Origin: Patescibacteria group bacterium
Lineage (GTDB): Bacteria > Patescibacteriota > Patescibacteriia > Patescibacteriales > JBAZCA01
Length of the DNA stretch: 64,000 nucleotides
NCBI GenBank assembly: GCA_041671125.1
Contig: JBAZCA010000001.1
Coordinates: 72,120-136,119, forward strand
Direction of reading: 5' to 3'
In this document: one piece after another, positions 1 to 64,000 of the stretch
How the letters are laid out: each line of letters opens with the position of its first letter
How positions within the stretch are numbered: the first letter of the stretch is position 1
Translations under genes and position numbers: made by a program
The notes under the pieces: model-generated
What the model was told of the DNA's origin: nothing
Databases searched by the model: none
Seen by the model: only the letters and a program-made list of their open reading frames with translations

Positions 1-147
1 ATATTTCTCCGCCATCTGCTGGCTTAAAAAACAAATTCCGCTCGGCGCCCCGTCCCGATTCTTAAGAATGGACCGAATATTAAGTTCGTCATCACCGGCT
101 TTTTTAAACCACCTCCCGATTATAATTTTTTTATTTTCTTCTTTCAT
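1..147 (-). CDS. HEPN-domain protein (HepT-like toxin partner), N-terminal 49 codons only; runs off the window
   Basis: Not in the ORF track (edge). ATG at 147 lies 4 nt after the MNT stop. Translation MKEENKKIIIGRWFKKAGDDELNIRSILKNRDGAPSGICFLSQQMAEKY shows a HEPN-like N-terminus. Confidence 0.6.
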   Translation of the reverse strand, partial: MKEENKKIIIGRWFKKAGDDELNIRSILKNRDGAPSGICFLSQQMAEKY

Positions 148-150
148 GGC

Positions 151-459
151 TTATTTCGCGAATAACACCTTGCCCTCTTTAGCTATTTTAGAAACAAAAG
201 GCTCTTCCAATCTTAGTTCTTCTCTTGGCTTGGATGGAGTATATACAATCAAGTCTATAGGAAAAGGACGAGGCCATATGGAACGGTCTATTTCCATAGC
301 CGTATTCATAGTATTATCCGTCTCTTTAATTATAAACAAATCCACATCGCTGTCTTTATGCGGCTTTCCCCAAGCGTGAGAGCCGAAAAGGATTATTTTT
401 TCCGGCTTATACTCTTTGGCAATTTTATTGGTTATTTCCCTGATTTTTTTCTCGGACAT
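151..459 (-). CDS. Minimal nucleotidyltransferase (MNT-type antitoxin partner of HEPN)
   Basis: 102 aa with the pol-beta NTase motif LFGSHAWGKPHKDSDVDLFI. Immediately upstream of the HEPN ORF on the same strand. Confidence 0.8.
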   Translation of the reverse strand: MSEKKIREITNKIAKEYKPEKIILFGSHAWGKPHKDSDVDLFIIKETDNTMNTAMEIDRSIWPRPFPIDLIVYTPSKPREELRLEEPFVSKIAKEGKVLFAK

Positions 460-641
460 ATTTTTCGCTTATAGCATAAATATAGCAAAGGATGCATTAA
501 CAGTCAATGAATAAAAACCGTTCAAACTTTTTCCAATCTCAACATAACTATTATTAATATCTACGGTTCAAGTATTTTATCAGCGTCCTCAGTGATAACC
601 TGACTACCGGCCGACAGGTCAGCGGTTCAGACAATTTTCCC

Positions 642-700
642 AAAAAAAAGCGAGGCGAGGTCAGAATGATCGGTGTATTGATCATCCTGAACCTCGCCTC
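642..700 (-). terminator. Rho-independent terminator of the 737..1411 gene
   Basis: Arms gaggcgaggtcagaatgatc / gatcatcctgaacctcgcctc. On the minus strand they are followed by a U8 run (A-run 642-649). Confidence 0.8.
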
Positions 701-736
701 TTCGTGTTGCAGCTCCGTCCGAGCATTTACGACCTA

Positions 737-1411
737 CTAGAGGTCATCAACGCTTTTCAGGCCGCCGCCGCCCTTTTTCTGCGCCTCGCGGATGAGATCC
801 TGGTGGGCGTCCCAGGCGACCTTCCAGCCCTTCAAACCCATAATCGACTTCACAGAAGATACTATTTCGCCAGCAACAACGGCCATCAGCTTGTGTTTAT
901 GGCCGGTAGGGTGCTTTCGATCAGCCTTAGCGAAGTAAATTTCGTTCGTCCAGGCCGGAAGGATGAATCCGCCGTCGCTGGTTTGTGCCTGAAAGGCACA
1001 CAGCTTCGGTACTCCGGATTTGGTCGGGTTGGTAAACTTAAAAGTCACCGACCCTACACCATTTGCCGGAATAGTGGCGGAAGCAAACTCCGTTCCGGCA
1101 TGACTACCATCAGCATTAAAGTAGTCCATTCTGGCGCTCACTGATTCTCCCCCCGAAAAAAACGAAGGATCCTCGTGAACGTAATTGCCATTCGCGTCCA
1201 CCGGTGGCTTGCCCACGTACCGCAGGTGGCCACCCCTGGAGTTTGCATCCCCGGCGGATGCTGTGATAGTGAGAACAATCTCGCTGGCCGTGGCGGCGAC
1301 GACGTTCCGGTTCCCCGAATCGTCACTGCCCGCCAACTCTCCGCTCCAAGCCACCATGGGGGCGGCCAAGCAGAGCACCATTGCCAAAAACACACTCAAT
1401 AACCGGCTCAT
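737..1411 (-). CDS. Secreted hypothetical protein
   Basis: Signal-peptide-like N-terminus MSRLLSVFLAMVLCLAAPMVAWS. AGGAGG lies 5 nt upstream of the ATG. No recognisable domain. Visibly GC-richer than the core genes. Confidence 0.6.
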   Translation of the reverse strand: MSRLLSVFLAMVLCLAAPMVAWSGELAGSDDSGNRNVVAATASEIVLTITASAGDANSRGGHLRYVGKPPVDANGNYVHEDPSFFSGGESVSARMDYFNADGSHAGTEFASATIPANGVGSVTFKFTNPTKSGVPKLCAFQAQTSDGGFILPAWTNEIYFAKADRKHPTGHKHKLMAVVAGEIVSSVKSIMGLKGWKVAWDAHQDLIREAQKKGGGGLKSVDDL

Positions 1412-1496
1412 GAAAACCTCCTATGATTGAGCCAAGGGTCAAGAGAAAGCCTCCCACGAGAACATCTCGCGCTCAGCCTTCCCTGATTCACTGCCT

Positions 1497-1646
1497 CTTA
1501 GTAAGCAGGCGACTGAAATCAATGATCAATTATCAATTTACAATGATCAATGAAATTTTTGATTAAATTTCCAAAATAAATTGAAAATTTAATCATTGAA
1601 AATTCATTGTAAATTGATCATTGATTTAACCCATCTGCCTACTAAG
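1497..1646. repeat. Long AT-rich imperfect inverted repeat, copy 1 of the 'tcaatgatcaattatcaatttacaatgatcaatgaa' family
   Basis: Outer arms cttagtaagcagg / cctactaag. Inner arms pair as ...aatgatcaat...caatgaa / ttcattg...attgatcatt. The 36-nt core 1519-1554 is identical to 14174-14209. Confidence 0.85.
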
Positions 1647-1943
1647 ATTATTTTAAAAGAACATAGCTTCAGACAATTAGACTCATCTGAAATTATTTTC
1701 TTTCAAACCGTTACGAATAGCGCGGTAAAAAAGTGTACTTAGGCGGCCGAAAATGAATGAATCATCCCGACCGCCCTTATGTTAAGCCCAGCGAACCGGG
1801 CAGATTAACTGCTAAATCTTAAACGTCCATCCGTAGCTCCAAAACTGCCCTTGTAGATTAGCGGCAGTGCCCGAATGACCCGTTTTTAAAATGTTTAAAG
1901 AACAGTCTCTCTCCAGCCCGAAAGCCGGAAAAAGAAGCTTTCG

Positions 1944-3722
1944 CTACTTATCACCGATTGGGTAGCTAAATGAATCTACCCCTTCAGGATTTATCGGCGA
2001 AATTCCTCCGCCCTGGCTAGCAACTTCGGCCAAGGCATCCTGCTGTGCCTGCGTCTTGAGTTGGCACTGGCCGTCGTCGCAAGCAGGTGCGGCAGACAGA
2101 GGCAGTGTCTTAGCGGCTTTGCCCGCAACAGGAAAAGTTGTGATCAGCCCTTGAGGGATGTCCTCGTCAGACTTGCCTTCCCCTTTAATCAGCCGGTAAA
2201 TCTTAACCGGATTTACCTGGGCGGTCAACCCGATGCCGGTTGCGTTACTTACTTCGCCGCCTTTCTTATAGCTGGCGGCGCTGCCTTTAACTCCGATGCC
2301 AAAGGCCTTGTCAAAAAAATTGACATACAGTTTGCCGATGCCAACTTTCCGTTCTGGGCCAAATTTTCCGTAGACATCAGCAGTCAAAGTAATCTGCTTT
2401 TTGTCTCCGAACGATACCAGGTCAGCCTCGGCGGCTACGAACGGCCCTTCGTAGCTGGCCTGCTCGGCGGCTAGCCGAGTGACTCTGCCGGTCTTGTCAG
2501 TAAAAGTTGATTTTCCTCGGCTATTGAGCACATGCTCGTAGCCGAGGGTGACCTTATATTCCGAAAGATACTTCTCGTCCTTTCGTGAATAATCGGCCAA
2601 ACCGACCTCACCAACTAGACTATCCCGGTTGAAAGACGACTTTGATTCTCCCGCGGAGTCGGACATAGACATCTTGTCCCAACCCCAGAGGTATCCGAGC
2701 CGGGTAAACGGCTCGCGTCCGCTCGGTGTCATCATCCGGGCTTCGGCGCCGAGGGTAAACTCGCCGCCGTGGAAATTAACCGGAGACTTCACGACACCCT
2801 TGGGGTCGTTCCACTGGCCGGTGTAACCCGAGAGGCGAGTGTACGGACCTGCTGAGTACTTATTTCCCCAGCGGTCGGTGCCGACCTCCCAGCGAACCGC
2901 GCCATAGGTCCAAAAACTAGTGTCGTTGGCGCCGTCGGAGTACCAGGTTCTGTCAGCCCCACCGACTACGTCAACTTGGGGCTTCCTGATGACCTCACTG
3001 TACTGCTTTACTATTTCCTCAGGCGCGCTTGGCGGAGGGGGTGGTGGCAGTGGAGGTGGAGGAGGGATTATTTTCAAAAGTTGCAGGTAAATATTGTTGC
3101 AACTTTTTCCCTCTATTACCCTCAGCGAATAATCCTCGTTCAGAGGAACAACTGCTTTGGGGCCCTTGCTCCCTTTCTCTAGCCGGGTTTTAGTCCAGCC
3201 CTGAGCGCTCTTTCCATAGGTCACGACGGCATAAATCTGGCCGTCAATTTCAACCGTCTGGGTCGAGCTTTCAAGGGCGTTGACCATCCGTTCAACAGTT
3301 GCATTGGACAAATTAACCGGCAACCGCGCCTCCTGAAGACTCTTAGGGAGCTGTTCCAAGGCGGCTTTCACCGCTTCGCTCCTAGACAGCGTGGTCGGAT
3401 TTTCACCCGCCACGGTTTGTGTTAACACCAGTGGCCTCGGAAGCTCTAATTGCTGGCCAGTAAACACCCACAACTTCGGGTGAGTTACTTGACTTTTCCA
3501 GCCAGCCAGAGCTCGGATGCGTTTCGGAGATGCCGAATCAGAGTAATTTTGCTGATATATTTTACCCAGCGTATCACCCTTTTTCACGGCGTATTTCTCC
3601 TCCGTCTGTACCTGAGGCTCAACGACAACAACTTGCTCATCTTTCCCGTCCTCGGCGAGGACGGGATGAACAAGCGCGATTGCCAAGGCAATCGCCAAGA
3701 TGATCTTGAGAAACTTACTCAC
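1944..3722 (-). CDS. Secreted LysM-domain protein with proline-rich linker and beta-rich C-terminal domain
   Basis: GTG start preceded by AAGGAGG. Signal peptide ends ...VHPVLA. LysM-like segment YAVKKGDTLGKIY...FTGQQLELP. Linker PPPPPLPPPPPPS. The C-terminal ~330 aa show an alternating strand-like pattern. Confidence 0.65.
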   Translation of the reverse strand: MSKFLKIILAIALAIALVHPVLAEDGKDEQVVVVEPQVQTEEKYAVKKGDTLGKIYQQNYSDSASPKRIRALAGWKSQVTHPKLWVFTGQQLELPRPLVLTQTVAGENPTTLSRSEAVKAALEQLPKSLQEARLPVNLSNATVERMVNALESSTQTVEIDGQIYAVVTYGKSAQGWTKTRLEKGSKGPKAVVPLNEDYSLRVIEGKSCNNIYLQLLKIIPPPPPLPPPPPPSAPEEIVKQYSEVIRKPQVDVVGGADRTWYSDGANDTSFWTYGAVRWEVGTDRWGNKYSAGPYTRLSGYTGQWNDPKGVVKSPVNFHGGEFTLGAEARMMTPSGREPFTRLGYLWGWDKMSMSDSAGESKSSFNRDSLVGEVGLADYSRKDEKYLSEYKVTLGYEHVLNSRGKSTFTDKTGRVTRLAAEQASYEGPFVAAEADLVSFGDKKQITLTADVYGKFGPERKVGIGKLYVNFFDKAFGIGVKGSAASYKKGGEVSNATGIGLTAQVNPVKIYRLIKGEGKSDEDIPQGLITTFPVAGKAAKTLPLSAAPACDDGQCQLKTQAQQDALAEVASQGGGISPINPEGVDSFSYPIGDK

Positions 3723-4623
3723 TTGCTTGCCCTCCTTTCAGATGTTTACCATATTTTTTCTTCCAGACGGCCTGATCATCATCGTACTGCTGAAGCCGTC
3801 TAAGATAAGCCTCATCGGCCTGGGGGTTTGCCGGTGCTTGGCGCTCGGACTTGAGGTCGCGGAGCACCGATTTAAACCGGGTGTCCGGGGCAGTATCATA
3901 CCCCGGCTGACTAAGGTCGGCGGATCCGACCATTTCCATCAGAATCCCCAGAACCCGACCGCCAGCTATGCTGGCAAGACCCATAGGTCCTGCAGATGCA
4001 GCGGCGGCGTCTTCTGTAGATACGCTACCAATCCGCTCGAGTATTCGCTCTCCTAGTCCTGGGAATTTGAGCCTGGAGATGGATTCGATAATTCCGGCCA
4101 ATTCGGCCATGAGCTCTTTGTGACGCTCACTGCCGAACTCAACCCACTCAATCTTTACCTCAGGGTATTGATTGATTGGGCGGATATGCTTCCAGTTGAA
4201 TCTGGGCATGCCGGTGCCAAAAACCAGTTGCGCATCCGGCGCATACTGGTGTTCGGACGACCTGGAGTTGATGTAGGCCTGCCGGTTCCAGTCCCGGCCT
4301 TTAACATCAATGACCCAGAGGAGGGGTTGGCTCCCTCTCATGATATCAAGGCCACCGACACTTTCCTTCCCAGGCTTATCATCTTTCTCGTCGTTCCGAA
4401 AGATAATATTATGGGCTACTCCCCCGTCGACAACTTCACTCCTAAAAAGGAGTTCGTGCTCGGGAATCAAGACGGAGTAGTATCCCTTTGCGTTGCCCAT
4501 GTTTTTGAAATCCTGGGGGAGGCTATAAAGCTCATTTTTTCCCATCCGCCCGGTGGCACAGCCACTGAGCAGGGTTCCAATTGCCAAAAGTACCAGAATC
4601 CGTAAAACAACTTTCACTTTCAT
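3715..4623 (-). CDS. Lipoprotein, function unknown
   Basis: Lipobox LLSGC after a hydrophobic N-terminus. GAGGAGGAAGG directly upstream of the ATG. 8-nt overlap with the downstream LysM gene suggests translational coupling. Confidence 0.65.
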   Translation of the reverse strand: MKVKVVLRILVLLAIGTLLSGCATGRMGKNELYSLPQDFKNMGNAKGYYSVLIPEHELLFRSEVVDGGVAHNIIFRNDEKDDKPGKESVGGLDIMRGSQPLLWVIDVKGRDWNRQAYINSRSSEHQYAPDAQLVFGTGMPRFNWKHIRPINQYPEVKIEWVEFGSERHKELMAELAGIIESISRLKFPGLGERILERIGSVSTEDAAAASAGPMGLASIAGGRVLGILMEMVGSADLSQPGYDTAPDTRFKSVLRDLKSERQAPANPQADEAYLRRLQQYDDDQAVWKKKYGKHLKGGQASE

Positions 4624-4634
4624 AACCTTCCTCC

Positions 4635-5213
4635 TCAGACTTTCTCAGCCGCCTCACAGGCGGCATTGGCTTCAATGCTCACGGCCTTTGGGTCAGCTAC
4701 GACCCTCTGGCCGATCTCCCGGAGTTCTTCTTCGCGAAGCAACGTTGCGGTCGCCTCAACGAGAGAGCCCTCTCTCTTTTGCCAGAATTTCCGAAGCCCG
4801 CGACGGAGCTCTTTTAAAATCTCGCTCCGCGATTTGGGCTTCTGGTCATCCGGCCAAAGCGGACTCATATACCGCCCGGGAGAAACTTCTAAAACTTCTG
4901 CCTCCCAGTTTACCATCCGGACTTCACCGGGCTCAAGACCCGACTGATCCGTATCCGCGATTTCAAATGGAATAGTTACTATTCGCGGAAACTCGGCAAC
5001 CCCAGAGACTCCATTTCCTTCGACTATGGGCAGACCGCCCTCCCGCACCTTCCAACATACATACAACAGAAGGGGCAGAATTACGACCAACCCGTAAACG
5101 GCCGCAAAGTAAAGGCGACCGCCATTCTCCCACCATGAGGTGGGCGTCACAGCCACGCTCAAGCCGATAAAACCGACGAGCGCGGCCACCGTTACCGGAA
5201 GACGCTTTTGCAT
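4635..5213 (-). CDS. Membrane protein (two N-terminal TM segments), function unknown
   Basis: TM-like stretches VTVAALVGFIGLSVAV and YFAAVYGLVVILPLLLYV. First gene of the GC-richer four-gene minus-strand cluster. Confidence 0.55.
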   Translation of the reverse strand: MQKRLPVTVAALVGFIGLSVAVTPTSWWENGGRLYFAAVYGLVVILPLLLYVCWKVREGGLPIVEGNGVSGVAEFPRIVTIPFEIADTDQSGLEPGEVRMVNWEAEVLEVSPGRYMSPLWPDDQKPKSRSEILKELRRGLRKFWQKREGSLVEATATLLREEELREIGQRVVADPKAVSIEANAACEAAEKV

Positions 5214-5599
5214 CTTCTTCCGCCTTTCTCCCGGAACCTACCGGGTGTCAGGTTGCCGGTACCCGAACCACGGGTTTTCACTTCCGAACCTACGGACGCG
5301 AAATTACCGGCATGTTACTCTAATAAACTTCACCTATATCATCACAGCGCCGAAGCGCTGATGATCCTAAAATTGTCAAAGAAGCAATTTCCTCCCTTAC
5401 CTTCAGTCTTTAATAGAGATTGCCACCCGGTAAAACACCTAGCGGCTTACTTTTAAAGCGCGAGGGCAAAGAAAAAATAAATTTAACTCAACTTTATTAA
5501 TTTACCTTGAATTTCGCAGTATACTATAAACACCCAATACTGACAATTTAACACATTACCTTAGCAGATTTCAGCCTAACCGTCAAGGCCCTGAAAATA

Positions 5600-5624
5600 C
5601 AAAAAAGCGCCTAAATTAGGCGCT
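5600..5624 (-). terminator. Rho-independent terminator of the 5678..6712 gene
   Basis: Palindrome agcgcctaaattaggcgct (5606-5624), followed on the minus strand by a U6 run. Confidence 0.8.
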
Positions 5625-5677
5625 AATATTAAATAAGTTCATATTTTTTAAAACTACTTCCTGTCTATTAATACCCC

Positions 5678-6712
5678 TTACATTAAATTCTCCATGCTCC
5701 CCCGGCTTAAAATATCCTCAATCCGCGGGCGAGTTTCAGCGCGAAATCTTTCGTCTTCCAGAAAAACGGCAGAACCGGAACCATATTGGTCGCGACTACC
5801 TTCGCTGTCCTGAGCGTCCGCGTTTTTAGCCGCGCCAGACTGATCCGGATTTTCAAAAGCCATATTTCGGTTCGCCCGGCCAGTCTGGATATTAAATTCA
5901 TCGGACCGGATAAAACCGGAACCTTCTCCCTGAGCTTCCGCGCGAAGGCTTTCGCTTTGTCCAGGATAATTTTGTCCTTCTTTTTTAGCCGTAAGTACAC
6001 TAGCAAGGCTATGCCAATTATTTTCTTCGCGGCCAGGATTATTAAGAGTATTTTCATAATTTTTTCTCCGGTTAGTTTTTCCTTTCGGCCAAAAAGACAA
6101 GTCGTACTTTTCTTCCGGAAAAAGATAAATATAAGTAAAAGCGATTACGAGACCGATTATAAAAGCCAGACTGAGGTTAAGCGGCAGGTTCGGGCGGACA
6201 GGCCAGTCGGAAACTGCGGGTTTATCAATTACTTTTAATACCACATTTTCCCCGCCGCCGTGGTAATTTTGGTTTTTAGTCACTAAAACAAAATTGATCG
6301 CCCGGGCAATTTTTTCCGCCTCAGCGCGATTCGGATGAAAAACGCTTATATTAATCATTCCCGAATCAAGCCCTGGGCGGGCTTCAGCGGTTTCGCCCCA
6401 TTTTTTTAAAATATCCTTATTATTTTTCTCTTCGCTAAAATATTCCTCATTAATATTAAAGCCGGATTGCAAAACTTCGCCGTAGAATGAATCCGATTTT
6501 ACCACTTCGGCCAAAACCGAGCTTAAGTATTCGTTGGATCGGTTGATGGAATAAATATCGGTTCCGGCCGGAAATTTCTGGTAAACAAGGATTTTGCTGT
6601 CAGCGCCGTATTTAAACCCCCTGATAAGGCTTCCACCCAATCCGAAGATCAATAATAATAGCACCAGCGTTATGATTGTCCCTTTTTTTCTTTTAATCAG
6701 GTTGATGTCCAT
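5678..6712 (-). CDS. Wzz/polysaccharide co-polymerase-like chain-length determinant protein with disordered C-terminal tail
   Basis: N-terminal TM (IITLVLLLLIFGLGG). Second TM preceded by the proline motif PVRPNLPLNLSLAFIIGLVIAF, as in PCP/Wzz proteins. Confidence 0.55.
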   Translation of the reverse strand: MDINLIKRKKGTIITLVLLLLIFGLGGSLIRGFKYGADSKILVYQKFPAGTDIYSINRSNEYLSSVLAEVVKSDSFYGEVLQSGFNINEEYFSEEKNNKDILKKWGETAEARPGLDSGMINISVFHPNRAEAEKIARAINFVLVTKNQNYHGGGENVVLKVIDKPAVSDWPVRPNLPLNLSLAFIIGLVIAFTYIYLFPEEKYDLSFWPKGKTNRRKNYENTLNNPGREENNWHSLASVLTAKKEGQNYPGQSESLRAEAQGEGSGFIRSDEFNIQTGRANRNMAFENPDQSGAAKNADAQDSEGSRDQYGSGSAVFLEDERFRAETRPRIEDILSRGSMENLM

Positions 6713-6727
6713 AGTTAATCCAATTAC

Positions 6728-6814
6728 AAATTACAAATTAAAAATTACTAAAAATATCAATAATATTCATATATCAGGCAAAATTAGTAATTCGTAATTT
6801 TTAATTTGTAATTT
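6728..6814. repeat. AT-rich spacer hairpin (21-bp perfect stem)
   Basis: aaattacaaattaaaaattac (6728-6748) is the exact reverse complement of gtaatttttaatttgtaattt (6794-6814). The loop is 45 nt. Confidence 0.9.
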
Positions 6815-6971
6815 ATTGACTCATCACCTTAACAGGTTTAGCGGAAAAAGTAAAGAGGGCACCAAACAAAAAAACCTAATTATGAAAATTAGGCTAACAT
6901 TAAAATTATTTCCAATCTACAATTATTTATTAATTGAAGATTGTAGATTGAAGATTGTAGATTAATGCGGA

Positions 6972-7643
6972 TTACAGCAATCCGATTTCATCAATTAAAA
7001 CGATTTTTTTTCCTTCCAGGATGCTATACAAAAACACGTCAGTCATGTCTTTCCGATATCTGTATTCATCCGGATCCATGACCGTAAAATTCAGCTCTTT
7101 TTGGAGCTCTTTTTCCATGTCTTTTATGAGGAGAGAGAATTTGACTTTATTGATCTTGCCGACAACGAGGATATCAACCGGTCCGGCTTCGTTGCCGGCG
7201 AATATCCCTGAAAGAATAAGAAGCTTAAGATTCCCTATCCGCCTTATTTTTGTCGCGAAATCTTTTTCATAGAGGACCTGGGAGCGGATGATAAGATTTT
7301 TAAGCTCGCTTAAAAGGATAAAATCTCGGTTAGCCCGGTAATATTTCCTTTGCTGTTTTAAGAAACCGGTCGGCCGATACGCGGACTTTTTCTTTAATCC
7401 GTCAACCGCCTGCCCGCCGGCAGCCTCTCCGGCATTTTCCTTTTTAACCGGAATTTCAACAATTTCCATGCAGGAATTCAATAGTCCGAAAGCTTCAAGA
7501 TTATCAAGCTCCCTGGCGATTGAATTGACCGCGAGGCCGGAGCGCCGGCTAAGCTCGCGGACATAATATTTTTCTTCGGAGTTAAGAAGGAAAAGTTTTA
7601 AAAGCGATACCCTTGCCTTTGAACCGAAAAGTTTTTGAAGCAT
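6972..7643 (-). CDS. Winged-helix (ArsR-like) transcriptional regulator family protein
   Basis: N-terminus KARVSLLKLFLLNSEEKYYVRELSRRSGLAVNSIARELDNLEAFGLL has HTH/wHTH character. Confidence 0.55.
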   Translation of the reverse strand: MLQKLFGSKARVSLLKLFLLNSEEKYYVRELSRRSGLAVNSIARELDNLEAFGLLNSCMEIVEIPVKKENAGEAAGGQAVDGLKKKSAYRPTGFLKQQRKYYRANRDFILLSELKNLIIRSQVLYEKDFATKIRRIGNLKLLILSGIFAGNEAGPVDILVVGKINKVKFSLLIKDMEKELQKELNFTVMDPDEYRYRKDMTDVFLYSILEGKKIVLIDEIGLL

Positions 7644-7841
7644 ACATTACCGCAGACCTTTATTATTTATGGATTTATAGTATAATATTATCAGCTGTTA
7701 GTAAAGGACTCGCTTTTTGGTTGTTTTGGCGCCCATCATGTCTTTTAAATTAATGACAATAAAATTTTTAATTTTATAATTTTTAATTTTTAAATTAACT
7801 CATTAAAAATTACAAAATTAAAAATTAAAAATTCTGCATAA

Positions 7842-10220
7842 GTGTCCTACAAATTCGCCCAAGTAATATTAAGCTCAAAAACCGGCTCCAAAGTCTGGAG
7901 CGATATTTATTTATCGGAAACCGACGCGGAAAAAGAAATGCGGCTCGGGAAACTTTTTATTTTGGTTGAAATTAGCGGAAACCGGAATGACAGCCTGAAA
8001 ATAATTAACTTCCTTTTAGCGGAAATCCCGAAAAGTTATTACCAGAACGAGCAGTACTTTTTTAAGGAATCGGGTCTCATAAAAATTGACCTGCTGCTTG
8101 AATCCGCCCTGACCGCCACCAATAAATCCTTTTCCCGCTTTTGCCGGGACGAGCGGATCCGGCTCCCGGAAAAAAAATCAAGCCTCACTGTCGGGGTCAT
8201 CCATAAAGACGCGATTTATTTTTCCTCCAGCGGAACCAACAAGGCCTATCTCGCCGCCAGGATAAAGGAAAATGGCGGTGTAAGAACGAGGCTCATAAAC
8301 ATCTTAAGCGAGAGCCGCGGTCCGGCGGCGGAAACCGAATCGCGAAAATACCTTTTTTCCCATATCATAAGCGGCCCTTTTCCCCGCGGCGCCCATGCCA
8401 TTTTTACCAATGAAACCCTGCCGGAATATTTCAGTGAAAAAAAGCTTTCGGAAATAATCACCACCCTCCCTCCGGCGAGCGCCGCCGAATTGATTAAGAA
8501 CGAACTCTCGGGCATCAGCGCCATAACTTCCATTCTCGGGCTGATCATAAAAAACCTGAAAAACGAAAAATCCGCCCGGGAAAGCCTGTCCATAACTCCG
8601 CAAAGCGATCCGAGTGCCTCCCTTTCCTACCTTGATAAAACCGAAAAGCGGACCGAAACCTTTTTAAGCCCGTCCGGGCTTCTGCCGATAAAAAACTGGG
8701 GAACAAAAATCATTGAGCGGTTAAGGGCTGGCTCACGGAAGTATTTCCCCGGAGAAAATAAATTTATCCTGATCAGAGAAAAAATCATTTCCAAAAAAAG
8801 AACCAGCCGTTTTTCTCCGAAGAAAACGCTTTTTTCTTTAACCAGATTCATCACCAGACTGGCCGAGTTAGGCCTTAAACGCTTTTCCAAGGCCAAATCC
8901 GGCAACTTTACCCCGCCCGCCGGAGCCGCGATAACAGCCGCCTTGCCCGGGGAAGACAGTAGCCCCATGATTCAACCGCACGACGCGATACTAAACCTAA
9001 GACAGAAAAAATTCACTCTCGCTTCACTAGCCGCTTTGCCTTTTTATTGTTTTTCCAGAGCCCGCTCTCTAACCGCCGGCTTAAAAAATTGGTTTACGAG
9101 CCTTGGGCGCGCGGGAAAAATTTCACTCATTGCCGGAGCCGCCTGCCTGATCCTGTTTTCCGTAAATTTATCGGTCTTAGCTAATAAGAAAAAGGGTGAG
9201 GAAATAAAAAAAACTTATAGCCGGCTGGCTGAAGAGGTAACGCAAAAACAGAACCAGATTGAAGCCTCTTTCCTCTACGGCAATGAAAAAGGGGCTAAAG
9301 ACCTGATTATTGAAGTCGCGGGCATTCTTGATCAATTTCCCAAAAACGTTGGCGATATCGCCCGATATGAGGAACTTAAGAAAAAATTTCTGGAACAGGA
9401 AGAAAAACTGAGCCGCGCGATAAAAATCGCGGATCCGAAAACGCTCGCCGATTTCTCCATTGCCGCGGCCGGCGCCGACCCGCTCTATCTCGCCCAAGCG
9501 GGCGAAAAAATATTCGCTTACGACCGCGCCTTGGCGAGCCTTTTTAAGATTGATGAAAAAAACAAAGCTGTTACTTCAATAGCCATCCCGGCCGAATTTA
9601 AAAGCCTCTCGGCGCCAGTTACTGATAAAAATAACGACTGTCTTTTTAAATCAGAAAACAAGATCGCCGCCTTAAACCCGGCGGAGGAAAAATGGGCCAA
9701 CCGGGAGCTTGGTTCTGACCGAGCCGCCGGGCTGGACATCTTTTCCACCTATAACAACCGGCTTTATTTCCTTGACAAGGCCGGAGGCCAGGTTGTCCGC
9801 TTTAATAAATCCGGCGAAAGCTACGGCCCTGGCCAGAATTGGCTCACTGAAAAAGCCGATTTTAAAGATGCCCTTGACCTGGACATTGACGGCAATGTCT
9901 ATATTCTTAAGAAAAACGGAGAAGTCCAAAAATTCTTTTCCGGAAAAAAAGCCGAACTAAAAATGGAAGGGCTTATCCGCCCCATTACTGAAGCAGTAGC
10001 TCTTAAAGTGAGCCTCGAAGAAACCGGGTTTATCTATATTTTAGAACCGAAAGAAAAACGTTTGGCTGTCTTTAGAAAAGACGGCAGTTTTGTCCTCCAA
10101 TATCAGTCGGAAAAATGGAGCAACTTGAAGGATTTTATCGTTAACGAAAGCGCGAAAAAAATCTACGTCCTGAACGGCGCAGTGGTTTACGAAATAGAAG
10201 CGGAGCATTTGAAAAAATAG
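7842..10220 (+). CDS. Large hypothetical membrane protein (C-terminal beta-propeller-like repeats)
   Basis: 792-aa ORF with a GTG start. Central TM (ISLIAGAACLILFSVNLSVL). Repeated motifs NRLYFLDKAGGQVVRF, GNVYILKKNGEVQKF and KIYVLNGAVVYEI. Confidence 0.5.
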   Translation: MSYKFAQVILSSKTGSKVWSDIYLSETDAEKEMRLGKLFILVEISGNRNDSLKIINFLLAEIPKSYYQNEQYFFKESGLIKIDLLLESALTATNKSFSRFCRDERIRLPEKKSSLTVGVIHKDAIYFSSSGTNKAYLAARIKENGGVRTRLINILSESRGPAAETESRKYLFSHIISGPFPRGAHAIFTNETLPEYFSEKKLSEIITTLPPASAAELIKNELSGISAITSILGLIIKNLKNEKSARESLSITPQSDPSASLSYLDKTEKRTETFLSPSGLLPIKNWGTKIIERLRAGSRKYFPGENKFILIREKIISKKRTSRFSPKKTLFSLTRFITRLAELGLKRFSKAKSGNFTPPAGAAITAALPGEDSSPMIQPHDAILNLRQKKFTLASLAALPFYCFSRARSLTAGLKNWFTSLGRAGKISLIAGAACLILFSVNLSVLANKKKGEEIKKTYSRLAEEVTQKQNQIEASFLYGNEKGAKDLIIEVAGILDQFPKNVGDIARYEELKKKFLEQEEKLSRAIKIADPKTLADFSIAAAGADPLYLAQAGEKIFAYDRALASLFKIDEKNKAVTSIAIPAEFKSLSAPVTDKNNDCLFKSENKIAALNPAEEKWANRELGSDRAAGLDIFSTYNNRLYFLDKAGGQVVRFNKSGESYGPGQNWLTEKADFKDALDLDIDGNVYILKKNGEVQKFFSGKKAELKMEGLIRPITEAVALKVSLEETGFIYILEPKEKRLAVFRKDGSFVLQYQSEKWSNLKDFIVNESAKKIYVLNGAVVYEIEAEHLKK

Positions 10221-10250
10221 CTCCCGCACAATTTTCCATATACAGACATA

Positions 10251-10284
10251 AAAAAATACTCCTTTTGAATAAGGAGTATTTTTT
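10251..10284. terminator. Bidirectional intrinsic terminator between convergent genes
   Basis: aaaaaatactcctt-ttgaat-aaggagtatttttt. The stem is flanked by an A-run and a T-run. Confidence 0.8.
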
Positions 10285-10300
10285 ATCCCGCGCTGTAATA

Positions 10301-10723
10301 TTATTTCAAAGTGACTTTCGCGCCGGCTTCTTCCAGTCTCTTTTTCATGGCTTCGGCGTCCTCTTTTTTTATCCCTTCTTTAAGCATTTTCGGAGCGCCG
10401 TCAACTAAATCCTTGGCGTCCTTTAAGCCCATTTCGGTGAGTTCCCGAACCGCCTTAATCACTGCGATTTTGTTGGCGCCGGCTTCGGTGATCTCAACGT
10501 TAAAGCTGGTCTTTTCTTCAGCGGCTTCTACCGGAGCTCCCGGCATAGCGCCCATCATCATGGCCGGAGCCGCGGCGGATACGCCAAATTTCTTTTCCAA
10601 GATTTTAACCAGTTCGGCTAAATCTAGAACCGACATTTTTTCAATGGTCTCCACCAATGATTTAAATTTTTCCGGGATAACAACCTCTTCGGCTGCTTCG
10701 TCTTTTTTTACTTCGTCTGACAT
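10301..10723 (-). CDS. rplL: 50S ribosomal protein L7/L12
   Basis: C-terminus [56 protein letters not shown], with an Ala/Pro-rich hinge. Confidence 0.97.
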
Positions 10724-10813
10724 ATGTTTGAATTAAGAATTAAGAATTATGAATTAAGAATATTTTTTATTATTATTCATGATTCATTATTCATAATTCA
10801 TTTTATTAATAAA

Positions 10814-11344
10814 TCAGCTTGTTTTTTTCTCTTCAACTGCCTTAAGGACATAAACCAAATTCCTTAAATTCCCGGCCAAAGCGTTAACGAAGCCTGAAAC
10901 AGGAGCGTTAATGGAACCAACGATTTTCGCGTAAAGTTCGGTTTTGGACGGAAGGGTGGCTAGCATTTTTACCTCTTCGGCGGCCAGCGTTTTCCCTTCA
11001 AGGATACCGGCTAAAAATTCCAGCTTGCCTTCTTTTTCCTTTATGAACTTACTCGCTTCTTTGACCGGCGCCACTTCATCGCCGTAGCCAAAGATGATTC
11101 CGACCTGGCCTTCAAGGTTTTTCGCGTCAACCCCTTTAATCCCTGCGTCGGCGAGCGCCAGGTTGATTAAAGTCTTTTTGGCGACCAAAAATTCGCCGGA
11201 CTCTTTCCTTAAATCAGAACGCAATTTTTCGCTCTCTTCCACGGTCATGCGGCTGTAGCGGGCAAAAAATAATGATTTTGATTTTTTAACTTTTTCTTTT
11301 AATGTCCTTAAAATCTCGCTCTTTTGTAATCTGGTTTTAGGCAT
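10814..11344 (-). CDS. rplJ: 50S ribosomal protein L10
   Basis: 176 aa directly upstream of rplL. Typical L10 N-terminus (KSEILRTLKEKVKKSKSLFFARYSRMTVEESEKLR). Confidence 0.93.
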   Translation of the reverse strand: MPKTRLQKSEILRTLKEKVKKSKSLFFARYSRMTVEESEKLRSDLRKESGEFLVAKKTLINLALADAGIKGVDAKNLEGQVGIIFGYGDEVAPVKEASKFIKEKEGKLEFLAGILEGKTLAAEEVKMLATLPSKTELYAKIVGSINAPVSGFVNALAGNLRNLVYVLKAVEEKKTS

Positions 11345-11592
11345 ATTTGCGGTCTCGTATCACATATCACATATCTCATATCTCATATCTCATTTTCAGT
11401 ACCTTAAGTGGTCAATATTATGAGATGCGAGATATGAGCTTTGAGATACGAGATATAAGATTCAAGATAATAAAAAACTGCGGCTAAAGCCACAGCGCGC
11501 GACAATTGAAAAGCCAGCTTTTAATAAGCAGACTGCTTCATCGCCTCGGCAGGTCTTAATTTTTGCCTGCTGTCTGTGGCTAAGTTATCCTT

Positions 11593-11620
11593 AATATAAC
11601 ACAAGATAAATATTTGTCAA
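11593..11620 (-). promoter_or_regulatory. Sigma70-type promoter for rplJ-rplL
   Basis: On the minus strand: TTGACA (11620-11615), 16-nt spacer, TATATT (11598-11593). This predicts a ~240-nt leader. Confidence 0.55.
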
Positions 11621-11692
11621 TCCCCTGTCCCTTTTACCTAACCCCTCCCCGCGATGTCATAAGTCAGTAAGAGGTTAGGGGTGGGAGTTGCG

Positions 11693-12979
11693 TTAGAGTT
11701 CCTCCAAAATCGCAAGCGTCTCCCGGGCGCATTTTTCCCAGCTGTAATTCTTCGCCTGCCGGATGCCGGCCTCAACAATCCGCTTTCTTAAATCCTGATT
11801 AATAATTATTTCCCGGAGAGCCTCGGACATGGCGTAAACGTCGCTGGCGTCAAAGAAATATCCAGCGTCGCCGACGATTTCCGGTATCGGACTCCGGTTG
11901 GAGGTAGCAATCGGAATGCCGGTGCCCATGGCCTGCAAAAGCGGGATGCCAAAGCCTTCATAGCGGGAAGGAAAAACAAAAGCGTCGGCGCCTTTGTAAA
12001 AATAAGGCAGATCACTTTCTTCAATCCAGCCCGGCATAATCACTTCCCGGCCCACGTCATATTCTGAGGCCATGAAGTTGGCTTCATCATAACCGTAGCT
12101 GGCGTTGCCGGCCAAAACCAGTTTATGCCTAATCTCCGGATATTTATTTTTCATGATGCCGAAAGCTTCAACCAGGGACGGAATATTTTTCTTCCGCTCA
12201 AGCCTCCCGAGATAAAAAAGGTAAGGTTTTTCCACGCCGTATTTTTCAAGAATCATCGCGACTTTGTCCTCCCTGACTTCCGTATTGTAAAAATCTCTGT
12301 TAAGCCCGTTAGCCACCACTTTGATTTTATCCTTGCCGCCGCCATAAAGGCTAAGGATTTCGTTCTTCGTGAATTCCGATGGGCAGATGATGGCGTTGGC
12401 GCGCTTTAGGGCAAATTTTATTGACCAGGTCTGATAATCCCGGCTGTTGGCACCGTAGCGACCCAGAGTAAAAATCCTGACGAGCAAATCGGTAATACCC
12501 TGGATGCTTTTTGATTCAAAGCCGATCTTTTCCGCCTCGTAAAAATCACTCTCCCTTCCAAAGCCGACGTCATGGACCGTGACGGCGGATTTGCGCGGAT
12601 GGATAAAAGGCAGGGTGTGGGCCGGAATAAAAAGGATATCCGGCTTGCCGAACTTTCTTTTTAGCATGGCCACCGAAAGCCTTCCTTGAGTCCATAAAAA
12701 TTTAAAAGGCCAGGAAAGGACGCGGGCGCGAAAATTATTATGCGGGCTTTTTAATATCTGAAAGCCTTCCTTATCGTATTTTATTTCGCCGACGCATTCC
12801 CTTTCCATTTCCAGGCAGGTCAAATCCAATAATCCTCCGGTAAGGGGAATATCGGAATAAAGTATGTATTGGTTTTTCTTGTCCAGCCGGGCGAAATGTT
12901 TGATGATGTAATAGGAATACCATTCCGGCCCGTGGCGATGGGCGCGGTTAGCGCGGCTGGCGTCAATGCCGATAAGCAT
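11693..12979 (-). CDS. Glycosyltransferase, GT4 (GT-B fold) family
   Basis: C-terminal motif FVFPSRYEGFGIPLLQAMGTGIPIATSNRSPIPEIVGDAGYFFD (E-x7-E type). Confidence 0.85.
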   Translation of the reverse strand: MLIGIDASRANRAHRHGPEWYSYYIIKHFARLDKKNQYILYSDIPLTGGLLDLTCLEMERECVGEIKYDKEGFQILKSPHNNFRARVLSWPFKFLWTQGRLSVAMLKRKFGKPDILFIPAHTLPFIHPRKSAVTVHDVGFGRESDFYEAEKIGFESKSIQGITDLLVRIFTLGRYGANSRDYQTWSIKFALKRANAIICPSEFTKNEILSLYGGGKDKIKVVANGLNRDFYNTEVREDKVAMILEKYGVEKPYLFYLGRLERKKNIPSLVEAFGIMKNKYPEIRHKLVLAGNASYGYDEANFMASEYDVGREVIMPGWIEESDLPYFYKGADAFVFPSRYEGFGIPLLQAMGTGIPIATSNRSPIPEIVGDAGYFFDASDVYAMSEALREIIINQDLRKRIVEAGIRQAKNYSWEKCARETLAILEEL

Positions 12980-13046
12980 AGCTTATAAATTTCAAATATC
13001 AAAATCAAAATGGAAAATAACAGATTAAAATTTTAAATTATTTTAT

Positions 13047-13132
13047 CGTCATCCTGAGCGTAGCGAAGGATCCCGTGAATAGAGCTATTACCACGAGATT
13101 CTTCCCCGCCGATTCGGCGGGTCAGAATGACG
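13047..13132. repeat. Structured ~85-nt palindromic repeat, copy 1 (MITE/REP-like)
   Basis: The first 52 nt (gtcatcctgagcgtagcgaaggatcccgtgaatagagctattaccacgagat) are identical to 46757-46808. The ends pair (gtcatcctgag / gtcagaatgac). Confidence 0.85.
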
Positions 13133-13159
13133 AATTATTTTTGATTTTTACATTTTACA

Positions 13160-14167
13160 TCATTTCGTCGCCAGTATTGACCTCTTATAGCTATCCAAAT
13201 TGTCCAAGGCAATTCCCGTTCCCTTGGCCACGCACAATAATGAGTCGTCGGCGACATAAGCCGGGACGCCGGTAGTCCGGGAAACAAGCTGGTCAATGTT
13301 GCGTAAGAGCGAACTGCCGCCCGAAAGGACAATGCCTTTATCCATGATATCGGCGGCCAGCTCCGGCGGAGTGTCGTGCAAAACCCGCTTAGCGGCGTTT
13401 ATAATCGCTTCCAGTTCGTTTTGAATCGCTTCGGTCACATCGTCTGATTTTACGGTTATGGTCCGCGGCAGGCCGGTTACGAGATCGCGGCCCCGAACTT
13501 CCATGGTAAGTTTGTCCTCAAGATAAAGAGCCGAACCGATGTTGATTTTTATGTCTTCGGAAGTGCGCTCGCCGATGGCCAGGTTATATTTTCTCCGGAT
13601 GTATTCAAGAATGGCGGCGTCAAACTTATTGCCGCCTACCCGGACCGAAGTTGACGTAACAATGCCGCCTAAGGAGATGACTGCCATTTCCGAAGTGCCG
13701 CCGCCGATGTCTATGATCATATGCCCGGAAGCCGAGCCGATCGGAATGTCGGCGCCTATTGCCGCCGCTACCGGCTCCTTAATAATATAGGCGGCTTTAG
13801 CTCCGGCCGCGATAGTCGCGTCAATAACCGCCCGGCGCTCGGTTGAGGAAATTCCGGCCGGAACCGCGACCATGACTTCCGGCCGGAACAATTTTATTCC
13901 GCCCGTGGCTTTGTTGATAAAATAACGGAGCATGGCCTCCGTAGTCCGGTAATCGGCGATAACGCCATCCTTTAAGGGCTTTAGGGCAATAATAGTATCC
14001 GGCGTCCGGCCGATCATGTCCTTAGCTTCGTTTCCCACGGCGAGTACTTTGCGGTCAACCATGGAAACCGCGACAACCGAAGGCTCATTAATAACAATCC
14101 CCCTTTTTGGGAGATGGACCAGAGTATATGTTGTCCCCAGGTCAATGCCGATCCGTTTTATGAACAT
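13160..14167 (-). CDS. mreB: Rod-shape-determining actin homologue MreB
   Basis: IGIDLGTTYTLVHLPKRGIVINEPSVVAV..., DIGGGTSEMAVISLGG, and full length of 335 aa. Confidence 0.95.
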   Translation of the reverse strand: MFIKRIGIDLGTTYTLVHLPKRGIVINEPSVVAVSMVDRKVLAVGNEAKDMIGRTPDTIIALKPLKDGVIADYRTTEAMLRYFINKATGGIKLFRPEVMVAVPAGISSTERRAVIDATIAAGAKAAYIIKEPVAAAIGADIPIGSASGHMIIDIGGGTSEMAVISLGGIVTSTSVRVGGNKFDAAILEYIRRKYNLAIGERTSEDIKINIGSALYLEDKLTMEVRGRDLVTGLPRTITVKSDDVTEAIQNELEAIINAAKRVLHDTPPELAADIMDKGIVLSGGSSLLRNIDQLVSRTTGVPAYVADDSLLCVAKGTGIALDNLDSYKRSILATK

Positions 14168-14325
14168 AATTAATCAATGATCAATTATCAATTTACAATG
14201 ATCAATGAATTTTCAATTTTTCAATTAATCAATGAACTAAAAATTCGTTTGAAAATTAAATAATTGCTTAATTGAAAATTTACCTGCCTGCCGGCAGGCA
14301 GGTTGAAAATTGATCATTGATAATT
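14168..14325. repeat. AT-rich inverted repeat (family copy 2) enclosing a GC palindrome
   Basis: 36-nt core 14174-14209 is identical to 1519-1554. 3' arm ttgaaaattgatcattgataatt. Embedded palindrome acctgcctgccggcaggcaggt at 14282-14303. Confidence 0.85.
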
Positions 14326-14372
14326 CTTTTACTCAGACGCTTAATTAGCCTATAAGTCATTCTTGCTAACAA

Positions 14373-16631
14373 TTATTCCAAATCAACTCCGAACATTTTG
14401 TCCGTATTTAAATCCGTCTTCCAGATTATCATGTTATCCTTAACCTTATCCGCCGAAAATCCGGCCGGACTGTAAGCGGTGATATTTTTCCCGAAACTGA
14501 GTTCCACTTCGGCTTCGCTCACCCGGTTGCCGGGCTGTTTTTGCAAATACAGTTCATAACGGTCTTCAGCATATTTTTTATAAATACCGGCCGGCAAACG
14601 GTATTCAATGGCGATGTTTTTTATTTTTCCCGGCTCAACCGTAAAAAACCCACCAAAATAAGTTTTGTCGTCCGCAACGCTACCGCATTCGGACGGGAAA
14701 GAATTTTCCTTAAGTTCTTCCGCCACCGAACTCTCAAAGCCGTCAGCTGAAACCAACTCTGATCCGGCCGGAACGAAAATTCGGGTGTAGCTCCGGTACT
14801 TTGTTGACCGCCAGCTAAAATCCCCCTGATGGGCGTAATTAAGAGTCACTTTGGCGTAAAGGGCGCCGTCTTTTTCGCGGACTTCATAAATGATATTTTT
14901 ATTCATAACCGAATCGCTCTTAAAGGCGGCCAGGTTGGCGTCAACGGCCATAAAATAATCATTATCCGCCGGCTTCATTTCCCCGGCAATCCCCTCCTCA
15001 ACGGCGAGTCGCTCCAAATCGCAATCCTTGAAATACATCATAATGTTCTTCTCGTCAATATTGGAGTCAACGGCTTTAAAAATCTCGCCCCAGCGGCTAA
15101 ACGGCAAATCAAAAAGCCGAATTTTTAGTTCCTGGGCGATCATGCCTACCATCTCCTTCCGGTTCCATTCGCTTTCCCCTAAATCCCGGTAAGCCACTTC
15201 CACCCGCCATTCCAAAAGTTCGGAAAAATTATCCTTATTGTATTCATGGCCTCCAATAGTCATCGGGCCGGTGATGGCTAAAAGGTCGGTGATAAATTTC
15301 GGCGTTATCGCTATAATTCCGTCAAAATTTCCGGCCTCGGCGCTTACTCCGCCCGGCGCGGACGCGAATAATTCAGCGGCTTTAGCGTCCTTGCCTGAGA
15401 GTCTTGTTTCTTCGTTAAAAAACCATTCAGCCGTTCTCGCGGTTTCGGGAAAATCCGGCGACCAGTTGGAATCCCGGAAATACCACTTCTGCGCCAAATA
15501 CTCTTTTAAGGGCGCCGGAGGATCAACGTTAATCTTGTCTTTTACCGGCATGTCAAGATGATAGGAATCCTCAGTGTCAAATTTAACGATATCACCATAG
15601 TAAGTCTCCATTACCCCGTAGTTGCCGATAAAACCGCCGGCCGGCCGGAGTTCGTCATTGTTTTCAAGAAGGAAGAGAAAATTTTTCTTCTCCGGATAAC
15701 CAGCCAGCTCAGGCAAAAATTTCGCCGCCGGTATGGCTCGGGCGAGAAATTCCCTTCCCATATCCACCTGTTCTTTTAAGTCATTGATTTTTCCCTGCGC
15801 CGGATAAAGGATTAGCGGAAATCGGACCTTTTGAAGGTTTAGTGACGCGAGATCCAGGTTGGCTTTAAGGCCGGCCAGTTCGGGCCCGCTTTCGTAAAGA
15901 TACCCGAGAACCTTGCCTTTTTCCTCCTGGCTTAGTTTTGAAAAGTCATTATCTTCCCGGGCAATGAGGTTTTGGAGCTCCCGATAAAATATTGTTCCCC
16001 GACTGACAGTCCGGGCGAGTATGTCGGCGGTTACGGTGAGGTATTTTAAGTCTTCCGCCGTACTGCCAACGAGGGGAATATATCTTAAAACACTAGAATT
16101 TATTTCATCCGCCTTGGCTGACGCGGATTTAAAATTCATTTCCGCCGATCGGCTTAGCGCCATAGAACCCTCAAAGTCCTTTTCCCGGGCTAAGGCCGCG
16201 GCAGAGAGTAAATTCTCCCGGCCCTCCAGAGACTTAAAAATTATAACCGAAAACATCCAGGCGGAAATTCCGGTTAAAACAACGAGAAGCGCCGCCAACC
16301 CGATTAAAAGCGGGGCGAATAATCTCAGGCGTCCGGCTATTTTGGCGAGCCGCCTTTTCTTTTTGACCGGCGGCAGGTTCCCATAAAATTCTTTTGCCTG
16401 ACCAATGATTTTTTTCTCTTCGGCAACAATAAAATCTCCGACCTTTTTTTCCGCCTCTTTCGCGCTGGCAACAATTTTTTCTTCCCCAACCCTAACGAAC
16501 CGGGCGGCATTTTCCGCCTCTTTTAAGGCAAAACGGCCAACCTCTTTTATCTCCCGCCCGACCCGCTCATAAGCCCGGGCAAAATCAATTTTTTTCTCTT
16601 TATTAAACATAATTGAACATAAAAAAACCAT
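14373..16631 (-). CDS. DUF4012-like membrane-anchored protein
   Basis: N-terminal TM (LFAPLLIGLAALLVVLTGISAWMF). Motif NNDELRPAGGFIGNYG, which I associate with DUF4012. The start may instead be the internal ATG at 16610. Confidence 0.55.
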   Translation of the reverse strand: MVFLCSIMFNKEKKIDFARAYERVGREIKEVGRFALKEAENAARFVRVGEEKIVASAKEAEKKVGDFIVAEEKKIIGQAKEFYGNLPPVKKKRRLAKIAGRLRLFAPLLIGLAALLVVLTGISAWMFSVIIFKSLEGRENLLSAAALAREKDFEGSMALSRSAEMNFKSASAKADEINSSVLRYIPLVGSTAEDLKYLTVTADILARTVSRGTIFYRELQNLIAREDNDFSKLSQEEKGKVLGYLYESGPELAGLKANLDLASLNLQKVRFPLILYPAQGKINDLKEQVDMGREFLARAIPAAKFLPELAGYPEKKNFLFLLENNDELRPAGGFIGNYGVMETYYGDIVKFDTEDSYHLDMPVKDKINVDPPAPLKEYLAQKWYFRDSNWSPDFPETARTAEWFFNEETRLSGKDAKAAELFASAPGGVSAEAGNFDGIIAITPKFITDLLAITGPMTIGGHEYNKDNFSELLEWRVEVAYRDLGESEWNRKEMVGMIAQELKIRLFDLPFSRWGEIFKAVDSNIDEKNIMMYFKDCDLERLAVEEGIAGEMKPADNDYFMAVDANLAAFKSDSVMNKNIIYEVREKDGALYAKVTLNYAHQGDFSWRSTKYRSYTRIFVPAGSELVSADGFESSVAEELKENSFPSECGSVADDKTYFGGFFTVEPGKIKNIAIEYRLPAGIYKKYAEDRYELYLQKQPGNRVSEAEVELSFGKNITAYSPAGFSADKVKDNMIIWKTDLNTDKMFGVDLE

Positions 16632-16754
16632 TTCCGTTTACAGACAGATTATAGCACTAAATCCGGATTTTACAATATCCCAAGCATCAAATTCCAAATT
16701 ATAATATTTAGACTTTTGTATTTGAACTTTGAAATTTGTTATTTGGAATTTTTT

Positions 16755-18008
16755 TTATTCCCTCCTTAACGCTTCCACCGGATCCAGGCGGGCGGCTTTC
16801 CGCGCCGGATACAGCCCAAAAGCTAATCCGAATAAAAGCGAAAAACCGATTGCCACCGGATAAGCCCTGATTGGCACGGCAAATTCCCAGGCCAGACCGA
16901 AATTGGCGGCGAGAAGCGAAATAAGATAGGAAGCGATTATGCCAAAGACAATACCGATAGCGGCTCCGGCCAGGGTGATGAGAATTGATTCAAATAAAAA
17001 CTGGGCCATGATGTCGGAGTACTTGGCGCCGATTGATTTCCGCAGGCCGATTTCCGGAGTCCGCTCCGAAACCATGACGTACATGATGTTCATTACTCCG
17101 ACACCGCCGACAACGAGCGAGATAGCGACAATGGCAAGAAGGAGAAGCGTAAGGGCGCCGGTTACGGTATCCAAAATTTTCATCATCTCAGCCATGGTAA
17201 TAACAGCGAAATCGTCGCGGTCCGGGTCGGTGATGTTGTGATTTTCACGGACGATAAGACGGATTTCATCGGCGGTTTCATCAGCCAGGTTAACGTCGTT
17301 TAATTCATGGATTATGTACATGACATGGTCAATGCCCATGATCTTTTTCTGCAAAGTCCTGATCGGGACGTAAACATAATCGTCAAAATTCATGAAAGCC
17401 ATGGCTCCGCGCTCCTCCATCACCCCGATCACCCGAAATTTCTGCTTCCTAATCCTTATTGACTGTCCAATCGGGTCGCTATCGCCGAATAATTTTTCCT
17501 TTATTTTCGCGCCGAGCACCGCCACTTCCATGAGCGAGCGATCTTCGGCGTCGGTAAAAAACCGCCCAATCCCGATTTCCGACTGGTCAATGTCTATATA
17601 AGTCGCGCTGGTTCCAAAGAGAAAGGATTTTTTCAGTTCATTGCCATAGCTTACCTGCTCCTGCCCGAGAATCCCGGCGTAGCTTCGCGCCACGTTCGGC
17701 AGTTTATCAATATCTTCCATATCCGAAATTTTCAGGGTAGTTACCTGGACGCCCTGAGCTTGAGCCATCCCTTGCTCGGTGTCCGAAGCCCGGCCGGTGG
17801 CAGTTTTTTTCGGCACCCGGAATTCGGTTTCAATAATGTTGGTGCCGAAAGCCTCAACCTGGCCGACAACCAGCCGCCGGATACCCTCGCCCGCGGAAAA
17901 AACAATTATCACCGAAGCGATGCCGATAACAATTCCCAAAATCGCCAACGCGGTCCGGCCTTTATTCGCCCTCAGAGCTTTTGAAGCGATTTTTAAGGAA
18001 GAAAACAT
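16755..18008 (-). CDS. ABC transporter permease, MacB/FtsX family (paralogue B)
   Basis: 417 aa. N-terminal TM, large periplasmic-type domain, then C-terminal FtsX-like 3-TM bundle (ERTPEIGLRKSIGAKYSDIMAQFLFES). Same length and architecture as 21840..23093. Confidence 0.85.
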   Translation of the reverse strand: MFSSLKIASKALRANKGRTALAILGIVIGIASVIIVFSAGEGIRRLVVGQVEAFGTNIIETEFRVPKKTATGRASDTEQGMAQAQGVQVTTLKISDMEDIDKLPNVARSYAGILGQEQVSYGNELKKSFLFGTSATYIDIDQSEIGIGRFFTDAEDRSLMEVAVLGAKIKEKLFGDSDPIGQSIRIRKQKFRVIGVMEERGAMAFMNFDDYVYVPIRTLQKKIMGIDHVMYIIHELNDVNLADETADEIRLIVRENHNITDPDRDDFAVITMAEMMKILDTVTGALTLLLLAIVAISLVVGGVGVMNIMYVMVSERTPEIGLRKSIGAKYSDIMAQFLFESILITLAGAAIGIVFGIIASYLISLLAANFGLAWEFAVPIRAYPVAIGFSLLFGLAFGLYPARKAARLDPVEALRRE

Positions 18009-18083
18009 ATTTAATCTTCAATTTTTCAATCTACAATCTTCAATTATAAAAGCTGATTAAAGATTATTTTATTGAATAATTGA

Positions 18084-19004
18084 TTACAGCGGACTTTTTA
18101 TTTTTTCTAAAACATTTCCCGCCACCTTGGTATAAATTTGCGTCGTTTCCAGTTTAGCATGACCGAGGAGTTCCTGGATATACCTGATGTCGGTACCATT
18201 TTCCAGTAAATGCGTGGCAAAGCTGTGGCGCAGGCAGTGACAGGAAGCATGTTTTTTCACGCCGGATTTTTTTAAGGCATTGGAAAAAACTTTCTGCGCT
18301 GATCGCTCGGTTAACCGGTTCTTTTTACTTCCAGTCTCCGCGCCGCCATTTTTCAATTTTTCATCCACCGTTCCGGAATTCGCGTTTAGCACCCGGCTTC
18401 TCTCGCTTTCAAAAACATAATCATCCGGATTTTTACGGCAGACGTATTTTTTCAGGACGCCAATCATCTTTTCCGACATAATAGTTATCCGGTCTTTCTT
18501 GCCTTTGCCGGCGCGGATAAAAAGCATCATCCGGTCAAAATCAAGATCTTTGACTTTCAGCTTAACCGCCTCGGACACTCTTAATCCGGAGGAGTATATC
18601 AGTCCGAGCAGGAGCTTATGCTTCACATTCTGTATTGTCCCCAGTATTTTTTTAACTTCCTCTTTACTTAAGACTTCCGGCAGTTTTTTCGGCGTTTTTG
18701 CCCGCGGAATATTCATGAAAAACCGTCGGCAAAGAATTTTTTCAAAATAGAATTTCAGGGCGCTATAGGCGGTGTTCAGGGTGGATGCTGATTTGCCGTC
18801 ATCCGCCATTTTTTCAAGATAACCGCGGATATTCTCCGAAGTTACGTTTTTCGGCCCGGAATTTGCAAATCTTAGCGCGTCCGTGATATAATACAGATAA
18901 GATTTGATGGTCTTTCCGCTGAAATTACGCAATTTCATTTCCTGCTTCAGCTTTAATATCGGATCCTGGCTTGGATAATAATTCTGTTTCATACTTTGCT
19001 TCAT
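18084..19004 (-). CDS. Tyrosine recombinase, integron-integrase-like
   Basis: Catalytic set LRVSE / HCLRHSFATHLL / LLGHAKLETTQIYTKV. IntI1-like LKVKDLDFDRMMLFIRAGKGKKDR. Extra ~20-30 aa (ERSRVLNANSGTVDEKLKNGGAETGSKKNR) relative to XerC/D. Divergent from the cassette array. Confidence 0.7.
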   Translation of the reverse strand: MKQSMKQNYYPSQDPILKLKQEMKLRNFSGKTIKSYLYYITDALRFANSGPKNVTSENIRGYLEKMADDGKSASTLNTAYSALKFYFEKILCRRFFMNIPRAKTPKKLPEVLSKEEVKKILGTIQNVKHKLLLGLIYSSGLRVSEAVKLKVKDLDFDRMMLFIRAGKGKKDRITIMSEKMIGVLKKYVCRKNPDDYVFESERSRVLNANSGTVDEKLKNGGAETGSKKNRLTERSAQKVFSNALKKSGVKKHASCHCLRHSFATHLLENGTDIRYIQELLGHAKLETTQIYTKVAGNVLEKIKSPL

Positions 19005-19082
19005 ATCCCTCTTATGATTTAAAGTATCTACCGAAATTCTAGCTTATTTTAAACAACCAGTCAACGAGTTCGGATATAAGGA

Positions 19083-19089
19083 GTTAGGC
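19083..19089 (+). other. attI-like core site GTTAGGC (GTTRRRY)
   Basis: Located 79 nt from the recombinase start, on the cassette strand. TTAGGC complements the R'' box GCCTAAC of the first attC. Confidence 0.6.
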
Positions 19090-19141
19090 AAAATTGTGCT
19101 GATTTTTATTCATTAATCCTTAGCAATTAAATTTAAAACGC

Positions 19142-19723
19142 ATGAAGAAACTAACATTAATTATTTTTTTGTCTATTTTTGCGGCTATCTTTTCGGGTTG
19201 TACACAAAAGAACACTGAAACTAAAAATCTATCAAAGACTGACCCAATACAACAAACTGATGAAAAGCAAACCGTAGGATGGGTAAATTTTACAAGCCCG
19301 CTAAACGATTATACTCTGCAACACCCAAAAAACTGGATTACTGGTTCAATGGGAAAGTTATATACTACAATTAACAGCCCTGAAAACGAACAAAATAAAA
19401 AGGAGGGTGAGCAATATATGGATGATATTACAATTACTTACTATGAGAGCGGATATAATTTTGCCGGCTATTCAACTTTTATTGATTGGTTAAATGACAC
19501 CAGCAATCCTGATCGCAATATTTTCAACGTCAATAAAATTTCATTTGCTGGAATAGACGCCTGGGATATGGTAATGACCGGAAGTAGAACAGGTTATGTT
19601 ATCATGGTTGAAAATAACGAACATCTTTACCAAATCGGATTTAACAACAGGGTGTCAAAACCAAAGTTAACTAACATAGACAAAAAAATAATTAATTCGT
19701 TTAAATTTATAAACCAACAATAA
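19142..19723 (+). CDS. Cassette 1: lipoprotein, function unknown
   Basis: Signal peptide plus lipobox IFSGC. 193 aa. Followed by attC-like site 1. Confidence 0.65.
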   Translation: MKKLTLIIFLSIFAAIFSGCTQKNTETKNLSKTDPIQQTDEKQTVGWVNFTSPLNDYTLQHPKNWITGSMGKLYTTINSPENEQNKKEGEQYMDDITITYYESGYNFAGYSTFIDWLNDTSNPDRNIFNVNKISFAGIDAWDMVMTGSRTGYVIMVENNEHLYQIGFNNRVSKPKLTNIDKKIINSFKFINQQ

Positions 19724-19806
19724 AAATCAGCACAACTCAAGGGGGCGCTGCGCTTTCATTTTGGCTTTAATTTGATAAAATAATAATGAGGCTATAATGA
19801 ACCCTC

Positions 19807-19904
19807 GCCTAACAAGTGATAACCGGAAAATGCCTCAGCTCGGCATTTTCCCAAATTTGTTTTCCCTTCGGTCAAACGAACTTCGGTTATCGCTAACGTT
19901 ATAC
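19807..19904 (+). other. attC-like site 1 (98 bp)
   Basis: R'' GCCTAAC (19807-19813) and R' GTTATAC (19898-19904). Inner arms gataaccgga (19818-27) and ttcggttatc (19882-91). Central hairpin aaaatgcc/ggcatttt. Confidence 0.65.
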
Positions 19905-19939
19905 GATATGACAAAAATCCCTTTATTAGATAGATTTGC

Positions 19940-19969
19940 TTGAAAAAAGCATGGTTCTTGAGTTATAAT
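19940..19969 (+). promoter_or_regulatory. Candidate cassette-internal promoter
   Basis: TTGAAA (19940-45), 18-nt spacer, TATAAT (19964-69). Lies 20 nt upstream of the 19990 ATG. Confidence 0.45.
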
Positions 19970-19989
19970 ACAACAATTAACTAAAATAT

Positions 19990-20694
19990 ATGTTTGAAAA
20001 ATTATTAGGAAAAACAGGCTCCGCAAAAGAAGCACAAAAAGGAAATGATTTTGGTTTTGAATCTTCAATCAAGGACACGCGACAAGAAATAGACGACGTA
20101 ATAGATCCAAAAGCAACGAAACTTATCATAGAAAGAGAAGATGGTACTGCTGAAAATAGTTCATCTAAACAACGCTTCGATGTAAAGCTTTTGAATCTTG
20201 GACGAAGTCAAATTAATAAACCTTATAGCTATTATCGTTTGTCAAATTTGTCAAGAACAGATAACATTCAAGTTTTAATGAGAACTGATCAGGGTTTAAA
20301 AAATATTCGTCTTCCTGAACAGATGTTATCAAATATTGCAAGGTTCATCAGGGAAGATTCAAAACCAAGAGAAGAAAGATTTGATTGTGCTTCTTTTGCT
20401 CATCTTGTAAACGACATACCCTATGAATTTGGTAATTATCAAGCTAAAAATTGGGATATGCGTTTATTAAGCGACGAAAATAACCTTAAACCAGGTGATA
20501 CAATTGCCATAGCAAATACAGACAATCCTAATAATTTTTCAAACGGAGACATAACTCATTTCGGAATCTATTTAGGAGATAGTCTTTATCTTTCAAAGTT
20601 TGGAAATAAAGGAAAGTTAATCGTTGCGAATCTTGAAGAAATGAAAAAAGGATTTGGTGGAGACTATTTTTTTCAAGCAAATCCAAAAAAATAA
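19990..20694 (+). CDS. Cassette 2: NlpC/P60-like (papain-fold) cysteine peptidase/amidase family protein
   Basis: Cys motif RFDCASFAHLV and His motif GDITHFGIYLGDSLYLSKFG, in the order and spacing typical of NlpC/P60. No signal peptide. Confidence 0.55.
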   Translation: MFEKLLGKTGSAKEAQKGNDFGFESSIKDTRQEIDDVIDPKATKLIIEREDGTAENSSSKQRFDVKLLNLGRSQINKPYSYYRLSNLSRTDNIQVLMRTDQGLKNIRLPEQMLSNIARFIREDSKPREERFDCASFAHLVNDIPYEFGNYQAKNWDMRLLSDENNLKPGDTIAIANTDNPNNFSNGDITHFGIYLGDSLYLSKFGNKGKLIVANLEEMKKGFGGDYFFQANPKK

Positions 20695-20714
20695 GGAAGG
20701 ATTTTTGTCACATC

Positions 20715-20859
20715 GTATAACAGCGTGTATCTGGTTCGGCAGATTTGACGCAATTAGATTCAATAGGAATGTCAAATCAGCCTCTCCCAAATTTCGCAAA
20801 AAACAATTAGATTTTCAAAGGAATTTTTGCGAAACTTCAGATACACGCGAACGTTAGAC
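20715..20859 (+). other. attC-like site 2 (145 bp)
   Basis: R'' GTATAAC (20715-21) and R' GTTAGAC (20853-59). Perfect 11-bp inner arms gcgtgtatctg (20723-33) and cagatacacgc (20838-48). Additional internal stems. Confidence 0.7.
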
Positions 20860-20989
20860 AAAATGTGCTCGCTCCGCTCGCGTAATATTTCCTCTATATT
20901 TTTGAAAAGAATTTTTGGCAATTTTGCGGGTCGATAAATCAATGTCTCATAAAAAATAATCTAAGTAAATAATTAAATAAATTATATTT

Positions 20990-21208
20990 ATGCAAAAATC
21001 AAAAATATCAGGAATTTTAATGATTTCCTCGGCTATAATTCTCATAGTCTTAATAATTGGGTATGCTGTTTTATTTTCTGTTTTTGGAATCAATTCCGGT
21101 GGATCATTTTTAATGATCACCCCCCTACTTATAATCGCTATTGCCCTAATTATAGCTCTATCTTTTCTTTTACGCGCAGGAATTAAACAAATAAAAAATA
21201 AAAAATAA
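20990..21208 (+). CDS. Cassette 3: small two-TM membrane protein
   Basis: 72 aa, two hydrophobic stretches. This is the only ORF in the cassette orientation. Confidence 0.4.
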   Translation: MQKSKISGILMISSAIILIVLIIGYAVLFSVFGINSGGSFLMITPLLIIAIALIIALSFLLRAGIKQIKNKK

Positions 21209-21275
21209 TTTAACATTGCCTCATTATGAAGAATTGCCAAAAATTTTTTATTAGTACAAAATTTTTAGTTTCATC

Positions 21276-21473
21276 GCCTAACAACGCATATCTGGCTACA
21301 GGAAATTGACTTATAGATATTAATAAGGAGTGTCAATTTCCCTCCGCCCAAATTTTCATCCCTTAGTTTTGATGAAGGTTTAGGTAGAGATAATTAAACA
21401 AAGCATTGTCTGAAACAAAAGTTTATCCCGCTAAGTCGGGATGAAAACTTCAGATGATACGTAAACGTTAGAC
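21276..21473 (+). other. attC-like site 3 (198 bp, imperfect)
   Basis: R'' GCCTAAC (21276-82) and R' GTTAGAC (21467-73). Inner arms gcatatctg / cagatgatacg pair with a bulged G. Its 3' end (21448-21497) is nearly identical to that of site 2 (20835-20883). Confidence 0.5.
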
Positions 21474-21580
21474 AAAATGTGCTCGCTCCGCTCGCGATTT
21501 TCCTGAACGCGCGCGGGTGCTCCTCGTCCGGCTCTTTCGCTCGCTGCGCCTGCCTGCCGGCAGGCAGGCTCGCACACATC

Positions 21581-21587
21581 GTCTAAC
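21581..21587 (+). other. Orphan R'' box GTCTAAC of an eroded fourth cassette
   Basis: Exact complement of GTTAGAC at 21467-73. No partner R' box before tRNA-Arg. Confidence 0.4.
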
Positions 21588-21676
21588 TCGGGATATCCGA
21601 AATGCCCTCCAGCCGGTCGCTTCCTGCCTATCGGCAGGCAGGGAACCTGCAAAATAGAGTCTAGATGAAAAAATTG

Positions 21677-21748
21677 TGTCCCCGGCAGGAATCGAACCTG
21701 CATCACAAGTTCCGGAAACTTGCGTCCTATCCATTGAACGACGGAGAC
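21677..21748 (-). tRNA. tRNA-Arg (anticodon CCG)
   Basis: GTCTCCG...CGGGGACA acceptor stem. Anticodon arm CAAGT-TTCCGGA-ACTTG. T-arm GCAGGTTCGATTCCTGC. No encoded CCA. Confidence 0.9.
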
Positions 21749-21839
21749 ATACGAATTTTCAATTGCCAATTTACGATTTTCAATTAATAGTATGACGAAT
21801 TTAGCGGAAAAATGAATTTTTCACGCTTATCCGTGCTAC

Positions 21840-23093
21840 TCATTCATACCGCAAAGCTTCAATCGGGTCAAGCCTGCCGGCTTTATCCGCCGGATAAAGC
21901 CCAAAAATAAGGCCGACAAAACCGGAAACGCCGACCGCGAGCAGGATTGAAATAATTGAAATACTAAATTCCCATTCATAACCCAAAGCGCCTGCGACTA
22001 AGGCGACGAGAAAAGCAATCAGGGTTCCAAAAATTATGCCGGCAATCCCGCCGATCAGGGTTATGGCCATGGATTCAACGAGGAACTGGCTCAGGATATT
22101 CGCGCGCGTCGCTCCCACCGCTTTCCTTAAACCGATTTCGCGCGTCCGCTCCGAAACCGAAACCAGCATGATGTTCATGATGCCGATACCGCCGACTAAA
22201 AGCGAGATGGCCGCCATGGCCGCTAAAAAATATTTTAAAGCGTCGGTAACCGTTGTGATCGTGTCCAGCGCTTCGGAAGCGCTCTGCACGGTAAAATCGT
22301 CCTGGTCGCCCGAAAGGTCGGTTATGTTATGCTGTTCGCGCAAGGTTTTTTCTATATCGGCGATGACCCGGCCGATATTTTCTTCGCTATCCGCTTTGGC
22401 TCGGGCCATGGTAATATGGTTAATGCCGAGAATTAATTTTTGGGCGGTTGAAATCGGGATTAATATCTGGTCATCGTAATTCTGGAAAGCCACGGTTCCC
22501 TTTTCAGCCATCACGCCGATCACTTCAAAGCCGTGCTTTTTTATTTTTATCTTATGGCCGATCGCTTCGCTCTGGCCGAATAGATCCTCTTTTACTTTGG
22601 ATCCCAAAACCGCGACCCGGGCAAGACTCCTTTCTTCGTCTTCAGTAAAAAACCGCCCTTCTTCAACATTACTGGATTCAATTTCCGTGTAACTCGCTGT
22701 TGTTCCGTTCAGGTTCGTATCCAGCTCGTTATTTTCCCAGACAACGGTTTCCACGCCTTTGACGTAAGCGGCCGCGTTAAGAAGATTGGGGACGTTATTT
22801 TTTTTCTTTAGCGCCTCTATATCGTCGTAAGTAAGGGTAGTAATTACTATTCCCATAACCGAGGCCGGCGGGCCTTTGTCGTCCGACTTCCCCGGCAGGA
22901 TGCCGATCAAGTCGCTCCCGATGCCTTTAATCTGCGCGAGAATCAGGCTCTGCGCTCCGGCGCCGACCGCCATGATAATAATTACCGCCGCCACGCCGAT
23001 TATAATCCCGAGCATGGTCAAAAAGCTCCTTGTCTTATTAGCAAGGAGCGCGCGGAATGAATTTTTAAAGCTTTGGGTAAAAAAAGTAAGCAT
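21840..23093 (-). CDS. ABC transporter permease, MacB/FtsX family (paralogue A)
   Basis: 417 aa with the same architecture as 16755..18008 (ERTREIGLRKAVGATRANILSQFLVES). Confidence 0.85.
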   Translation of the reverse strand: MLTFFTQSFKNSFRALLANKTRSFLTMLGIIIGVAAVIIIMAVGAGAQSLILAQIKGIGSDLIGILPGKSDDKGPPASVMGIVITTLTYDDIEALKKKNNVPNLLNAAAYVKGVETVVWENNELDTNLNGTTASYTEIESSNVEEGRFFTEDEERSLARVAVLGSKVKEDLFGQSEAIGHKIKIKKHGFEVIGVMAEKGTVAFQNYDDQILIPISTAQKLILGINHITMARAKADSEENIGRVIADIEKTLREQHNITDLSGDQDDFTVQSASEALDTITTVTDALKYFLAAMAAISLLVGGIGIMNIMLVSVSERTREIGLRKAVGATRANILSQFLVESMAITLIGGIAGIIFGTLIAFLVALVAGALGYEWEFSISIISILLAVGVSGFVGLIFGLYPADKAGRLDPIEALRYE

Positions 23094-23096
23094 TTT

Positions 23097-23816
23097 TTAT
23101 TTCAGCATCTCTCCGTCTTTCGCTATCCTTCTCTTTGCCACGAGGTAATCATCAACAATTCTTCCGTCCATGATTTTAATAATCCGTTTCGCGTGCTCCG
23201 AGGTGTAGGTTTCATGGGTGACCATGACAATCGTATTGCCTTCGTTATTTAAGTGCTGGAGGATTTCCATGATCTGGGTTCCGGATTTTGAATCAAGGTT
23301 GCCGGTCGGCTCGTCGGCGAAGATTATTGACGGCTCGTTGACGAGCGCCCGGGCGATCGCCACCCTTTGCTTTTCGCCGCCCGAAATCTGGTTGGTAAAA
23401 TAGGTGAGCCGGTGTTCCAACCCGACGTTTTTTAAAATCGCTCCGGCCCGGCTGTCCATGCTGGATTTATCATTAGAATAAGCAAGCGGCAATTTTACGT
23501 TTTCCAGAACAGAGGTTCTCGGGAGAAGGTTAAAGGCCTGAAAAACAAAGCCGATTTTTTCGTTACGCATCTTCGCCAGTTCGTTATCGGATAATTTAGT
23601 GACGTCCACGCCCTCAAATTCATACAGGCCGGAAGAGGCGCGGTCTAAAAGCCCGAGGATATGCATTAGCGTTGATTTTCCCGAACCGGACGGACCCATG
23701 ATTGAAACAAACTCGCCTTTCTCTATTTTAAAAGTTATCCCGCGCAGAACGCGGGTTTCAATATCTCCTGATAAATAAACTTTTTGGAGGTTTTCCACGT
23801 TAATTAGAATGGACAT
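23097..23816 (-). CDS. ABC transporter ATP-binding protein (MacB/LolD type)
   Basis: Walker [10 protein letters not shown], signature [15 protein letters not shown], Walker [13 protein letters not shown]. Confidence 0.93.
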
Positions 23817-23924
23817 GATATAAAATTTTTAATTTTGTAATTTTTAATTTTTAAACAATTTCAAATTTTTCAATGACTTAATTTCCAAACATTTAATCAT
23901 TGAATAATTAATACATTAAAAATT

Positions 23925-25868
23925 TTATTTTATTTCTTTCACGAAAGTCACAACTTCATCCCCTTCTTTAACTCCGGAAATAACTTCCACCATGCCTTCG
24001 TCGCCTTTTAAGCCGATTTCCACCGGAATTTCTTTTAATTCTTCGTTCCGGAGGACGCGGACAAACTTGCCAAGGCCGTTTTTATCAACAACCGCCCTTT
24101 GTGGCATAATTAATACATCGTCTTTTTTAGCGGCAAAAATGTCAATATTGGCGGTCATGCCGGCTTTTATTGCCGCGAGGCTCTCGGGGATTAACGCTTC
24201 ATTTTTCGCGCCTTCCGGCAATATGCTCGCCTTAACTTTGTAATAAACCACGTCCTGGATTATGGTTGGAGCCGTGTCAATAAAATAAACCCGACCGATA
24301 AACTTCTTCTCGGTCCCAAAGGCGTCAAAAGTAATTTCACACTCGTTTCCTAGGCTGATTTTTGAAACGTCAATTTCCGAGATATCCACCCGGGCGTTAA
24401 AATCATTGTCGCCGACAATGATTACAGCCGGAGAATTGGCCGTAACGGTTTCACCGATGTCAAAATTAATCCTGGTTATTGTCCCGGCTATCGGCGCCTT
24501 AATAATACTGTCTTCAATCTGTCTCTCTATCGCCTCCAGTCCGGCTTGAGCCTGGGTTAGATTCGCTTCGGCCGCCCGGATGTCATAATCGTTTGATCCG
24601 GAAAGGATTTTATCAAGGCTCGCCTTAGCCGAATCAAGCGATTTTTCCGCCGCGTTTACTTTTGATTCGCCTGCTGTTATCTCTCGTTCGCCGGAAGCCT
24701 TCGCGCTTAGAACGCTGTTTTTCGCTGACTGGAGGGCGTTATCAAAACTAGCCCGGGAAAGATTCAGGTTTTCTTCGGCTTCCCGGACTTTAAGGTCATA
24801 ATTGGAAATTGCCGTATCAAGGCTTTGTTCCGCGGCATCCAGGCTCTGAATACCGGCGCTAATAATCCCGATTTGGGCGGAGATGGAAATTTTGTAAGCG
24901 TCTAACTCAGCCTGGGTGAAAGACGAAGAAGTAAGGCTCTTTTCCAGCCCTTTAAAGCAGTTTTCCAGCGTGTCTAAGGAAGAATTGAGAAGATCCTGCG
25001 CGCCGCCAGCCGCCTTTTTTACTTTATCATCAGACCGGTCAGCCCGGGCCGCGGCAACCGACGCTTCAACTCCGGGAATTTTTCCGGAAGCTGACGCAGC
25101 GCCGTTTTTCGTGTTGGTTGAAAATTGCGGATCCCTGACGCTAAACAGCGTATCAGCGTCATCATCCTCCAGTACCGCGTTAACTTTATCCAAAGCCGTC
25201 CGGCTATCTAAAATAGCGTCATCCGCTGTTGTTAAGGCGTTGGTTTTCGCCGTTTCCAGGGACGCGAGATAAGTCGTTTTTGCGGTTTTTAGCGCCGCTT
25301 CGGCCTGAGTAATCGCCTGCTCGTAAGTAGTTATGTTTTCCGACGCGGCGCTTTCAAGATCGCTTAAATTCTTTCGCGCCTGCCGTTCGTTTTCAACGAC
25401 TGTATTTTTTACTTTAACCAATTCGGCGGAAGCCGCGGAAAAAGCCGCTTCGGCCTGCGCGACGTTGGCCTGCGCGACTTTAATTTCCTCACCGCTCGCG
25501 CCGCTCAAAAGCTTCTGCAGATTGGCGCTCGCGGCCGTCACTCCGGCCGACGCTTCTTTTTCTTTTATGGTGAGCGCACCATAATCCAGCTCGGCGATCG
25601 CTGAGCTGGCTTCAGCCCTTTCCCCTTCTTTAAAATAAATTTTTTCCAGCCGTCCGGAAAGAGGAAAAGCAAGGTTAAGGTCGTCGCTCGCTTCAACGAT
25701 CCCGGTTTCCGAAACCGTCTGTTTTATGGTTCCTTTTTCAACTTTAGCCAAAGTGTATTCGGGCTGTTTTTCCTTATTAAAAAATATGAACCAGCCCGCG
25801 ATAAAAACCGCGGGTATAATAATTAGGAGCCATTTTTTACTGAGTAAAATTCTAAATATTTTCTTCAT
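23925..25868 (-). CDS. HlyD/MacA-type periplasmic adaptor with very long coiled-coil hairpin
   Basis: N-terminal TM. Lipoyl-like halves (GIVEASDDLNLAFPLSGRLEKIYFKEG ... IKAPIAGTITRINFDIGE). About 350 aa of Ala/Glu/Ser-rich coiled coil. Confidence 0.8.
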   Translation of the reverse strand: MKKIFRILLSKKWLLIIIPAVFIAGWFIFFNKEKQPEYTLAKVEKGTIKQTVSETGIVEASDDLNLAFPLSGRLEKIYFKEGERAEASSAIAELDYGALTIKEKEASAGVTAASANLQKLLSGASGEEIKVAQANVAQAEAAFSAASAELVKVKNTVVENERQARKNLSDLESAASENITTYEQAITQAEAALKTAKTTYLASLETAKTNALTTADDAILDSRTALDKVNAVLEDDDADTLFSVRDPQFSTNTKNGAASASGKIPGVEASVAAARADRSDDKVKKAAGGAQDLLNSSLDTLENCFKGLEKSLTSSSFTQAELDAYKISISAQIGIISAGIQSLDAAEQSLDTAISNYDLKVREAEENLNLSRASFDNALQSAKNSVLSAKASGEREITAGESKVNAAEKSLDSAKASLDKILSGSNDYDIRAAEANLTQAQAGLEAIERQIEDSIIKAPIAGTITRINFDIGETVTANSPAVIIVGDNDFNARVDISEIDVSKISLGNECEITFDAFGTEKKFIGRVYFIDTAPTIIQDVVYYKVKASILPEGAKNEALIPESLAAIKAGMTANIDIFAAKKDDVLIMPQRAVVDKNGLGKFVRVLRNEELKEIPVEIGLKGDEGMVEVISGVKEGDEVVTFVKEIK

Positions 25869-25871
25869 AAA

Positions 25872-26282
25872 TTATCGCTTTTCCAGGTTAGAAATTATTT
25901 TTACCACCTTTTCAACAAATTCATCGGTATTTAGTTCATTTTTAATCAGGTAATGGCTTACTCCGAGCTTAAGCCCTTTTTCCCGGCTCTCGGAATCGTT
26001 TAAATCGGTAAAAGCAAAAACCGGCAGTCCGGCCAGTCCGCCGGGCGCTTTGATCGCGGACAATACTTTAAACCCGTCAGCCTTAGGAAGAATTAAGTCA
26101 AGGATAAGATAATCCGGCTTAGCGGCGACTATTCTTCCGGCAATCTCGGACTCGGACTCATTTCCCGGACTGACCGCCACTTCAAAACCGGCCACGGAAA
26201 ATTTAGCCTGCAGGCCATACAGAATATTAGCGTCATCTTCAACGATAAATAATTTTTTACGCATATTTTTTTCCTGCCTCAC
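25872..26282 (-). CDS. Stand-alone response-regulator receiver domain protein
   Basis: KKLFIVEDDANILYGL...PDYLILDLILPKADGFKVL...FAFTDL. No output domain. First gene of the efflux operon. Confidence 0.8.
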   Translation of the reverse strand: MRQEKNMRKKLFIVEDDANILYGLQAKFSVAGFEVAVSPGNESESEIAGRIVAAKPDYLILDLILPKADGFKVLSAIKAPGGLAGLPVFAFTDLNDSESREKGLKLGVSHYLIKNELNTDEFVEKVVKIISNLEKR

Positions 26283-26319
26283 GCCCTTGGTAATTTTTAA
26301 ACACGTTCATTCTCCGTCT

Positions 26320-26355
26320 CCCCTTTCCAAGCCGGCGCGCCGGCTTGGAAAGGGG
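26320..26355. repeat. Perfect 36-nt GC-rich palindrome (terminator-like)
   Basis: cccctttccaagccggcgcgccggcttggaaagggg, located between the fpg stop and the receiver gene start. Confidence 0.8.
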
Positions 26356-26426
26356 CTGGGGGTGAGGCCATTCACCTAAATTATCGCACAAAACAGTCCA
26401 AATGAAAAGTTGTTTTGCCGACCTGC

Positions 26427-27326
26427 CTACTTCTGACATCCTTCGCAAAAAAACGAACTCCTTTGCTTATGCTTTTCCCTTTTCACGATTCCCCGGCAGT
26501 TTTTCCTTTGGCAGACCGCGCCTTCCCGGTTATAGACTTTTAAGACTTCCTGGAAGCCGCCCGGCGCGCCGTCCGTATCCCGGTAATCCGAGTCAGACGT
26601 CCCGCGCAGTTTAACGGCTTTTTTAAGCACATTTTTTATCTCAAGATAGACTTTTTTTATTTCACCGTTTTCCAAATCTTTTGCCCGCCGCTTCGGCATT
26701 ATTCCCGCCTCAAAAAGAATTTCTGAAACATAAATATTGCCGATACCGGCAATAAGGCTTTGTTCCATTAATATATCCCTTACCGCCCATTTTTCTTTTT
26801 TCTTAAGAATCTCCCGGAATTTTTTTAGCGTAAACTCATCCGCTAAAGGCTCAGCCCCGAGCCGCCCTAAATCCGCGTCCGCTTCCAGTTCATCCGCTTT
26901 TAACAATCTTATTTTCGCAAACTTCCTTAAGTCGGAAAATTCCAGCTGAATGTTTTTTTTGCCTTTTTTTAAAAACCAGATGTGATGAATATACTGATTA
27001 ACTTTTTCATTGAAATAACTTTTAACTTTTAACTTCCCGCCCGACTGAACGAATTCAGTCGTTCGGGCGGGTGAACTTTTAACTAATAAATGTCCAGTCA
27101 TCTTTAAATGAACGTGCATGACGACTTTGCCGGACAAATAAAAAAGCAGGTTTTTACCCCGCCGTTTTACTTCAAGGATTTTCTTTCCGCTGATTGCTTT
27201 TTTAAATTTCGCTAAATCAATTTTTACGGCTTTTTTCCAGTCAGTCCAAAAACCCGAAATTACCGCGCCTTTTACTTTGCGGTTCAGATCACCCGCTATA
27301 GTTTCAACTTCCGGAAGTTCAGGCAT
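26427..27326 (-). CDS. fpg: Formamidopyrimidine-DNA glycosylase
   Basis: N-terminal MPELPEVET. H2TH region. C-terminal zinc finger CQRKNCRGIV...FFCEGCQ. Confidence 0.93.
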   Translation of the reverse strand: MPELPEVETIAGDLNRKVKGAVISGFWTDWKKAVKIDLAKFKKAISGKKILEVKRRGKNLLFYLSGKVVMHVHLKMTGHLLVKSSPARTTEFVQSGGKLKVKSYFNEKVNQYIHHIWFLKKGKKNIQLEFSDLRKFAKIRLLKADELEADADLGRLGAEPLADEFTLKKFREILKKKEKWAVRDILMEQSLIAGIGNIYVSEILFEAGIMPKRRAKDLENGEIKKVYLEIKNVLKKAVKLRGTSDSDYRDTDGAPGGFQEVLKVYNREGAVCQRKNCRGIVKREKHKQRSSFFCEGCQK

Positions 27327-27539
27327 GGTTTTTACAGGCTAAGCGGTTTATTCCGCAAATATTCATTTTCGCGCTGACTTTTTTCTTTATGAAACTCGCC
27401 GGAGTCCGGTAAGCGGGTTTTCCTTTTTTACCTCCCACTTTGGCGTAATTTTTCATAACAACCCAAGACGCGTTAAACGCGCAAAAATTCCAAAATAAAT
27501 TTCAATCGTAAATCGTAAATCGGCAATCGTAAATTCCTA

Positions 27540-27621
27540 TGTGGGCCGGGGTGGACTCGCCCGGCATGCGCCGGGCGGGGAGCGCACTTGTCGGGCGCAT
27601 GCCCGATGCTCCCCGAACCAC
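27540..27621 (-). pseudogene. tRNA-Tyr 3' fragment (T-arm plus acceptor 3' strand) with a ~56-nt GC-rich insert in the T-loop
   Basis: 27540-27559 is identical to 27656-27675. gaaccac (27615-21) completes the T-stem. The insert forms hairpins gcccggc-atgc-gccgggc and ggggagc...gctcccc. No 5' half is present. Confidence 0.6.
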
Positions 27622-27657
27622 TTTAGTGTCTCTTCTTGATTTTCGTTTCAATATCTG

Positions 27658-27740
27658 TGGGCCGGGGTGGACTCGAACCACCGAAGGCCGAAGCCAGCAG
27701 ATTTACAGTCTGCCCCAGTTGACCGCTTTGGTACCGACCC
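27658..27740 (-). tRNA. tRNA-Tyr (anticodon GUA), class II with long variable arm
   Basis: GGGTCGG...CCGGCCCA acceptor stem. Anticodon loop CTGTAAA. Variable arm TGGCTTCGGCCTTC. T-arm GGTGGTTCGAGTCCACC. Confidence 0.92.
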
Positions 27741-27986
27741 ATTGTGATTTCCGATTTACGATTTAGAATACGCTGTAAAAACAAAACTAACGCCATTCAG
27801 CGTTTTATGCGTATCCTGTTATTATTAATATCATAATCCGGGATTATTTTCAAGGACTTCGCGGCCATAAACCATTAAGGCAAAAGAAACCGCCAAACAT
27901 CGCCAAAAGCAAAGCGCCCTCCCGTATTATGGAAGAGCGCTTTCAGGCGGTTTAATTAATCCGAAAGCCGTTTCGGCTTAGCGGAA

Positions 27987-28277
27987 TTAATTATGGCCGT
28001 TAAAGTCAAAATCCCGGTTAAGCTCATTTCTTACCCGGATTTCGCCGTCGTTATCCACTTTAACCCTGAATTCCTTTTTCACGTCAAAATCGTTAAAAAG
28101 ACCGTCATTGTCTTTTTTCACTTCAACGCGGAATTCATCATCCTTAACCCTGATTCTTGCTTCATCGTCGTCATGATCATCGCCGCCTCCGCTTCTGCCC
28201 GAAGAGGCCGAAACCGCGGCCGGAACCATTACGGCCGCCATAGCGGCTCCGAGCATTAATTTTTTAGTTAAACCCAT
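27987..28277 (-). CDS. Small secreted acidic repeat protein
   Basis: Signal peptide MGLTKKLMLGAAMAAVMVPAAVSASS. Repeats of the form EFRVxVKKDNDG / EFRVKVDNDGEIRV. Terminator hairpins lie downstream. Confidence 0.5.
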   Translation of the reverse strand: MGLTKKLMLGAAMAAVMVPAAVSASSGRSGGGDDHDDDEARIRVKDDEFRVEVKKDNDGLFNDFDVKKEFRVKVDNDGEIRVRNELNRDFDFNGHN

Positions 28278-28580
28278 ATATTTATTTTGCGCCTGAAAAT
28301 TGATTCATGATCAACATCCAGGCCGGTTAATGTTTATAAGGTAAAATACAATTTCCGCATTTTACCTAAAATAACTGACGAACATCTTTTTCTTCTTTTA
28401 CAGACCCATGTTTTCGCGCCCGAATTTTTTCTTATAACAACCGGCCTTCATTAAGTTTTAACGCGGTCAGGCCAGCCAGCCGTTTGACAATATCCAAAAA
28501 AACATGCAAAATGCAAGCTAACGGCAGAATTCGGTGATCTTTCAATCCAAAACACACAACGTACAAAAGGAGAAAAACGG

Positions 28581-29720
28581 ATGGACAGACAGAAAGTTAT
28601 TTCTTTCGGCAGAGGCGTCCCGGCTACAGAGGCAATAAACCGGGTCAAAAACGAATGGTACCGTATCCAGCCCGAAATCCAGGAAATGTACGGCAATTCA
28701 GGATTTGAATACAAGAGCGCTTTTGGGGACTTCGGCGGAGCCTTCGGCCTGAGAGAATCAATCGCCGAGAGATTCGAAGTGTCCGGAGACCCAAAACAGC
28801 GAGTAATCTGCTCTAATGGCGGAATGGAGATGATTGCTCATGTGATCAATTCGCTTCCGCCCGGGCCGGTTCTTGTGGAGGAAGCAACCTACAACCGAGT
28901 CTTGGAGCATCTCGGACACATCAACAGACAAGCGATTGGCGTGAAGCTCGGAGAGGATGGAATTGATCCTCGCCAACTGGAAGAGACTATAAATACCTAT
29001 AGTCCCGTCGCGCTTTACCGTATCCCATTCCACCAGAACCCGACGGGAATATGCGCAAGCGAAGGGAACCTCTACTATGTGGGCGCTGTCTGTGCACGCT
29101 ACAATATCGTTGACATTGCAGACATTGCTTACATAGATCTCCGCTACGATAGTGCTCTGAATTTTCTCCCCGACACTAGCGCTATCAATCTGAGAAATAC
29201 CATCTTTATCGGCTCATTCTCTAAAACTCTGTCGCCGGGAGCCAAATGCGGATTTGGCATTATCCCGGAATCATTCACAAAAAGAATCCAGTCCGTGGTT
29301 GATAACGCCCGACTCAACCCAAGCTACATCACTCAGTTCACCTATGACCAGATAATGAGGAACGGTTTCTTTGATGAGCAACTCCTTTTCCTTTGGGAGC
29401 TTTACGCGCCCAGAATGAACGCGCTGGACTCATCAATCAGAGACCACCTCTTCTTGAATGTTACGCCTACCACGGGCGGATTTTTCAGATTCCTCGCTCT
29501 GTCGAATATTTCTGATGGCAATGCTCTTGTCCAAGCGGCAAAGGCAAACAATCTGATCATTGAACCAGGGATTGATTGTGTCCCTCTCAACTTCCGCTCT
29601 CAGTACAACGGCAGATTCCCAATCCGACTCACCTTCCCGGCGTTGACACCGGAAGAGATCGTTGAAGGCACTAGACGATTAGCCTGTGCATACGAAGGAG
29701 TGATAGATCTGCCTGTCTAA
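28581..29720 (+). CDS. PLP-dependent aminotransferase, class I/II fold
   Basis: 379 aa. PLP-lysine motif IGSFSKTLSPGAKCGFG. AAGGAG SD 9 nt upstream. Candidate promoter TTGACA(28484)-17-CAAAAT. Confidence 0.75.
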   Translation: MDRQKVISFGRGVPATEAINRVKNEWYRIQPEIQEMYGNSGFEYKSAFGDFGGAFGLRESIAERFEVSGDPKQRVICSNGGMEMIAHVINSLPPGPVLVEEATYNRVLEHLGHINRQAIGVKLGEDGIDPRQLEETINTYSPVALYRIPFHQNPTGICASEGNLYYVGAVCARYNIVDIADIAYIDLRYDSALNFLPDTSAINLRNTIFIGSFSKTLSPGAKCGFGIIPESFTKRIQSVVDNARLNPSYITQFTYDQIMRNGFFDEQLLFLWELYAPRMNALDSSIRDHLFLNVTPTTGGFFRFLALSNISDGNALVQAAKANNLIIEPGIDCVPLNFRSQYNGRFPIRLTFPALTPEEIVEGTRRLACAYEGVIDLPV

Positions 29721-29888
29721 ACCTCCTGCCCAACGGCACGACCGTCGCGTTTAAGGGCAGACTGTTCTTAAAACATTTTAACCAACAACCAGCCTGGCGG
29801 GCATCTATCGTTTCACACCACGTGAAAAGAAGATGTCCCGCCTAGCTTTACTTAAAATGTATTGAAAAGAAAAATAGTTAACACAAAA

Positions 29889-30368
29889 CTATTTTGATAA
29901 AAACCTCGGAAGAGGGTTTTTTTGTTTCAGGGACTTTTTGTATTCTACAATAATCCGGTAATGGTCAAAAGCAAAATCATCTTTCGGCGGAAGATCGTTT
30001 AATTTGCGCCACATAACTTCCGAAACTTCATAATCCGGCGCGCCGGTCTTTTTTAACGCTTCCAATAAAAAAACAAATGCTATATTCTGCCGACCGGCTT
30101 CGTTCCGCTCGGGAGCGTCAACAATGAATAATAATTTTTGAACTTCTGCCTGATAACCGGTTTCCTCCATAACTTCCCTTTTAACCGCCTCTTCCACGCT
30201 CTCGTCATGCTCAATAAAACCGCCGGGCAGGCAATATTTTCCGCCCTGGAACATCTCCGGCGACCGCTTAACGATTAGAATTTCGTCCCCGCGCGTTAAA
30301 ATCGCGTCAACGACAGCGTGCCTCGCGTTATTAACTTCATGTCCGTTTTCAAATTTGCAAGTAATCAT
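29889..30368 (-). CDS. NUDIX hydrolase
   Basis: Nudix box GGKYCLPGGFIEHDESVEEAVKREVMEETG. I prefer ATG 30368 (MITCKF...) to the track start 30470, which overlaps the upstream gene by 86 nt. Confidence 0.85.
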   Translation of the reverse strand: MITCKFENGHEVNNARHAVVDAILTRGDEILIVKRSPEMFQGGKYCLPGGFIEHDESVEEAVKREVMEETGYQAEVQKLLFIVDAPERNEAGRQNIAFVFLLEALKKTGAPDYEVSEVMWRKLNDLPPKDDFAFDHYRIIVEYKKSLKQKNPLPRFLSK

Positions 30369-30384
30369 AAATTTACCATCCTCC

Positions 30385-32034
30385 TCATCCGACTTCGGCT
30401 CGCTCTTCAAAATTAAATCTTCCTCCTCTTGTCTCCGTTGCCGAACCCATAAAGGGTTTGTCCAGCTCAATCATTTCTATCTTTCTCTTCGCGTTATTCA
30501 TAAGAGCGGAAAAAACATATTTTGTAAAACGTTTTCGCGCGTTAAACTTTGGAGTATAGGCGTACATGCATCGCTTTATCACCGCTTCCATTGCCATCAT
30601 GTCATGCGAGTAAAAGGTTAGTTCACTATTTCTTGCTGACCACTCGGTCGCCATTATGCCAATAAAATAAATAATTTTTTCTTCGGCCAGAGTATTGCCG
30701 CTCTTGGCCAGTGTTATTAATTCCCGGTACATTTTTTCCCTCAATTCGTCGTCGCCGGCATCATCATATATTAATAGATAAAGACTGTTCCTGTATTTTT
30801 CAAGAATATTACTCACATCCTCGGGAAAATTACTTAAAGCCAATCTGGGCTTAAACTCTTCATCCAGCGACTCCCTTATTTTTTCCCATCCCGCATTCCC
30901 GTTTTCGCGCTTTGCGACATTATTTCTTAAGTATCTATAAACGTTAGGAGCTTCAATCTCAATATAACTAAGGGAAAAAATCGGAGGATTTTTTTTCTTT
31001 AATACCCTGCTTAATTCAGTCATTGCCTCGCTAAATGTGTATTCACGCTCTTCAGCCGAACCACTGCCCTCATTCTCGTTTATAAACTGCGGCTGCCATC
31101 TTGATTGCCAGTCCCGGGGAAGGATGTCAATTAGCTTTCTCCAATGGATTTTATCAAACTTCCTCGGAAGATATAACCGCCCGAAATCATAAACTTTTCT
31201 CGCGTTATGATATATCCAGCCGGGGCCGAAACTCGGCGGGTTAATTTCCCTTAATTTCTCCTCCAGTAACTCGCCGTTTCCGTACAAATCCCGGTGATGC
31301 CGCGGCTTATAGTCCCATAGCGCGGCCAAATCAGAAGGTAAAAAATCAGGTAATATCCACCAAGCGATATCGCCGTTCGACAAACGCAACTTCTTTTCAA
31401 AAAAAGCTTTGGTCGTGGTATTATGCTTCACCCAAGATGGGTTTATAACCGACGGATTTTCCTCTCTGGCTTTCTTTATAACCTCGTTAACGCAAGTCTC
31501 AAAAGTCCTGTTCCTGTCAATGTTTATTTCTTTATTATGAAACTTTGACTCCCATTCCGATCCCAAAAGAGAAACAAAGTCCGAGTAATCTCTTTTCCCG
31601 TCGATTTTTTCAAAATATCTGTTCTTAATTTGATTAGCCAAGTTTTTATCAAACTTTTTCACCCACGCCCAACCGAAAGATTCCGGTTTTTCCCTTTCTA
31701 AAAGCGCTTTAACCTTTTCCGCGCGTTCTTGCCTGACTTTCTCCTTATCTTTAGCCGCCTTAATATGGGAAAATCTTGACTCCCAAGGCTCGCCTAAAAT
31801 ACTGATAAACCCCAGATAGTCCCTTTGGCCGCCAACAGTTTCATAATAACTTTTTTTTATCCTACCGGCCAATTTATCATCAAATCCTTCCACCCAGCCT
31901 AAACTAAACTTTTCCGGGTTTTCAGCCTCCAGCAAACCAAGCAGTAAGCGCGCGTCGCGTAATTTTATTGCTTCCTTGTCCGGTTTGTCTTCTGTCGGCG
32001 CGCCAATCGCTTCAACCGATCTTATGTTATACAT
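30385..32034 (-). CDS. Hypothetical protein: five ~55-aa Trp-rich repeats plus a sigma70-region-2-like C-terminal segment
   Basis: Repeats such as ENPEKFSLGWVEGFDDKLAGRIKKSYYE...EPWESRF and EKPESFGWAWVKKFDKNLANQIKNRYFE...SEWESKF. Tail DMMAMEAVIKRCMYAYTPKFNARKRFTKYVFSALMNNAKRKI. ATG 32034 preferred over TTG 32088. Confidence 0.6.
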   Translation of the reverse strand: MYNIRSVEAIGAPTEDKPDKEAIKLRDARLLLGLLEAENPEKFSLGWVEGFDDKLAGRIKKSYYETVGGQRDYLGFISILGEPWESRFSHIKAAKDKEKVRQERAEKVKALLEREKPESFGWAWVKKFDKNLANQIKNRYFEKIDGKRDYSDFVSLLGSEWESKFHNKEINIDRNRTFETCVNEVIKKAREENPSVINPSWVKHNTTTKAFFEKKLRLSNGDIAWWILPDFLPSDLAALWDYKPRHHRDLYGNGELLEEKLREINPPSFGPGWIYHNARKVYDFGRLYLPRKFDKIHWRKLIDILPRDWQSRWQPQFINENEGSGSAEEREYTFSEAMTELSRVLKKKNPPIFSLSYIEIEAPNVYRYLRNNVAKRENGNAGWEKIRESLDEEFKPRLALSNFPEDVSNILEKYRNSLYLLIYDDAGDDELREKMYRELITLAKSGNTLAEEKIIYFIGIMATEWSARNSELTFYSHDMMAMEAVIKRCMYAYTPKFNARKRFTKYVFSALMNNAKRKIEMIELDKPFMGSATETRGGRFNFEERAEVG

Positions 32035-32095
32035 AAAGATATTTATTCTGAAATAAATGCCGACCCTAAAAATTTTACCCCGAAACAAACATCGT

Positions 32096-32175
32096 CGGAG
32101 GGTTTTTTGTTTCAGGGACTTTTTGTATTCTAAAATAATCCGGTAATGGTCAAAGGCGAATTCTTCGGCCGGAAG
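32096..32175 (-). pseudogene. Orphan 3' fragment of a NUDIX gene
   Basis: About 88% identical to 29907-29993. Translates to LPAEEFAFDHYRIILEYKKSLKQK, versus LPPKDDFAFDHYRIIVEYKKSLKQK in the intact gene. Confidence 0.75.
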
Positions 32176-32190
32176 TAGGTGATCATAAAT

Positions 32191-33924
32191 CTACCATCCG
32201 CCACCTCCGCCTCCGCCGCCTCCGCCGCCGGCTCCTCCCGCTCCCCCGCCCCCGGACGGAGCCGAAGTGTTAGCGGCAATGGCTGATGACAGGCTTTCTA
32301 TTGACTTATTAAAACTATCGGCGTCAAAAGCGCCGATATGCCCGGCGTACCAGGCCGGAGCGTATGTATTAAAATATTTTTCACCGTAAATTTCTTTCAT
32401 TTTCTTTATCCAGAGCCCGGTGATGCCGAAGACAATGGCGTAAGGGAGAAATTTTTCAAAGATATTTTCTTTTTCATAAAATTCGGCCCGGTGCTTGTCA
32501 ACGGTTTCCATGAACAGCTTAAAGCCTTTTATTTTCCAGTTTGCTTCCGCCCCCTCAGGCGTCCGCTTTGGCATGATGACGGCAAAAATAAAAATAATCA
32601 AGGCCGAAGAAAAGAGACCGGCCGCGAAAAAAATCATCTGAAAAATTCCGGAAAAAACCGCGGCCATAACCAGAAAAACGCCTAAGATAATAAATAGAAC
32701 CTGAAAACGCGATCCCGAAGCCGCGATTAATCCTTTATCGCTGAGAAGTTTTTTTGAGCCGCTTTTTATTCCGGCCAGGCTTTTATAAAATTCATTTTTT
32801 AAATCCGAAAGTTTCACGCTGTCGCCGCCCTTAAACACATTTTCCAGGATGGCTTTCTGCGGCGCGTTTAAGCCGGCCTCAATCCGGGTGTCGGGCTTTT
32901 TTGTCAGTTCATAATCCCTAGAGCTGAACATCAACACTTTCTTTTCAATTTCTTTTACGCTCAGAAGTCCTTTGGCCGCCAGGTTGATTATTTCCGCGGT
33001 TACGAGTTTATTGGAAAAAATTCCGTTAGTCATGAGCATTCCGGTTTCCAAAGGCGTTAAATTTTCCGGCGCCTCGTATTCAGGAATCACGGTCTTATCC
33101 ACCCGCGGATCCCGGCCGTATTTTCGCCAAAAATAATAGCCGACAAAAAAGACAAAAAGCGGAATCAAAGGCCATAGATATTTCCCGTAAATTTCCAGGA
33201 AGCTAAATTCGTAGGGCGTAAAAATGTTTTTAGGAAAAATCACTGAAGCCGTAATTCCCTCTCCGATTTTAAGCGTTCCCTTTGAGCGGAATTCAAGCGT
33301 ATCAGGAGCGATCCGTTGGTAAGCCGCTAAATCTTTAGCTTTGCTTTTGAGCGCTCCGGCGTAATAATCAACCTTTATATCGGCTTCGTCCGCTCCGGAC
33401 GGTAAGATAATTTTCGCCTGAAAATTGTCAATTTCCAAGTCCCAAAAATTACCGCTTAAATTCCAGTACAGCTCGTCAAAATCATCATTAAACCGGATGG
33501 CGTTTTTTACCCGATATTTTATCCGGTAATAATTCACGCCGCTCACTTCAATATCCGGGTCGCCGATTTTCCAGGTTATGGTTTTATCAAAGAAATTCTT
33601 TGTCTCCTTGTATTTCAATTTATGGCCTTCAAAATCGGTAATGCCGATTAATTCCACCGGAGTTTTTACGGCGGTTATTTTTCCATCCGCTGATTCAATT
33701 CTTACTGCATCGGGGAGAATCCGGAATATGCCGTGCTTATCCGAAGCGTTGCCGCAATCGGCAATGATGTTTTCCGTGATGTCCAGGCTGGAATCTTTGT
33801 TAACGATAATTTCCGACTGAAAATCCTTTATATACCAATCAGTAACATTCTCCCGAGCCCGGCCGGTAAGAGGCGCGAACAGCGGGATGAAAATAAAAAC
33901 CAATAAAATGAATTTTTTAAACAT
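32191..33924 (-). CDS. DUF2207-like membrane protein with C-terminal poly-Gly tail
   Basis: Signal peptide, large extracytoplasmic domain, several TMs, and tail GGGGAGGAGGGGGGGGGGGW, which I associate with DUF2207 proteins. Confidence 0.6.
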   Translation of the reverse strand: MFKKFILLVFIFIPLFAPLTGRARENVTDWYIKDFQSEIIVNKDSSLDITENIIADCGNASDKHGIFRILPDAVRIESADGKITAVKTPVELIGITDFEGHKLKYKETKNFFDKTITWKIGDPDIEVSGVNYYRIKYRVKNAIRFNDDFDELYWNLSGNFWDLEIDNFQAKIILPSGADEADIKVDYYAGALKSKAKDLAAYQRIAPDTLEFRSKGTLKIGEGITASVIFPKNIFTPYEFSFLEIYGKYLWPLIPLFVFFVGYYFWRKYGRDPRVDKTVIPEYEAPENLTPLETGMLMTNGIFSNKLVTAEIINLAAKGLLSVKEIEKKVLMFSSRDYELTKKPDTRIEAGLNAPQKAILENVFKGGDSVKLSDLKNEFYKSLAGIKSGSKKLLSDKGLIAASGSRFQVLFIILGVFLVMAAVFSGIFQMIFFAAGLFSSALIIFIFAVIMPKRTPEGAEANWKIKGFKLFMETVDKHRAEFYEKENIFEKFLPYAIVFGITGLWIKKMKEIYGEKYFNTYAPAWYAGHIGAFDADSFNKSIESLSSAIAANTSAPSGGGGAGGAGGGGGGGGGGGW

Positions 33925-34137
33925 AATATTTTTTATGTTTTAAGCTTATTCTCACCTAAGCTTATCACCAAATCTCCTTAAACTCAATAAAACCGCCAGG
34001 CGTAAAATCCGCGAAGGGCGTCCCTTAATCAAAAATTAACTTTTAAGCTGTAGCATAAAGCCATGATTTAATACGTTTAACATACTTAATTCATTAAGGT
34101 TCTTTATGGCATTAGCCGAGAGAACCGAAAAGCATTT

Positions 34138-34953
34138 ATGAAGAACAAAAACCTGGCGATCGCCATTATCATCGGCGTCATCGTCATCGCCGGCCTCGTC
34201 TGGCTCGCGTCCCGGAACGCTAACGCTCCGGAAAACAACGGAACGCAAAACCCGCCCGCTTCCGTCGGCCCCGGCGCCATGAAATTCGCGGAAAACGAAA
34301 AACTCGGCAAGATCCTTACCGACGGCAAAGGCATGACCCTCTATTATTTTTCCAAAGACGTTTTGGGAAAATCAAACTGCTTCGGCGGCTGTGTAACCGC
34401 CTGGCCGCTTTATAATCCGGCCTCCTTTACCGCTCCGGCCGGAACGATTGCCGCCGATTTCACGAACATTAACCGCGGCGACGGAACGAGTCAGCTCGCC
34501 TACAAAGGCTGGCCGCTTTACTATTATTTCCAGGATAAAAACCCGGGCGATACTTTAGGCGAAAACGTCGGTGAAGTCTGGTTCGTTATTCCGGATCCGT
34601 TTTATAACGTCATGATCGTTAATAAAGAGCCGCACGGCAATTACCTTTCCGACGAAAAAGACATGGCCCTTTACTATTTTACCAATGACGCGAAAGGGAC
34701 GGCCACCTCATCGCCGGTATCAAACTGCTCGGGACAGTGCCTCGTAAACTGGCCGCCGTTCTACGAAAAAATTGAAAACCTTGTAATTCCTTCTACTATG
34801 AAAAAAACTGATTTCACTGAACTAAAAACGCCTGACGGAAACGATATTCTGGCCTACAAAGGCCTCCCGCTCTATTACTACATTAACGACAAAAACCCTG
34901 GCGAAACCAACGGGCAGAATGTCGGCAATGTCTGGTTCCTTGTTAAGCCGTAA
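34138..34953 (+). CDS. Secreted repeat protein with Yx(FWY)xxD motifs (COG4315-like)
   Basis: Four repeats: MTLYYFSKD, WPLYYYFQD, MALYYFTND, LPLYYYIND, with C-x2-C...WP segments. N-terminal TM anchor. Confidence 0.7.
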   Translation: MKNKNLAIAIIIGVIVIAGLVWLASRNANAPENNGTQNPPASVGPGAMKFAENEKLGKILTDGKGMTLYYFSKDVLGKSNCFGGCVTAWPLYNPASFTAPAGTIAADFTNINRGDGTSQLAYKGWPLYYYFQDKNPGDTLGENVGEVWFVIPDPFYNVMIVNKEPHGNYLSDEKDMALYYFTNDAKGTATSSPVSNCSGQCLVNWPPFYEKIENLVIPSTMKKTDFTELKTPDGNDILAYKGLPLYYYINDKNPGETNGQNVGNVWFLVKP

Positions 34954-35030
34954 GAAACGCGCCTGATAATTATAATTTTTTTCGCCGGACAATAATTCAG
35001 CTTGCATGATTATTGTCCGGCGTCCGCCTT

Positions 35031-35575
35031 ATGAATAAATCATACTATCTTATTGGTGCGATTTTGGTTCTCATTATTGCCAGTCGCTCGCTAACTCGGC
35101 CGGAGCCGGCGACCGAACTTGGCGCGCCTATTTAAGCGCCAATGCCGCTGACGGCCAGTCGGCGGTTAACGCCCGCGACCGGATTGGTGAAGGCCCCTGG
35201 TATAATTTTAACGGCGAACTTATCGCCGCCAATATTGAAGAATTGCATAGCGATAACAACATCACCAAACAAACCGCTTTGACCGAAAAAGGCGGAATGA
35301 TAAGCGGCCGGGGCGACGAGGTTAATTTGCATGACATCCTCACCGGCTCCACTCCCGAAGGAACAGCCATCGCGACATCAACCGATGCCACCTGCAAAAA
35401 TGGACCGAAGACGGCGAAGGCTCGGCCATGCTCGGCCATCACGACCGCCAGGGCCTCCGCGACGACGCGCCGTCCAAAATCCTGGAACTCTTCGCACTTT
35501 TCCCGCGGCTGTAGCCTGGAAGCCCTGAAAAGCACCGGCGGCGGCGGACTATTCTACTGCTTCGCGGCGGATTAA
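35031..35575 (+). pseudogene. Frameshifted secreted-protein gene (C-terminus ...GGGGLFYCFAAD)
   Basis: Signal anchor MNKSYYLIGAILVLIIASRS is in one frame and stops at 35127-29. The body is in a second frame. The segment 35397-35480 reads better in the third frame (NWTEDGEGSAMLGHHDRQGLRDDAPSK). The switches fall at A-runs. Confidence 0.55.
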
Positions 35576-35589
35576 AAATTTAAGTACAT

Positions 35590-35627
35590 AAAAACATCCC
35601 GCGTTTATGGCGGGGTGTTTTGATTTT
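35590..35627. terminator. Bidirectional hairpin terminator; left copy of the island-flanking repeat
   Basis: acatcccgcg-tttat-ggcggggtgt flanked by A- and T-runs. About 75% similar to the terminator next to tRNA-Thr (38282-38316). Confidence 0.6.
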
Positions 35628-35941
35628 GAGCCACCGCAACGGGTGCATTTTCCTTTTAATACTATATCGTTTAAGTCGTTTAGAAAAATGTCGTAATCAA
35701 AAATGTGGCATCGTAACCGCCTCCGGTGCAGGGGCAATGGCAATTACTAAGAATTTTTTCCGTAAAAAAACTCCAGTCATTGTTGTAGATATATTTTAAC
35801 TGTTCATCGGTTATTTTTGTTTCTTTTCTCGCATTTGACCTCATATTATTATTTCCCATTGAGCCTCTAATCATATATCAATTGACTATATATTAAAATT
35901 ATCTAAAATTAGCTATTTTTATTAAAGGCCTCTAAAAGCCT

Positions 35942-36763
35942 CTAAAAAGATAACTTGTAGAATATATTTATAGAAGTTCCAAAGGGCTCAATTATTTTAA
36001 GAAATCTCATATCCTTTAGATCTTTATTAATTGTTGCTCTTGGAACCCCTTTTAGAACTTTCATGCAGGCTCTAATGTTAATGGAGCCCTTTATCAAAAG
36101 GCTATTTATTATTTTGATCTGTCGTTCATTTAAGGAACTAAACTTATGCCCCAATAATGTCACTTCAAAACTATTAATGGTATTTCTGAAAAGCGGGGGT
36201 TGCAGATTCCATTGATGCATTTTATCAAAAACAATATCAATTCCTCTTCCATATTCCTCTAAATAATCCAGATCCTTCAAGCGAGCGGCAATTATCGGAT
36301 TTCTGCTGAATTGAGCTTCTTTGATATTATCAATGGTCACTCCGGGAGGTAAGCACCCAGGATTCTTTATTTCTATCCTATTTTCAAAAATGTTAATCTG
36401 CGGATAAGTTTCGATGATTTTGTAATCTCTATGGATAATCGCATTGGCTATCAATTCTCTTATCGCCTCTTCTGGGTACTCATATTTTTCAACCCTTTTT
36501 GTTCCTTCAATAAAAGCCATTTTACGAATATTCTTTAAAATAAATTTATAGCTTTCATCAATTTGGTTATCGAGTGTTCCTTTAATATCAAGTTTATCTA
36601 TGATATCGCTTGAGGTATTGTTGCCCGAATATTTTACACACCTAATTGTATATCTTTCAAAAGGGTAGCGACTTAGGGGGTCTTTTTTTGAAAAGAGAAG
36701 ATAACCTGCAACCGTAGGCCTAAATTCGTGATCAAATTTTGAGATTATTCCTAAATTATTCAA
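35942..36763 (-). CDS. HATPase_c_4-like / wHTH C-terminal part of a split AlbA_2-family (Schlafen-like) protein
   Basis: HRDYKIIETYPQINIFENRIEIKNPGCLPPG...RNPIIAARLKDLDYLEEYGRGID. Only a TTG start. Begins mid-domain (PTVAGYLLF). Confidence 0.6.
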   Translation of the reverse strand: MNNLGIISKFDHEFRPTVAGYLLFSKKDPLSRYPFERYTIRCVKYSGNNTSSDIIDKLDIKGTLDNQIDESYKFILKNIRKMAFIEGTKRVEKYEYPEEAIRELIANAIIHRDYKIIETYPQINIFENRIEIKNPGCLPPGVTIDNIKEAQFSRNPIIAARLKDLDYLEEYGRGIDIVFDKMHQWNLQPPLFRNTINSFEVTLLGHKFSSLNERQIKIINSLLIKGSINIRACMKVLKGVPRATINKDLKDMRFLKIIEPFGTSINIFYKLSF

Positions 36764-37356
36764 AAGTTTCTTTTCAATGTCTTTCGAGTTAGCTCCCCTT
36801 TTTTCTGACTTTCACTCTTTTCCAACAACAATCTTATTCTTTTAACAGATAAGTCATTAATTGAAGTATTGCTTGCTTCAGATAAATCAAAAAGGAATTC
36901 CTTGGATGAAGCAACGTATGTCCTAAATTCATTGTCAGTAATTTTACGACTTGAATTTCCTTCCCTTATATATGCCCCATTAGGCAATCCAACCGGTTTA
37001 AAAAAACAAGGCATATAATCTTTCGGGCATTCAGGCACATAAACTGCCAAAATGGTTACTTTTGAAGAATATGGTATGACAAATACATCTGGACGAAGCA
37101 CAAAACTCATTTTTTTATTAAAATACTCACCCAATTTGGTTTGCATCCCATCAATGTTTTCACAACCCACTACTTCAAAATTTTGAGTTACCCCAAACAC
37201 CACAATCCCTCCTCCTCTTCGATTTGCAAAGGCCGAAATTGTTCGCCAAATATCATTCGGAATATTGGTGCGTGATGTCTTAAATTCTAAATCAGGCAAT
37301 TCGCTACAAAGACCTATTCCTAATTTAATTTTTTTCACTATATCTTTTTCTGTCAT
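36760..37356 (-). CDS. AlbA_2 (Schlafen-type DNA/RNA-binding) N-terminal part of the split gene
   Basis: ELPDLEFKTS...IWRTISAFANRRGGGIVVFGV. The stop overlaps the next ORF by 4 nt, which is consistent with a frameshift. Confidence 0.6.
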   Translation of the reverse strand: MTEKDIVKKIKLGIGLCSELPDLEFKTSRTNIPNDIWRTISAFANRRGGGIVVFGVTQNFEVVGCENIDGMQTKLGEYFNKKMSFVLRPDVFVIPYSSKVTILAVYVPECPKDYMPCFFKPVGLPNGAYIREGNSSRKITDNEFRTYVASSKEFLFDLSEASNTSINDLSVKRIRLLLEKSESQKKGELTRKTLKRNF

Positions 37357-37545
37357 AAGAGTTATTTAAAGCTACTAATAATACTCATGTTTTCGTTTGC
37401 AAACAAAAATTGACATCAAACCGGCCTTTCTTGTCAATTTTTATTTACATGATTTTTTTAATATACTTTTTATGCTAAAATTAGAACATTTTATTTAATT
37501 TTTCTTGTCATTGCTTACCATTTTCCCGGCGTCAGGAAAATGGTC

Positions 37546-37830
37546 TTTATAACTTTACCCCAATTTTCCCCAATTGCTTCTTTATCTCCTCATTCATCTT
37601 CCCCTCCTCCTCCATCTGCGCCTTTAACTCTTTAGTTAAAACCGCCATTTTTTTTCAAAAGGTATGCCGTCGTCTTCTTCGTCCGGAATACCGACGTATC
37701 GGCCGGGAGTCATAATAAAATTATGCTTTTCAATTTCTTCCATCTTAGCCGACTTGCAAAGACCTTTTTTAACCTGAGTTCCGCTTATATTACTAATTTT
37801 GCTCCATATCGGCCATGAAGTCAACGGCAA
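37546..37830 (-). pseudogene. hsdM: 3' remnant of a type I R-M methyltransferase gene (hsdM), frameshifted
   Basis: CKSAKMEEIEKHNFIMTPGRYVGIPDEEDDGIPFEKK. After a -1 shift in an A8 run it continues MAVLTKELKAQMEEEGKMNEEIKKQLGKIG, a typical HsdM C-terminus. There is no N-terminal catalytic part. Confidence 0.6.
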
Positions 37831-38281
37831 ACCCTCTCTCCCTTGCCCTTTCCTCCCGTTATGCTAAAATTGAATCAATAAGTTAATAACACAATTTAAT
37901 AACCGCACGCAAATGCTTTACAAAGCCCTCATCAGGCCTTGCATTTGCGTGCGGAACTGCTCTTCGGAGCTGTTAAAACTGGTGAGGGCCTTTTAGTTGG
38001 GCAATCGCGAATTATGTTTCGGGAATTTTCTCTCCGAACTTATTCGCTGGAAGATCCCGGCCAGGCGATTCACCGGAGAAAATTTATGAAGTTAAGTATG
38101 ATGGCCTGCCAAATCATCTCCGACAGCCTGGCGCTCTATTTTTTAGAGGCAGGAAAACTGAATCTTGCGAATAAAAAGACCGAAATTTTAAGGACTGTTT
38201 CCGAATTTAACGATTACATCCACTCTATCCGGGAGGAAAATAAAAAAGAGGCTTGAACTGGCCATGAAGTCAACCAGAACA

Positions 38282-38316
38282 CAAAAAAACATCCCGACCT
38301 TTTAAAGGCGAGATGT
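38282..38316 (-). terminator. Intrinsic terminator downstream of tRNA-Thr
   Basis: On the minus strand: acatctcgcc-tttaaaa-ggtcgggatgt followed by a U7 run. Confidence 0.65.
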
Positions 38317-38327
38317 CTTAATTTTTG

Positions 38328-38400
38328 AGCCGTTGCGCGGAATCGAACCGCGGACCTACTCCTTACCATGGAGTTGCTCTACCGGCTGAGCTACAACGGC
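38328..38400 (-). tRNA. tRNA-Thr (anticodon GGU)
   Basis: GCCGTTG...CAACGGC acceptor stem. D-arm GCTCAGCCGGTAGAGC. Anticodon arm ACTCC-ATGGTAA-GGAGT. T-arm CGCGGTTCGATTCCGCG. Confidence 0.9.
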
Positions 38401-38477
38401 CTATTCAATTAAAAATTACGAATTATCAATTACAAATTAATTCGGAAAAATTTTAATTCGTAATTTTTAATTCGTAA

Positions 38478-39329
38478 TTACAACTCCCCGATCCTTTCTT
38501 TAAATTCCTTTAACTTCTGGTTTTCGGGGTTGGCTTTTTCCAGCCGCTTTAAGGCGTCCAGAGCGGCGATTTTATCTTTACCTATTATACTTATTTCAAT
38601 CATGGTGTCAAGGTATTTCGGATTTAACGGCTCAATTTTCAGGGCTTCTTTCATGTTCTTCGCGGCCTCATCGTAATTCTCTTTTTCGCTGAAAACCCGG
38701 GACAATTCAAAATAAACCTGGCCGCGCTCAAGGCTCAAATTTTTTAACTGTTCTTCGGAATTTTCATCCCGGCTATTTACGATGCCGGCCTCCTCGTCCT
38801 CAATGAGCTTTAAGATATGGGCGTAAGATTGCCGCGCTTCTTCATACTGTTTTTTCAGGCTGTAAAGGCCGCCGAGCTTTTTAAAAGCTTTTAAATTCCG
38901 GCTTTGGAGGGAGATAATTTCAATCAGCTTCTTTTCCGCCTCTTCGTATGATTCGGATTTTATGGCCGCGTCGGCTTCGTTTAAAAGTTCCAAAACCGGA
39001 CGGGCGGTTTTTTCTTCGTTACCGCTTTTTGTTAAATCCCGGTCCGCCCGGTATTTTTCTTTCAGGCGCAAAAGCCGGGCGAGAAGAAATGAAAAAAGTT
39101 CTCCGAGTTTCCCTCCGATGAAAGAAAATGACTTAAAAGTTTTCGCGTTCCAATAAGTAAGGTTTCTTTTTAGGCGGTTGCCGATTATCCGCTCCTTAAA
39201 GCGGCTTTCCTTTTCCGCCGGAATGCTTTCAATATCAAGGTTCGCGAGTGCCGAAAATTTCCGAACCACGATTCCGGTCATGACCGCGAGCGAAAGCAGG
39301 ATTAAAATTAAGGGGATTATGTTATACAT
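38478..39329 (-). CDS. TPR-repeat protein with N-terminal membrane anchor
   Basis: TM segment IIPLILILLSLAVMTGIVV. TPR-like repeats (YEEAEKKLIEIISL, YEEARQSYAHILKL, YDEAAKNMKEALKIEPLNPKYL). Confidence 0.7.
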   Translation of the reverse strand: MYNIIPLILILLSLAVMTGIVVRKFSALANLDIESIPAEKESRFKERIIGNRLKRNLTYWNAKTFKSFSFIGGKLGELFSFLLARLLRLKEKYRADRDLTKSGNEEKTARPVLELLNEADAAIKSESYEEAEKKLIEIISLQSRNLKAFKKLGGLYSLKKQYEEARQSYAHILKLIEDEEAGIVNSRDENSEEQLKNLSLERGQVYFELSRVFSEKENYDEAAKNMKEALKIEPLNPKYLDTMIEISIIGKDKIAALDALKRLEKANPENQKLKEFKERIGEL

Positions 39330-39330
39330 G

Positions 39331-39467
39331 ATTCAATTACCAATTATCAATTTACAATGATCAATGAATTTTTAATTACCAATTTTTCAATTTTCAAACG
39401 TTTGAAAATTTTATCATTTGGTCATTGAAAATTCATTAAAAATTGATCATTGATAATTGAAAATTAC
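39331..39467. repeat. AT-rich inverted repeat, family copy 3
   Basis: caattatcaatttacaatgatcaatgaa (39341-39368) is identical to the cores at 1527-1554 and 14182-14209. 3' arm ttgaaaattcattaaaaattgatcattgataattg. Confidence 0.85.
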
Positions 39468-39541
39468 TCTTTGACTCCCGACGTTTTTTATACTACCATA
39501 ATATCATACTCTTTTAATAACTCAAAGGTCAAATACAACCT

Positions 39542-41023
39542 ATGACTATCGGGCAAATTATCGCCAAAGTAAAAGAAAATAACGAAAAAGCTGATACTGA
39601 CGTACTGGAGCTTGCCTTTGAGTTTGCCGATAAAGCCCATCTTAACCAGAAAAGAAAAAACGGCGAACGCTATATTGAGCACTCACTCCACACCGCTTTC
39701 ATCCTCGCGCAGATGCGGGCCGATTTAAATACGATCGCCGCCGGGCTCTTGCATGACGTCCCCGAAGACACCGAATACACTTTGGCCGACGTGGAAAAAA
39801 ATTTCGGCAAAGATATAGCCATGCTGGTTGAAGGCATAACTAAGCTGTCAAAAATAAAATACCGCGGAGTGGAACGCTACCTTGAAAGTTTAAGGAAAAT
39901 GTTTATCGCCATGGCGAACGACCTCAGGGTAATTTTAATAAAATTCGCCGACCGCCTGCATAACCTCCGGACGCTTGAAGCCCTGCCGAAAGAAAAACAG
40001 GAACGCATCGCCCGGGAAACCATGGAAATTTACGCCCCGATCGCCGGACTCTTAGGAATCTGGCGCTTAAAATGGCAGATGGAAGACATCTGCTTTAAAT
40101 TTATTTATCCGGAAGAATACAAGAAGCTGGAATATATTTATGAAGTGGAAAAGAAAGTTGAAAGAAACCAGTACATCCAGAAAATAAAAAATCTTCTCGG
40201 CAAAGAGCTCGTCGCCGTCGGCATAGAGCCGCTCGTAGAAGGCCGGTTTAAACACCTTTTCAGCATTTACAAAAAAATGCAGATTAAAGACCGGAAGTTC
40301 AATGAAATTACCGATGTATTCGCCCTGCGGGTAATCGTAAGCAACGTTGAAGAATGTTATAAGACCCTCGGGGTAATCCATTCGCTCTGGAAGCCGAAAA
40401 AAGACCGCTTTAAAGACTATATTGCCCTGCCAAAGCCGAACGGCTACCAAAGCCTCCATACGACGGTTTTCGGGCCGGGCGGAAAACTAACCGAGTTCCA
40501 GATCCGAACCCATAAAATGAATGAAGAAGCGCTCTACGGAATTTCGGCTCATTGGTATTATAAGCAAAAAGAAGGCGGCGGCGATCCGGAACAGCAAAAC
40601 CAGCCGGCCTGGGTCAAGGAAATCCTTGAAATCCAGCGGAACGCCGTAACCAGCCATGAGTTCGTTAAAGACGTTAAGTTCAACATCTTTAAAAACCGGA
40701 TTTTCGTCTTTACCCCCAAAGGCGACGTTTACGACCTGCCCGAAGGCGCCACGCCGGTGGACTTTGCTTACGAAGTCCATACCGACATCGGTAATAAATG
40801 CACCGGCGCGCTGGTCAACGACCGGATGGCGCCCCTGGACACGGAATTAAAAAACGGCGATCTGGTGGAAATTATCATTGACAAAAACCGGAAATCGCCC
40901 AATGCCGACTGGATTAAATTCGTAAAGACGTCAAAAGCCCGCGGCCGGATAAAGCAATTCATAAAGACCGGCAGATTCCAGCAGTTAAAGCACCTGAAAA
41001 AATATATTCCTGGAATGAAATAA
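39542..41023 (+). CDS. rel: RelA/SpoT-family bifunctional (p)ppGpp synthetase/hydrolase (short form: HD + synthetase + TGS)
   Basis: HD motif HSLHTAFILAQM...LLHDVPEDT. Synthetase region YIALPKPNGYQSLHTTV. TGS segment FTPKGDVYDLPEGATPVDFAY. Confidence 0.9.
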   Translation: MTIGQIIAKVKENNEKADTDVLELAFEFADKAHLNQKRKNGERYIEHSLHTAFILAQMRADLNTIAAGLLHDVPEDTEYTLADVEKNFGKDIAMLVEGITKLSKIKYRGVERYLESLRKMFIAMANDLRVILIKFADRLHNLRTLEALPKEKQERIARETMEIYAPIAGLLGIWRLKWQMEDICFKFIYPEEYKKLEYIYEVEKKVERNQYIQKIKNLLGKELVAVGIEPLVEGRFKHLFSIYKKMQIKDRKFNEITDVFALRVIVSNVEECYKTLGVIHSLWKPKKDRFKDYIALPKPNGYQSLHTTVFGPGGKLTEFQIRTHKMNEEALYGISAHWYYKQKEGGGDPEQQNQPAWVKEILEIQRNAVTSHEFVKDVKFNIFKNRIFVFTPKGDVYDLPEGATPVDFAYEVHTDIGNKCTGALVNDRMAPLDTELKNGDLVEIIIDKNRKSPNADWIKFVKTSKARGRIKQFIKTGRFQQLKHLKKYIPGMK

Positions 41024-41042
41024 CCAGAATCACAGAATAATT

Positions 41043-41075
41043 AAAAACAGCCCCGAATATTGGGACTGTTTTTTT
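41043..41075. terminator. Bidirectional intrinsic terminator (rel / rpsU)
   Basis: aaaaacagcccc-gaatatt-gggactgttttttt. Confidence 0.75.
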
Positions 41076-41088
41076 GCGCGCTTTCTTT

Positions 41089-41322
41089 TTACCGGTGATA
41101 AGTTTCTTCTTTTATTTTTCCGGTCTTCCTTAAATATTCCTGTTTGGCTTTGTATTTGAGCCGGATAAGGGCGGACTTCTTTTTCAGGTTGCGGCTTTTT
41201 TTTCCGGTATGGCGCTGATTGGACCGGGCTTCAATAAGCTTGCCGCTCTGAATCAGCCTCCGGTTAAATCTTCGGAGGAAGCTTTCAAAACTCTCGCCTT
41301 TTTTCCTTTTAAATTCTACCAT
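41089..41322 (-). CDS. rpsU: 30S ribosomal protein S21
   Basis: 77 aa, basic. ESFESFLRRFNRRLIQSGKLIEARSNQRH resembles the S21 core. One of the few core genes with an SD (GGAGGTGA). Confidence 0.8.
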   Translation of the reverse strand: MVEFKRKKGESFESFLRRFNRRLIQSGKLIEARSNQRHTGKKSRNLKKKSALIRLKYKAKQEYLRKTGKIKEETYHR

Positions 41323-41430
41323 AGGTCACCTCCATTTCTAAGAGTAATCCCGAATATGCAAATATAAAATTAATATACGAATAACTACTTTTAAAAATTC
41401 GTATATTTGGGATTACTCCTTAAATTATAC

Positions 41431-42873
41431 TTATTTTTTTTCCGCGATCCTTTTTTCCAGATTGGATTTTATTTTATTAAAGTCAATTACTTCTTGGATT
41501 CCCGACTCCATGTCGCGAACGAGAATCGTCCCGTCCATCACTTCTTTCTGCCCTAAAATCAGGCTGAACTTTGATTCCAGCCGGTTAGCTTCTTCAAGCT
41601 GAACTTTTAAGCTGTCCTTAGTAAAGGCCTGCCGAACGGAAAAACCGGCCCGCCGGAGATCCTCAAAAAGAACCATGGCTTTGCGCTTTGAAGCGTCGCC
41701 GAGCTGGGCGACGAAAACGACCGGCCTCCCGTCTTTTTTAAACGGGATATTTTTTTCTTTGATTTTAGCAATAGTCCTTTCAATCCCTAATCCGAACCCG
41801 AGCCCCGGAGTCGGCCGGCCGCCCATGTATTCAACCAATCCGTCATACCTGCCGCCGCCGCCCAAAGAAGCCTGGCGCGGAAGACCGGTTGATCTTTCAC
41901 CGGCTTCCCGCTCGCCTTCCCCGGAAAAAGCAACTGCTCCCGCTTCATCAGAAGCGGGTTTGGCCTCCGCGACCGAAGGGCTGGAAGGCCAGACTTCAAA
42001 AACCGTCCGGTTGTAATAATCCAGTCCCCGGACAAGATAAGGGTTAAGGTTATAGGAAACATTCAGCTCATCAAGGTATTCCAAAACTTTAATGAAATGA
42101 TTCTTGCAGGGTTCGCACAAAAAGTCAACTATCTGAGGGGCGTCCTCCCGGGCCGCGACGCAGGCCGGCTCTTTGCAGTCTAAAAGCCTTAAAGGATTTT
42201 TCTTAAGCCTTTTCTTACAGTCCAGGCAAAGCTTTGACCGCTTTCCCCGCTCGTTGTAAAAATCAATCAGTTTTTTTTCGTATTCGCTCCGGCACTCTTT
42301 ACAGCCGATGCTGTTTATCTGAACCTGGACGTCAAGCTGGAGCTCTTTAAAAAAATTGTAAGCGACCAAAATAATTTGGGCGTCAGCCGAGGGCTTTTCT
42401 TCGCCGAACATTTCCAGGCCGAACTGGTGGTGCTGGCGCTGGCGTCCAGACTGGGGCTTTTCGTGACGAAAGCAGGATCCAACCATAAACATTTTTACCG
42501 GCTGGGGAAGGTTAAACATGCCATGTTCAATATAAACCCGAACTAAAGAAGGCGTGAGCTCCGGCCGCAGAGCCACCCGATCGCCGTTTTTATCGGGAAA
42601 AACATACATCTCTTTGGAAACGATATCAGTGGTTTTTCCGGTGGCCCGCTCGTAGAGCTCGGCCTTTTCCAAAACCGGAGTAAGGACGCGCCGGAAACCG
42701 TAAACCTCCGCGAGATCCCGGGCTTTGCCCTCCACCAAATCGTAATAGCGGTATTCGTCAAAAAGCACATCCCGCATCCCCCTTAAACGGCTGTAAGTCC
42801 GCTCCCGTTTTTCTTTCGGAAATTTTTCTTTCTCTTTTAGTTTATTTTCTCTTCTCATTTTGGCGCGAGGCAT
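41431..42873 (-). CDS. hisS: Histidine--tRNA ligase (with N-terminal Lys-rich extension and internal insert)
   Basis: RGMRDVLFDE, RPELTPSLVR, FRHEKPQSGRQRQHHQFG, GGGGRYDGLV, plus an anticodon-binding domain. Confidence 0.92.
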   Translation of the reverse strand: MPRAKMRRENKLKEKEKFPKEKRERTYSRLRGMRDVLFDEYRYYDLVEGKARDLAEVYGFRRVLTPVLEKAELYERATGKTTDIVSKEMYVFPDKNGDRVALRPELTPSLVRVYIEHGMFNLPQPVKMFMVGSCFRHEKPQSGRQRQHHQFGLEMFGEEKPSADAQIILVAYNFFKELQLDVQVQINSIGCKECRSEYEKKLIDFYNERGKRSKLCLDCKKRLKKNPLRLLDCKEPACVAAREDAPQIVDFLCEPCKNHFIKVLEYLDELNVSYNLNPYLVRGLDYYNRTVFEVWPSSPSVAEAKPASDEAGAVAFSGEGEREAGERSTGLPRQASLGGGGRYDGLVEYMGGRPTPGLGFGLGIERTIAKIKEKNIPFKKDGRPVVFVAQLGDASKRKAMVLFEDLRRAGFSVRQAFTKDSLKVQLEEANRLESKFSLILGQKEVMDGTILVRDMESGIQEVIDFNKIKSNLEKRIAEKK

Positions 42874-42974
42874 AAAAATAATTCAAAATTAAAAGTTAAA
42901 AATTATGGAGTCCGCCCGAGGCGGACGGAATAATTTACCTAAATTTTGCATTTTTAATTTTTAATTTTGAATTT

Positions 42975-43544
42975 TTATAGGTTATACGCTTCTCCCTTAT
43001 TAAATAATTTTATCTTGTCAAAAGGAAATCCCCGCAGTAGCACCCGACCGACTAAAAAACTTTCATTCACCGGTCCAAAGCTTCTTCCGTCTTTGGACGA
43101 ACCGCGGTTGTCGCCGAGGACGAAATATTCATTGCTTTTCAGTTCCGTGGTTTCGTCGTCCGAATAACCGTAAGTTTTTAGTCCGTCCGGGAGGTAAGGC
43201 TCTTCCAGCTTAACGCCCTGGGGATTTTTTTCGTTAATTATGTAAACACTCCCGTCCGCGATCCGCACAGTCTCACCCGGCAGTCCGATCACCCGTTTTA
43301 TAAAAAATTCCTGGGGATCCTTTGGATAACGGAAAACAATTATATCGCCGCGCTTTGGGACGCCGAGATGGTAAGACAGCTCGTCAATGATAAGGTATTC
43401 GTGGTCATGGAAATTCGGCTCCATGGAAGCGCCTTTGACGTAAAACGGCTGGATTAAAAACTGCCTCACTGGAATGATGATGACGAGAGAGATGACAACG
43501 ATTTTTACCAGCTCCAAAAGGAACGTGAAAAAGTTTTTTATCAT
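42975..43544 (-). CDS. lepB: Signal peptidase I
   Basis: N-terminal TM. Catalytic Ser box KGASMEPNF. Lys box YFVLGDNRGSSKDGRSFG. Confidence 0.92.
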   Translation of the reverse strand: MIKNFFTFLLELVKIVVISLVIIIPVRQFLIQPFYVKGASMEPNFHDHEYLIIDELSYHLGVPKRGDIIVFRYPKDPQEFFIKRVIGLPGETVRIADGSVYIINEKNPQGVKLEEPYLPDGLKTYGYSDDETTELKSNEYFVLGDNRGSSKDGRSFGPVNESFLVGRVLLRGFPFDKIKLFNKGEAYNL

Positions 43545-43713
43545 ATTGGATAAAGCTGTTCGCGCTAAAAAATTATAATGGCGTTTAACCCGTTTAATAT
43601 AACATTAATTTTTTCTCCTGGCAATAGCGGTAATTCCCGCTCCGACGGAAACTTGTTAAATTATGAAAAATAAATTATAATAAAAAGCAGTTAAAAATAA
43701 AGTTTTTATAAAT

Positions 43714-45171
43714 ATGACTGATTTAAAAAACACCCCTCCCCTTTCCGATGAAGAAAAAGGCGCCGATATCGCGGCTCCGGAATACGCGAAGAAAAAAAAG
43801 TGGCCGAAAAGAGCCGTTTATTTTTTAATTTTCCTCGGTATAAGCGTTGCTTTCTTTTTTTCCCAGGCGATTATCTCGGACCGCAGTTCCTACTCCTGGA
43901 TAAAAAGGATGCCAATCGTAAAACAGTTTAACACCCTGGTGGAAGGGGCTGATAAGAAATTAAAAGGCGAAGATGAAGACCGGGTTAATATCCTTCTTTT
44001 AGGCATGGGCGGCAAAGGCCATGACGGGGCTTATCTGACCGATACGATTATGCTCGCGAGCTTAAAACCGAGCGAAGGCAAAGTTTTTCTCCTCTCCATC
44101 CCCCGCGATCTGGTTGTTCCGGTTGAAGGCCAGGGCTGGAGAAAAATAAATTCCATCAATTCTTTCGCCGAGGCAAAAGAGCCTGGTTCCGGCGGCCAAG
44201 CCACGGCCGACGCGATCGGGGATTTACTGGACCTGCCAATTCATTACTACTTAAGGGTGGATTTTGAAGGTTTCATGAAAATAGTTGACGAACTCGGGGG
44301 AATTAACGTTTACGTTGAAAATACGCTGGATGATTATTCTTATCCGGTTCTCGGTAACGAAGACGCGGCCTGGAATTCCCGTTATGAACATCTTCACGTT
44401 GATACCGGCTGGCAGGAAATGGACGGATCGCTCGCCTTAAAATTTTCCCGTTCCCGCCACGCTTACGGCTCCGAAGGCTCGGACTTCGCCCGCGCCCGGC
44501 GCCAGCAAAAAGTGATTGAAGCCGTTAAAGACAAGGCTCTATCGTTAAACATGGTTTTTAAGCCCATGGCCATAAAAAATATCATTGACGCTTTAAACGA
44601 ACATGTAAGCACCAGTTTTGAAATTTGGGAAATCTACAAATTCTACGACCTGGCGAAAAATATCTCCAAAGAAAACATCTCCAACAAAGTCCTGGATACG
44701 AGCGCCGAAGGGCTTTTAGTTAACGGTACCGGGCAGGACGGAGCCTACATCCTTTCCCCTCGCTCGGGCGACTTTGCCGAAATCCAGTATCTCGCGAAGA
44801 GCGCCTTTTCCGCCCCCTCAACAGTTGAGAGCGAAAAAGTTAGCGTTGAAAAAACCACTATTGAGGTAAAAAACGGGACCTGGATTAACGGGCTGGCCGG
44901 CCAGGCTTCGGTTGACCTTGAACGGTACGGCTTCGTCGTAACGAAAATTTCAAACTCCAGCCGCCAGAATTTTCAAAAATCAGTCATCTATGACCTCACT
45001 TTCGGAGAGAAAAAAGAATCCCTGCAGATGCTAAAAGAAAAAACCGGCGCTAACGTTTCCTTTAACCTGCCGGACTGGCTGACCGAAGAACTGAAAACGG
45101 AAAATGAAAATAAAGCTAATACAACGCCGCCCGACTTTATCCTAATACTGGGAACCGATGCCAACAAATAA
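43714..45171 (+). CDS. LytR-CpsA-Psr (LCP) family phosphotransferase with LytR_C-like C-terminal domain
   Basis: TM anchor. NILLLGMGGKGHDGAYLTDTIMLASL...FLLSIPRDL...ALKFSRSRH. Confidence 0.88.
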   Translation: MTDLKNTPPLSDEEKGADIAAPEYAKKKKWPKRAVYFLIFLGISVAFFFSQAIISDRSSYSWIKRMPIVKQFNTLVEGADKKLKGEDEDRVNILLLGMGGKGHDGAYLTDTIMLASLKPSEGKVFLLSIPRDLVVPVEGQGWRKINSINSFAEAKEPGSGGQATADAIGDLLDLPIHYYLRVDFEGFMKIVDELGGINVYVENTLDDYSYPVLGNEDAAWNSRYEHLHVDTGWQEMDGSLALKFSRSRHAYGSEGSDFARARRQQKVIEAVKDKALSLNMVFKPMAIKNIIDALNEHVSTSFEIWEIYKFYDLAKNISKENISNKVLDTSAEGLLVNGTGQDGAYILSPRSGDFAEIQYLAKSAFSAPSTVESEKVSVEKTTIEVKNGTWINGLAGQASVDLERYGFVVTKISNSSRQNFQKSVIYDLTFGEKKESLQMLKEKTGANVSFNLPDWLTEELKTENENKANTTPPDFILILGTDANK

Positions 45172-46735
45172 TCTCCTAAAAATCGTCATCTTCGGCCGAA
45201 CTAATGTCGGTAAATCAACCCTCTTTAACCGCCTTACCGAAGACGACCACGCCCTGGCCGCCGATGAGGAAGGCACGACCAGGGATTCTAATTTCGGCCA
45301 TGTTGAATGGGGCGGGATGGAATTTGAAATTATTGATACCGGCGGAATTATTAACCTCCGGGAGCTTACTGTCCCTTTGTCCGGCCGGCAAAAAAAACTG
45401 GCGACGGCGAAAATGAAGCTCGCCCCGGACCGGGAAACAATAGATAAGAAAGTCCAGCTCCAGGCCCGCGAACATCTGACGCGGGCTGATTTGATTTTAT
45501 TCCTTATTGACGCCAAAGCCGGAATGACTCCCGAAGACCGGCAACTAGCCCTGTTCTTAAAGGAATTCGCCAAAGATAAAAAGATCATCCTCGCGGCCAA
45601 TAAGACCGATTCGCCGAAAGATATCCACCGTCTCTCCGAATTCTATAAACTCGGACTCGGCGAACCGCTTCCGATTTCCGCCGCCACCGGCTCGGGAACC
45701 GGAGATTTGCTTGACGAAATAGTTAGCGCGCTAAAAAATAAAACGCCCCTTAAAACCGCCGGCAAAACTTCGGGTAAAGAAAAACCCGGCGCCGATTTTC
45801 AACCCGAAGATTCCGAAACAACCGCTGACGAAGAAGCGCCTTCCGACCAGACCCCGGCGCCGATTCGCGTCAGCATTATCGGCAAACCGAACGTCGGCAA
45901 ATCAAGCCTTATCAATTCCATTTTCGGCCGGGAGCGGGTAATAGTAAGTTCTGTTCCCCATACGACCAGAGAGCCGCAGGACACAGAATTTATCCATAAA
46001 GACCGAAAAATGATACTGGTTGACACGGCCGGAATAACCAGAAAAGCTTCCCAAAGCCGGCGTTCGCGCACGCCCGGCCGGGGATCAAAAAATAAAGTTG
46101 ATTTGGTGAAGGAAGGCATCCACCGCTCCTTAAAAAGCCTAAACCGGGCCGATATCGCCATTTTAGTGCTTGATATTTCAAAAGAAATCACCCGCGAGGA
46201 CCAAAGGATTGCCGACGAAATAATCGGAAGAAAAAAAAGCATTATCATTATCGCCAATAAATGGGATCTTGTTCCGGAAAGGGACGTAAAAAAATATACT
46301 GAGTACATAAACGACCGCCTGCCCTTTATTAAATGGGCGCCGATAATTTTCGTCTCAGCCCTGACCGGCCGCCGGACCGGCGATATTCTCAGCCTTATCG
46401 CTGACATCCGCGACGAGCGGGCAAAGACCATCCGGGAAAAAGACCTGGATAAATTTTTAAAAAGAATCGTAAAGATCCATAGGCCGGTTCGCTACCGGGC
46501 CTCGGACAAATATCCCTACATAAGAAAAATCCGGCAGGCCGATTCGGATCCGCCGGAGATGGAAGTTTTAATCGGCGCCCGGGAAAGCATTGATTCCACC
46601 TATCTCAGATTTATTGAAAACCAGCTTCGGGATCAGTTCCGCTTCATCGGCTCCCCGATCAGCGTTCGGGTGTTTAAAGGAAAATGGATCCATGGAAAAA
46701 GCGAAAAGAAAAAAGATAAAACAGAAGAAGAATAA
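45158..46735 (+). CDS. der: Ribosome-biogenesis GTPase Der/EngA (two GTPase domains plus KH-like domain; acidic insert)
   Basis: GRTNVGKSTLFN...DTGG and GKPNVGKSSLIN...DTAG. 14-nt overlap with the LCP gene. Confidence 0.92.
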   Translation: MPTNNLLKIVIFGRTNVGKSTLFNRLTEDDHALAADEEGTTRDSNFGHVEWGGMEFEIIDTGGIINLRELTVPLSGRQKKLATAKMKLAPDRETIDKKVQLQAREHLTRADLILFLIDAKAGMTPEDRQLALFLKEFAKDKKIILAANKTDSPKDIHRLSEFYKLGLGEPLPISAATGSGTGDLLDEIVSALKNKTPLKTAGKTSGKEKPGADFQPEDSETTADEEAPSDQTPAPIRVSIIGKPNVGKSSLINSIFGRERVIVSSVPHTTREPQDTEFIHKDRKMILVDTAGITRKASQSRRSRTPGRGSKNKVDLVKEGIHRSLKSLNRADIAILVLDISKEITREDQRIADEIIGRKKSIIIIANKWDLVPERDVKKYTEYINDRLPFIKWAPIIFVSALTGRRTGDILSLIADIRDERAKTIREKDLDKFLKRIVKIHRPVRYRASDKYPYIRKIRQADSDPPEMEVLIGARESIDSTYLRFIENQLRDQFRFIGSPISVRVFKGKWIHGKSEKKKDKTEEE

Positions 46736-46756
46736 GAATTAAAAAACTGTTTTTTT

Positions 46757-46836
46757 GTCATCCTGAGCGTAGCGAAGGATCCCGTGAATAGAGCTATTAC
46801 CACGAGATCCTTCGGCCTAATCGGCCTCAGGATGAC
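46757..46836. repeat. Structured ~80-nt palindromic repeat, copy 2
   Basis: Outer stem gtcatcctgag / ctcaggatgac (11 bp). Inner stem cgaaggatc / gatccttcg (9 bp). 5' 52 nt are identical to copy 1. Confidence 0.85.
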
Positions 46837-46847
46837 GATAAAAATCT

Positions 46848-47426
46848 ATGCGTATTATCGCCGGACTGGGCAATCCCGAAGATAAATACTATCTCACGCG
46901 CCATAACGCGGGCTTTCTCGCGGTTGACCAAATCGCCAACCTCCATAACGCGGACTGGAATTATAATAAGAAATTCAAATCGGATATCTGCGCTCTCTTT
47001 GGCGGAACGGACGGAAATAAATCCGTCCTGCTCGTAAAGCCGCGGACTTACATGAATAAATCCGGCGAAGCGATCGCGAACGTTTTAAACTATTACCATC
47101 TTTTGCCAAAACGCCTGGGATTTATTCCGGTTTCTGACGCGCCGCTCGCCGACAGTTTGACTGTCATCCATGATGATCTTGATATTGAGCTTGGAAAATT
47201 TAAAATTTCTCTTGATTCCCGAAGCGCCGGCAACCGCGGAGTGCAATCCATTATTGACCGGATTAAAACTAAAAATTTTACGCGCGTCAGAATCGGCATC
47301 CGCGCTTTGGCGCTTATAAAAATCCCGGCCGAAAAATTCGTCCTGCAAAAATTTTCTCCGGATGAAATGAAAACGGTCAGCGCCCTGATTGACGACCTCG
47401 TCCGCCGGGAATTAAAACTCTTCTGA
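46848..47426 (+). CDS. pth: Peptidyl-tRNA hydrolase
   Basis: MRIIAGLGNPEDKYYLTRHNAGF...VIHDDLD. Confidence 0.93.
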   Translation: MRIIAGLGNPEDKYYLTRHNAGFLAVDQIANLHNADWNYNKKFKSDICALFGGTDGNKSVLLVKPRTYMNKSGEAIANVLNYYHLLPKRLGFIPVSDAPLADSLTVIHDDLDIELGKFKISLDSRSAGNRGVQSIIDRIKTKNFTRVRIGIRALALIKIPAEKFVLQKFSPDEMKTVSALIDDLVRRELKLF

Positions 47427-47435
47427 AACATCCAT

Positions 47436-47643
47436 AAAAAAACTCCGCCCAGCGGGACGGAGACAGAGTCTGTATAATGTCCGGATTACTACTTGCCATT
47501 GGGGGACAATCAATCTATAAGCGGGTAAGGAGGGAACCCGTCCCATAAACCAATGCCCTGTGACAAGTAGTAATCCAGGGGGGACACTATTATTAAAATT
47601 TTTATGGCGGTCGTTATCCACCTTTTCCGGTTACTGCCATTGA
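47436..47643 (-). ncRNA. Unclassified structured small RNA (~205 nt)
   Basis: Bounded by an exact consensus promoter and an intrinsic terminator (ctccgtcccgctgggcggag + U7, 47462-47436). 13-bp perfect helix between 47564-47576 and 47483-47495. No credible ORF. Confidence 0.6.
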
Positions 47644-47649
47644 CTTTAG

Positions 47650-47678
47650 ATTATAGCACCGCCATTAACCGGTGTCAA
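47650..47678 (-). promoter_or_regulatory. Consensus sigma70 promoter of the small RNA
   Basis: On the minus strand: TTGACA (47678-47673), 17-nt spacer, TATAAT (47655-47650). Confidence 0.75.
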
Positions 47679-47730
47679 GGCTAAAATTCACCTCATCCGA
47701 TCAAAAAGACCGTAAAATCAAGTAAAAAGG

Positions 47731-48816
47731 ATGGACATAAAATACCTGGCCGCCCTGAATACTTATACGAAATTCGGGCCGGTTCGCTTCAAAAAATTAA
47801 AGGCGCGCTTCCCTTCCTGGCAGGCGGCTTTTTACGCCGGAGTAAGCGAATTAAAAAGCGCCGGGATTGACGAAAATATCGCCCTGGATTTTATAAGCCG
47901 GAGAAAAGCTATCAATCCCGACGCGATCATGGAAGAAATAATCCGGGAAAAAATCAGTCTTATAACTCCGGAAGACCGGCGCTATCCCGGGATACTAAAA
48001 GAAATCCCCGATTTTCCCCCGCTCCTTTATCTGCGGGGCGAATTAAAAACCGAGGATGATTTTTCTTTGGCCGTAGTCGGGGCGAGAAAATTTTCTTCTT
48101 ATGGCAAACGGCTTACCGAAGATATCGTCCGCGAACTCGCGCGGTATAAAATTACCATAGTGAGCGGCTTGGCTTTAGGAATTGACGCTTTAGCCCATTC
48201 CGCCGCGCTTTTAGCCGGCGGCCGGACTATTGGGGTTTTAGGTTCCGGAGTTGACCGACAAAGCGTTTATCCGGTCGCTAACCAAAATATCGCGGAAAAA
48301 ATTATCGCCGAAGGCGGGGCGATTATAAGCGAATTTCCTTTGGGCACCCCCGGATTAAGGCATCATTTCCCTCAAAGGAACCGGATTATCGCCGGACTGG
48401 CAAAAGGCGTCCTCGTTATTGAAGCCGGAGAAAAATCCGGTTCGCTTATTACCGCCCGTTTCGCGCTTGATTTTAACCGGGAGGTTTTCGCGGTCCCTGG
48501 TAGCGTCTATTCTCCGGTTTCGGCCGGCGCCAACGCGCTCATAAAAGAAGGCGCAATCCTCACCCGAAACGGCAACGATATAATTGAGGCGCTTGACCTT
48601 AAGCGCGTATCCTTATATATTGAAACTAAATCCGTAATGCCGGAGACCAAAGAGGAAAAAATCCTTCTTTCTTTTTTAAGCGGCGAATCGGTTCATGTGA
48701 ACGAATTAATCCGCCTTTCCGGCCTGCCCGCTTCAACGGTTACCGGTTCATTAACCATCATGGAAATGAAAGGCATGATAAAGAATCTCGGGGGGATGGA
48801 GTATGTGTTAGTTTAG
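47731..48816 (+). CDS. dprA: DNA-processing protein DprA (Smf)
   Basis: VSGLALGIDALAHSAALLAGGRTIGVLGSGVDRQSVYPVAN...FPQRNRIIAGL, plus a C-terminal wHTH. Confidence 0.9.
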   Translation: MDIKYLAALNTYTKFGPVRFKKLKARFPSWQAAFYAGVSELKSAGIDENIALDFISRRKAINPDAIMEEIIREKISLITPEDRRYPGILKEIPDFPPLLYLRGELKTEDDFSLAVVGARKFSSYGKRLTEDIVRELARYKITIVSGLALGIDALAHSAALLAGGRTIGVLGSGVDRQSVYPVANQNIAEKIIAEGGAIISEFPLGTPGLRHHFPQRNRIIAGLAKGVLVIEAGEKSGSLITARFALDFNREVFAVPGSVYSPVSAGANALIKEGAILTRNGNDIIEALDLKRVSLYIETKSVMPETKEEKILLSFLSGESVHVNELIRLSGLPASTVTGSLTIMEMKGMIKNLGGMEYVLV

Positions 48817-48910
48817 TCCCTAAGTCAAGAAGTAAAAAGTCAAAAGTTAAAGTCCACAAGCAAGAATTTAAATTGACTTTGGACTTTTGGACTTTCCGAC
48901 TAATTTTTTT

Positions 48911-51148
48911 ATGAAATTAATCATCGTTGAGTCGCCAACCAAGGCCAAAACCATTTCCAAATTCATTTCCAAAGACTATAAGGTTGAGTCTTCTTTCGGG
49001 CATATTCGCGACCTGCCAAAAAGCGAAATGGGAATTGATATTGAAAACGATTTTACGCCCGAATACGTAATTCCGCTAAAAAGCCGGAAAACCGTAGCTA
49101 ACCTAAAGGCTTTGGCTAAAAAAGCGGAAAAAATTATCCTGGCCTCGGACGAAGACCGGGAAGGAGAAGCGATTGCCTGGCATTTAGCCGAAGCGCTGAA
49201 GCTTAATAAAAGCCAGACCCAACGGATTGTTTTCCATGAAATTACCAAGCCAGCCATACTTAAAGCCATTGAAAATCCCCGGGAGATCAATAGCCACCTC
49301 GTTGACGCCCAGCAGGCGCGCCGGGTTTTAGATCGCCTCGTCGGCTACGAGCTTTCGCCCTTTTTATGGAAAAAAGTCGCTCGCGGACTATCGGCCGGCC
49401 GGGTGCAATCGGTGGCCGTCCGGTTAATCGTTGAACGGGAACGCGAAATTAAAGCTTTTAAAGCCGAAGAATACTGGAGCGTCTCAGCCCTCCTGGCCCG
49501 GACCAAAGAAAAAGATTCCCAATTTGAAACCAGGCTCCATAAAATAAACGGCAAAACCGTTGAAAAACTCCAGATAAAAAATGAAGTTGAGGCCGATAAA
49601 ATCTTATCCGACCTTAAAGGCGCGGAATACAAGGTCGCGGAAGTCGTAAAAAAAGAAGGAACAAAAAACCCTCCCCGGCCGTTTACTACTTCCACCCTCC
49701 AGCAAACTGCCAACCGCTGGCTCGGATTCTCCGCCAAGCAGACCATGACCCTAGCTCAAAGGCTCTACGAAACCGGCCTTATTACTTACATGCGTACCGA
49801 TTCGGTAAACCTCTCGGAAAAATTCCTCGCCGACGCCGGAGTTTACCTTAATAACGCTTTAGGCGGAGAATACGCGCTTAAAACTCCGAACCGCTACAAA
49901 ACAAAAAGCAAAGGCGCCCAGGAAGCCCATGAGGCTATCCGGCCGACCGAAGCGGCCGATGACCCTGAATCCGTAAAAGACAAGCTGGAGTCCGGCCAGT
50001 ACCGGCTCTATAAACTGATCTGGCAAAGATCAATCGCCTCGCAGATGCCGCCAGCCAAGGTTGACGCTACGACCATAGACGTTGACGCGGAAAAAGACGG
50101 CCGAGCCGACTACCAATTCCGGGCGACCGGCCAGGTAATAAAATTTGACGGTTATTTAAAAATTTATCCGGAGAAAAGCGCCGAAATTGAATTGCCAGAA
50201 GTGGAAGTTGAAGAAGCGCTTGATCTTATAAAACTAAGTGGCGAAGAACATTTTACTAAGCCGCCGGCCCGCTACTCGGACGCCGGACTGGTTAAAGTTT
50301 TAGAAAAATACGGTATCGGCCGGCCGTCCACTTACGCCCCGACGATCGCGACGATTGAGACGCGGAATTACATGGAGCGGGACGAAAATAAAAAATTAAA
50401 GCCGACTGATATCGCTTTCGTAGTAAACGACCTTTTGGTCGCCCATTTTCCCAATATCGTTGACTTTCAGTTTACGGCCGGCATGGAAAACAATCTTGAT
50501 GAAATTGCCGAAGGGCGGCAGAAATGGCAGCCGGTGATAGGAGAATTTTATGTTCCTTTCCATGATAATTTAATAAAAAAGCAGGACGAACTGAAAAAAT
50601 CCGACATCATCCCCGAAGAAAAATCCGAGGAGGTCTGCGAAAAATGCGGCTCGGCCATGATCATTAAAACCGGACGCTGGGGAAAATATCTTGCCTGTTC
50701 CAATTTTCCGGAATGTAAAAATATCAAATCATTGCCTAAAGCGGGCGTAACCGCCGATCCCGAGACGGAAGCAAAGCTAAAAGCGCTTCAGGAAAAATAC
50801 AAGGACGAAGTTTGCGAAAAATGCGGCTCAGCGATGGTTATAAAAAACGGCCGCTTTGGACCGTTTTTAGCCTGCTCCGGCTATCCGAAATGCAAAAACA
50901 TAAAAAGCATTACTGAAAATTCCGGCTCTACCGGAATAAAATGCCCTGTCTGCGGAGAGGGGGAAATTGTCATGAAGCGAAGCCGACGCGGCCCCTTTTA
51001 TGCCTGCAACCGCTACCCGGACTGCAAAACTTCTTTTTCTTCTAAACCCACCGGCGAAAAATGCCCGGACTGCGGCGCGCTTCTTCTAGAAGCAAAAGAC
51101 GGCGGAGTTAAATGTTCGGCTAAAGGTTGCGGGTATAAGACCGCGTAG
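48911..51148 (+). CDS. topA: DNA topoisomerase I (four C-terminal zinc ribbons)
   Basis: MKLIIVESPTKAKTI (Toprim). ITYMRTDS active-site Tyr region. Four C-x2-C...C-x4/5-C fingers. ATG 48911 preferred over TTG 48887. The stop TAG lies inside a REP stem. Confidence 0.93.
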   Translation: MKLIIVESPTKAKTISKFISKDYKVESSFGHIRDLPKSEMGIDIENDFTPEYVIPLKSRKTVANLKALAKKAEKIILASDEDREGEAIAWHLAEALKLNKSQTQRIVFHEITKPAILKAIENPREINSHLVDAQQARRVLDRLVGYELSPFLWKKVARGLSAGRVQSVAVRLIVEREREIKAFKAEEYWSVSALLARTKEKDSQFETRLHKINGKTVEKLQIKNEVEADKILSDLKGAEYKVAEVVKKEGTKNPPRPFTTSTLQQTANRWLGFSAKQTMTLAQRLYETGLITYMRTDSVNLSEKFLADAGVYLNNALGGEYALKTPNRYKTKSKGAQEAHEAIRPTEAADDPESVKDKLESGQYRLYKLIWQRSIASQMPPAKVDATTIDVDAEKDGRADYQFRATGQVIKFDGYLKIYPEKSAEIELPEVEVEEALDLIKLSGEEHFTKPPARYSDAGLVKVLEKYGIGRPSTYAPTIATIETRNYMERDENKKLKPTDIAFVVNDLLVAHFPNIVDFQFTAGMENNLDEIAEGRQKWQPVIGEFYVPFHDNLIKKQDELKKSDIIPEEKSEEVCEKCGSAMIIKTGRWGKYLACSNFPECKNIKSLPKAGVTADPETEAKLKALQEKYKDEVCEKCGSAMVIKNGRFGPFLACSGYPKCKNIKSITENSGSTGIKCPVCGEGEIVMKRSRRGPFYACNRYPDCKTSFSSKPTGEKCPDCGALLLEAKDGGVKCSAKGCGYKTA

Positions 51149-51173
51149 AGACGCGATTAATCGCGTCTCTACG
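51144..51173. repeat. REP hairpin a (GTAGAGACGC family)
   Basis: cgtagagacgcg-attaat-cgcgtctctacg. Contains the topA stop codon (51146-48). Confidence 0.9.
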
Positions 51174-51253
51174 GATGTAATTTTACCGTTTCGTCCGGAC
51201 GCAATCATCCGCACCGCGCGCGCGTCATCCCGCGGCGCAACCCGATTAACCGC

Positions 51254-51282
51254 GTAGAGACGCCCCGTCGGGGCGTCTCTAC
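51254..51282. repeat. REP hairpin b
   Basis: gtagagacgcccc-g-t-c-ggggcgtctctac. Confidence 0.9.
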
Positions 51283-51293
51283 AAAATGCGTCT

Positions 51294-54218
51294 TTACCTT
51301 TTCGCTCCTGAGTAAGCAATCGCTCTCACAATATCCCAGGCCATCGCCGATTTCGGCGCGTAACCGTAGATGTTTTTGAAGAATTGGATGGATTTTTTCT
51401 CTGAGTTCAGATTTCTATTTGTTGGCCTGAGGCCATAGGAAATAACGGCAATGGCGTTTTGGTCGCGTGGGTTATTCTTGTCCGGCAGTCTCAGGTAAAT
51501 CTTTTTGAACGCGGCCGAGGCATTAGCCTCGGTTTTTTCGTTCTTTTGGGCGGGCCATCGGCCGTTAGCGATTTTAATTATGTCCTGCCAGTCAATTTCA
51601 GTGGCCGGGTTCCGGCCGTAGGCCGATTTAAACGAGTTTACTACCCCTGAGCGCTCGCCCGAGCCGAGGATTTTAGTGGTGTCCGTGCCATTGGTGATAA
51701 AATTGGTTAATACATCTTTCTTGGCGGCGACTATCTCTTTGGCCTCGGACATTAGTTTTTCCAGCGTAGAGATGCCCCGCCGGGGCGTCTCTACGCTGTT
51801 TTGCCGGGTTGCTGTTTTATTCTCCTGATTATCACTAACATCACTTCCCTCACTATCATCTCCTGCCGCGTCATCACCCGGGCTGGTATCGTTATTACTG
51901 TCATTGCCAGTATTGGCAGTGGCGCTGTTGCTATTTTGGCTATTCAGTAAATAGACCGGAATTGTATTGCAGTCCCGGGTATAGTTAAACGTGTTGGAAT
52001 TGGTAGTATTGCCGTTATTATCCACGGCTATGACATACCAACTATGGGAACCGCAGGATAGGTTCTGACCCGGGGTTTGGGAGGCGGCAATATTGGAGAT
52101 ATTGTCAGAGTCCAGGGTATTGTCTATGTAGAGCTGGTATTTAGCTATTCCTGATTCCGTGTCAGACGAGGCGTTCCAGCTGAGGGTCGGGCGGGAGTCG
52201 GAGTTAACCGTATTATTGGCTGGCGAAGAGGCAGTAAAACTCGCCGGGCTGGTTATATCTTTTTCCAGTTCAAATGTATGGGTAGAATAGCCGCCGGAGT
52301 AGGTGAATTGGACAATGCCCGAGGAGTCGGAGAGGCAGGTCAGGTTGGTGCCGTTTCCGTAACTGGTTTGGCAGGTGGTAGCGCCATAACCGGTGATGGC
52401 AGTCGTAGTCGCCGTATTGTCAATCTTGAACGTGTAGTAGCTATCCGGGGCTAAATCGCCAATGGTGTAAACCGTAGAGGTGGCGTGGGTATTTCCCGCT
52501 CCCTCGGTTGAGGTCGCCGTCCAGGATTTATTCTTGTCGCCCGCGGTTTCCCAGGTATTAATATTTAAATCCATGAATGCCGAGGTGGAGGCGGTGTAGT
52601 ACCCGCCTCCGGCGGGTACTACCGAGAAGTTAGAGGTAGCAATGGTGTCAGCGGTGGTAGTGGCGACGAGAGCCCGGTATTTGCCGTTAGAATATATTCG
52701 GACCGAGCCGGTTTGGGGGATAGCGTTAGAGCCCACGGTATATGGCGGTTGGTATTCGTAAGCCCCAATGTCGGGAGTGCCGTAGATGGGGTTGCCGGCG
52801 TAGTCGGTGGTGAGGGAGACGTCGGTGCCAGAGTCGATGGCGGGGGAGGTGGGGTCGGGGATGTAGGTGCCAGTTTGGAAGAGGGGGTCAGATGTCATTT
52901 CGTTTGTTGACGTAACAGTCCCTGATGTCTTCGCGGTATTACCATAAAACCCATTATAATCTACCGTGGGCGTTCCGGCAACCTGTTGAATCCCCATCGC
53001 TAAGTTCATAAATTCATTATTCTTGACCACCAGAGTTCCCTGAGCATAGATACCCTTTCCGTCTTTTGTCGCTTCATCGTAAAAAACATTATTAATGATA
53101 CTGCACGTTGCGTTGGTTCTACAGGCAACCCCAAACTTCGCACTTGCTATGGTGTTAAATATATTATGGCTTATGTTTGCGGTAACAGTGCCGGTCCCTA
53201 CCGTGTCAATAATATGATCCGTGATACCATTAAAGATTGACCGTTTGACTGTTAGCGCAACCGCCGCCCCTTGTATTTCTATACCTGCCGCTCCTGTATT
53301 GGTTGCATTTCCGTTGAGCGTCAATCCGTTGATGGTCATGCTTCCACCATTCAAGTTGATATATTTAGTAGTTGTCCCAACGGGAATATTGGATATTGTT
53401 ACTGTATTTATGGTCAGATTAACATTATTGTTTCCTGTGACCAATATTATTGGATTAGTTAGTCCACCACCTGTTTTATTAATAGTAAGACGGTTATATG
53501 TCGCGTTTATAGTTCCTGCCACATCGGTATGAAATACATCCTCAAGCGTTGTGCCACTGATCGTAATATCGTTGGCAGTAAGGGTTGTTGTGCTATCCGA
53601 TGCTACGGTATTAACCCCTTGGGAATTTCCCGTGAACGATCCTGTATTAATGACCGCTGTTCCCCCGTGCATTGAAAAGCCATCATCGGTGTTATTATTT
53701 GCGCTTATATTGTTAAACGTGACAGTTGAGTTCCCTTCCATCTGGAACCCTTGGTTCCCCATAGAATTGCACGATACATTACTCACTGTTCCAATGGATG
53801 CTCCCCTAAACTGTATTCCATCAGTGGTCATATTGGTTATAGTGCCATTCATAATAACTATACCCGTGCGACCATTTATATCAATTCCTGTAATTGTATT
53901 TACACCATCTCCACTGATTGCAAATCCGCCAAGGTTAATCGTGATGTCATTTCCCCCCACATTCAAGACATCCCCCGCATTGGTACACGAGAGATTTCCA
54001 GCCAGTGTATATGAGGAGGTTACGGTATCACCACAGTTACAGGCAGTCACTCCACCACAATTAGCCGCACTCGCCTTCCCCACTCCCAAAACAAAAAAAC
54101 TTCCCAAAAATAACAGGAAGAAAAAAACAAATCTGGAAAATTTTAGATTTTGAGGTTTAGTTAAGAGAGAGAGAGAGAGAGAGACGGCTTTCATGTTTTT
54201 GTATTTATCCCGACGCAT
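51294..54218 (-). CDS. Large secreted right-handed beta-helix (PbH1-type) surface protein with conserved C-terminal domain
   Basis: Signal/TM segment FVFFFLLFLGSFFVLGV. Many G-x-N/T-rich ~22-aa turns (IMNGTITN, FNNISANNN, ...). Low-complexity linker. The start could be ATG 54218 or 54194. An in-frame REP lies at 51765-96. Confidence 0.7.
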   Translation of the reverse strand: MRRDKYKNMKAVSLSLSLLTKPQNLKFSRFVFFFLLFLGSFFVLGVGKASAANCGGVTACNCGDTVTSSYTLAGNLSCTNAGDVLNVGGNDITINLGGFAISGDGVNTITGIDINGRTGIVIMNGTITNMTTDGIQFRGASIGTVSNVSCNSMGNQGFQMEGNSTVTFNNISANNNTDDGFSMHGGTAVINTGSFTGNSQGVNTVASDSTTTLTANDITISGTTLEDVFHTDVAGTINATYNRLTINKTGGGLTNPIILVTGNNNVNLTINTVTISNIPVGTTTKYINLNGGSMTINGLTLNGNATNTGAAGIEIQGAAVALTVKRSIFNGITDHIIDTVGTGTVTANISHNIFNTIASAKFGVACRTNATCSIINNVFYDEATKDGKGIYAQGTLVVKNNEFMNLAMGIQQVAGTPTVDYNGFYGNTAKTSGTVTSTNEMTSDPLFQTGTYIPDPTSPAIDSGTDVSLTTDYAGNPIYGTPDIGAYEYQPPYTVGSNAIPQTGSVRIYSNGKYRALVATTTADTIATSNFSVVPAGGGYYTASTSAFMDLNINTWETAGDKNKSWTATSTEGAGNTHATSTVYTIGDLAPDSYYTFKIDNTATTTAITGYGATTCQTSYGNGTNLTCLSDSSGIVQFTYSGGYSTHTFELEKDITSPASFTASSPANNTVNSDSRPTLSWNASSDTESGIAKYQLYIDNTLDSDNISNIAASQTPGQNLSCGSHSWYVIAVDNNGNTTNSNTFNYTRDCNTIPVYLLNSQNSNSATANTGNDSNNDTSPGDDAAGDDSEGSDVSDNQENKTATRQNSVETPRRGISTLEKLMSEAKEIVAAKKDVLTNFITNGTDTTKILGSGERSGVVNSFKSAYGRNPATEIDWQDIIKIANGRWPAQKNEKTEANASAAFKKIYLRLPDKNNPRDQNAIAVISYGLRPTNRNLNSEKKSIQFFKNIYGYAPKSAMAWDIVRAIAYSGAKR
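51765..51796. repeat. REP hairpin c, in-frame inside the beta-helix protein gene
   Basis: gcgtagagatgccccgccggggcgtctctacgc. Translated as ...SVETPRRGISTLE.... Confidence 0.9.
54164..54184. repeat. (AG)10 dinucleotide microsatellite within the 5' coding region
   Basis: agagagagagagagagagaga encodes SLSLSL, between the candidate start codons and the signal-peptide core. Confidence 0.95.
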
Positions 54219-54263
54219 ATCCGCCGAGCGGATTTAACGGGGTTTGATTTTATTATTTATCCC

Positions 54264-54291
54264 GTAGAGACGCATTGCAATGCGTCTCTAC
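54264..54291. repeat. REP hairpin d (45 nt downstream of the RAYT stop)
   Basis: gtagagacgca-ttgcaa-tgcgtctctac. Confidence 0.9.
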
Positions 54292-54336
54292 CCTGCACAT
54301 ATTATAGCTGATTATTTTTTCTTTTTCAATAGCTTT

Positions 54337-54957
54337 TCACATCCAAATATTCTCCACGTTATTCCTGTCACGTTCCCACATCGCCGGATTGTTAATAATA
54401 TATTCCCGGATTCGGTTTAAAGATTCGTCGTTCCTGATAATGTGATCGTAAAAACGGGATTGCCAGGCGAAATTAGGATATTCGGATTTCCAAATTTTTT
54501 TCGTGCAGACCGATTTAATTTGATTTATAATTGAACCCAATGAATTTGGTTTCCATTGCGGATTATATCCGCCACGTTTCAATTTATCATCAACCGCAAC
54601 CATCGCGGTGGTAGAGACGCCCCGGCGGGGCGTCTCTACCGTCGCGCGGGGCGTCTCTACGGATGATTTGATCTTGCACAAAATTTCCAAAATTGCGTGC
54701 AAATGATTCGGCATAATTATCCATTCATCCAAAATTACATTCTGACGAATTATCGGCGTTTGCGACAATTCCTCCTGAACGATTTTCCCGATATCATTTA
54801 AACTCATTTTTCCGTTTTTAACCTCTCCAAAATAATGTTCTCTGTCTTTCGTGCAAATCGTTATGAAATATACGCCGTTTTGACTATAATCATAGCCTTC
54901 CAATCTGGCGGATTTGATGCGAAATTTATTTTTAAATCTTTGTGATATTGGCAACAT
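54337..54957 (-). CDS. REP-associated tyrosine transposase (RAYT; IS200/IS605 Y1 HUH family)
   Basis: YDYSQNGVYFITICTKDREHYFG. HUH motif IMPNHLHAIL. Tyr helix WQSRFYDHIIRNDESLNRIREYI. Interrupted in-frame by REP sequence. Confidence 0.8.
   Translation of the reverse strand: MLPISQRFKNKFRIKSARLEGYDYSQNGVYFITICTKDREHYFGEVKNGKMSLNDIGKIVQEELSQTPIIRQNVILDEWIIMPNHLHAILEILCKIKSSVETPRATVETPRRGVSTTAMVAVDDKLKRGGYNPQWKPNSLGSIINQIKSVCTKKIWKSEYPNFAWQSRFYDHIIRNDESLNRIREYIINNPAMWERDRNNVENIWM
54611..54660. repeat. REP hairpin e plus an extra half-site, in-frame inside the RAYT gene
   Basis: gtagagacgccccggcggggcgtctctac followed by cgtcgcgc-ggggcgtctctac. Translated as SVETPRATVETPRRGVSTTA. Confidence 0.9.
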
Positions 54958-54970
54958 TCACGATTATCAC

Positions 54971-55270
54971 TCACTTCTTCCCTTTTCCGCCTCCCTCTTT
55001 CCTTCCGCCTTTCTCTTTAACGTAATCCATTACCTTTTTCATGCCCTCGTTCATCATGACGAAAAAGGCGGCGGCTTCTTTAACTTTGCCGCGAAAGGCT
55101 CTTACCGTTTCTTTTGCTTCGGTTATTATTTCGCGAATGTCTTTACTAACCTGATAAACGTTCCGCAAGCTCATGGCCAGGTAGTACATAAGCCAGCAAA
55201 GAAAAAAAGCCACTCCGGCGACGGAGACGGCGAGTACCAAATTTAAAATGTCTCGACTGGTAGAAAACAT
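54971..55270 (-). CDS. Small membrane-anchored coiled-coil protein
   Basis: 99 aa. One N-terminal TM (LVLAVSVAGVAFFLCWLMYYLAM), then a helical region and a Lys/Gly tail. Confidence 0.5.
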   Translation of the reverse strand: MFSTSRDILNLVLAVSVAGVAFFLCWLMYYLAMSLRNVYQVSKDIREIITEAKETVRAFRGKVKEAAAFFVMMNEGMKKVMDYVKEKGGRKEGGGKGKK

Positions 55271-55365
55271 ATGGTACGAGTCCAGCAGTCCATTAGCCGA
55301 ATAGTCAGACTGTCAGACTACGGACTAATTGACTAACTGACTAACTGACTATTAGACTATTTTGG

Positions 55366-55683
55366 CTAATCCGGATTTTCGTCAATCTCAATTTTAATTC
55401 CTCCGATTTTTTTGGCGACAAAATTGTAGATCGCGGCGATTACGTAACCGATAATCCAGCCGAACGCGCCGCAAACGACAAAAGTCAGGACGCCAAAAAG
55501 GATGCCGGCGGCGACATGGAAAAAGACGACCGCCGCGGCTGATCCGGCGAAACTCGCCTGAGCTATTATATTGCCGCCGACTAAAATCGCGAGAACTATG
55601 CTTACGAAAAACCCGATAGTCCCGTAAACCGCGCCGATAATTTTAGCCAGGCTCGCGTTGTTGATTTTTTTTATTTCAGTCAT
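55366..55683 (-). CDS. Small integral membrane protein (3 TM)
   Basis: 105 aa, hydrophobic throughout. Confidence 0.5.
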   Translation of the reverse strand: MTEIKKINNASLAKIIGAVYGTIGFFVSIVLAILVGGNIIAQASFAGSAAAVVFFHVAAGILFGVLTFVVCGAFGWIIGYVIAAIYNFVAKKIGGIKIEIDENPD

Positions 55684-55763
55684 AAATCAGACAATAGACA
55701 TCAGTAAATAGTAAATAGAAACTTTATAACTCTATTGACTATTGTCTATTTACTGTTTACTAA

Positions 55764-58238
55764 TTAAAAGTCTCTTACTCTGGCCCCGAACTTATCCCCA
55801 AGATGTTTTACCAGCGCGTTCTGCGCTTCTTCAACCTCTTCGGACTTCATGGTTCGGTCGGCCTGATAAATAATATGGAACGCGAGGCTCTTCTTTCCGA
55901 TTTCCAGCTTTTCTCCCTCGTAGGCATCAAACACTTCAGCGCTCTTAACGAGTTCGGAAAATTTTTCTATCTCTTCTTTTATATCATTATACAATATTTT
56001 CGCGTCAAGGACAAAGGCTAAGTCGCGGATTATTGGCGGATATTTTTCAAACTCCGAATAACCGGCTGGCCGGGGGAAAAATTGCTCCAGCTCCAGAAGG
56101 TCAAATTCGGCGATGGCTGTTTCTTTTTTTACGCCAACGCGTTTCGCGATCCGGGAATCAAGACATCCGACAATTCCGATCCGGACGCCTTCGGCTGAAA
56201 TTCCGGCCGCGCGAACGCCATCCATCCAGCCCGGTTTTTCATCAAGCAGGCTAAACTTAACTTTCAGCCCAAGGCTTTCAAAGAGAAAGCCGGTTATTGA
56301 TTTTACTTTCAAAAAAACTTCATCCGCTTCGCCGCCGGCAACCGCTATCCCTAACCGCTCAAACTGCGCCGGAAGCTTATCTTTTCCCAAAGCGTCCCTG
56401 TCAATTTCTCCGGGCCGGTTAAAATAAACCGTGCCGATTTCAAAAAGTCCGATCCGATCCCGGCGAGCCTGGTTCTTTTTTATGTTTTCTATAAGATTGG
56501 GGGCGAGCGCCGGCGTTAAAAAGTTCATGGTCTCTGCTATCGGGTTTAAAAGTTTTATCGCGCTCCCGGCGTCAATCTGGAGCTTTGAGAGCTGTTCCTC
56601 GCCTACGAAAGAATAGTTATAGCTTTCGGTCAGACGGGCGCCAAAAGCCAGGATCTCCCTGATCTTTTTTTTCATGTCCGGCGCTTTTTCGCGCGGCATC
56701 CGGCCAAGACTTATTTCCGGCATGTCCGGCGTAATTTTATTGTAGCCGTAAATCCGCGCCACTTCCTCAACAACATCCTCTCTGATACTTACGTCTTTTC
56801 CGGCTCGCCAAGTCGGGATTGTTAAAGAAAATGAGCTATTTTTCTTCGCGATGCCGAAACCGAGGCTCTTTAATATCCTCGTAACTTCCTGTTCCGGAAT
56901 ACCTTCCCCGATCCGCTCCTCAATCCAGCTTAACTTTATTTCCAGCGGCCCGGTAAACTGCTGAAAATTATTTTCATCCGTTGTTTCGCTTATCACTCTC
57001 GCCGAAGGGCAGATTCGCTTTATCAATTCCGTAGCGCGGTAAAGGGCGATTGCGGCCAGATTGGGGTCAAGTGATTTTTCAAAGCGCATTGATGATTCGC
57101 TCCGCACTCCCAGGTAGCGGGAAGTTTTTCTTATGGAAGCAAAATCAAAATTGGCCGATTCAAGGACTATAGAATCAGTTTCTTCCGATATTTCGCTTAA
57201 AACCCCGCCCATTACCCCGGCAATCGCGATTGGCTTTTCCTTATCGGCGATTACGAGCGTTTCTTCGTTTAATTCCCGCTCTTTCCCGTCAAGCGTCGTT
57301 ATCGCCTCGCCTTTCTTCGCCCGTCTCACGTTTATATCGCATTCAAAAATTTCTTTTTTATTTAATTCCGGCTCCAGTTTCGCGAGGTCAAAAGCGTGCA
57401 GAGGCTGGCCAACGTCAAGCATGACGTAATTCGTCGCGTCAACGATATTATTAATCGGCCGGACTCCGGCGGCGATAAGCCTTTGGCTAAGCCATTCGGG
57501 CGAAGGTCCGATTTTAATTCCGCCCATGGCAAGCGCCATGTACCTCGGCGCCAGCTTATTATCTTCAACCGCCACCCTGATGCGGGCAAGCTTATCATCG
57601 GTTTTTATTTTCAATTTGCCGGATTTTTGCCCGGACAATGCCGCGTTAATTTCTTCGGCTTTTTTCGTTAGCCGGGAATCTAAAAACGCGGCGATTTCCC
57701 TCGCCACCCCGAGATGCGACCAAAGATCCGGCCGGTTGGTTATGGATTTATTATCTACCTCAAAAATCACGTCGCTTAGCCCAAGGACTTCAACGAGCGG
57801 TTTTCCGGTTTTAGTATTTTTATCTAAAATCATGATGCCCGCGTGATCATCCCCGAGACCGAGCTCGTCCGGAGCGCAGAGCATGCCCTGGGATTTTACT
57901 CCCCGGACTTCCACCTCTTTAATTTCAAGGCCGTTAGGTAAAACCGCTCCGATAAGAGCGAGCGGAACCATCTGTCCGGCTTCTATGTTCGGCGCGCCGC
58001 AGACGATTTCCAATTTTTCTTTTCCGGTATCAACCAAAGCCAACCGCAAACGGTCGGCGTCGGGATGCTTTTTTACCTCAATAATTTCCCCGGCAATGAC
58101 GTTCTTAAACTTTTCGGCCTGACTGGAAACACCTTCAATCTCAACCGTATGCAAAGTTAAAAGCCGCGCCAGCTCGCCGGGCGTAATATTTTTCGGAATT
58201 TCAACGTAATCTTTTAGCCAGTTTAGGGATAGATACAT
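55764..58238 (-). CDS. pheT: Phenylalanine--tRNA ligase beta subunit
   Basis: MYLSLNWLKDYVEIP, tRNA-binding OB domain (HPDADRL), B3/4, B5 and FDX-ACB-like C-terminus. ATG 58238 preferred over the track start 58277. Confidence 0.93.
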   Translation of the reverse strand: MYLSLNWLKDYVEIPKNITPGELARLLTLHTVEIEGVSSQAEKFKNVIAGEIIEVKKHPDADRLRLALVDTGKEKLEIVCGAPNIEAGQMVPLALIGAVLPNGLEIKEVEVRGVKSQGMLCAPDELGLGDDHAGIMILDKNTKTGKPLVEVLGLSDVIFEVDNKSITNRPDLWSHLGVAREIAAFLDSRLTKKAEEINAALSGQKSGKLKIKTDDKLARIRVAVEDNKLAPRYMALAMGGIKIGPSPEWLSQRLIAAGVRPINNIVDATNYVMLDVGQPLHAFDLAKLEPELNKKEIFECDINVRRAKKGEAITTLDGKERELNEETLVIADKEKPIAIAGVMGGVLSEISEETDSIVLESANFDFASIRKTSRYLGVRSESSMRFEKSLDPNLAAIALYRATELIKRICPSARVISETTDENNFQQFTGPLEIKLSWIEERIGEGIPEQEVTRILKSLGFGIAKKNSSFSLTIPTWRAGKDVSIREDVVEEVARIYGYNKITPDMPEISLGRMPREKAPDMKKKIREILAFGARLTESYNYSFVGEEQLSKLQIDAGSAIKLLNPIAETMNFLTPALAPNLIENIKKNQARRDRIGLFEIGTVYFNRPGEIDRDALGKDKLPAQFERLGIAVAGGEADEVFLKVKSITGFLFESLGLKVKFSLLDEKPGWMDGVRAAGISAEGVRIGIVGCLDSRIAKRVGVKKETAIAEFDLLELEQFFPRPAGYSEFEKYPPIIRDLAFVLDAKILYNDIKEEIEKFSELVKSAEVFDAYEGEKLEIGKKSLAFHIIYQADRTMKSEEVEEAQNALVKHLGDKFGARVRDF

Positions 58239-58326
58239 ATAAATTTCATATAACACATAACATGGAACACGTAACAAATAGTTTTAACCAAGATTATTAT
58301 GTGTTGTGTGTTCTATGTTATGCAAG

Positions 58327-59373
58327 TCAGAATTGCTCAAGAAATCTCAAATCTCCGCTATTAAATAATCTTATATCTTCAATGCCGTATTTTAGCTGGA
58401 CAATCCGGTTTAAGCCGAATCCGAAAGCGAAACCGGTGTATTTTTCCGGATCAATTTTACCGGCTTTGAGCACGTTCGGATGGACCATCCCGGCGCCGAA
58501 AATTTCCAGCCAGCCGGTCTGTTTGCAAAGCCGGCAACCTTGGCCATGGCATAAAAAACAGGTTACTTCCCCGTTAAATCCCGGCTCAACGAACGGATAA
58601 AATTTTGGCCGCAGGCGCACTTCGGTTTCCGGGCCGTAAAGATGTTTGGCCATGGCTTCTAAAATCCCTTTTAAATGCCGGATGTTTATATTCTTATCAA
58701 CCATCAAACCTTCCAGCTGATAAAAAGTATGTTCGTGCCGGACGTCGGTCGCTTCGGAACGGAAACATCTTCCGGGGACGACGCATCTTAAGGGAGGGCC
58801 GTATTTCAGCATTGACCGGACCTGCATGGGCGAAGTATGGGTGCGCATGACTAAATCCGGCGCTCCGCCTTCTTCGCCTTTGACGTTAAGGCCTTTCGGG
58901 TCAATATAAAAAGTATCCTGCATGTCGCGGGCCGGATGCCACTTCGGGATATTTAAAGCCTCAAAGCAGAAATAATCGCTTTCCAGCTCCGGGCCTTCCA
59001 AAACCATGAAATTAAGGCCGCGAAAAAAATCCTCCAGGTCTTCGCGGACTATGGTTATCGGATGAAGATGGCCGCGCGCGATTTTTCCGCCCGGCAGAGT
59101 CGGGTCGGAAAAGCCCGGTTTTTTCGCGGCGCTTTCAAAAATTTCCTTGGCTTCTTCAAACTTTTTTCTTATTTCCGATTTCAACTCATTAGCCAGCTTT
59201 CCGGCTTCTTTTTTTTCTTCATCAGTAAGCTTAGCAACGTCTTTTAATATTCCGGCCAATTCCCCTTTGCGCCCGAGAATTTTTATTTCCAGTTCGCGCA
59301 AAACCCCGCCGTCTTTCACTTCGGACAGTTTACTTAATATTTCTTCCTTAAATTTTTCAATTTTATTTTTCAT
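58327..59373 (-). CDS. pheS: Phenylalanine--tRNA ligase alpha subunit
   Basis: HPITIVREDLEDFF, class II motifs (RTHTSPMQVR, FRSEATDVRHEHTFYQLEG, GAGMVHPNVL). Confidence 0.95.
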   Translation of the reverse strand: MKNKIEKFKEEILSKLSEVKDGGVLRELEIKILGRKGELAGILKDVAKLTDEEKKEAGKLANELKSEIRKKFEEAKEIFESAAKKPGFSDPTLPGGKIARGHLHPITIVREDLEDFFRGLNFMVLEGPELESDYFCFEALNIPKWHPARDMQDTFYIDPKGLNVKGEEGGAPDLVMRTHTSPMQVRSMLKYGPPLRCVVPGRCFRSEATDVRHEHTFYQLEGLMVDKNINIRHLKGILEAMAKHLYGPETEVRLRPKFYPFVEPGFNGEVTCFLCHGQGCRLCKQTGWLEIFGAGMVHPNVLKAGKIDPEKYTGFAFGFGLNRIVQLKYGIEDIRLFNSGDLRFLEQF

Positions 59374-59750
59374 ATTGCTTTTTTATAACTCACCAAAAAG
59401 AATTCAAGGATGCTTAAACCTAAAACCAGAAATCCGAGGTTCGCCCAGTTAAATAAATCTTTGGATAAAAGGATTAGCGCGACAATAACCAGAGCGGCGA
59501 ATAAAAACGACTGGCGAAAAGCTTCTATGACTGAGCGGCCGGCTAGTTGCCGTTTTAGGGTAATAAACCGGATTACAAAACCGAAGATGGCCGCCGCGCC
59601 GGTTATGGCCATGAAAAGCGAAGCGTAAAAAAGGATAAAACCGACCCAGTTCGTAATCTCCGGGTTGACAGTCCAGGCGACGTAAGAAAAAACCGCGAAG
59701 CAGGCAACGGCCGCCAGAGTCATGATGAATAAATACATTTTCAGTCCCAT
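59370..59750 (-). CDS. Integral membrane protein (4 TM), function unknown
   Basis: 126 aa. 4-nt overlap with the pheS start. Confidence 0.5.
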   Translation of the reverse strand: MGLKMYLFIMTLAAVACFAVFSYVAWTVNPEITNWVGFILFYASLFMAITGAAAIFGFVIRFITLKRQLAGRSVIEAFRQSFLFAALVIVALILLSKDLFNWANLGFLVLGLSILEFFLVSYKKAI

Positions 59751-59881
59751 GGAAAAAAATTACAAATTACGAATTACGAATTACGAATTACGAATTTTTC
59801 CAACCTTAATTATTAATCCGTAATTTTTAATTCTACAAACATGTTATCACTTATCGGCTCATTTTTCAACACCCCGCGGCC

Positions 59882-59911
59882 GGTAGAGACGAAAAATTTT
59901 GCGTCTCTACC
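59882..59911. repeat. REP hairpin g
   Basis: ggtagagacg-aaaaatttt-gcgtctctacc. The helicase stop codon TAG (59909-59907, minus strand) lies in its arm. Confidence 0.9.
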
Positions 59912-62900
59912 GGCTCACTTTCCTGAACTCGCAAATTCCGTTAAAGTCGCACCAGCCGCAGGCCATGCCCGGTTTAGGAGCAAAGTTACAGGAGCGAATG
60001 CCGGAAATCAGGCTAAAAGTTATTTCTTTAAACTTTTCAAGATCTTTTTCTTTGGCCTCAAAAGAAACCGCGGTCCCGTTATCAAGGTAATAATAAGCCA
60101 GCTCGGAAACTTTATGGCCAAAAAGGCTTTCCACCGCGATCTTATATAAAATCAGCTGTTTCTTCTCGTCAAAAGTAAGTTTTTCTTTCGGCGAACCGGT
60201 CTTATAATCAAGAATGCGGACTGTCCCGTCCGGAAGGCGGTCCACCCGGTCAATCGCGCCGCGGAACATATACTCTCCGAGCCGGACGGCAAAACTTTTT
60301 TCAAGGTATATCGGTTCGGGCCAACCGTTTTCTTCCAGGCTCTTATAAAACATTTTAAGCGATTCCCGGCCTTTCTTTTTATAACCTTCCCTCTGTTCTT
60401 TACTATCATAGCCATCATCCTCCCAGCGGGTTTCAAAAATTTCCATGAGCCTTTCTTTATCCGGCTTTTTAATTTCTTTTTCCGCTGAACCGAAGAGCCC
60501 CGGCTGGGCAATATCGCCCTTCATGAGCGTAAAAAGGAAATCCCTTAAGATGCCGTGCATCACCCGGCCGTAAGTAAAGACCGGTTTGCCGGGCGTCGGG
60601 ATCTTTAGAATATAGTTAAATTTATATTGCAAAGGGCAGGTTGCGTAGGTCTCAGTCTGGGAAAAAGAAAATTTCTGGGGCAGATAATATTTATCGTTGC
60701 AATCCGGCGCTTTGGAAAAAGAGGCCGCTCCGGCCAGATCCCTTAAAAAATCATTTGTTTCGCCTTTTAGAACCAAGGTCGCCGGCAAAACAGACATATC
60801 TTCCATTCCGGCTTCGGCTAAAAAGCGGGAAATTTTTTTCTTTCTTACCCCGCCGTAATCCTCGGCGCTCGTAAAGAAAAGCTTTTCTTTGGCCCGGGTC
60901 ATGGCAACGTAAAAAAGCCGGCGCTCTTCTTCTAAATGCGCGTCGCTCGTCTCCGGCAATTTCTCCCGCACTAACGCGTCGGGAATAGCGATTTTTTCCG
61001 AACGCCCGACGGTCGGAAATTTCTTATCAACGACATTAACAATGAAAACGTATTTGAATTCTTTTCCTTTGGCCGCGTGGACGGTCATTACTTTTATTGT
61101 GTCCGCGTCGTCGGCTTGCGTGTTTAAGGAGCCGGTCTCGCCTGATTCCATTTCCAGGGCTAGAAGCTCCATGAACGCCCTTAACCGCAAATCCGGATCA
61201 TTATCCTCGTAAAACTTTATCCTTTTATAAAACTGACCGATATGGTTAAAAATTTCCTTGTCGCGGTCAAAATCATAATCCTTAATAAGACCCGATTCGT
61301 TAATGAAATTTAAAAAAATCCGCGAAGGCTTTTCCCGGCGCGATAATTCCGAATGACGCCGAACCATGGCAACGAGCTTTCCGGCGGCCGCGGCCGATTC
61401 CGGGCTGACTTTCGGCACGGCGGTGATATTTAAAATCCCCTCGTACATGGACCAGCCCTTGGCGCGGACAAAATAATTAACGGCGATAATATCGGCGTGG
61501 CTTAAGCGGAAAGCCGGAATATTTAAAACCCGGTAGAGAGCCGATGACTCATGGTAATTGTCCAGCAGTTTAAAATAAGCAATAATATCTAAAATCGCCG
61601 GTTTATAATAAAGCCCTCTTTGCGAAACAAAATCTACCGGAATATCGCGCCGCTTTAATTCGGCGATGAATTTTCCGGCCGTATCGTTAGCGCGGGTTAA
61701 AATCGCGAAGTCCAGCCAGGCCGCGTCTTTATCAGCGTCCTTCAGGCTAACGATTTTTTCCACGACGTTTCGCGTTTCTTCTTCTTCGTTGGCAAAGCGC
61801 AAATGCGCGACTTCGCCTTTTTCTTTTTTTCCGGCTTTTAAATCTTTATTAATTTTCAATTTTACTTCCAGCCGGTTCGGGTCGTTATGCTTAATAAATT
61901 CATACGCCTTATTAAGGATTGCCTGTCCGGAGCGGTAATTCACGCCCAAAACCACTTCGCTGGCTCCCGGAAAATCGTCTTTAAACTGCATGATGTTGGA
62001 TAATGACGCCCCGCGGAATTTATAGATTGACTGGTCATCATCCCCAACAACAACCAGATTTTTTTTCTCTCCGGCCAAAAGTTTTATCATTTCATACTGC
62101 GCCCAGTTGGTATCCTGAAATTCGTCCACCATGATGTATTTGAATTTTTTCCGGTAAAAATCCAGTATGTTAGGACGTTCTTTAAAAAGCTTAAGTGTGT
62201 AATAAATGAGATCGCCGAAATCAAGATAACCATTATCCAGTAATAATTTATTATAAACATGATAGGCGTTGGCGAGCTCCATGATCCTTAAAACCTCCAT
62301 TCCGTCAATTTTATTTTTATCTTCGGTTTTGATTTTGGATTCGGGTTTTGACGTGGATTTATGATTTTTCGTTTGGAAATTGGAAATTTTATTTGTCTTG
62401 CTTCCGGATAGCATAGCGTCGCCATCCTGCTCTAATTCACCCGCGTACGCTAAGTATTCCGCCGGGGTTATATCTTCGTCCTTTAACCGCGAAAAATGCT
62501 TTAAAAGTTCGTGGATGAACTTAGTCGGATTGCCGAGCGGCCGGTAATAATCCAGGTTAAATTCTTTCAGGTTCTTTTTAACCATCACCCAGGCTTCGGT
62601 TTCAGTAATCACTTTAAAATCACCGGGCAGGCCGATGTCTAAAGCGTGTTCGCGCAAAATCCGTCCGCAAAAATCATGAAAGGTTGAAATCCAGCGGTCA
62701 ACATAACCGTAAGGAAGAAGCTTATCCGCCCGCTCGTCCATTTCTTCGGCCGCTTTGCGGGTAAAAGTGATTAAGAGAATTTCCTCCTGCTTTGCCAGAC
62801 CCTTTTCAATTAGAAAAGCCAGCCGGCTTATTAGCGCCGTCGTCTTTCCGGTTCCGGCGCCGGCCACGATTAAAAGCGGCCCGTCCGTATGCGTCGCCGC

Positions 62901-62942
62901 CTTTTTCTGCTCGGGGTTAAGGCTGTCTATATAGTTATTCAT
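59907..62942 (-). CDS. UvrD/PcrA-family helicase fused to a C-terminal PD-(D/E)XK nuclease with a 4-Cys cluster (AddB/Cas4-like)
   Basis: Walker A AGAGTGKT. DEFQDTN. C-terminal CPLQYKF...IDRVDRL...ILDYKTG...CNFAPKPGMACGWCDFNGIC. Confidence 0.88.
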   Translation of the reverse strand: MNNYIDSLNPEQKKAATHTDGPLLIVAGAGTGKTTALISRLAFLIEKGLAKQEEILLITFTRKAAEEMDERADKLLPYGYVDRWISTFHDFCGRILREHALDIGLPGDFKVITETEAWVMVKKNLKEFNLDYYRPLGNPTKFIHELLKHFSRLKDEDITPAEYLAYAGELEQDGDAMLSGSKTNKISNFQTKNHKSTSKPESKIKTEDKNKIDGMEVLRIMELANAYHVYNKLLLDNGYLDFGDLIYYTLKLFKERPNILDFYRKKFKYIMVDEFQDTNWAQYEMIKLLAGEKKNLVVVGDDDQSIYKFRGASLSNIMQFKDDFPGASEVVLGVNYRSGQAILNKAYEFIKHNDPNRLEVKLKINKDLKAGKKEKGEVAHLRFANEEEETRNVVEKIVSLKDADKDAAWLDFAILTRANDTAGKFIAELKRRDIPVDFVSQRGLYYKPAILDIIAYFKLLDNYHESSALYRVLNIPAFRLSHADIIAVNYFVRAKGWSMYEGILNITAVPKVSPESAAAAGKLVAMVRRHSELSRREKPSRIFLNFINESGLIKDYDFDRDKEIFNHIGQFYKRIKFYEDNDPDLRLRAFMELLALEMESGETGSLNTQADDADTIKVMTVHAAKGKEFKYVFIVNVVDKKFPTVGRSEKIAIPDALVREKLPETSDAHLEEERRLFYVAMTRAKEKLFFTSAEDYGGVRKKKISRFLAEAGMEDMSVLPATLVLKGETNDFLRDLAGAASFSKAPDCNDKYYLPQKFSFSQTETYATCPLQYKFNYILKIPTPGKPVFTYGRVMHGILRDFLFTLMKGDIAQPGLFGSAEKEIKKPDKERLMEIFETRWEDDGYDSKEQREGYKKKGRESLKMFYKSLEENGWPEPIYLEKSFAVRLGEYMFRGAIDRVDRLPDGTVRILDYKTGSPKEKLTFDEKKQLILYKIAVESLFGHKVSELAYYYLDNGTAVSFEAKEKDLEKFKEITFSLISGIRSCNFAPKPGMACGWCDFNGICEFRKVSR

Positions 62943-63088
62943 GAAAAAACAAATACGAAACTTAAAGAAAATTTAAATTTTCAATTTACAAACAATTTCT
63001 AATTTAGAAATGACTCAATTTTCTAAAATTTTAAAATTGTAAATTGATAATTAAAAATTAATTTTCTTCGCTCCGGCAAAATCTAAGA

Positions 63089-64000
63089 TCATAATTTTAA
63101 CAGCTTTTCAAATTTCTTCTCATCCTTATACGGTCCGATAACCGCGAGATTAAGGCTTTGAGTTTTAAAAATCTCCTTTGCCAGATCCTGGATTTCTCCG
63201 GCTCGCGTCTTATCCACCTGGCGAAAGAATTCTTTCGGGGTCAGTATTTCTTTTTTATAATCCGGAGCGCCGCCTAAGGCTTCGGCTTTTTCCAGGGCTA
63301 AAACCGCCTGCCGGCCGTACCAGGAAGCAATAGAATCGGATGATTCAAGCTGGATAGCCATCCGGCCTTTTATGAGATCCTTAATCCTTTTTAATTCAGC
63401 CGGTCTAACGGATTCCCGGACGATTTTTTTAAATTCCCGGAGTATTATTTCAATTGATTCCTCAACTTTTTCCACCCTAAGTCCGGCCTGGGCGGCGAAA
63501 TAGCCGGTGTCGCTATAAAATTCGCTTTGGGCTCGGACGTAATAAGCGAGGCCGCGGCGTTCGCGGAGTTCAGTAAAAAGCCGGGAGCCCATGGAGCCGC
63601 CTAAAATCACGCCTAAAAGTTTTTCCGCCATCTCGGTTTTCGCCCCGTAAGGAAAAGACCGGACGCCGAGCATGAGATGAGCCTGGTCGGTTTTTTTAAA
63701 ACTCACTTTTACCCGGGGAGATTTTTGCTCTTCCCGAACCGCGGCTTTTTTCAGCCTTTGCGCTTTAGCCAGACCGGAAAAATATTTTTCCAGAAGTTTA
63801 TGAATTTTTTTTTCGTCAATATTTCCGGCCGCGGCGATTACAATATTCCCGGCTCCGTATTGCGAAGAAACATAACTTAAAAAATCATCACGCCGGAGGC
63901 CAGTAATGCTTTTCTTCGTCCCGATAATTTCCCAGCCGGCCGGGGTGTCGCCGTAAAGGCATTCCTCAAAAACATCGTCAATATGCATGATCGGATTATC
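63089..64000 (-). CDS. M16-family (pitrilysin-like) peptidase, C-terminal part; N-terminus lies beyond the window
   Basis: The frame stays open to position 64000. M16 C-domain-like SRLFTELRERRGLAYYV. Confidence 0.7.
   Translation of the reverse strand, partial: DNPIMHIDDVFEECLYGDTPAGWEIIGTKKSITGLRRDDFLSYVSSQYGAGNIVIAAAGNIDEKKIHKLLEKYFSGLAKAQRLKKAAVREEQKSPRVKVSFKKTDQAHLMLGVRSFPYGAKTEMAEKLLGVILGGSMGSRLFTELRERRGLAYYVRAQSEFYSDTGYFAAQAGLRVEKVEESIEIILREFKKIVRESVRPAELKRIKDLIKGRMAIQLESSDSIASWYGRQAVLALEKAEALGGAPDYKKEILTPKEFFRQVDKTRAGEIQDLAKEIFKTQSLNLAVIGPYKDEKKFEKLLKL

Follow-up and report, generated by a model that had tools for sequence, protein, structure and literature searches.

Organization of the Y1 HUH gene and its palindromes

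The 64-kb stretch of patescibacterial DNA analyzed here (hereafter the window) contains one copy, by tblastn, of a RAYT/TnpA_REP gene (54337–54957, minus strand), an intact Y1 HUH open reading frame (ORF) of 206 aa. Searching both strands gave 11 exact GTAGAGACGC matches, compared with 0.03 expected from shuffles. All 11 lie within 51145–59910 and make up six palindromes of 28–29 nt each, located within 1 nt of the positions at which the first-pass annotation had proposed at least six hairpins sharing a stem. By our own rough estimate, the chance of six random sites sharing one 8.8-kb span of 64 kb is ~3e-4. Relative to the RAYT gene, the six GTAG-headed palindromes (±5 kb) comprise one intragenic element, one ~45 nt downstream and four farther away.

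Each element consists of a 10-nt constant outer arm, four variable but complementary inner nucleotides, and zero or one central nucleotide. The outer 9–10 bp are constant (GTAGAGACG(C)...(G)CGTCTCTAC), the 4 inner bp vary but remain paired, and all six elements start with GTAG and end with CTAC. Folded as single-stranded DNA (ssDNA), they form hairpins of −12.5 to −25 kcal/mol (z −4.6 to −8.7) that no shuffle equaled in any of the six cases; the predicted cognate substrate of the RAYT is the folded REP ssDNA GTAGAGACGC...GCGTCTCTAC. The inner sequences had been described as hypervariable palindromic loops: their variability and self-complementarity hold, but they belong to the 14-bp stem, as its distal 4 bp, and the last of these loops, given as aaaaatttt, includes a mismatched stem position. 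Palindromy extends past GTAG/CTAC by 4 bp on each side at two elements (51762–51798 and 59879–59914) and, at 54604–54646, forms 21-nt arms that are 90% complementary.

Four of the six REPs lie at gene 3′ ends and two within ORFs. REP-1 (51145–51172), a 28-nt perfect palindrome with inner GATT/AATC, provides through its TAG (51146–51148) the stop codon of topA (48887–51148, plus strand). REP-2 (51254–51282) is a 29-nt perfect palindrome with inner CCCG-T-CGGG, adjoined by a one-arm (half) copy (51288–51297) that supplies the TAA stop codon (51296–51294, minus strand) of an ORF for a 974-aa β-helix surface protein (51294–54218, minus strand). The same arrangement of palindrome and arm copy at the end of the β-helix ORF occurs in a related contig, L081. 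This ORF contains REP-3 in frame (51766–51794; 29 nt, one mismatch, widened by flank complementarity to 51762–51798), which encodes SVETPRRGIST within a low-complexity linker. REP-3 is retained, as a perfect palindrome, in the L081 ortholog and is missing from more distant β-helix homologs, in which the linker is unalignable. REP-4 (54264–54291), a 28-nt perfect palindrome with inner ATTG/CAAT, lies between the RAYT gene and the β-helix ORF, ~45 nt downstream of the stop of the former and ~45 nt upstream of the latter; the orthologous site in L081 holds a REP with a different, re-centered inner stem, GAGGCATTGCCTC. L081 also has REPs upstream of its RAYT gene that are missing in the window, where the palindrome at 54264 is the sole direct gene flanker.

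REP-5 lies in frame within the RAYT ORF itself. As proposed earlier, 1.5 copies are present: a 29-nt full palindrome (54611–54639, inner CCCG-G-CGGG) and a one-arm (half) copy (54651–54660), with an extended imperfect palindrome spanning 54604–54646. Together, 54611–54660 encodes SSVETPRATVETPRRGVST, between H87 and W165 of the protein; the L081 ortholog has a single internal REP without the 24-nt arm copy. Finally, REP-6 (59883–59910; 28 nt, one mismatch, inner AAAA/TTTT, widened to 59879–59914) supplies through its TAG (59909–59907) the stop codon of a UvrD-helicase/PD-(D/E)XK nuclease gene (59907–62942, minus strand).

The RAYT protein

The three motifs reported at first pass, YFITICT, MPNHLHAIL and WQSRFYDHIIR, are all present in the ORF. 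The HUH motif is H85-L-H87 within MPNHLH and is followed by W165-Q166; the catalytic tyrosine, previously placed in WQSRFYDH, is instead Y186 within EYIINNP. In the alignment with the E. coli TnpA_REP structure 4ER8, HUH pairs with HMH and EYIINNP with DYIYINP. H85-L-H87 and Y186 are invariant among 45 homologs. The protein ends 20 residues past the catalytic tyrosine, with no C-terminal extension domain. 4ER8 is the best PDB match by both sequence and fold: with an AlphaFold2 model (pTM 0.73, core pLDDT >90), Foldseek returned 4ER8_A at the top (E 1.7e-5, rmsd 3.1 Å), followed by the ISDra2 and IS608 transposases. A 95%-identical protein is labeled ‘REP element-mobilizing transposase RayT’ by JGI, and dN/dS against the 87%-identical L081 ortholog is 0.18.

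In the model, residues 97–129, between the strand at 85–92 and the helix at 140–157, have pLDDT <50 and are predicted to be a disordered loop encoded by the REP. This insert bears on the profile scores. Pfam PF01797 (Y1_Tnp) matches the full protein at 22.8 bits (cut-off 23) over its C-terminal half only, and at 30.3 bits, above the cut-off, in one stretch (profile positions 7–121 of 121) once residues 97–133 are removed. By far the best family is NCBIfam REP_Tyr_transpos (NF047646), in keeping with the earlier assignment, although its equivalog cut-off of 80 bits is missed both with the loop (67.1 bits, in two stretches split by the insert) and without it (75.5 bits, one stretch); we infer that this profile represents the divergent subclass 2.4 poorly. 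With NF033573, the IS200 transposase equivalog, the score is 18.3 bits (cut-off 55).

REP association across related loci

The comparison set comprised 81 related loci chosen by protein homology only, 120 metagenome contigs carrying an exact REP and 91 viral contigs. The 81 loci hold 97 palindromes: the RAYT gene itself contains 47, another 32 are no more than 1 kb from it, and none is more than 7 kb away; density is 2.05 per 10 kb at ≤1 kb from the gene and 0 past 7 kb. These 97 GTAG/CTAC REPs are mostly 28 nt (65) or 29 nt (31) long. Within a locus, internal REPs differ from flanking ones at 1.8 of 14 arm positions, as against 4.5 between loci. The definition of a RAYT that Nunvar is said to have given in 2010 is a gene associated with GT[AG]G-headed palindromic repeats that also occur elsewhere; here, six GTAG-headed palindromes lie near the gene, and the same association recurs in the 81 loci. 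The original REP-plus-RAYT reading is thus borne out by profile, sequence and fold matches together with the 81-locus association. Evenly spread generic terminators had been named as its refutation; in the window the palindromes cluster in 8.8 kb, no T-run follows the four at gene ends, and the 81 loci tie such palindromes to the RAYT family.

An internal REP at the position of REP-5 was found in 45 of 73 homologous RAYT genes, read in the VET frame in 25 cases and in the xRD frame in 19; the TAG frame is never used among these 73 homologs. Offsets of the internal REPs vary among homologous genes, and the linker from HUH to WQ spans 132 to 390 nt. In the unbiased metagenome sample, 92 of 131 REPs have all four inner positions paired, where 0.4% would be expected, and 59 distinct inner sequences occur. 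The 9-nt foot is conserved across phyla, whereas the inner stem is variable yet paired; that the foot and not the inner stem is conserved indicates recognition by a protein.

A nearby RAYT is lacking on 107 of the 120 metagenome contigs and absent from all 91 REP-bearing viral contigs, so proximity is a tendency rather than a rule, and action in trans must be assumed. Phage contigs without a RAYT carry the same REP; in one, L206, REPs lie 6–10 nt after the tail-sheath, major-head and protease genes. In L081, the gene context of the RAYT differs and homology ends exactly at a REP, the block common to it and the window being the RAYT plus the 3-kb β-helix gene.

Two further features were seen at the REPs. 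DNA flanking them shows inverted duplication: in 21 of 131 REPs (0.5 expected) the flanks are complementary over 4 bp or more, reaching 14 bp of locus-specific sequence. One-arm ‘stutter’ copies are direct in 52 cases and inverted in 4. The flank inverted duplications, arm stutters and phage REPs without a RAYT may be unreported; descriptions of them were not found in the accessible text of PMC6006769 and PMC5581495.

Relation to known REP systems

The arrangement in the window is a new example of a kind described in 2018, not a new kind. Quentin, Siguier, Chandler and Fichant (BMC Genomics 19:475, PMC6006769) define TnpA_REP subclass 2.4, equivalent to RAYT Group 4 in the scheme of Bertels et al. 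2017 (PMC5581495). The subclass has the signature NH[IFV]H, WQ and YIxNNP, REPs inserted in frame into tnpA_REP in the stretch separating HuH from Y, and ‘double foot’ REPs, with GT[AG]G at the 5′ end matched by a complementary C[TC]AC at the 3′ end, which could come from a collapsed dimer. Table S1 of that paper includes GTAGAGACGCACGGCCGTGCGTCTCTAC from Chloroflexus aggregans, whose foot is identical to that of the window. The palindromes, which the first-pass annotation had considered a distinctive variant, are the published double-foot REP. Di Nocera 2013 (PMC3733652) likewise describes REPs whose TAG serves as a stop codon and REPs lying in frame within other genes.

Set against the description of subclass 2.4, the window protein has the motifs NHxH, WQ and YIxNNP (as NHLH, AWQSRF and EYIINNP), 206 aa against a subclass mean of 194 aa, a variable β3–αC insertion and no C-terminal extension, and its REPs share the 5′ GTAG/3′ CTAC ends, the in-gene copy and the low copy number. 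It differs in its central HuH residue (L against the consensus [IFV]), in the extra arm ‘stutter’ within the RAYT gene and in its host, Patescibacteria/CPR, a group that we did not find named in the accessible text of PMC6006769 and PMC5581495.

Other relatives are more distant. E. coli TnpA_REP (RayT/YafM; REP/BIME, Group 2; 4ER8; Messing et al. 2012; Corneloup et al. 2021, PMC8266576) shares the Y1 HUH fold, the GTAG REP head, an aligned WQxRF..H.IRN and a Y-I-x-x-NP catalytic helix, at ~16% sequence identity. In E. coli the REPs number in the hundreds, are dispersed and fold into imperfect hairpins whose bulge is essential and whose GTAG stays unpaired, whereas those of the window have GTAG paired with 3′ CTAC, a perfect stem and few copies, one of them in-gene. 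The Pseudomonas REPIN–RAYT system (Group 3; Bertels and Rainey 2011, PMC3116915) likewise pairs a domesticated Y1 gene, single-copy there and present once in the window, with co-varying cognate palindromic repeats, but REPINs are doublets of two inverted REPs plus a spacer, with hundreds of copies genome-wide, while each unit in the window is one symmetric palindrome and the few copies cluster near the gene. IS200/IS605 elements (IS608, ISDra2) share the HUH/Y1 core, recognition of a folded ssDNA hairpin and a tetranucleotide 5′ of the hairpin that guides the cleavage site. They have distinct left and right ends and move as a unit, often with tnpB; in the window there is one gene copy, the hairpins are solitary and the IS200 profile scores 18.3 bits.

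Alternative explanations

We consider the locus very probably to be a REPtron of TnpA_REP subclass 2.4 (RAYT Group 4) in Patescibacteria, that is, a domesticated Y1 HUH gene with local double-foot REPs. An autonomous IS200/IS605-type insertion sequence, in which the Y1 gene moves with terminal hairpins and the palindromes are its ends and debris, would account for the concentration of REPs in and around the gene and for the altered context in L081 with its homology break exactly at a REP. It is nonetheless very unlikely: what L081 shares is the RAYT with the 3-kb β-helix gene rather than a hairpin-bounded 1-kb unit, the window has one gene copy and no tnpB, the RAYT model outscores the IS200 model (75.5 against 18.3 bits), metagenome and phage palindromes are mostly solitary, and both ends would be identical symmetric palindromes, unlike the distinct LE/RE of an IS. 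We regard as highly unlikely that the palindromes are host RNA elements, selected as 3′-end mRNA stabilizers or terminators and unrelated to the Y1 gene. Such a role would fit the four of six REPs at gene 3′ ends, the gene-end REPs of phage contig L206 and the known effects of E. coli REPs on mRNA (PMC3733652), but in the window a T-run follows none of the four gene-end REPs, which therefore fail as intrinsic terminators (GC-rich hairpin plus T/U run); ORFs, 45 of 73 RAYT genes among them, also contain the palindrome in frame, and an RNA role leaves the GTAG head and the co-variation of REP with RAYT locus unexplained. What we reject is only the lack of relation to the Y1 gene: an RNA role can go together with spread driven by the RAYT.

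To our knowledge, in vivo transposition of a REP has never been demonstrated for any RAYT, which leaves room for replication errors at hairpins (template switching, slippage, inverted duplication) to spread the palindromes while the RAYT binds or processes them, for instance resolving hairpins at forks, without transposing. The excess of flank complementarity, the predominance of direct one-arm copies and the re-centered palindrome at the orthologous site in L081 all favor this explanation, yet such errors cannot plant the same 9-nt foot in phages, in genes unrelated to each other and at sites that are not linked, and conservation across phyla of the foot, without the inner stem, points to recognition by a protein; we consider this explanation unlikely. 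Extremely unlikely is that the intragenic palindrome encodes a conserved motif required by the enzyme, VETPRRGVST, and resembles the other hairpins incidentally. The 45 closest homologs carry VETP..RRGVST with almost no variation, but wider homologs read the palindrome in two frames (VETLHCNVST, RRDAMHCVST, VGAHGRAPL), its offset varies, it is missing from about one-third of the genes, the region is predicted to be disordered and profile scores rise once it is removed.

Proposed mechanism

For the REPtron, we propose steps modeled on the E. coli, Stenotrophomonas and Marinomonas enzymes and on IS608 rather than on subclass 2.4, the 2021 biochemical study (PMC8266576) covering Groups 2 and 3 only. 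The palindrome would fold in single-stranded DNA, for example on the lagging-strand template, and a RAYT dimer would bind the hairpin foot and the GTAG tetranucleotide. Cleavage would occur at a CT/CA dinucleotide chosen by GTAG; a candidate CT, which pairs with the AG of GTAG, is present within the 3′ CTAC foot. Strand rejoining would then copy or move REPs, by preference near the RAYT's own gene. Insertions would survive only at tolerated sites: just past genes, where the TAG of GTAG would often become the stop codon; in disordered protein linkers, in either open frame (VET... or xRD...); and in the RAYT's own disordered β3–αC loop.

Resident palindromes would stay symmetrical and be remodeled, most plausibly by hairpin-templated copying. 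The compensated inner-stem changes, flank inverted duplication and arm ‘stutter’ would be the visible traces of such remodeling, which, from these sequence patterns, we infer may proceed by template switching. With two reading frames, variable offsets and complementary inner pairs, what is conserved is a DNA structure rather than a peptide.

Palindromic elements and neighbouring genes

Counting both strands, the window has 11 matches to the 10-mer GTAGAGACGC, all of them inside 51145–59910 and none in the remaining 55 kb; dinucleotide-preserving shuffles predict 0.03. The hairpin family reported around a Y1 gene by the first-pass annotation is thus real. With one mismatch permitted, the sole further matches are two partner arms, at 51766 and 59883, and a half copy at 51288. 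The matches combine into six REP elements: 51145–51172, at the 3' end of topA; 51254–51282, with a one-arm copy at 51288–51297, at the 3' end of a beta-helix gene; 51766–51794, in frame within that gene; 54264–54291; 54611–54639, with a one-arm copy at 54651–54660, in frame within the RAYT ORF; and 59883–59910, at the 3' end of a helicase/nuclease gene. Each element is a full 28- or 29-nt palindrome comprising a 10-nt conserved arm, 4 variable nt, 0–1 central nt and the exact complement. The sequences initially taken for palindromic loops are indeed self-complementary, but they form the distal part of a 14-bp stem. All six elements fold as ssDNA hairpins (−12.5 to −25 kcal/mol; z −4.6 to −8.7), each more stably than any of its shuffles. 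A seventh GTAG...CTAC palindrome with another stem, GTAGTACCCGCC-TCC-GGCGGGTACTAC (52596–52622; 12-bp stem, 3-nt loop), lies in frame within the beta-helix ORF, to which it contributes VVPAGGGYY, and could be either a chance structure or what is left of another REP family.

Genes assigned by Pfam include topA (48887–51148, +), a right-handed beta-helix protein of 974 aa (51294–54218, −), pheT and pheS, and a UvrD-helicase/PD-(D/E)XK nuclease (59907–62942, −); two small neighbouring ORFs are unannotated. Four of the window's REPs are located at gene 3' ends, and in three cases the REP provides the stop codon: the TAG of its GTAG terminates topA (51146–51148) and the helicase/nuclease gene (59909–59907), and the TAA of a degenerate arm, GTAAAGACGC, terminates the beta-helix gene (51296–51294). 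The concern that the hairpins might be generic terminators was not borne out, as the four gene-end REPs lack a following T-run and some copies are intragenic. Searching the whole window against Rfam at the gathering threshold returned two tRNAs only, with no known RNA family at the REPs.

Within the beta-helix protein, REP 51766–51794 introduces SVETPRRGIST into a low-complexity linker preceding a conserved C-terminal domain. No nucleotide-exact empty site for this REP was found: the ortholog on L081, a near relative's contig, is the sole close one and has the REP too, and the low-complexity linker of remoter homologs is unalignable. The C-terminal ~190 aa (51294–51900), ending ...AWDIVRAIAYSGAKR, have 332 homologs, mostly from Patescibacteria and with varied N-terminal parts; among the homologs listed, no Pfam family covers this region. 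All aligned members of the domain end ...SGA[KT]R, placing the REP arm exactly on the native stop codon. Near the other end of the gene, an (AG)10 tract on the plus strand (54164–54183) corresponds to (CT)10 within the opening ~20 codons of the ORF (SLSLSL) and is absent from the L081 ortholog, making it a candidate slipped-strand phase-variation switch. Elsewhere, short tandem repeats occur at 7760–7833, 10730–10802, 11353–11469, 23824–23854, 42942–42977, 55323–55351 and 59758–59796, with a period of 7 nt (8 nt in the case of 55323–55351) and units including AATTTTT, GAATTAA, TCTCATA, AATTACG (5.6 copies) and GACTAACT. Some form long AT-rich inverted repeats, such as 7763–7833, 11353–11453 and 48813–48903 (directly upstream of topA), and those at 55323–55351 and 59758–59796 are intergenic.

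The RAYT protein

The ORF at 54337–54957 (−) encodes 206 aa and contains all of the Y1 motifs cited originally: YFITICT, MPNHLHAIL and WQSRFYDHIIR. The intact protein scored 22.8 bits against Pfam Y1_Tnp (cut-off 23), over its C-terminal half only, and 67 bits against NCBIfam REP_Tyr_transpos, in two stretches. The split is due to the element at 54611–54660, which sits in frame within the ORF and encodes SSVETPRATVETPRRGVST. Deletion of residues 97–133 raised the Pfam score to 30.3 bits across the entire domain, so that the Y1 assignment holds without the loop but narrowly misses the cut-off with it. The same deletion brought REP_Tyr_transpos to 75.5 bits in a single stretch, against only 18 bits for the IS200 model; this favors classification as a RAYT, although the score stays under the equivalog cut-off of 80. 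An IS200-type insertion sequence was rejected on profile scores and anatomy.

A PDB search with a profile of 45 homologs matched solely E. coli TnpA_REP (4ER8), aligning HLH of the window protein with HMH and EYIINNP with DYIYINP; the latter alignment identifies Y186, not the tyrosine of WQSRFYDH, as the catalytic residue. In an AlphaFold model (pTM 0.73) the core is confidently predicted and residues 97–129, between the HUH strand and the following helix, form a disordered loop; the model's best structural match was again 4ER8, followed by the transposases of ISDra2 and IS608. Comparison with the 87%-identical L081 ortholog gave a dN/dS of 0.18, evidence of purifying selection on the gene. 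The nearest database protein (95% identity), from a Patescibacteria MAG, bears the JGI name RayT. The block common to L081 and the window comprises only the RAYT and beta-helix genes (83–93% identity). Synteny breaks at a REP (window 54937, L081 10105), homology ending at the RAYT 5' end beside the L081 REP at 10065–10092, and the genes upstream of the L081 breakpoint are unrelated to those of the window.

Comparison across homologous loci

Database homologs of the RAYT number more than 7,900 across many phyla. The 45 closest carry VETP..RRGVST at the same position, some with two copies around long inserts. We compared 80 loci, picked by protein homology alone from Chloroflexota, Bacteroidota, Cyanobacteria, Patescibacteria, Gammaproteobacteria, Nitrospirota and other groups, to which L081 was added. 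These 81 loci contain 97 GTAG...CTAC palindromes with at most one mismatch (28 nt in 65, 29 nt in 31), conserved at positions 1–9 and variable at 10–14. Nearly half (47/97) lie within the RAYT gene and a further 32 no more than 1 kb away; density falls from 2.05 per 10 kb near the RAYT to zero past 7 kb. An internal REP is present in 45 of the 73 genes with an identifiable HUH..WQ frame (42 by a separate count), at variable offsets and in either the VET frame (25) or the xRD frame (19), never in the TAG-stop frame. Within a locus, internal and flanking REPs show 1.8 differences over the 14 arm positions, compared with 4.5 between loci. The two frames, variable offsets and within-locus likeness argue that a nucleic-acid structure is conserved, not a peptide, and that REP sequence follows the linked RAYT; a conserved peptide motif was rejected on the same frames and offsets. 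In one locus (L052, 9650–9833), three identical 28-nt double-foot REPs (GTAGGGCCATGCCATGGCATGGCCCTAC) are spaced exactly 78 nt apart, ~170–350 nt upstream of a RAYT gene with a degenerate internal copy.

Read from sequence, the RAYT is an intact, selected Y1 HUH gene with cognate GTAG palindromes concentrated in and near it, which supports the original REP–RAYT interpretation.

Solitary copies in metagenomes and phages

A metagenome scan requiring an exact foot (the conserved outer arm) and leaving the inner 8–9 nt free matched 120 contigs, providing an unbiased sample. In 92 of 131 REPs, across 59 different inner sequences, the inner stem pairs at all four positions (0.4% expected). The foot is conserved across phyla, and the inner stem is free but paired. 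A RAYT accompanies the REP on only 13 of the 120 contigs, so solitary dispersed REPs are common. Among ~158 REPs outside RAYT genes, 20 terminate an open frame of 80 codons or longer with their TAG and 29 are read in frame inside long ORFs.

The exact REP, GTAGAGACGC-N8/9-GCGTCTCTAC, is also found on 91 viral contigs from IMG/VR, 806 kb in all, and none of these contigs has a RAYT gene. One 24.8-kb contig (L206) with at least six REPs is a bona fide tailed phage by PHROGs, encoding tail sheath, major head, maturation protease and adaptor proteins; its REPs at 3972–3999, 10978–11005 and 12835–12862 lie 6–10 nt after the sheath, major-head and protease genes. A BLAST search of cultured GenBank phages with one 30-nt REP variant gave only chance matches of 16–21 nt, the variable inner stem making BLAST unsuitable.

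Flank complementarity, arm copies and re-centring

In 21 of the 131 REPs, complementarity continues past GTAG/CTAC into locus-specific flanks for at least 4 bp (0.5 expected), and in nine for at least 6 bp (0.03 expected); there is an excess at exactly 4 bp, and the longest extension is 14 bp. Examples on comparison contigs are L068 10282–10337 (14 bp, in a RAYT ORF), L153 2022–2077 (14 bp), L096 3119–3168, L183 and L036 10623–10670; in the window, 51762–51798 and 59879–59914 extend in this way, and 54604–54646 does so imperfectly. These extensions suggest either inverted duplication of the flanks or, alternatively, insertion into pre-existing short palindromes.

One-arm copies beside full REPs (L001 9788–9848; L078 10539–10602; L105; L123; window 51288–51297 and 54651–54660) are direct in 52 cases and inverted in 4 (341 contexts), and are often tandem with periods of 16–21 nt. 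Compared with L081, the window RAYT gene has gained 24 nt through its arm copy. On L014 (12081–13004), a 179-nt unit of REP plus arm stutter is repeated in tandem 5.2 times, 2 kb from a RAYT; a CRISPR-like array was rejected for these regularly spaced REPs, which form a tandem repeat and not a spacer array. At an orthologous intergenic site, the window and L081 palindromes have GCATTGC in common and different centres. Hairpin-templated copying or slippage is established for quasipalindromes. Flank complementarity, arm copies and re-centring fit such a process acting atop protein-mediated spread.

Relation to described systems and proposed mechanism

Quentin, Siguier, Chandler and Fichant (2018; PMC6006769) describe TnpA_Y1 subclass 2.4, equivalent to Group 4 of Bertels et al. 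(2017; PMC5581495), the members of which average 194 aa, have the motifs NH[IFV]H, WQ and YIxNNP and carry a variable insertion separating beta3 from alphaC. Its REPs have a "double foot" (5' GT[AG]G, 3' C[TC]AC), and in-frame REPs between HuH and Y of tnpA_REP genes are termed "a remarkable and unique feature". Table S1 of that study gives GTAGAGACGCACGGCCGTGCGTCTCTAC from Chloroflexus aggregans, which occurs eight times in our metagenome sample. Bertels et al. record members of Group 4 from 17 bacterial classes and ~14 copies per replicon of the flanking 16-mers, consistent with the few REPs in the window. TAG stop codons supplied by REPs, and REPs in frame within other genes, are described by Di Nocera et al. 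(2013; PMC3733652). The main features of the window system are therefore all already published; it is a further example of subclass 2.4, in a Patescibacteria host, and the earlier description of a "distinctive variant" does not stand. The subclass and family features examined were all found, the sole exception being the NCBIfam equivalog cut-off. Flank complementarity, arm stutters, re-centring and phage REPs may not have been described previously. A literature search for literal GTAGAGACGC retrieved unrelated primer sequences only.

RAYT biochemistry is confined to Groups 2 and 3, where GTAG is recognised and helps to pick a CT or CA cleavage site (PMC8266576). By analogy with that work, 4ER8 and IS608, the window RAYT would bind the folded hairpin in ssDNA, read GTAG and the stem foot, and cut at a CT or CA dinucleotide and religate, so spreading REPs. 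In a double-foot REP, CT of the 3' CTAC is Watson–Crick paired to AG of GTAG, the guide/cleavage-site pairing proposed for other RAYTs; that this CT is the cleavage site is speculation.

REPs persist at the ends of genes and within disordered linkers, the RAYT beta3–alphaC loop among them; tolerance combined with a local (cis) bias of action explains this best. The internal REP may, less probably, have a regulatory or "master copy" role. A broader reading, which we consider improbable, is that REPs are built and continually reshaped through DNA synthesis templated by the hairpin, around a 9-nt foot that a protein recognises, beyond RAYT cut-and-paste; that the copy in the RAYT frame is a maintained master or cis-regulatory element; and that action in trans on infecting phage DNA leaves REPs in RAYT-less phages. 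The sequence patterns read as its traces are inner stems that diverge yet stay perfectly paired, one arm having been copied from the other; neighbouring host DNA duplicated in inverted orientation over as much as 14 bp; and one-arm stutters in tandem.

Implications

This locus brings a published but little-studied RAYT class, outside the groups to which enzymology is confined, into a small-genome candidate-phyla bacterium. It is compact, with six REPs, one in the enzyme's own gene and one in a surface-protein gene, and the close relative represented by L081 permits site-by-site comparison. Genome annotation should take into account that REPs encode some stop codons as well as peptides like VETPRRGVST or RRDAINRVST. 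The conserved foot with its free, paired stem, the apparent inverted duplications of flanks, the stutters and the phage REPs could inform how REPs are born and spread. The templated-synthesis and phage reading, if true, would supply a mechanism of REP genesis and a new mark of host–phage linkage.

Follow-up and report, generated by a model that had tools for sequence, protein, structure and literature searches.

The window analysed here, a 64-kb stretch of DNA (64,000 nucleotides) from an environmental Patescibacteria metagenome-assembled genome, carries on its minus strand a gene for a predicted surface protein, and the leader of this gene contains a dinucleotide repeat. The features of the locus, listed from upstream to downstream in window coordinates, are as follows.

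54337-54957, minus strand: IS200/RayT-like tyrosine-transposase gene, lying upstream as context, outside the proposed switch
54301-54329, minus strand: sigma-70-like promoter TTGAAA-17 nt-TATAAT with 11 of 12 matches, its sequence common to paralog L001
54264-54291, no strand: perfect 28-nt palindrome GTAGAGACGCATTGCAATGCGTCTCTAC, REP-like, at the predicted mRNA 5' end
54216-54218, minus strand: upstream ATG, in frame, the NCBI PGAP start for the 974-aa product
54192-54194, minus strand: likely start ATG, kept in all three paralog leaders (ATGAAAGCCG.. / ATGAAAGG..)
54164-54184, minus strand: (TC)10T tract, the proposed slippage site, forming codons 4-11 (V-SLSLSL-L) from ATG 54194
54157-54163, minus strand: TAACTAA directly 3' of the tract, in which TAA 54163-54161 and TAA 54159-54157 end both alternative frames
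54066-54155, minus strand: rest of the predicted signal peptide, comprising an n-region with K13, K18 and R21, the core F22-V38 (54131-54081) and the c-region GKASA
51294-54194, minus strand: gene for a right-handed beta-helix protein, predicted to be secreted, that also has Ig/FN3-like domains and, at its C-terminus, a helical domain

The product has 966 aa when read from ATG 54194 and 974 aa from ATG 54218. The latter version is NCBI entry MFA6927730.1, and this exact protein is on record from one 275,724-bp contig only. The hydrophobic core, FVFFFLLFLGSFFVLGV, is followed by GKASA and a further A, and cleavage is predicted from the AXA rule to occur before A44. The Pfam family Beta_helix (PF13229) is matched at 26.7 bits against a cut-off of 25.9, and the NCBIfam choice-of-anchor Q family at 31.6 bits against a cut-off of 25. 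An AlphaFold2 model has a helix at residues 20-35, which is the signal core, a beta-helix spanning approximately residues 56-430, where pLDDT reaches 96, and beta-sandwich domains at 485-740; after a disordered linker it ends in a helical C-terminal domain of low confidence. The profile score above the curated cut-off, along with the modelled fold, places the protein in the beta-helix repeat family PF13229, and the signal-peptide-like N-terminus together with the beta-helix and Ig/FN3-like domains suggests that the product is exposed. Foldseek returned weak matches only, to adhesin, FN3 and tailspike folds, and a sequence search of the PDB with the product gave no match. Homologs of the product have a C-terminal PG_binding_1 domain. 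At the nucleic acid level, no Rfam family came near its gathering score for the region.

Repeat, start codons and reading frames

On the plus strand, positions 54164-54184 read AGAGAGAGAGAGAGAGAGAGA, a perfect run of 21 nt consisting of (AG)10 plus A. An earlier note on this DNA had placed the repeat 10-34 nt past two possible ATGs and ahead of the hydrophobic signal core, and had claimed that one AG unit gained or lost would shift the frame. All of this holds: the first base of the tract is 10 nt from ATG 54194 and 34 nt from ATG 54218, both of which share the frame of the 974-codon ORF (51294-54218), and the core follows at 54131-54081. The repeat is uninterrupted, lies inside the ORF and has a non-triplet unit, so that a single TC more or less changes the frame. 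Both alternative frames, f1 and f2, terminate at a TAA no more than 8 nt past the tract, as LSLSLS-stop and SLSLSLN-stop respectively. The same note's statement that the window holds no comparable dinucleotide tract is likewise correct, since the only other run of at least 5 units is (CG)5 at 51215-51224, and a match to (AG)10, with 2 mismatches allowed, was obtained in 0 of 100 dinucleotide-preserving shuffles.

Start codons upstream of the tract are found in only one of the three frames. The more distal of the two, ATG 54218, is less likely to be used because its position reads AAG in paralog L002. The missing Shine-Dalgarno sequence at ATG 54194 is no argument against that start, as 30 of the 39 genes in the window are without one. 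Between the tract and the hydrophobic core there is no in-frame ATG, GTG or TTG; the first such codon is a TTG within the core, where initiation would leave no n-region, and hence a start downstream of the tract is unlikely.

Leader repeats in paralogs and homologs

Repeat number differs between the window gene and its two paralogs in the same genome. Paralog L001 shares promoter and leader with the window gene but carries (CT)9 in place of the ten units that keep the latter in frame, and the conserved ATG of L001 is out of frame and runs to a TAG at L001:10054. One added unit would bring this ATG back into frame. The ENA contig agrees with the JGI protein call P0112 on (CT)9, and a GTG at L001:10001 is a possible, unconventional alternative start. 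In the second paralog, L002, the tract is interrupted (ACTCTCTTTTTCTCTT) and the gene is in frame. Such differences between paralogs are evolutionary, and no switching rate can therefore be derived from them. For these genes the starts chosen by gene callers fall within the signal peptide or 160 codons further downstream. Out-of-frame homologs in general could start at unconventional codons.

Searches were also made for further copies of the locus. Two more assemblies (L003 and L004), reached via the neighbouring 99-aa ORF, end inside the upstream transposase-like gene, before the tract, and no variation in tract length was seen at the locus. Exact-protein look-ups with the 974-, 966- and 815-aa versions of the product returned no contig, as did the exact look-up of the upstream RayT-like protein. 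No match was found when genome and metagenome contig collections were scanned with a 24-mer of the signal peptide, metagenome contigs with a GA-type leader of variable gap, or viral contigs with a 20-mer of the signal peptide. The motif (GA)n-GTAAATARCCC found one contig, in which (AG)18 precedes only a short ORF and which is uninformative.

Whether other surface-protein genes carry 5' AG tracts, a question raised by the earlier note, was taken up with an unbiased set of homologs (L007-L057) having 36 readable 5' ends, in which a long SSR was defined as a dinucleotide run of at least 6 units or a G run of at least 8, no more than 200 nt from the start. A GA/CT or poly-G tract is present in the leaders of 11 of the 36 Patescibacteria homologs, and long leader SSRs are found in 2 of 35 homologs from outside the Patescibacteria. 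The density of long SSRs is 11 in 14.3 kb of such start-proximal sequence versus 3 in 387 kb elsewhere, a 99-fold enrichment (binomial p = 4e-14), and one of the three found elsewhere is the leader of a second paralog. The repeats at this same position are of three kinds, TC, GA and G. Among a total of 16 SSR leaders, 11 are in frame and the other 5 are not.

The comparison of repeat numbers across relatives, which the earlier note had proposed as a check, gives both frame states in the poly-G leaders as well. Runs of G9-G11 occupy the leader position in L005, L007, L008, L030 and P0010. The G9 of L008 is in frame, the G10 of L007 and the G11 of L005 are out of frame, and in these three alike G9 or G12 is the in-frame length. 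The P0010 allele is G9 and out of frame in five of five assemblies, as retrieved by an exact-protein look-up that could return out-of-frame alleles only, and the cluster listings showed no in-frame P0010 allele. P0041 has a G10 run in its promoter, and two samples differ there by 1 nt in a spacer of 172 or 173 nt. A clean GA difference is that between L006 and L011, taken as paralogs of one genome from accession numbers in one series. Between near-identical flanks, one leader has exactly one GA unit more than the other, with no other change nearby, and this unit decides which of the two ATGs that overlap in ATGTATG is in frame. L016 also has two ATGs in two frames upstream of its tract. Leaders from Paceibacterota have GA tracts of 7, 10.5 and 11.5 units. 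A (GA)n-GTAAATAG motif recurs in several lineages with stops in both alternative frames. Transcriptional slippage was considered and rejected: a poly-G homolog could plausibly be subject to it, a dinucleotide tract could not.

An origin of the tract in sequencing or assembly error is scarcely credible. Runs of a dinucleotide or of a single base are prone to such errors, and the source genome was assembled from a metagenome, yet this arrangement of leader and tract recurs in independent assemblies (ENA, JGI, NCBI and Logan) and in many genomes, and assembly error in P0010 is argued against by the agreement of five separate assemblies on G9.

Alternatively, the tract may be a passive low-complexity insert, in which SL or RE repeats arise by occasional slippage and are tolerated as an n-region spacer, with no adaptive switching and with the out-of-frame homologs dead or dying. 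In-frame copies do encode a harmless SLSLSL or RERERE, the collapsed tracts of 3-4 units in some paralogs are still in frame, and the uniform G9 of P0010, subject to the bias of its look-up, would suit such a view. However, it leaves unexplained why long SSRs should be so enriched at one exact position, why homologous leaders should hold three repeat types and why stops in both alternative frames should stand right after the tract in several lineages. Moreover, the five out-of-frame genes keep 618-1099 open codons downstream, and because these codons are still open the genes are not decaying pseudogenes. A passive insert is thus considered unlikely.

A role for the tract as DNA or RNA, with translation starting elsewhere, is highly improbable. 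The homopurine-homopyrimidine run might form H-DNA that tunes transcription, or might provide a pyrimidine-rich leader that recruits the ribosome, and leader composition may indeed matter for initiation where Shine-Dalgarno sequences are so often missing; in L017, moreover, a G10 run sits in the promoter spacer, outside the ORF. Against this, no usable start lies between tract and core, 11 of the 16 leaders have the conserved ATG in the frame of the signal peptide, and the mRNA tracts of other lineages are purine-rich (GA or G), so that no common RNA property links them.

Palindromic elements and the neighbouring transposase gene

The beta-helix gene has palindromic elements around it. Hairpins of the form GTAGAGACG..CGTCTCTAC, with a conserved 5' GTAG, occur five times in the window, four of them no more than 3.6 kb from the gene, which they flank, and one lies within its 5'UTR. 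The RayT-like gene upstream scores 67.1 bits with NCBIfam REP_Tyr_transpos, below the cut-off of 80, and 22.8 with Pfam Y1_Tnp against a cut-off of 23. A gene of the same type precedes paralog L002, and thus adjoins two of the three paralogs. Repeated 5'-GTAG hairpins near a transposase gene are the arrangement of a REPtron. The GTAG rule is known for REP hairpins, and Rickettsia palindromic elements offer a further comparison: here too GTAG-headed hairpins surround an IS200-like Y1 gene and are also found in frame within coding regions, as in L001, where the palindromic element known from the window separates the tract from the signal peptide. The likeness to a REPtron concerns the neighbourhood rather than the switch, and the 67 bits for REP_Tyr_transpos remain under the 80-bit cut-off. 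A second hairpin, CCCCGTGGAAT..ATTCCACTGGGG, was found in 2 of 91 loci, each time inside an AG/CT tract and in purine-strand orientation. The REP-like palindromes at 54264-54291 and 54611-54639 raised the idea that the promoter between them might be invertible; this was discarded, as neither a recombinase nor an inverted copy was seen.

These elements allow the tract to be viewed as a by-product or target of mobile palindromes, or as a hotspot for the exchange of leader cassettes between paralogs, its length being set by insertion or recombination instead of by slippage switching. The hairpins around the gene and in its 5'UTR, the in-frame element of L001, the hairpin embedded in two AG/CT tracts and the RayT-like genes beside two paralogs all lend something to this idea. 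It is nevertheless very unlikely, as most tracts, that of the window included, contain no such element, a single clean GA unit separates L006 from L011 and the G9/G10/G11 series is a pure change of length. The elements may merely exploit a permissive region. If a modular switch cassette of the kind proposed below exists, small palindromic elements entering and leaving its leaders may remodel the switches.

A candidate phase-variation switch

The tract probably serves as the mutable part of a translational switch for phase variation, a contingency locus similar to that of Helicobacter pylori oipA, a reading that draws on sequence comparison. The contingency-locus layout put forward in the earlier note is supported by the enrichment of SSRs at the same position in homologs and by the coexistence of in-frame and out-of-frame alleles. 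In such a switch the gene would be transcribed from the TTGAAA-17-TATAAT promoter, and the ribosome would start at ATG 54194 (or 54218) and read through (TC)10T into the signal peptide, so that the present tract length would correspond to the ON state. Replication slippage by plus or minus one TC unit (2 nt) would move translation into a frame ending at TAA and no exported protein would be made, until a further slip of the right size restored the frame. Changes of three units would only add or remove an SL pair. We infer that slippage takes place at the window locus, at some rate, and that a population would in this way keep cells with and without the beta-helix surface protein as a hedge against selection, for which the candidate agents are phage, grazers and the recognition of host cells by an episymbiont.

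Contingency loci are a textbook trait of pathogens adapted to a host, among them Helicobacter, Neisseria, Haemophilus and Campylobacter. In H. pylori oipA (and also sabA and babA) a CT/AG unit in the signal-peptide-coding part toggles a surface protein by slipped-strand mispairing. Among 536 oipA sequences 386 were ON and 150 OFF (PMC10564699), a mixture that the 11 in-frame and 5 out-of-frame leaders resemble, and the 10 units of the window fall within the reported oipA range of 5-11 CT units. The resemblance is one of mechanism only. Pfam and NCBIfam assign the window protein to Beta_helix and choice-of-anchor Q alone, with no homology to the Hop/OipA family, and thus it is not Hop porin-like. 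The present case also differs in that its source is an environmental Patescibacteria genome and not a host-adapted pathogen, that one leader cassette holds TC, GA or poly-G in different genes and that switching is predicted.

Other known systems share single traits with the family. Neisseria opa is a multigene family of surface proteins, reportedly the subject of Murphy et al. 1989 (cited in PMC11032452) to judge from its title, in which each copy has a pyrimidine-rich repeat in the leader peptide and the copies are in different phases. The opa repeats are CTCTT pentamers in the signal-peptide coding region, within the hydrophobic core and not before it as here, and the proteins are unrelated. 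Haemophilus influenzae lic1-type loci have several starts in different frames and a CAAT tetramer. L006/L011 and L016, with two ATG frames, are comparable in that two of three repeat phases yield protein, whereas the window gene has starts in one frame only and a dinucleotide in place of the tetramer. The G9-G11 leaders resemble the poly-G loci of Campylobacter jejuni and Neisseria, although the window tract is not a homopolymer; poly-G tracts of at least 7 are described in PMC4965091 as the standard Campylobacter switch.

A full-text literature search found no paper linking phase variation by SSRs to CPR/Patescibacteria, a group believed to live attached to other cells. It is a fair possibility, if somewhat less likely than not, that Patescibacteria carry a widespread modular switch cassette, composed of promoter, short leader, SSR, stops in both other frames and signal peptide, and set before varied surface proteins (beta-helix, deacetylase and PG-binding), with TC, GA or poly-G as the repeat and, in some leaders, two starts in two frames. 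If the family does switch by slippage, the recurrent misplacement of starts by gene callers would be explained, and the repeats would provide a marker, countable in reads, of surface heterogeneity within populations of uncultured episymbionts. The beta-helix and PG-binding proteins would then be targets of fluctuating selection, through either host recognition or phage. Should the cassette reading be true, these tiny episymbionts would generally rely on switching their surface proteins on and off at random, well beyond the pathogens in which contingency loci were first defined.

The tract and its leader

On the plus strand, positions 54164-54184 of the window are AGAGAGAGAGAGAGAGAGAGA; on the minus strand this is (TC)10T, within the open reading frame of 974 codons (51294..54218) that encodes the beta-helix protein. 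The leader comprises the following elements.

54329-54301, minus strand: near-consensus promoter, TTGAAA-17-TATAAT
54194 and 54218, minus strand: candidate ATG start codons, 10 and 34 nt 5' of the tract and in the same frame as it

Translation from ATG 54194 gives the N-terminus MKAVSLSLSLLTKPQNLKFSRFVFFFLLFLGSFFVLGVGKASA/ANCGG, in which a basic n-region is followed by a hydrophobic core of 17 residues and an A-x-A site. The order described in the earlier note, with the tract after the two ATGs and before the hydrophobic signal core, can be read directly from the sequence, and its statement that no second dinucleotide tract of such length is present also stands. A regular-expression scan of the 64 kb for runs of at least five units returned only (CG)5 at 51215 besides, and 100 dinucleotide-preserving shuffles gave no (AG)10 match; the observation is therefore exact, and the tract is not a chance feature. 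The identical 974-aa protein is NCBI MFA6927730.1, encoded on a 275,724-bp contig of a MAG labelled 'Patescibacteria group bacterium', and the pipelines differ over the length of the gene, PGAP giving 974 aa and IMG 815 aa. That the tract is an artefact is barely credible.

Downstream of the tract the reading frame continues with TTA ACT AAA CCT CAA AAT CTA AAA TTT TCC AGA TTT GTT TTT TTC TTC CTG TTA TTT TTG, where the final TTG, within the hydrophobic core, is the earliest in-frame ATG, GTG or TTG. The motif T-TAA-C-TAA immediately 3' of the tract supplies one stop for each alternative frame, the frames into which, as the earlier note says, gain or loss of one AG unit would shift the reading. 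Three-frame reading of the sequence 5' of the tract finds a stop and no start codon in either of the other frames, so that exported protein is expected from only one repeat phase in three. ATG 54194 is kept in all three paralog leaders, and ATG 54218 is replaced by AAG in one. The A-rich surroundings of ATG 54194 are typical rather than suspicious, since the genome is mostly devoid of Shine-Dalgarno sequences (no such motif at 30 of 39 long ORF starts in the window). Many of the 39 ORFs begin after A/T-rich leaders with recurring TTGTAAT or TTGATAAT-like words.

A role for the tract at the DNA or RNA level, with the start codon lying downstream, is very improbable given the position of that first TTG. 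No Rfam family comes near its gathering score in the tract region. Of the 107 homologs, at least 15 have called starts within the signal core. The disagreement among pipelines concerns the window gene and P0001, P0111, P0047 and P0010; out-of-frame homologs are called from within the hydrophobic core of the signal peptide (MGSFFVFGAGKASA.., MGKASAATY..). Truncated signal peptide calls in this family may flag out-of-frame alleles.

Repeat number and frame in paralogs and homologs

Homology searching and a cluster listing identified two further genes of the same MAG, L001 and L002, that share the leader and C-terminal half of the window gene and differ from it in their beta-helix domains. L001, which is the same as the JGI call P0112, has kept the promoter, the leader and ATGAAAGCCGTCTCTCTC. 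It carries (CT)9, and reading from the conserved ATG (L001:9979) goes out of frame to TAG 10054; one added CT unit would connect this ATG with the signal peptide, and the starts picked by gene callers are a GTG within an inserted hairpin or a TTG within the signal core. L002 is in frame and has an interrupted tract (ACTCTCTTTTTCTCTT). One genome therefore holds a long in-frame, a long out-of-frame and an interrupted tract. Scans of public contigs gave no further copies of the window locus.

Other genes of the family carry 5' tracts as well, a point that the earlier note suggested checking for AG tracts. RERERER, which is (GA)n on the coding strand, lies between Met and signal peptide in 7 of 107 homolog N-termini inspected, from other Patescibacteria. 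A set of 80 loci from GTDB representative genomes was then retrieved through the conserved DIGAYEYQ motif, the 5' end not being a criterion, and simple repeats (SSRs) were defined as dinucleotide runs of at least 6 units or G runs of at least 8. No more than 200 nt from the start, they occur in 11 of 36 Patescibacteria-type loci whose 5' end could be read and in 2 of 35 homologs of other phyla. Their density is 11 in 14.3 kb of leaders vs 3 in the other 387 kb (99-fold, binomial p=4e-14), and one of those three belongs to a second paralog at the same locus, in its leader. Beside such enrichment, it is unlikely that the tract is a neutral low-complexity spacer.

Every SSR leader was translated in three frames. 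Among relatives, where the earlier note proposed a comparison of repeat numbers, the TC, GA and G lengths differ, with 11 of 16 leaders in frame and 5 out of frame. The genes behind these five leaders retain 618-1099 open codons, which argues against pseudogene decay. Three loci share the leader MSQRMF..NTKTEIACLP..MRQTQGGG, where L008 (G9) is in frame and L007 (G10) and L005 (G11) are not; G9 or G12 would place all three in frame. The paralogs L006 and L011, with NCBI accession numbers in one series and nearly identical flanks, differ by exactly one GA unit, which swaps the in-frame ATG of an overlapping pair. A third paralog, L010, has (GA)7, and another genome, CAJBHC01, carries the same leader with about 3, 3, 4, 9 and 10 GA units. 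Directly after the (GA)n tracts comes GTAAATAG, again with stops in both other frames. P0010 (ATG..TCT-G9-ATTTAA) has its ATG out of frame, identically in five separate assemblies. Some leaders have two starts in two frames 5' of the tract.

L006:2997-3003: ATGTATG
L011:4186-4192: ATGTATG
L016:878-931: long-leader ATG and ATGCGAGAG

In these, two of three repeat phases would yield protein, with differing N-terminal peptides. At P0041 (L017) a G10 run (L017:4266-4275) lies outside the ORF, in the promoter spacer 5' of TGTGTATAAT. Two ENA samples with an identical 1001-aa product have rplK stop-to-start spacers of 172 vs 173 nt, L017 with G10 having 173; this 1-nt difference, whose position in the spacer is not localised, hints at a change in G-run length. 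A locus filed as viral (IMGVR_UViG_3300005645_000004, L092:1062-1097, minus strand) has (AG)18 then TAAATAGCCC, the flank found in GA-type leaders; the ORF behind it is short (MPKLLENYFLACKKEQRERERERERERVNSPLQ..) and lacks a signal peptide.

Palindromic elements and other repeats

The window and the fetched loci also contain the following transposase-like and repeated sequences.

54337-54957, minus strand: IS200/RayT-like tyrosine-transposase gene, directly 5' of the beta-helix gene
51145-51172, 51254-51282, 54264-54291, 54611-54639 and 59883-59910: five REP-like hairpins, stem GTAGAGACG..CGTCTCTAC, loops differing
L001:9996-10031 (minus) and L010:5956-6001 (plus): hairpin element with arms CCCCGTGGAAT / ATTCCACTGGGG
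59765-59792: four AATTACG and one imperfect copy, about 15 nt 5' of a small membrane-protein ORF preceding pheS
11345-11470: (CATATCT)3 on the plus strand, gagatatgagatatgagatatgtgatatgtgatacgag on the minus, stopping 9 nt short of the ATG that opens ORF 10814..11344

The transposase-like gene scores 67 bits against NCBIfam REP_Tyr_transpos (cut-off 80) and 22.8 against Pfam Y1_Tnp (cut-off 23). The type also precedes L002, and the gene is repeated in the genome, since two other assemblies of the region stop within it. None of the REP-like hairpins is expected by the shuffle control; two closely follow the 3' end of the beta-helix gene, its 5'UTR contains one, and another is within the RayT-like ORF. 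The copies in L001 and L002 are in frame in coding regions and encode SVETPRRGVST within the linker of the surface proteins. Both copies of the CCCCGTGGAAT/ATTCCACTGGGG hairpin are embedded in the leader AG/CT tract, in an orientation that follows the purine strand and not the gene, which may reflect either strand-specific targeting of (AG)n or inversion of a tract-plus-hairpin segment. No more than 2 of the 91 fetched loci have this element. There is little chance that the tract arose as a by-product of palindromic elements or through cassette exchange. The AATTACG array might be a second length-variable repeat; degenerate copies of the CATATCT repeat (tatctcgtatctca..catatctcgcatctca) extend further upstream.

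The proposed switch and its product

Four defining features of contingency loci are found here, among those that can be judged independently of population or expression data. From the anatomy and comparative pattern shown, a slipped-strand switch is the best explanation of the tract and a probable one, each rival reading being less likely, with slippage at this locus, its rate and the selective agent presumed. Slipped-strand mispairing would alter the TC count, and the gene would alternate between the exported protein and a peptide of 11 to 13 residues.

The product matches Pfam Beta_helix slightly over cut-off, and a choice-of-anchor Q domain is matched in NCBIfam. In an AlphaFold2 model based on 43 homologs, residues 20-35 (the signal core) form a helix, and a confidently modelled beta-helix spans about 56-430. 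The model further has two beta-sandwich regions (485-740), a disordered linker rich in Asn, Asp and Ser, and a helical, poorly modelled C-terminal domain.

51294-51800, minus strand: C-terminal helical domain, about 170 residues (about 800-966), conserved in the three paralogs

All Foldseek matches were weak, the targets being Ig-like modules of adhesins, FN3 modules and phage tailspikes/depolymerases, and a PDB sequence search gave none. The C-terminal domain, modelled at low confidence and unmatched in Pfam and PDB, may be a wall-anchoring module, as many homologs have PG_binding_1 at that position; that many end in this way is consistent with a surface protein associated with the wall of a monoderm-like cell. 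The neighbouring genes (topA, pheST, hisS, der, relA/spoT, LCP protein) are those of an ordinary chromosome.

Neisseria opa, a multigene family with CTCTT repeats in the leader peptide, and the poly-G contingency loci of Campylobacter are additional parallels to the SSR leaders, and for the leaders with two ATGs the parallel is H. influenzae lic1. The nearest analogue of the window tract is found in H. pylori oipA, whose signal-peptide region carries a CT dinucleotide repeat; of 536 sequences, 386 were ON and 150 OFF (PMC10564699). By Pfam and NCBIfam the window protein lies outside all of these protein families, the likeness being one of mechanism only. A full-text literature search found no paper describing SSR phase-variation switches in Patescibacteria/CPR, Parcubacteria, Saccharibacteria or TM7x, and the few co-occurrences of phase-variation terms with Patescibacteria-group names concern archaeal methylation or host bacteria. 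The locus would represent a known kind of switch, and its significance would be greater if the switch cassette proves general among these episymbionts.

What the first reader, a model, noticed from the sequence alone, without database searches (positions are those of the whole stretch)
54604..54662. REP hairpins inserted in-frame inside coding sequences, including the RAYT gene itself
One and a half REP units sit inside the RAYT ORF, between the HUH motif and the catalytic-Tyr helix. They are translated as SVETPRATVETPRRGVSTTA without breaking the frame. A second REP (51765-51796) is in-frame in the 974-aa beta-helix protein (SVETPRRGISTLE). It lies exactly at the linker before that protein's conserved C-terminal domain. 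A transposase carrying its own substrate hairpin in its mRNA and protein suggests self-targeting, autoregulation through RNA structure, or tolerated 'REP-encoded peptide' insertions.
Basis: seen in the sequence. Interest (0 to 1): 0.65.

Follow-up and report, generated by a model that had tools for sequence, protein, structure and literature searches.

The report
REP hairpin inside its own transposase gene
A small palindromic repeat (REP) really does sit in frame inside the gene of the enzyme thought to move it, but this is the published hallmark of one RAYT subfamily (TnpA-Y1 subclass 2.4), so this window adds a new Patescibacteria example rather than a new phenomenon.

Summary
The 206-aa RAYT gene (54337-54957, minus strand) contains a perfect 29-nt palindrome, GTAGAGACGCCCCGNCGGGGCGTCTCTAC (54611-54639), plus a 21-nt half copy (54640-54660). 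They are translated as VETPRAT-VETPRRGVST. The same repeat lies in frame in the 974-aa beta-helix protein (51766-51794). Further copies sit beside both genes.

The interpretation needs correcting, because this is not a one-off insertion. Nearly all of 55 aligned homologues, and 57 of 80 genomic loci from at least 12 phyla, carry a GTAG-footed hairpin in the same loop after the HUH motif. The identical DNA palindrome is read in three different frame configurations. What is kept is therefore the DNA, not the peptide.

Quentin, Siguier, Chandler and Fichant (2018, PMC6006769) already described this. [quoted passage not shown] The window's protein has the NHLH, WQ and YIINNP motifs and fits that subclass.

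AlphaFold puts the REP-encoded residues in a disordered loop. A relative that is 93% identical at the DNA level lacks the half copy. Twenty-three intact homologues lack a footed hairpin altogether. The best reading is a tolerated, repeatedly renewed REP in a permissive loop. Autoregulation remains untested.

The parts
54337..54957 (-). RAYT / TnpA-REP gene, 206 aa. HUH = PNHLH (residues 83-87, about 54697-54711). GTAG-recognition block = FAWQSRFYDHIIR. Catalytic Tyr motif = YIINNP (residues 186-191, Y186 at 54400-54402).
   Evidence: ORF and translation. Pfam Y1_Tnp, weak. NCBIfam REP_Tyr_transpos 67 bits against a cut-off of 80. The profile of A1 hits 4ER8. Foldseek top hit is 4ER8. About 8000 homologues.
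54611..54639 (-). Internal full 'double-foot' REP: a perfect 29-nt palindrome, GTAGAGACGCCCCGCCGGGGCGTCTCTAC on the coding strand. It encodes VETPRRGVST (residues 107-116).
   Evidence: Folding. Conserved in homologues. AF2 pLDDT is below 50 over residues 98-127.
54640..54660 (-). 21-nt half REP (5' arm only: GTAGAGACGCCCCGCGCGACG) encoding VETPRAT (residues 100-106). It is an in-frame indel, present in P0001 (95% identical) and absent in L081/P0002.
   Evidence: DNA alignment A3 shows a 21-nt gap plus a 3-nt gap at the two hairpin borders. Protein sequences.
54264..54291 (.). Flanking REP (28 nt, loop ATTGCAAT), 45 nt downstream of the RAYT stop and upstream of the beta-helix gene.
   Evidence: The orthologous position in L081 carries a REP with a different inner stem.
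51294..54218 (-). 974-aa beta-helix protein with a signal-peptide-like N-terminus and a conserved C-terminal domain. It is the host of the second in-frame REP.
   Evidence: The L081 orthologue is 90% identical over the C-terminal 543 residues.
51766..51794 (-). In-frame intragenic REP (one stem mismatch) encoding VETPRRGIST, in the low-complexity linker before the C-terminal domain.
   Evidence: Conserved as VETPRRGVST in L081. No equivalent peptide aligns at this position in the 64%-identical homologues P0121 and P0122.
51254..51297 (.). Full REP (51254-51282) plus a degenerate half REP (51288-51297). The GTAA of the half REP on the minus strand supplies the TAA stop of the beta-helix gene (51294-51296).
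51145..51172 (.). REP (loop GATTAATC) whose GTAG foot supplies the TAG stop of topA (51146-51148).
59883..59910 (.). REP (one mismatch) whose GTAG foot on the minus strand supplies the TAG stop (59907-59909) of a 1011-aa UvrD / PD-(D/E)XK helicase-nuclease gene.

Best explanation
This locus is a REPtron of the TnpA-Y1 subclass 2.4 / RAYT group 4 type in a Patescibacteria genome. It consists of a single-copy HUH/Y1 nuclease gene together with its cognate 'double-foot' REPs (5' GTAG ... CTAC 3').

How it most likely works:
- The enzyme is expected to bind REP hairpins in single-stranded DNA through the GTAG foot, and to cut and rejoin next to them. This is inferred from E. coli TnpA-REP (PDB 4ER8).
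- One REP lies inside the enzyme's own gene, in the loop between the HUH strand (beta3) and helix alphaC. It can persist there because the loop is disordered and peripheral, so any in-frame REP-encoded peptide is tolerated.
- The site behaves as a permanent REP 'nest'. Copies are renewed, partly duplicated and lost by events at the hairpin borders, and selection only filters for an open frame.
- The copy in the beta-helix protein is an ordinary intragenic REP in a low-complexity linker.
- The copies that overlap stop codons are ordinary GTAG-REP behaviour.

Shown here: family membership by motifs and fold; conservation of the DNA element irrespective of reading frame; the disordered loop; indel polymorphism at the hairpin borders.

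Inferred: the enzymatic activity, and the mechanism by which copies are renewed.
For: Published description:
- Subclass 2.4 has motifs NH[IFV]H / WQ / YIxNNP, a median length of 194 aa, a variable beta3:alphaC insertion, and double-foot REPs 'inserted in tnpAREP' in frame between HuH and Y (PMC6006769).
- Its Table S1 lists GTAGAGACGCACGGCCGTGCGTCTCTAC for a subclass 2.4 gene.

Fit of the window protein:
- It has NHLH, FAWQ and YIINNP in 206 aa.
- Its predicted fold matches 4ER8 best.
- The GTAG-contact residues align: WQ..F[WY][ED]H..R.

Family-wide presence:
- VETPRRGVST, or the same stem read in another frame, appears in almost all of 55 homologues.
- 57 of 80 loci have an internal footed hairpin. 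38 have a GT[AG]G...C[TC]AC palindrome; 28 are perfect over 14 bp per arm or more and 32 over at least 13.
- Perfect hairpins occur at 3.17 per kb in this loop, against 0.08 per kb in the far flanks.

DNA rather than peptide is conserved:
- Identical palindromes are read as VETHRDASLQ, RRDAMHRVST or VETPRRGVST.
- Stem positions 5, 7 and 9-12 vary, and almost all changes keep Watson-Crick pairing.
- Stem type broadly tracks the protein clade, while the reading frame differs within clades.

Tolerance and turnover:
- pLDDT is below 50 for residues 98-127.
- A 93%-identical allele differs by 21-nt and 3-nt indels exactly at the hairpin borders.
- Tandem partial copies occur in P0003, P0005, P0014 and P0060.
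- The orthologous intergenic REP has a different but still perfect inner stem in L081.
- 23 of 80 homologues lack a footed hairpin, and nearly all loci keep HUH, WQ and the Y motif.

Intragenic copies are common for this REP:
- Only 10-12 of 121 exact copies found in metagenome contigs are inside RAYT genes.
- 47 of 83 copies away from contig ends lie in open frames of at least 30 codons on each side.
Against: - The position is remarkably constant across at least 12 phyla, and the palindromes are mostly perfect. A purely neutral passenger would not stay this way unless renewal is frequent.
- In 11 of 30 loci with at least 15 kb of sequence, the internal REP is the only footed hairpin present. 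A nearby donor for renewal is therefore not evident there.
- No activity of any subclass 2.4 enzyme was tested here.
- The NCBIfam REP_Tyr_transpos score is below its cut-off (67 against 80).
- The window has no REP upstream of the RAYT start, so the gene is not flanked on both sides. L081 is flanked on both sides.
Confidence: 0.75

Rival explanations
1. The internal REP is a selected cis-acting element, not a passenger. The RAYT binds or cuts the hairpin in its own gene as ssDNA, or the very stable mRNA hairpin throttles translation. Either would give autoregulation. Alternatively, the internal copy is a protected 'master copy' that keeps REP and enzyme specificity together.
For: - The location is the same in most family members across phyla.
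- The DNA palindrome is kept whatever the reading frame, with compensatory stem changes.
- Stem type co-varies with the protein clade.
- In 26 of 57 loci the internal REP is the only footed hairpin in the available sequence.
- The RNA hairpin folds at -43 kcal/mol inside the coding region.
- From memory: phiX174 gene A and pT181 repC are HUH enzymes whose nick site lies inside their own coding sequence.
Against: - 23 of 80 homologues have no footed hairpin, and nearly all loci keep the catalytic motifs.
- The distance from HUH to the hairpin varies from 6 to 37 codons, and from the hairpin to WQ from 27 to 85 codons. There is no fixed register.
- External, non-coding REPs are just as perfect.
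- Copy number, half copies and frame vary between close relatives.
- The authors who described the feature judged the loop to be peripheral.
Confidence: 0.18
2. The peptide VETPRRGVST is a functional protein motif of this family, for example a DNA-binding loop. Its palindromic coding sequence, and the genomic REPs, would then be secondary or coincidental.
For: V114 and S115 are nearly invariant in the alignment of the closest 55 homologues.
Against: - The same DNA palindrome encodes three unrelated peptides in different members: VETHRDASLQ, RRDAMHRVST and VETPRRGVST.
- Synonymous positions are fixed as required by base pairing.
- The segment is predicted to be disordered.
- Identical palindromes occur in intergenic DNA and in unrelated ORFs.
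Confidence: 0.02
3. The REP insertion has inactivated the RAYT, so the gene is a decaying pseudogene and the open frame is accidental.
For: The Pfam and NCBIfam scores are just below their cut-offs because the insert splits the domain. The window has no upstream flanking REP.
Against: - The ORF is full length, with HUH, WQ and YIINNP intact.
- Relatives that are 87-95% identical keep the frame despite indels, all of which are multiples of three.
- The core of the model has pLDDT above 90.
Confidence: 0.05

Closest known systems
TnpA-Y1 subclass 2.4 / RAYT group 4 REPtrons with REPs inserted inside tnpA-REP (Quentin, Siguier, Chandler, Fichant 2018, BMC Genomics 19:475; Bertels et al. 2017)
   Same: - HuH / WQ / YIxNNP motifs, and a length of about 200 aa.
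- A variable beta3:alphaC insertion.
- 'Double-foot' GTAG...CTAC REPs, one of them in frame inside the gene between HuH and Y.
- Few REP copies per genome.
- A scattered, multi-phylum distribution.
   Different: - The host is a Patescibacteria (CPR) genome. The paper names Cyanobacteria, Bacteroidetes and 'various phyla'.
- The HuH hydrophobic residue is L, rather than the I/F/V of the consensus.
- Points I did not find in the text or legends I read: the same palindrome is read in three frame configurations, indels cluster at the hairpin borders between near-identical alleles, and many loci have no other REP within 10 kb.
E. coli TnpA-REP / RAYT (subclass 2.2; PDB 4ER8) and its REP/BIME elements
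   Same: - The HUH/Y1 fold (best structural match).
- Conserved residues that contact the GTAG foot.
- REPs that start with GTAG and lie next to the gene.
   Different: - E. coli REPs are imperfect, bulged, single-foot hairpins. They are strictly extragenic relative to tnpA-REP and present in hundreds of copies.
- The loop after the HUH strand is short in E. coli.
- The NCBIfam equivalog cut-off is not reached here (67 against 80 bits).
Intragenic GTAG/CGTC REPs, and REP feet supplying TAG stop codons (Di Nocera, De Gregorio, Rocco 2013, BMC Genomics 14:522)
   Same: - In-frame REPs in linkers of unrelated proteins (here the beta-helix protein).
- GTAG feet providing stop codons (here topA and the UvrD-like helicase).
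- REPs lying between convergent genes.
   Different: In the passages I retrieved, that paper does not report REPs inside RAYT genes. A search of its text for 'within RAYT' returned nothing.
HUH replication initiators whose nick site lies in their own gene (phiX174 gene A, pT181 repC) - from memory, analogy only
   Same: An HUH enzyme has its DNA substrate hairpin or site embedded in its own coding sequence.
   Different: - Those sites are replication origins with a demonstrated function at a fixed position.
- Here no function is shown, the position within the loop floats, and the element is dispensable in many homologues.

Membership tests
TnpA-Y1 subclass 2.4 (RAYT group 4) | HuH motif NH[IFV]H | tested here: met
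   The window protein has PNHLH (residues 83-87). N and both H are invariant in A1. The middle residue is L rather than I/F/V, which is a conservative departure from the MEME consensus in Table 1 of PMC6006769.
TnpA-Y1 subclass 2.4 (RAYT group 4) | W motif = WQ, and Y motif = YIxNNP | tested here: met
   FAWQSRFYDH (W165, Q166) and REYIINNP (Y186, N190, P191). These residues are invariant or nearly invariant in A1.
TnpA-Y1 subclass 2.4 (RAYT group 4) | A protein of about 194 aa with a variable-length, variable-sequence insertion between beta3 and alphaC, and no C-terminal tail domain | tested here: met
   The protein is 206 aa. Homologues range from 158 to 354 aa, with nearly all length variation in this loop or in wrongly extended N-termini. 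AF2 gives strand 85-92, a disordered stretch 98-127 and helix 140-157.
TnpA-Y1 subclass 2.4 (RAYT group 4) | Canonical long or 'double-foot' REPs (5' GT[AG]G ... C[TC]AC 3') within about 1 kb of the gene | tested here: met
   A double-foot REP lies at 54264-54291, 45 nt downstream. None lies upstream in the window. The relative L081 has them on both sides.
TnpA-Y1 subclass 2.4 (RAYT group 4) | [quoted passage not shown] | tested here: met
   54611-54639 plus the half copy 54640-54660, with the frame open. The same is seen in 57 of 80 related loci.
TnpA-Y1 subclass 2.4 (RAYT group 4) | Assignment by the authors' own MCL clusters or subclass HMMs | not testable with these tools
   The subclass HMMs are not in any available library. 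The assignment rests on motifs and on REP type.
REP-associated tyrosine transposase, E. coli type (NCBIfam NF047646 equivalog; subclass 2.2) | Score above the curated equivalog cut-off | tested here: not met
   67.1 bits against a cut-off of 80. The match is split in two by the insert. The protein is related to this family but is not a member of the equivalog.
REP-associated tyrosine transposase, general (RAYT) | HUH/Y1 fold, and the residues that read the GTAG foot (W94, Q95, E100, H101, R104 of E. coli) | tested here: met
   The Foldseek top hit is 4ER8, E = 4.4e-6. The profile alignment pairs WQsRFyDHiiRn with WQPRFWEHAIRN. W, Q, H and R are identical and E is replaced by D.
REP-associated tyrosine transposase, general (RAYT) | Sequence-specific binding and cleavage of the cognate REP as ssDNA | not testable with these tools
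   This needs biochemistry.
IS200/IS605 TnpA (subclass 1.1) | Y motif Y---Q, multiple identical copies, subterminal hairpins at the IS ends, often with tnpB | tested here: not met
   The Y motif is YIINNP. There is one copy in the window and no tnpB-like neighbour. NCBIfam transpos_IS200 gives only 16-20 bits for close homologues.
Intragenic REP (Di Nocera 2013), for the beta-helix protein copy | A REP wholly inside a real ORF, frame kept, in a linker or loop, and absent from more distant homologues | tested here: met
   51766-51794 lies in a 974-aa ORF, in the low-complexity linker. It is present in the 90%-identical orthologue. No equivalent peptide aligns there in the 64%-identical P0121 and P0122.

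The most novel reading that the evidence does not exclude
The internal REP of subclass 2.4 RAYT genes is not a tolerated passenger. It is a maintained cis-element: a 'safe-haven' master copy and/or an autoregulatory hairpin recognised by the enzyme it lies within.

This would explain three things:
- The DNA palindrome stays perfect, and at the same loop, across at least 12 phyla, whatever the reading frame.
- Its stem co-varies with the protein clade.
- In many loci it is the only REP within 10 kb on either side.
Probability: 0.17. Interest if true: 0.6.

Novelty: new member of a known kind. Interest (0 to 1): 0.25.

Why it matters
As it stands, the finding is a further example, from a Patescibacteria genome, of a published oddity: RAYT subclass 2.4 genes carry their own REP in frame. 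It helps annotation in three ways:
- Peptides such as VETPRRGVST, xRDAxxxVST and RDAPxGRLY in predicted proteins are translated REPs.
- Predicted N-terminal extensions containing them are usually wrong start calls.
- Stop codons may be donated by REP feet.

The comparative data gathered here sharpen an open question about why group 4 RAYTs persist. These data are the same palindrome read in three frame configurations, the border indels between near-identical alleles, and the internal copy often being the only local copy. If the internal hairpin were shown to be functional, it would be a transposase-family counterpart of HUH initiators that carry their nick site in their own gene.

Tried and rejected
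- A single lineage-specific insertion: rejected, because the feature is family-wide.
- This palindrome lives mainly inside RAYT genes: rejected. Only 10-12 of 121 exact copies found in metagenome contigs are in RAYT genes.
- Literature string searches for the peptide and DNA motifs (VETPRRGVST, RDAINRVST, GTAGAGACGC and others) found nothing relevant. The key paper turned up only through a RAYT classification search.
- The look-up of encoding contigs for P0001, the 95% relative, returned no record. Synteny could therefore be compared only with L081.
- My first motif regex missed 40 of 80 loci. After loosening it, 78 were recovered. L006 and L078 stayed unparsed and may be frameshifted.
- No attempt was made to test transcription termination or frameshifting at the hairpin. 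No run of T follows it.

Full report

Yes. The sequence at 54604-54662 contains a perfect 29-nt palindrome, GTAGAGACGCCCCGGCGGGGCGTCTCTAC, at 54611-54639. It is followed on the + strand by a second copy of the right arm ending at 54660.

The 10-nt core GTAGAGACGC occurs 15 times in the window with at most one mismatch, against 1.44 expected; none of 100 shuffles reached 15. The hits pair up into hairpins at these positions:
- 51145-51172
- 51254-51282, plus a half copy at 51288-51297
- 51766-51794
- 54264-54291
- 54611-54639, plus a half copy
- 59883-59910

The minus-strand ORF 54337-54957 (206 aa) reads straight through the internal copy...MPNHLHAILEILCKIKSS VETPRAT VETPRRGVST TAMV.... The element folds very stably. 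As DNA it gives -25.6 kcal/mol (z = -6.35) and as RNA -43.4 kcal/mol (z = -6.95); no shuffle folded as well.

The 974-aa beta-helix ORF (51294-54218, minus strand) reads through 51766-51794 as SVETPRRGISTLE.

**2. What the gene is**

The ORF is an HUH/Y1 protein.
- Pfam Y1_Tnp matches weakly (22.8 bits against 23), because the insert splits the domain.
- NCBIfam REP_Tyr_transpos gives 67 bits, below its 80-bit equivalog cut-off.
- A profile of the family hits only E. coli TnpA-REP (4ER8) among solved structures. It aligns the HUH strand and the block WQsRFyDHiiRn...YI..NP with WQPRFWEHAIRN...YIYINP.
- An AlphaFold model built on 56 sequences has mean pLDDT 77.9, with 110 residues at 90 or above. 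Its best Foldseek match is 4ER8 (E = 4.4e-6), followed by the ISDra2, IS608 and IS200 transposases.
- The catalytic and GTAG-reading residues are all present: H85, H87, W165, Q166, D171, H172, R175, Y186 and N190.

**3. The internal hairpin is a family trait, not a local accident**

About 8000 database proteins match at E <= 1e-5. Their annotated sources include Patescibacteria, Bacteroidota, Chloroflexi and Cyanobacteria.

In an alignment of 55 of them, almost every sequence has VETPRRGVST, or GRDALQCVST, at the same place just after the HUH strand. V114 and S115 are nearly invariant. Nearly all length variation sits in this loop.

A scan of one genome per species returned 80 loci from at least 12 phyla. 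At the DNA level:
- 57 of 80 genes carry a GT[AG]G-footed hairpin with a perfect stem of at least 8 bp between PNHxH and WQ.
- 38 carry a GT[AG]G...C[TC]AC palindrome. Twenty-eight of these are perfect over 14 bp per arm or more, and 32 over at least 13.
- Perfect hairpins with a stem of at least 10 bp occur at 3.17 per kb in this loop. The rate is 0.41 per kb in the rest of the gene, 0.54 per kb in the 500-bp flanks and 0.08 per kb further away.

**4. DNA is conserved, not peptide**

The same palindrome is translated in three frame configurations in different members:
- 29-nt forms read as VETPRRGVST.
- 28-nt forms read as xRDAMHRVST or CRDVACNVST.
- The same 28-nt forms also read as VETHRDASLQ or VETLHATSLR.

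For example, GTAGAGACGTTGCATGCAACGTCTCTAC reads RRDVACNVST in L018 and L011 but VETLHATSL in L033 and L061.

Stem positions 5, 7 and 9-12 vary (A:T, G:C and T:A). Positions 1-8 are Watson-Crick in all 38 sequences. Positions 9-12 have one or two non-Watson-Crick pairs each among the 38.

On a neighbour-joining tree of the core protein, stem type (GTAGAGACGC, GTAGAGACGT, GTAGGGGCG, GTAGGGAC) broadly follows the clades, whereas frame differs within clades.

Orthologues do carry an equivalent peptide, but they carry it because they carry the hairpin.

**5. This is already in the literature**

Quentin, Siguier, Chandler and Fichant (2018, BMC Genomics 19:475, PMC6006769) classified the TnpA-Y1 family. 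For subclass 2.4, which corresponds to group 4 of Bertels et al., they describe the following:
- motifs NH[IFV]H, WQ and YIxNNP
- a median length of 194 aa
- a variable beta3:alphaC insertion
- canonical long and 'double foot' REPs (5' GT[AG]G and 3' C[TC]AC)

Their Table S1 lists GTAGAGACGCACGGCCGTGCGTCTCTAC for a subclass 2.4 gene.

Bertels et al. 2017 (PMC5581495) report group 4 as common in Cyanobacteria, Chlorobia and Caldilineae, with only about 14 copies of the flanking 16-mers per replicon. That agrees with the low REP density I see.

Di Nocera et al. 2013 (PMC3733652) had already described in-frame intragenic REPs in linkers, and GTAG feet that donate TAG stop codons.

The window's protein (NHLH, WQ, YIINNP, 206 aa, double-foot REPs, internal REP) fits subclass 2.4 on every feature I could test. 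The authors' own HMMs are not available to me.

**6. Local dynamics**

The closest relatives show what is fixed and what is not.
- P0001 (95% identical) has the same one-and-a-half copies. P0002 (87% identical) has a single copy.
- The DNA alignment with the P0002 locus (L081) is 93% identical. It differs by a 21-nt gap, which is exactly the half REP at 54640-54660; by a 3-nt gap at the other hairpin border; and by the central base of the palindrome. All of these preserve the frame.
- Other homologues carry one to several tandem partial copies, for example VETRG-VETPRRGVST, VETPRQG x2 + VETPRRGVST, and the QTPRCDVSDD repeats in P0060.
- L081 has REPs on both sides of the gene, and one in the orthologous beta-helix gene.
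- The intergenic REP at the orthologous position downstream of the RAYT has a different, yet still perfect, inner stem. It is GTAGAGACGCATTGCAATGCGTCTCTAC in the window and GTAGAGACGAGGCATTGCCTCGTCTCTAC in L081.

Together these point to turnover in place at REP sites.

**7. Where the peptide sits**

In the model, residues 98-127 have pLDDT below 50 and no secondary structure. They lie between the HUH strand (85-92) and helix 140-157. This is consistent with a permissive, disordered loop, as Quentin et al. proposed.

**8. The second intragenic copy and the other copies**

- In the beta-helix protein the REP lies in a hypervariable, low-complexity (D/S/N/G-rich) linker, immediately before the strongly conserved C-terminal domain of about 150 aa.
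- It is present in the 90%-identical orthologue. No equivalent peptide aligns at that position in the 64%-identical homologues P0121 and P0122.
- The window copy has one stem mismatch, which changes V to I.
- Three further copies overlap stop codons: the topA TAG at 51146-51148; the TAA of the beta-helix gene at 51294-51296, from a degenerate half REP; and the TAG of a UvrD / PD-(D/E)XK helicase-nuclease gene at 59907-59909.

**9. How general are in-frame copies?**

- Of 121 copies, only 10-12 lie inside RAYT genes.
- Of 83 copies away from contig ends, 47 lie in frames that stay open for at least 30 codons on both sides. These read VETPRRGVST 25 times, and xRDAPxGRLY in most of the others.
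- Six donate a TAG stop to an ORF of at least 80 codons, and 30 are intergenic.

In-frame residence is therefore common for this REP type, and the RAYT gene is one host among many.

**10. Mechanism and rivals**

Best supported (confidence about 0.75): this is a subclass 2.4 REPtron whose internal REP is tolerated in a disordered loop and continually renewed at a fixed 'nest', with selection acting only on frame.

Evidence against a required function:
- 23 of 80 homologues lack any footed hairpin, and nearly all loci keep the catalytic motifs.
- The hairpin's register within the loop floats: 6-37 codons from HUH and 27-85 codons to WQ.

What keeps a functional reading alive (confidence about 0.17):
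- The loop position is constant across phyla.
- The palindromes are mostly perfect.
- Stem type co-varies with the protein clade.
- In 11 of 30 loci with at least 15 kb of sequence, the internal REP is the only footed hairpin.

Other readings:
- The peptide-function reading is contradicted by the frame data.
- The pseudogene reading is contradicted by the intact motifs, the confident core of the model and the frame-preserving indels.

Enzymatic activity and the renewal mechanism are inferred from E. coli TnpA-REP. They are not shown here.

**11. Verdict**

However, the phenomenon is a published hallmark of a known RAYT subclass. The window adds a Patescibacteria member and some comparative detail. 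Interest is low to moderate.

Noticed in passing
window 54164-54184: A (TC)9 dinucleotide repeat (an AG run on the + strand) lies in frame (VSLSLSL), just after the probable start ATG (about 54194) of the secreted 974-aa beta-helix protein. The 90%-identical orthologue in L081 has only CTCTCTTTTTCTCTT at this place. This is a candidate slipped-strand phase-variation switch for a surface protein.
   Followed up: partly
window 51146-51148, 51294-51296, 59907-59909: REP feet donate stop codons. The GTAG foot gives the TAG of topA and the TAG of a 1011-aa UvrD / PD-(D/E)XK helicase-nuclease gene. A degenerate half REP (GTAA...) gives the TAA of the beta-helix gene.
   Followed up: yes
window 54264-54291 versus L081 10735-10763: The REP at the orthologous intergenic position downstream of the RAYT has a different inner stem and loop in two genomes whose RAYT genes are 93% identical. 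Both versions are perfect palindromes. This suggests in-place replacement, or evolution that preserves the palindrome.
   Followed up: partly
L082-L199 (metagenome contigs): The exact 29-nt palindrome occurs in at least 118 contigs from many environments, usually once per contig. More than half of the copies away from contig ends lie in open frames, giving VETPRRGVST or xRDAPxGRLY peptides in unrelated ORFs.
   Followed up: partly
P0002, P0005, P0008, P0009, P0018, P0083 (N-termini): Several database RAYT proteins have N-terminal extensions that are translated upstream REPs (for example MIVAVETPRRGVST..., ...DAPAGRLY...). These are probably wrong start-codon calls.
   Followed up: no
window 55290-55360 and 55674-55769: Dense short repeats (TGACTAAC / TAGTCAGAC-like) and a 38-nt imperfect inverted repeat lie in the spacers between small membrane-protein ORFs and pheT. 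They are unrelated to the REP family and their function is unknown.
   Followed up: no
window 51145-51282: Two REPs with different loops, 81 nt apart, lie between the convergent genes topA and the beta-helix gene. The arrangement resembles a REPIN or BIME. The 77-aa ORF across them (51086-51319, minus strand) is probably spurious.
   Followed up: no
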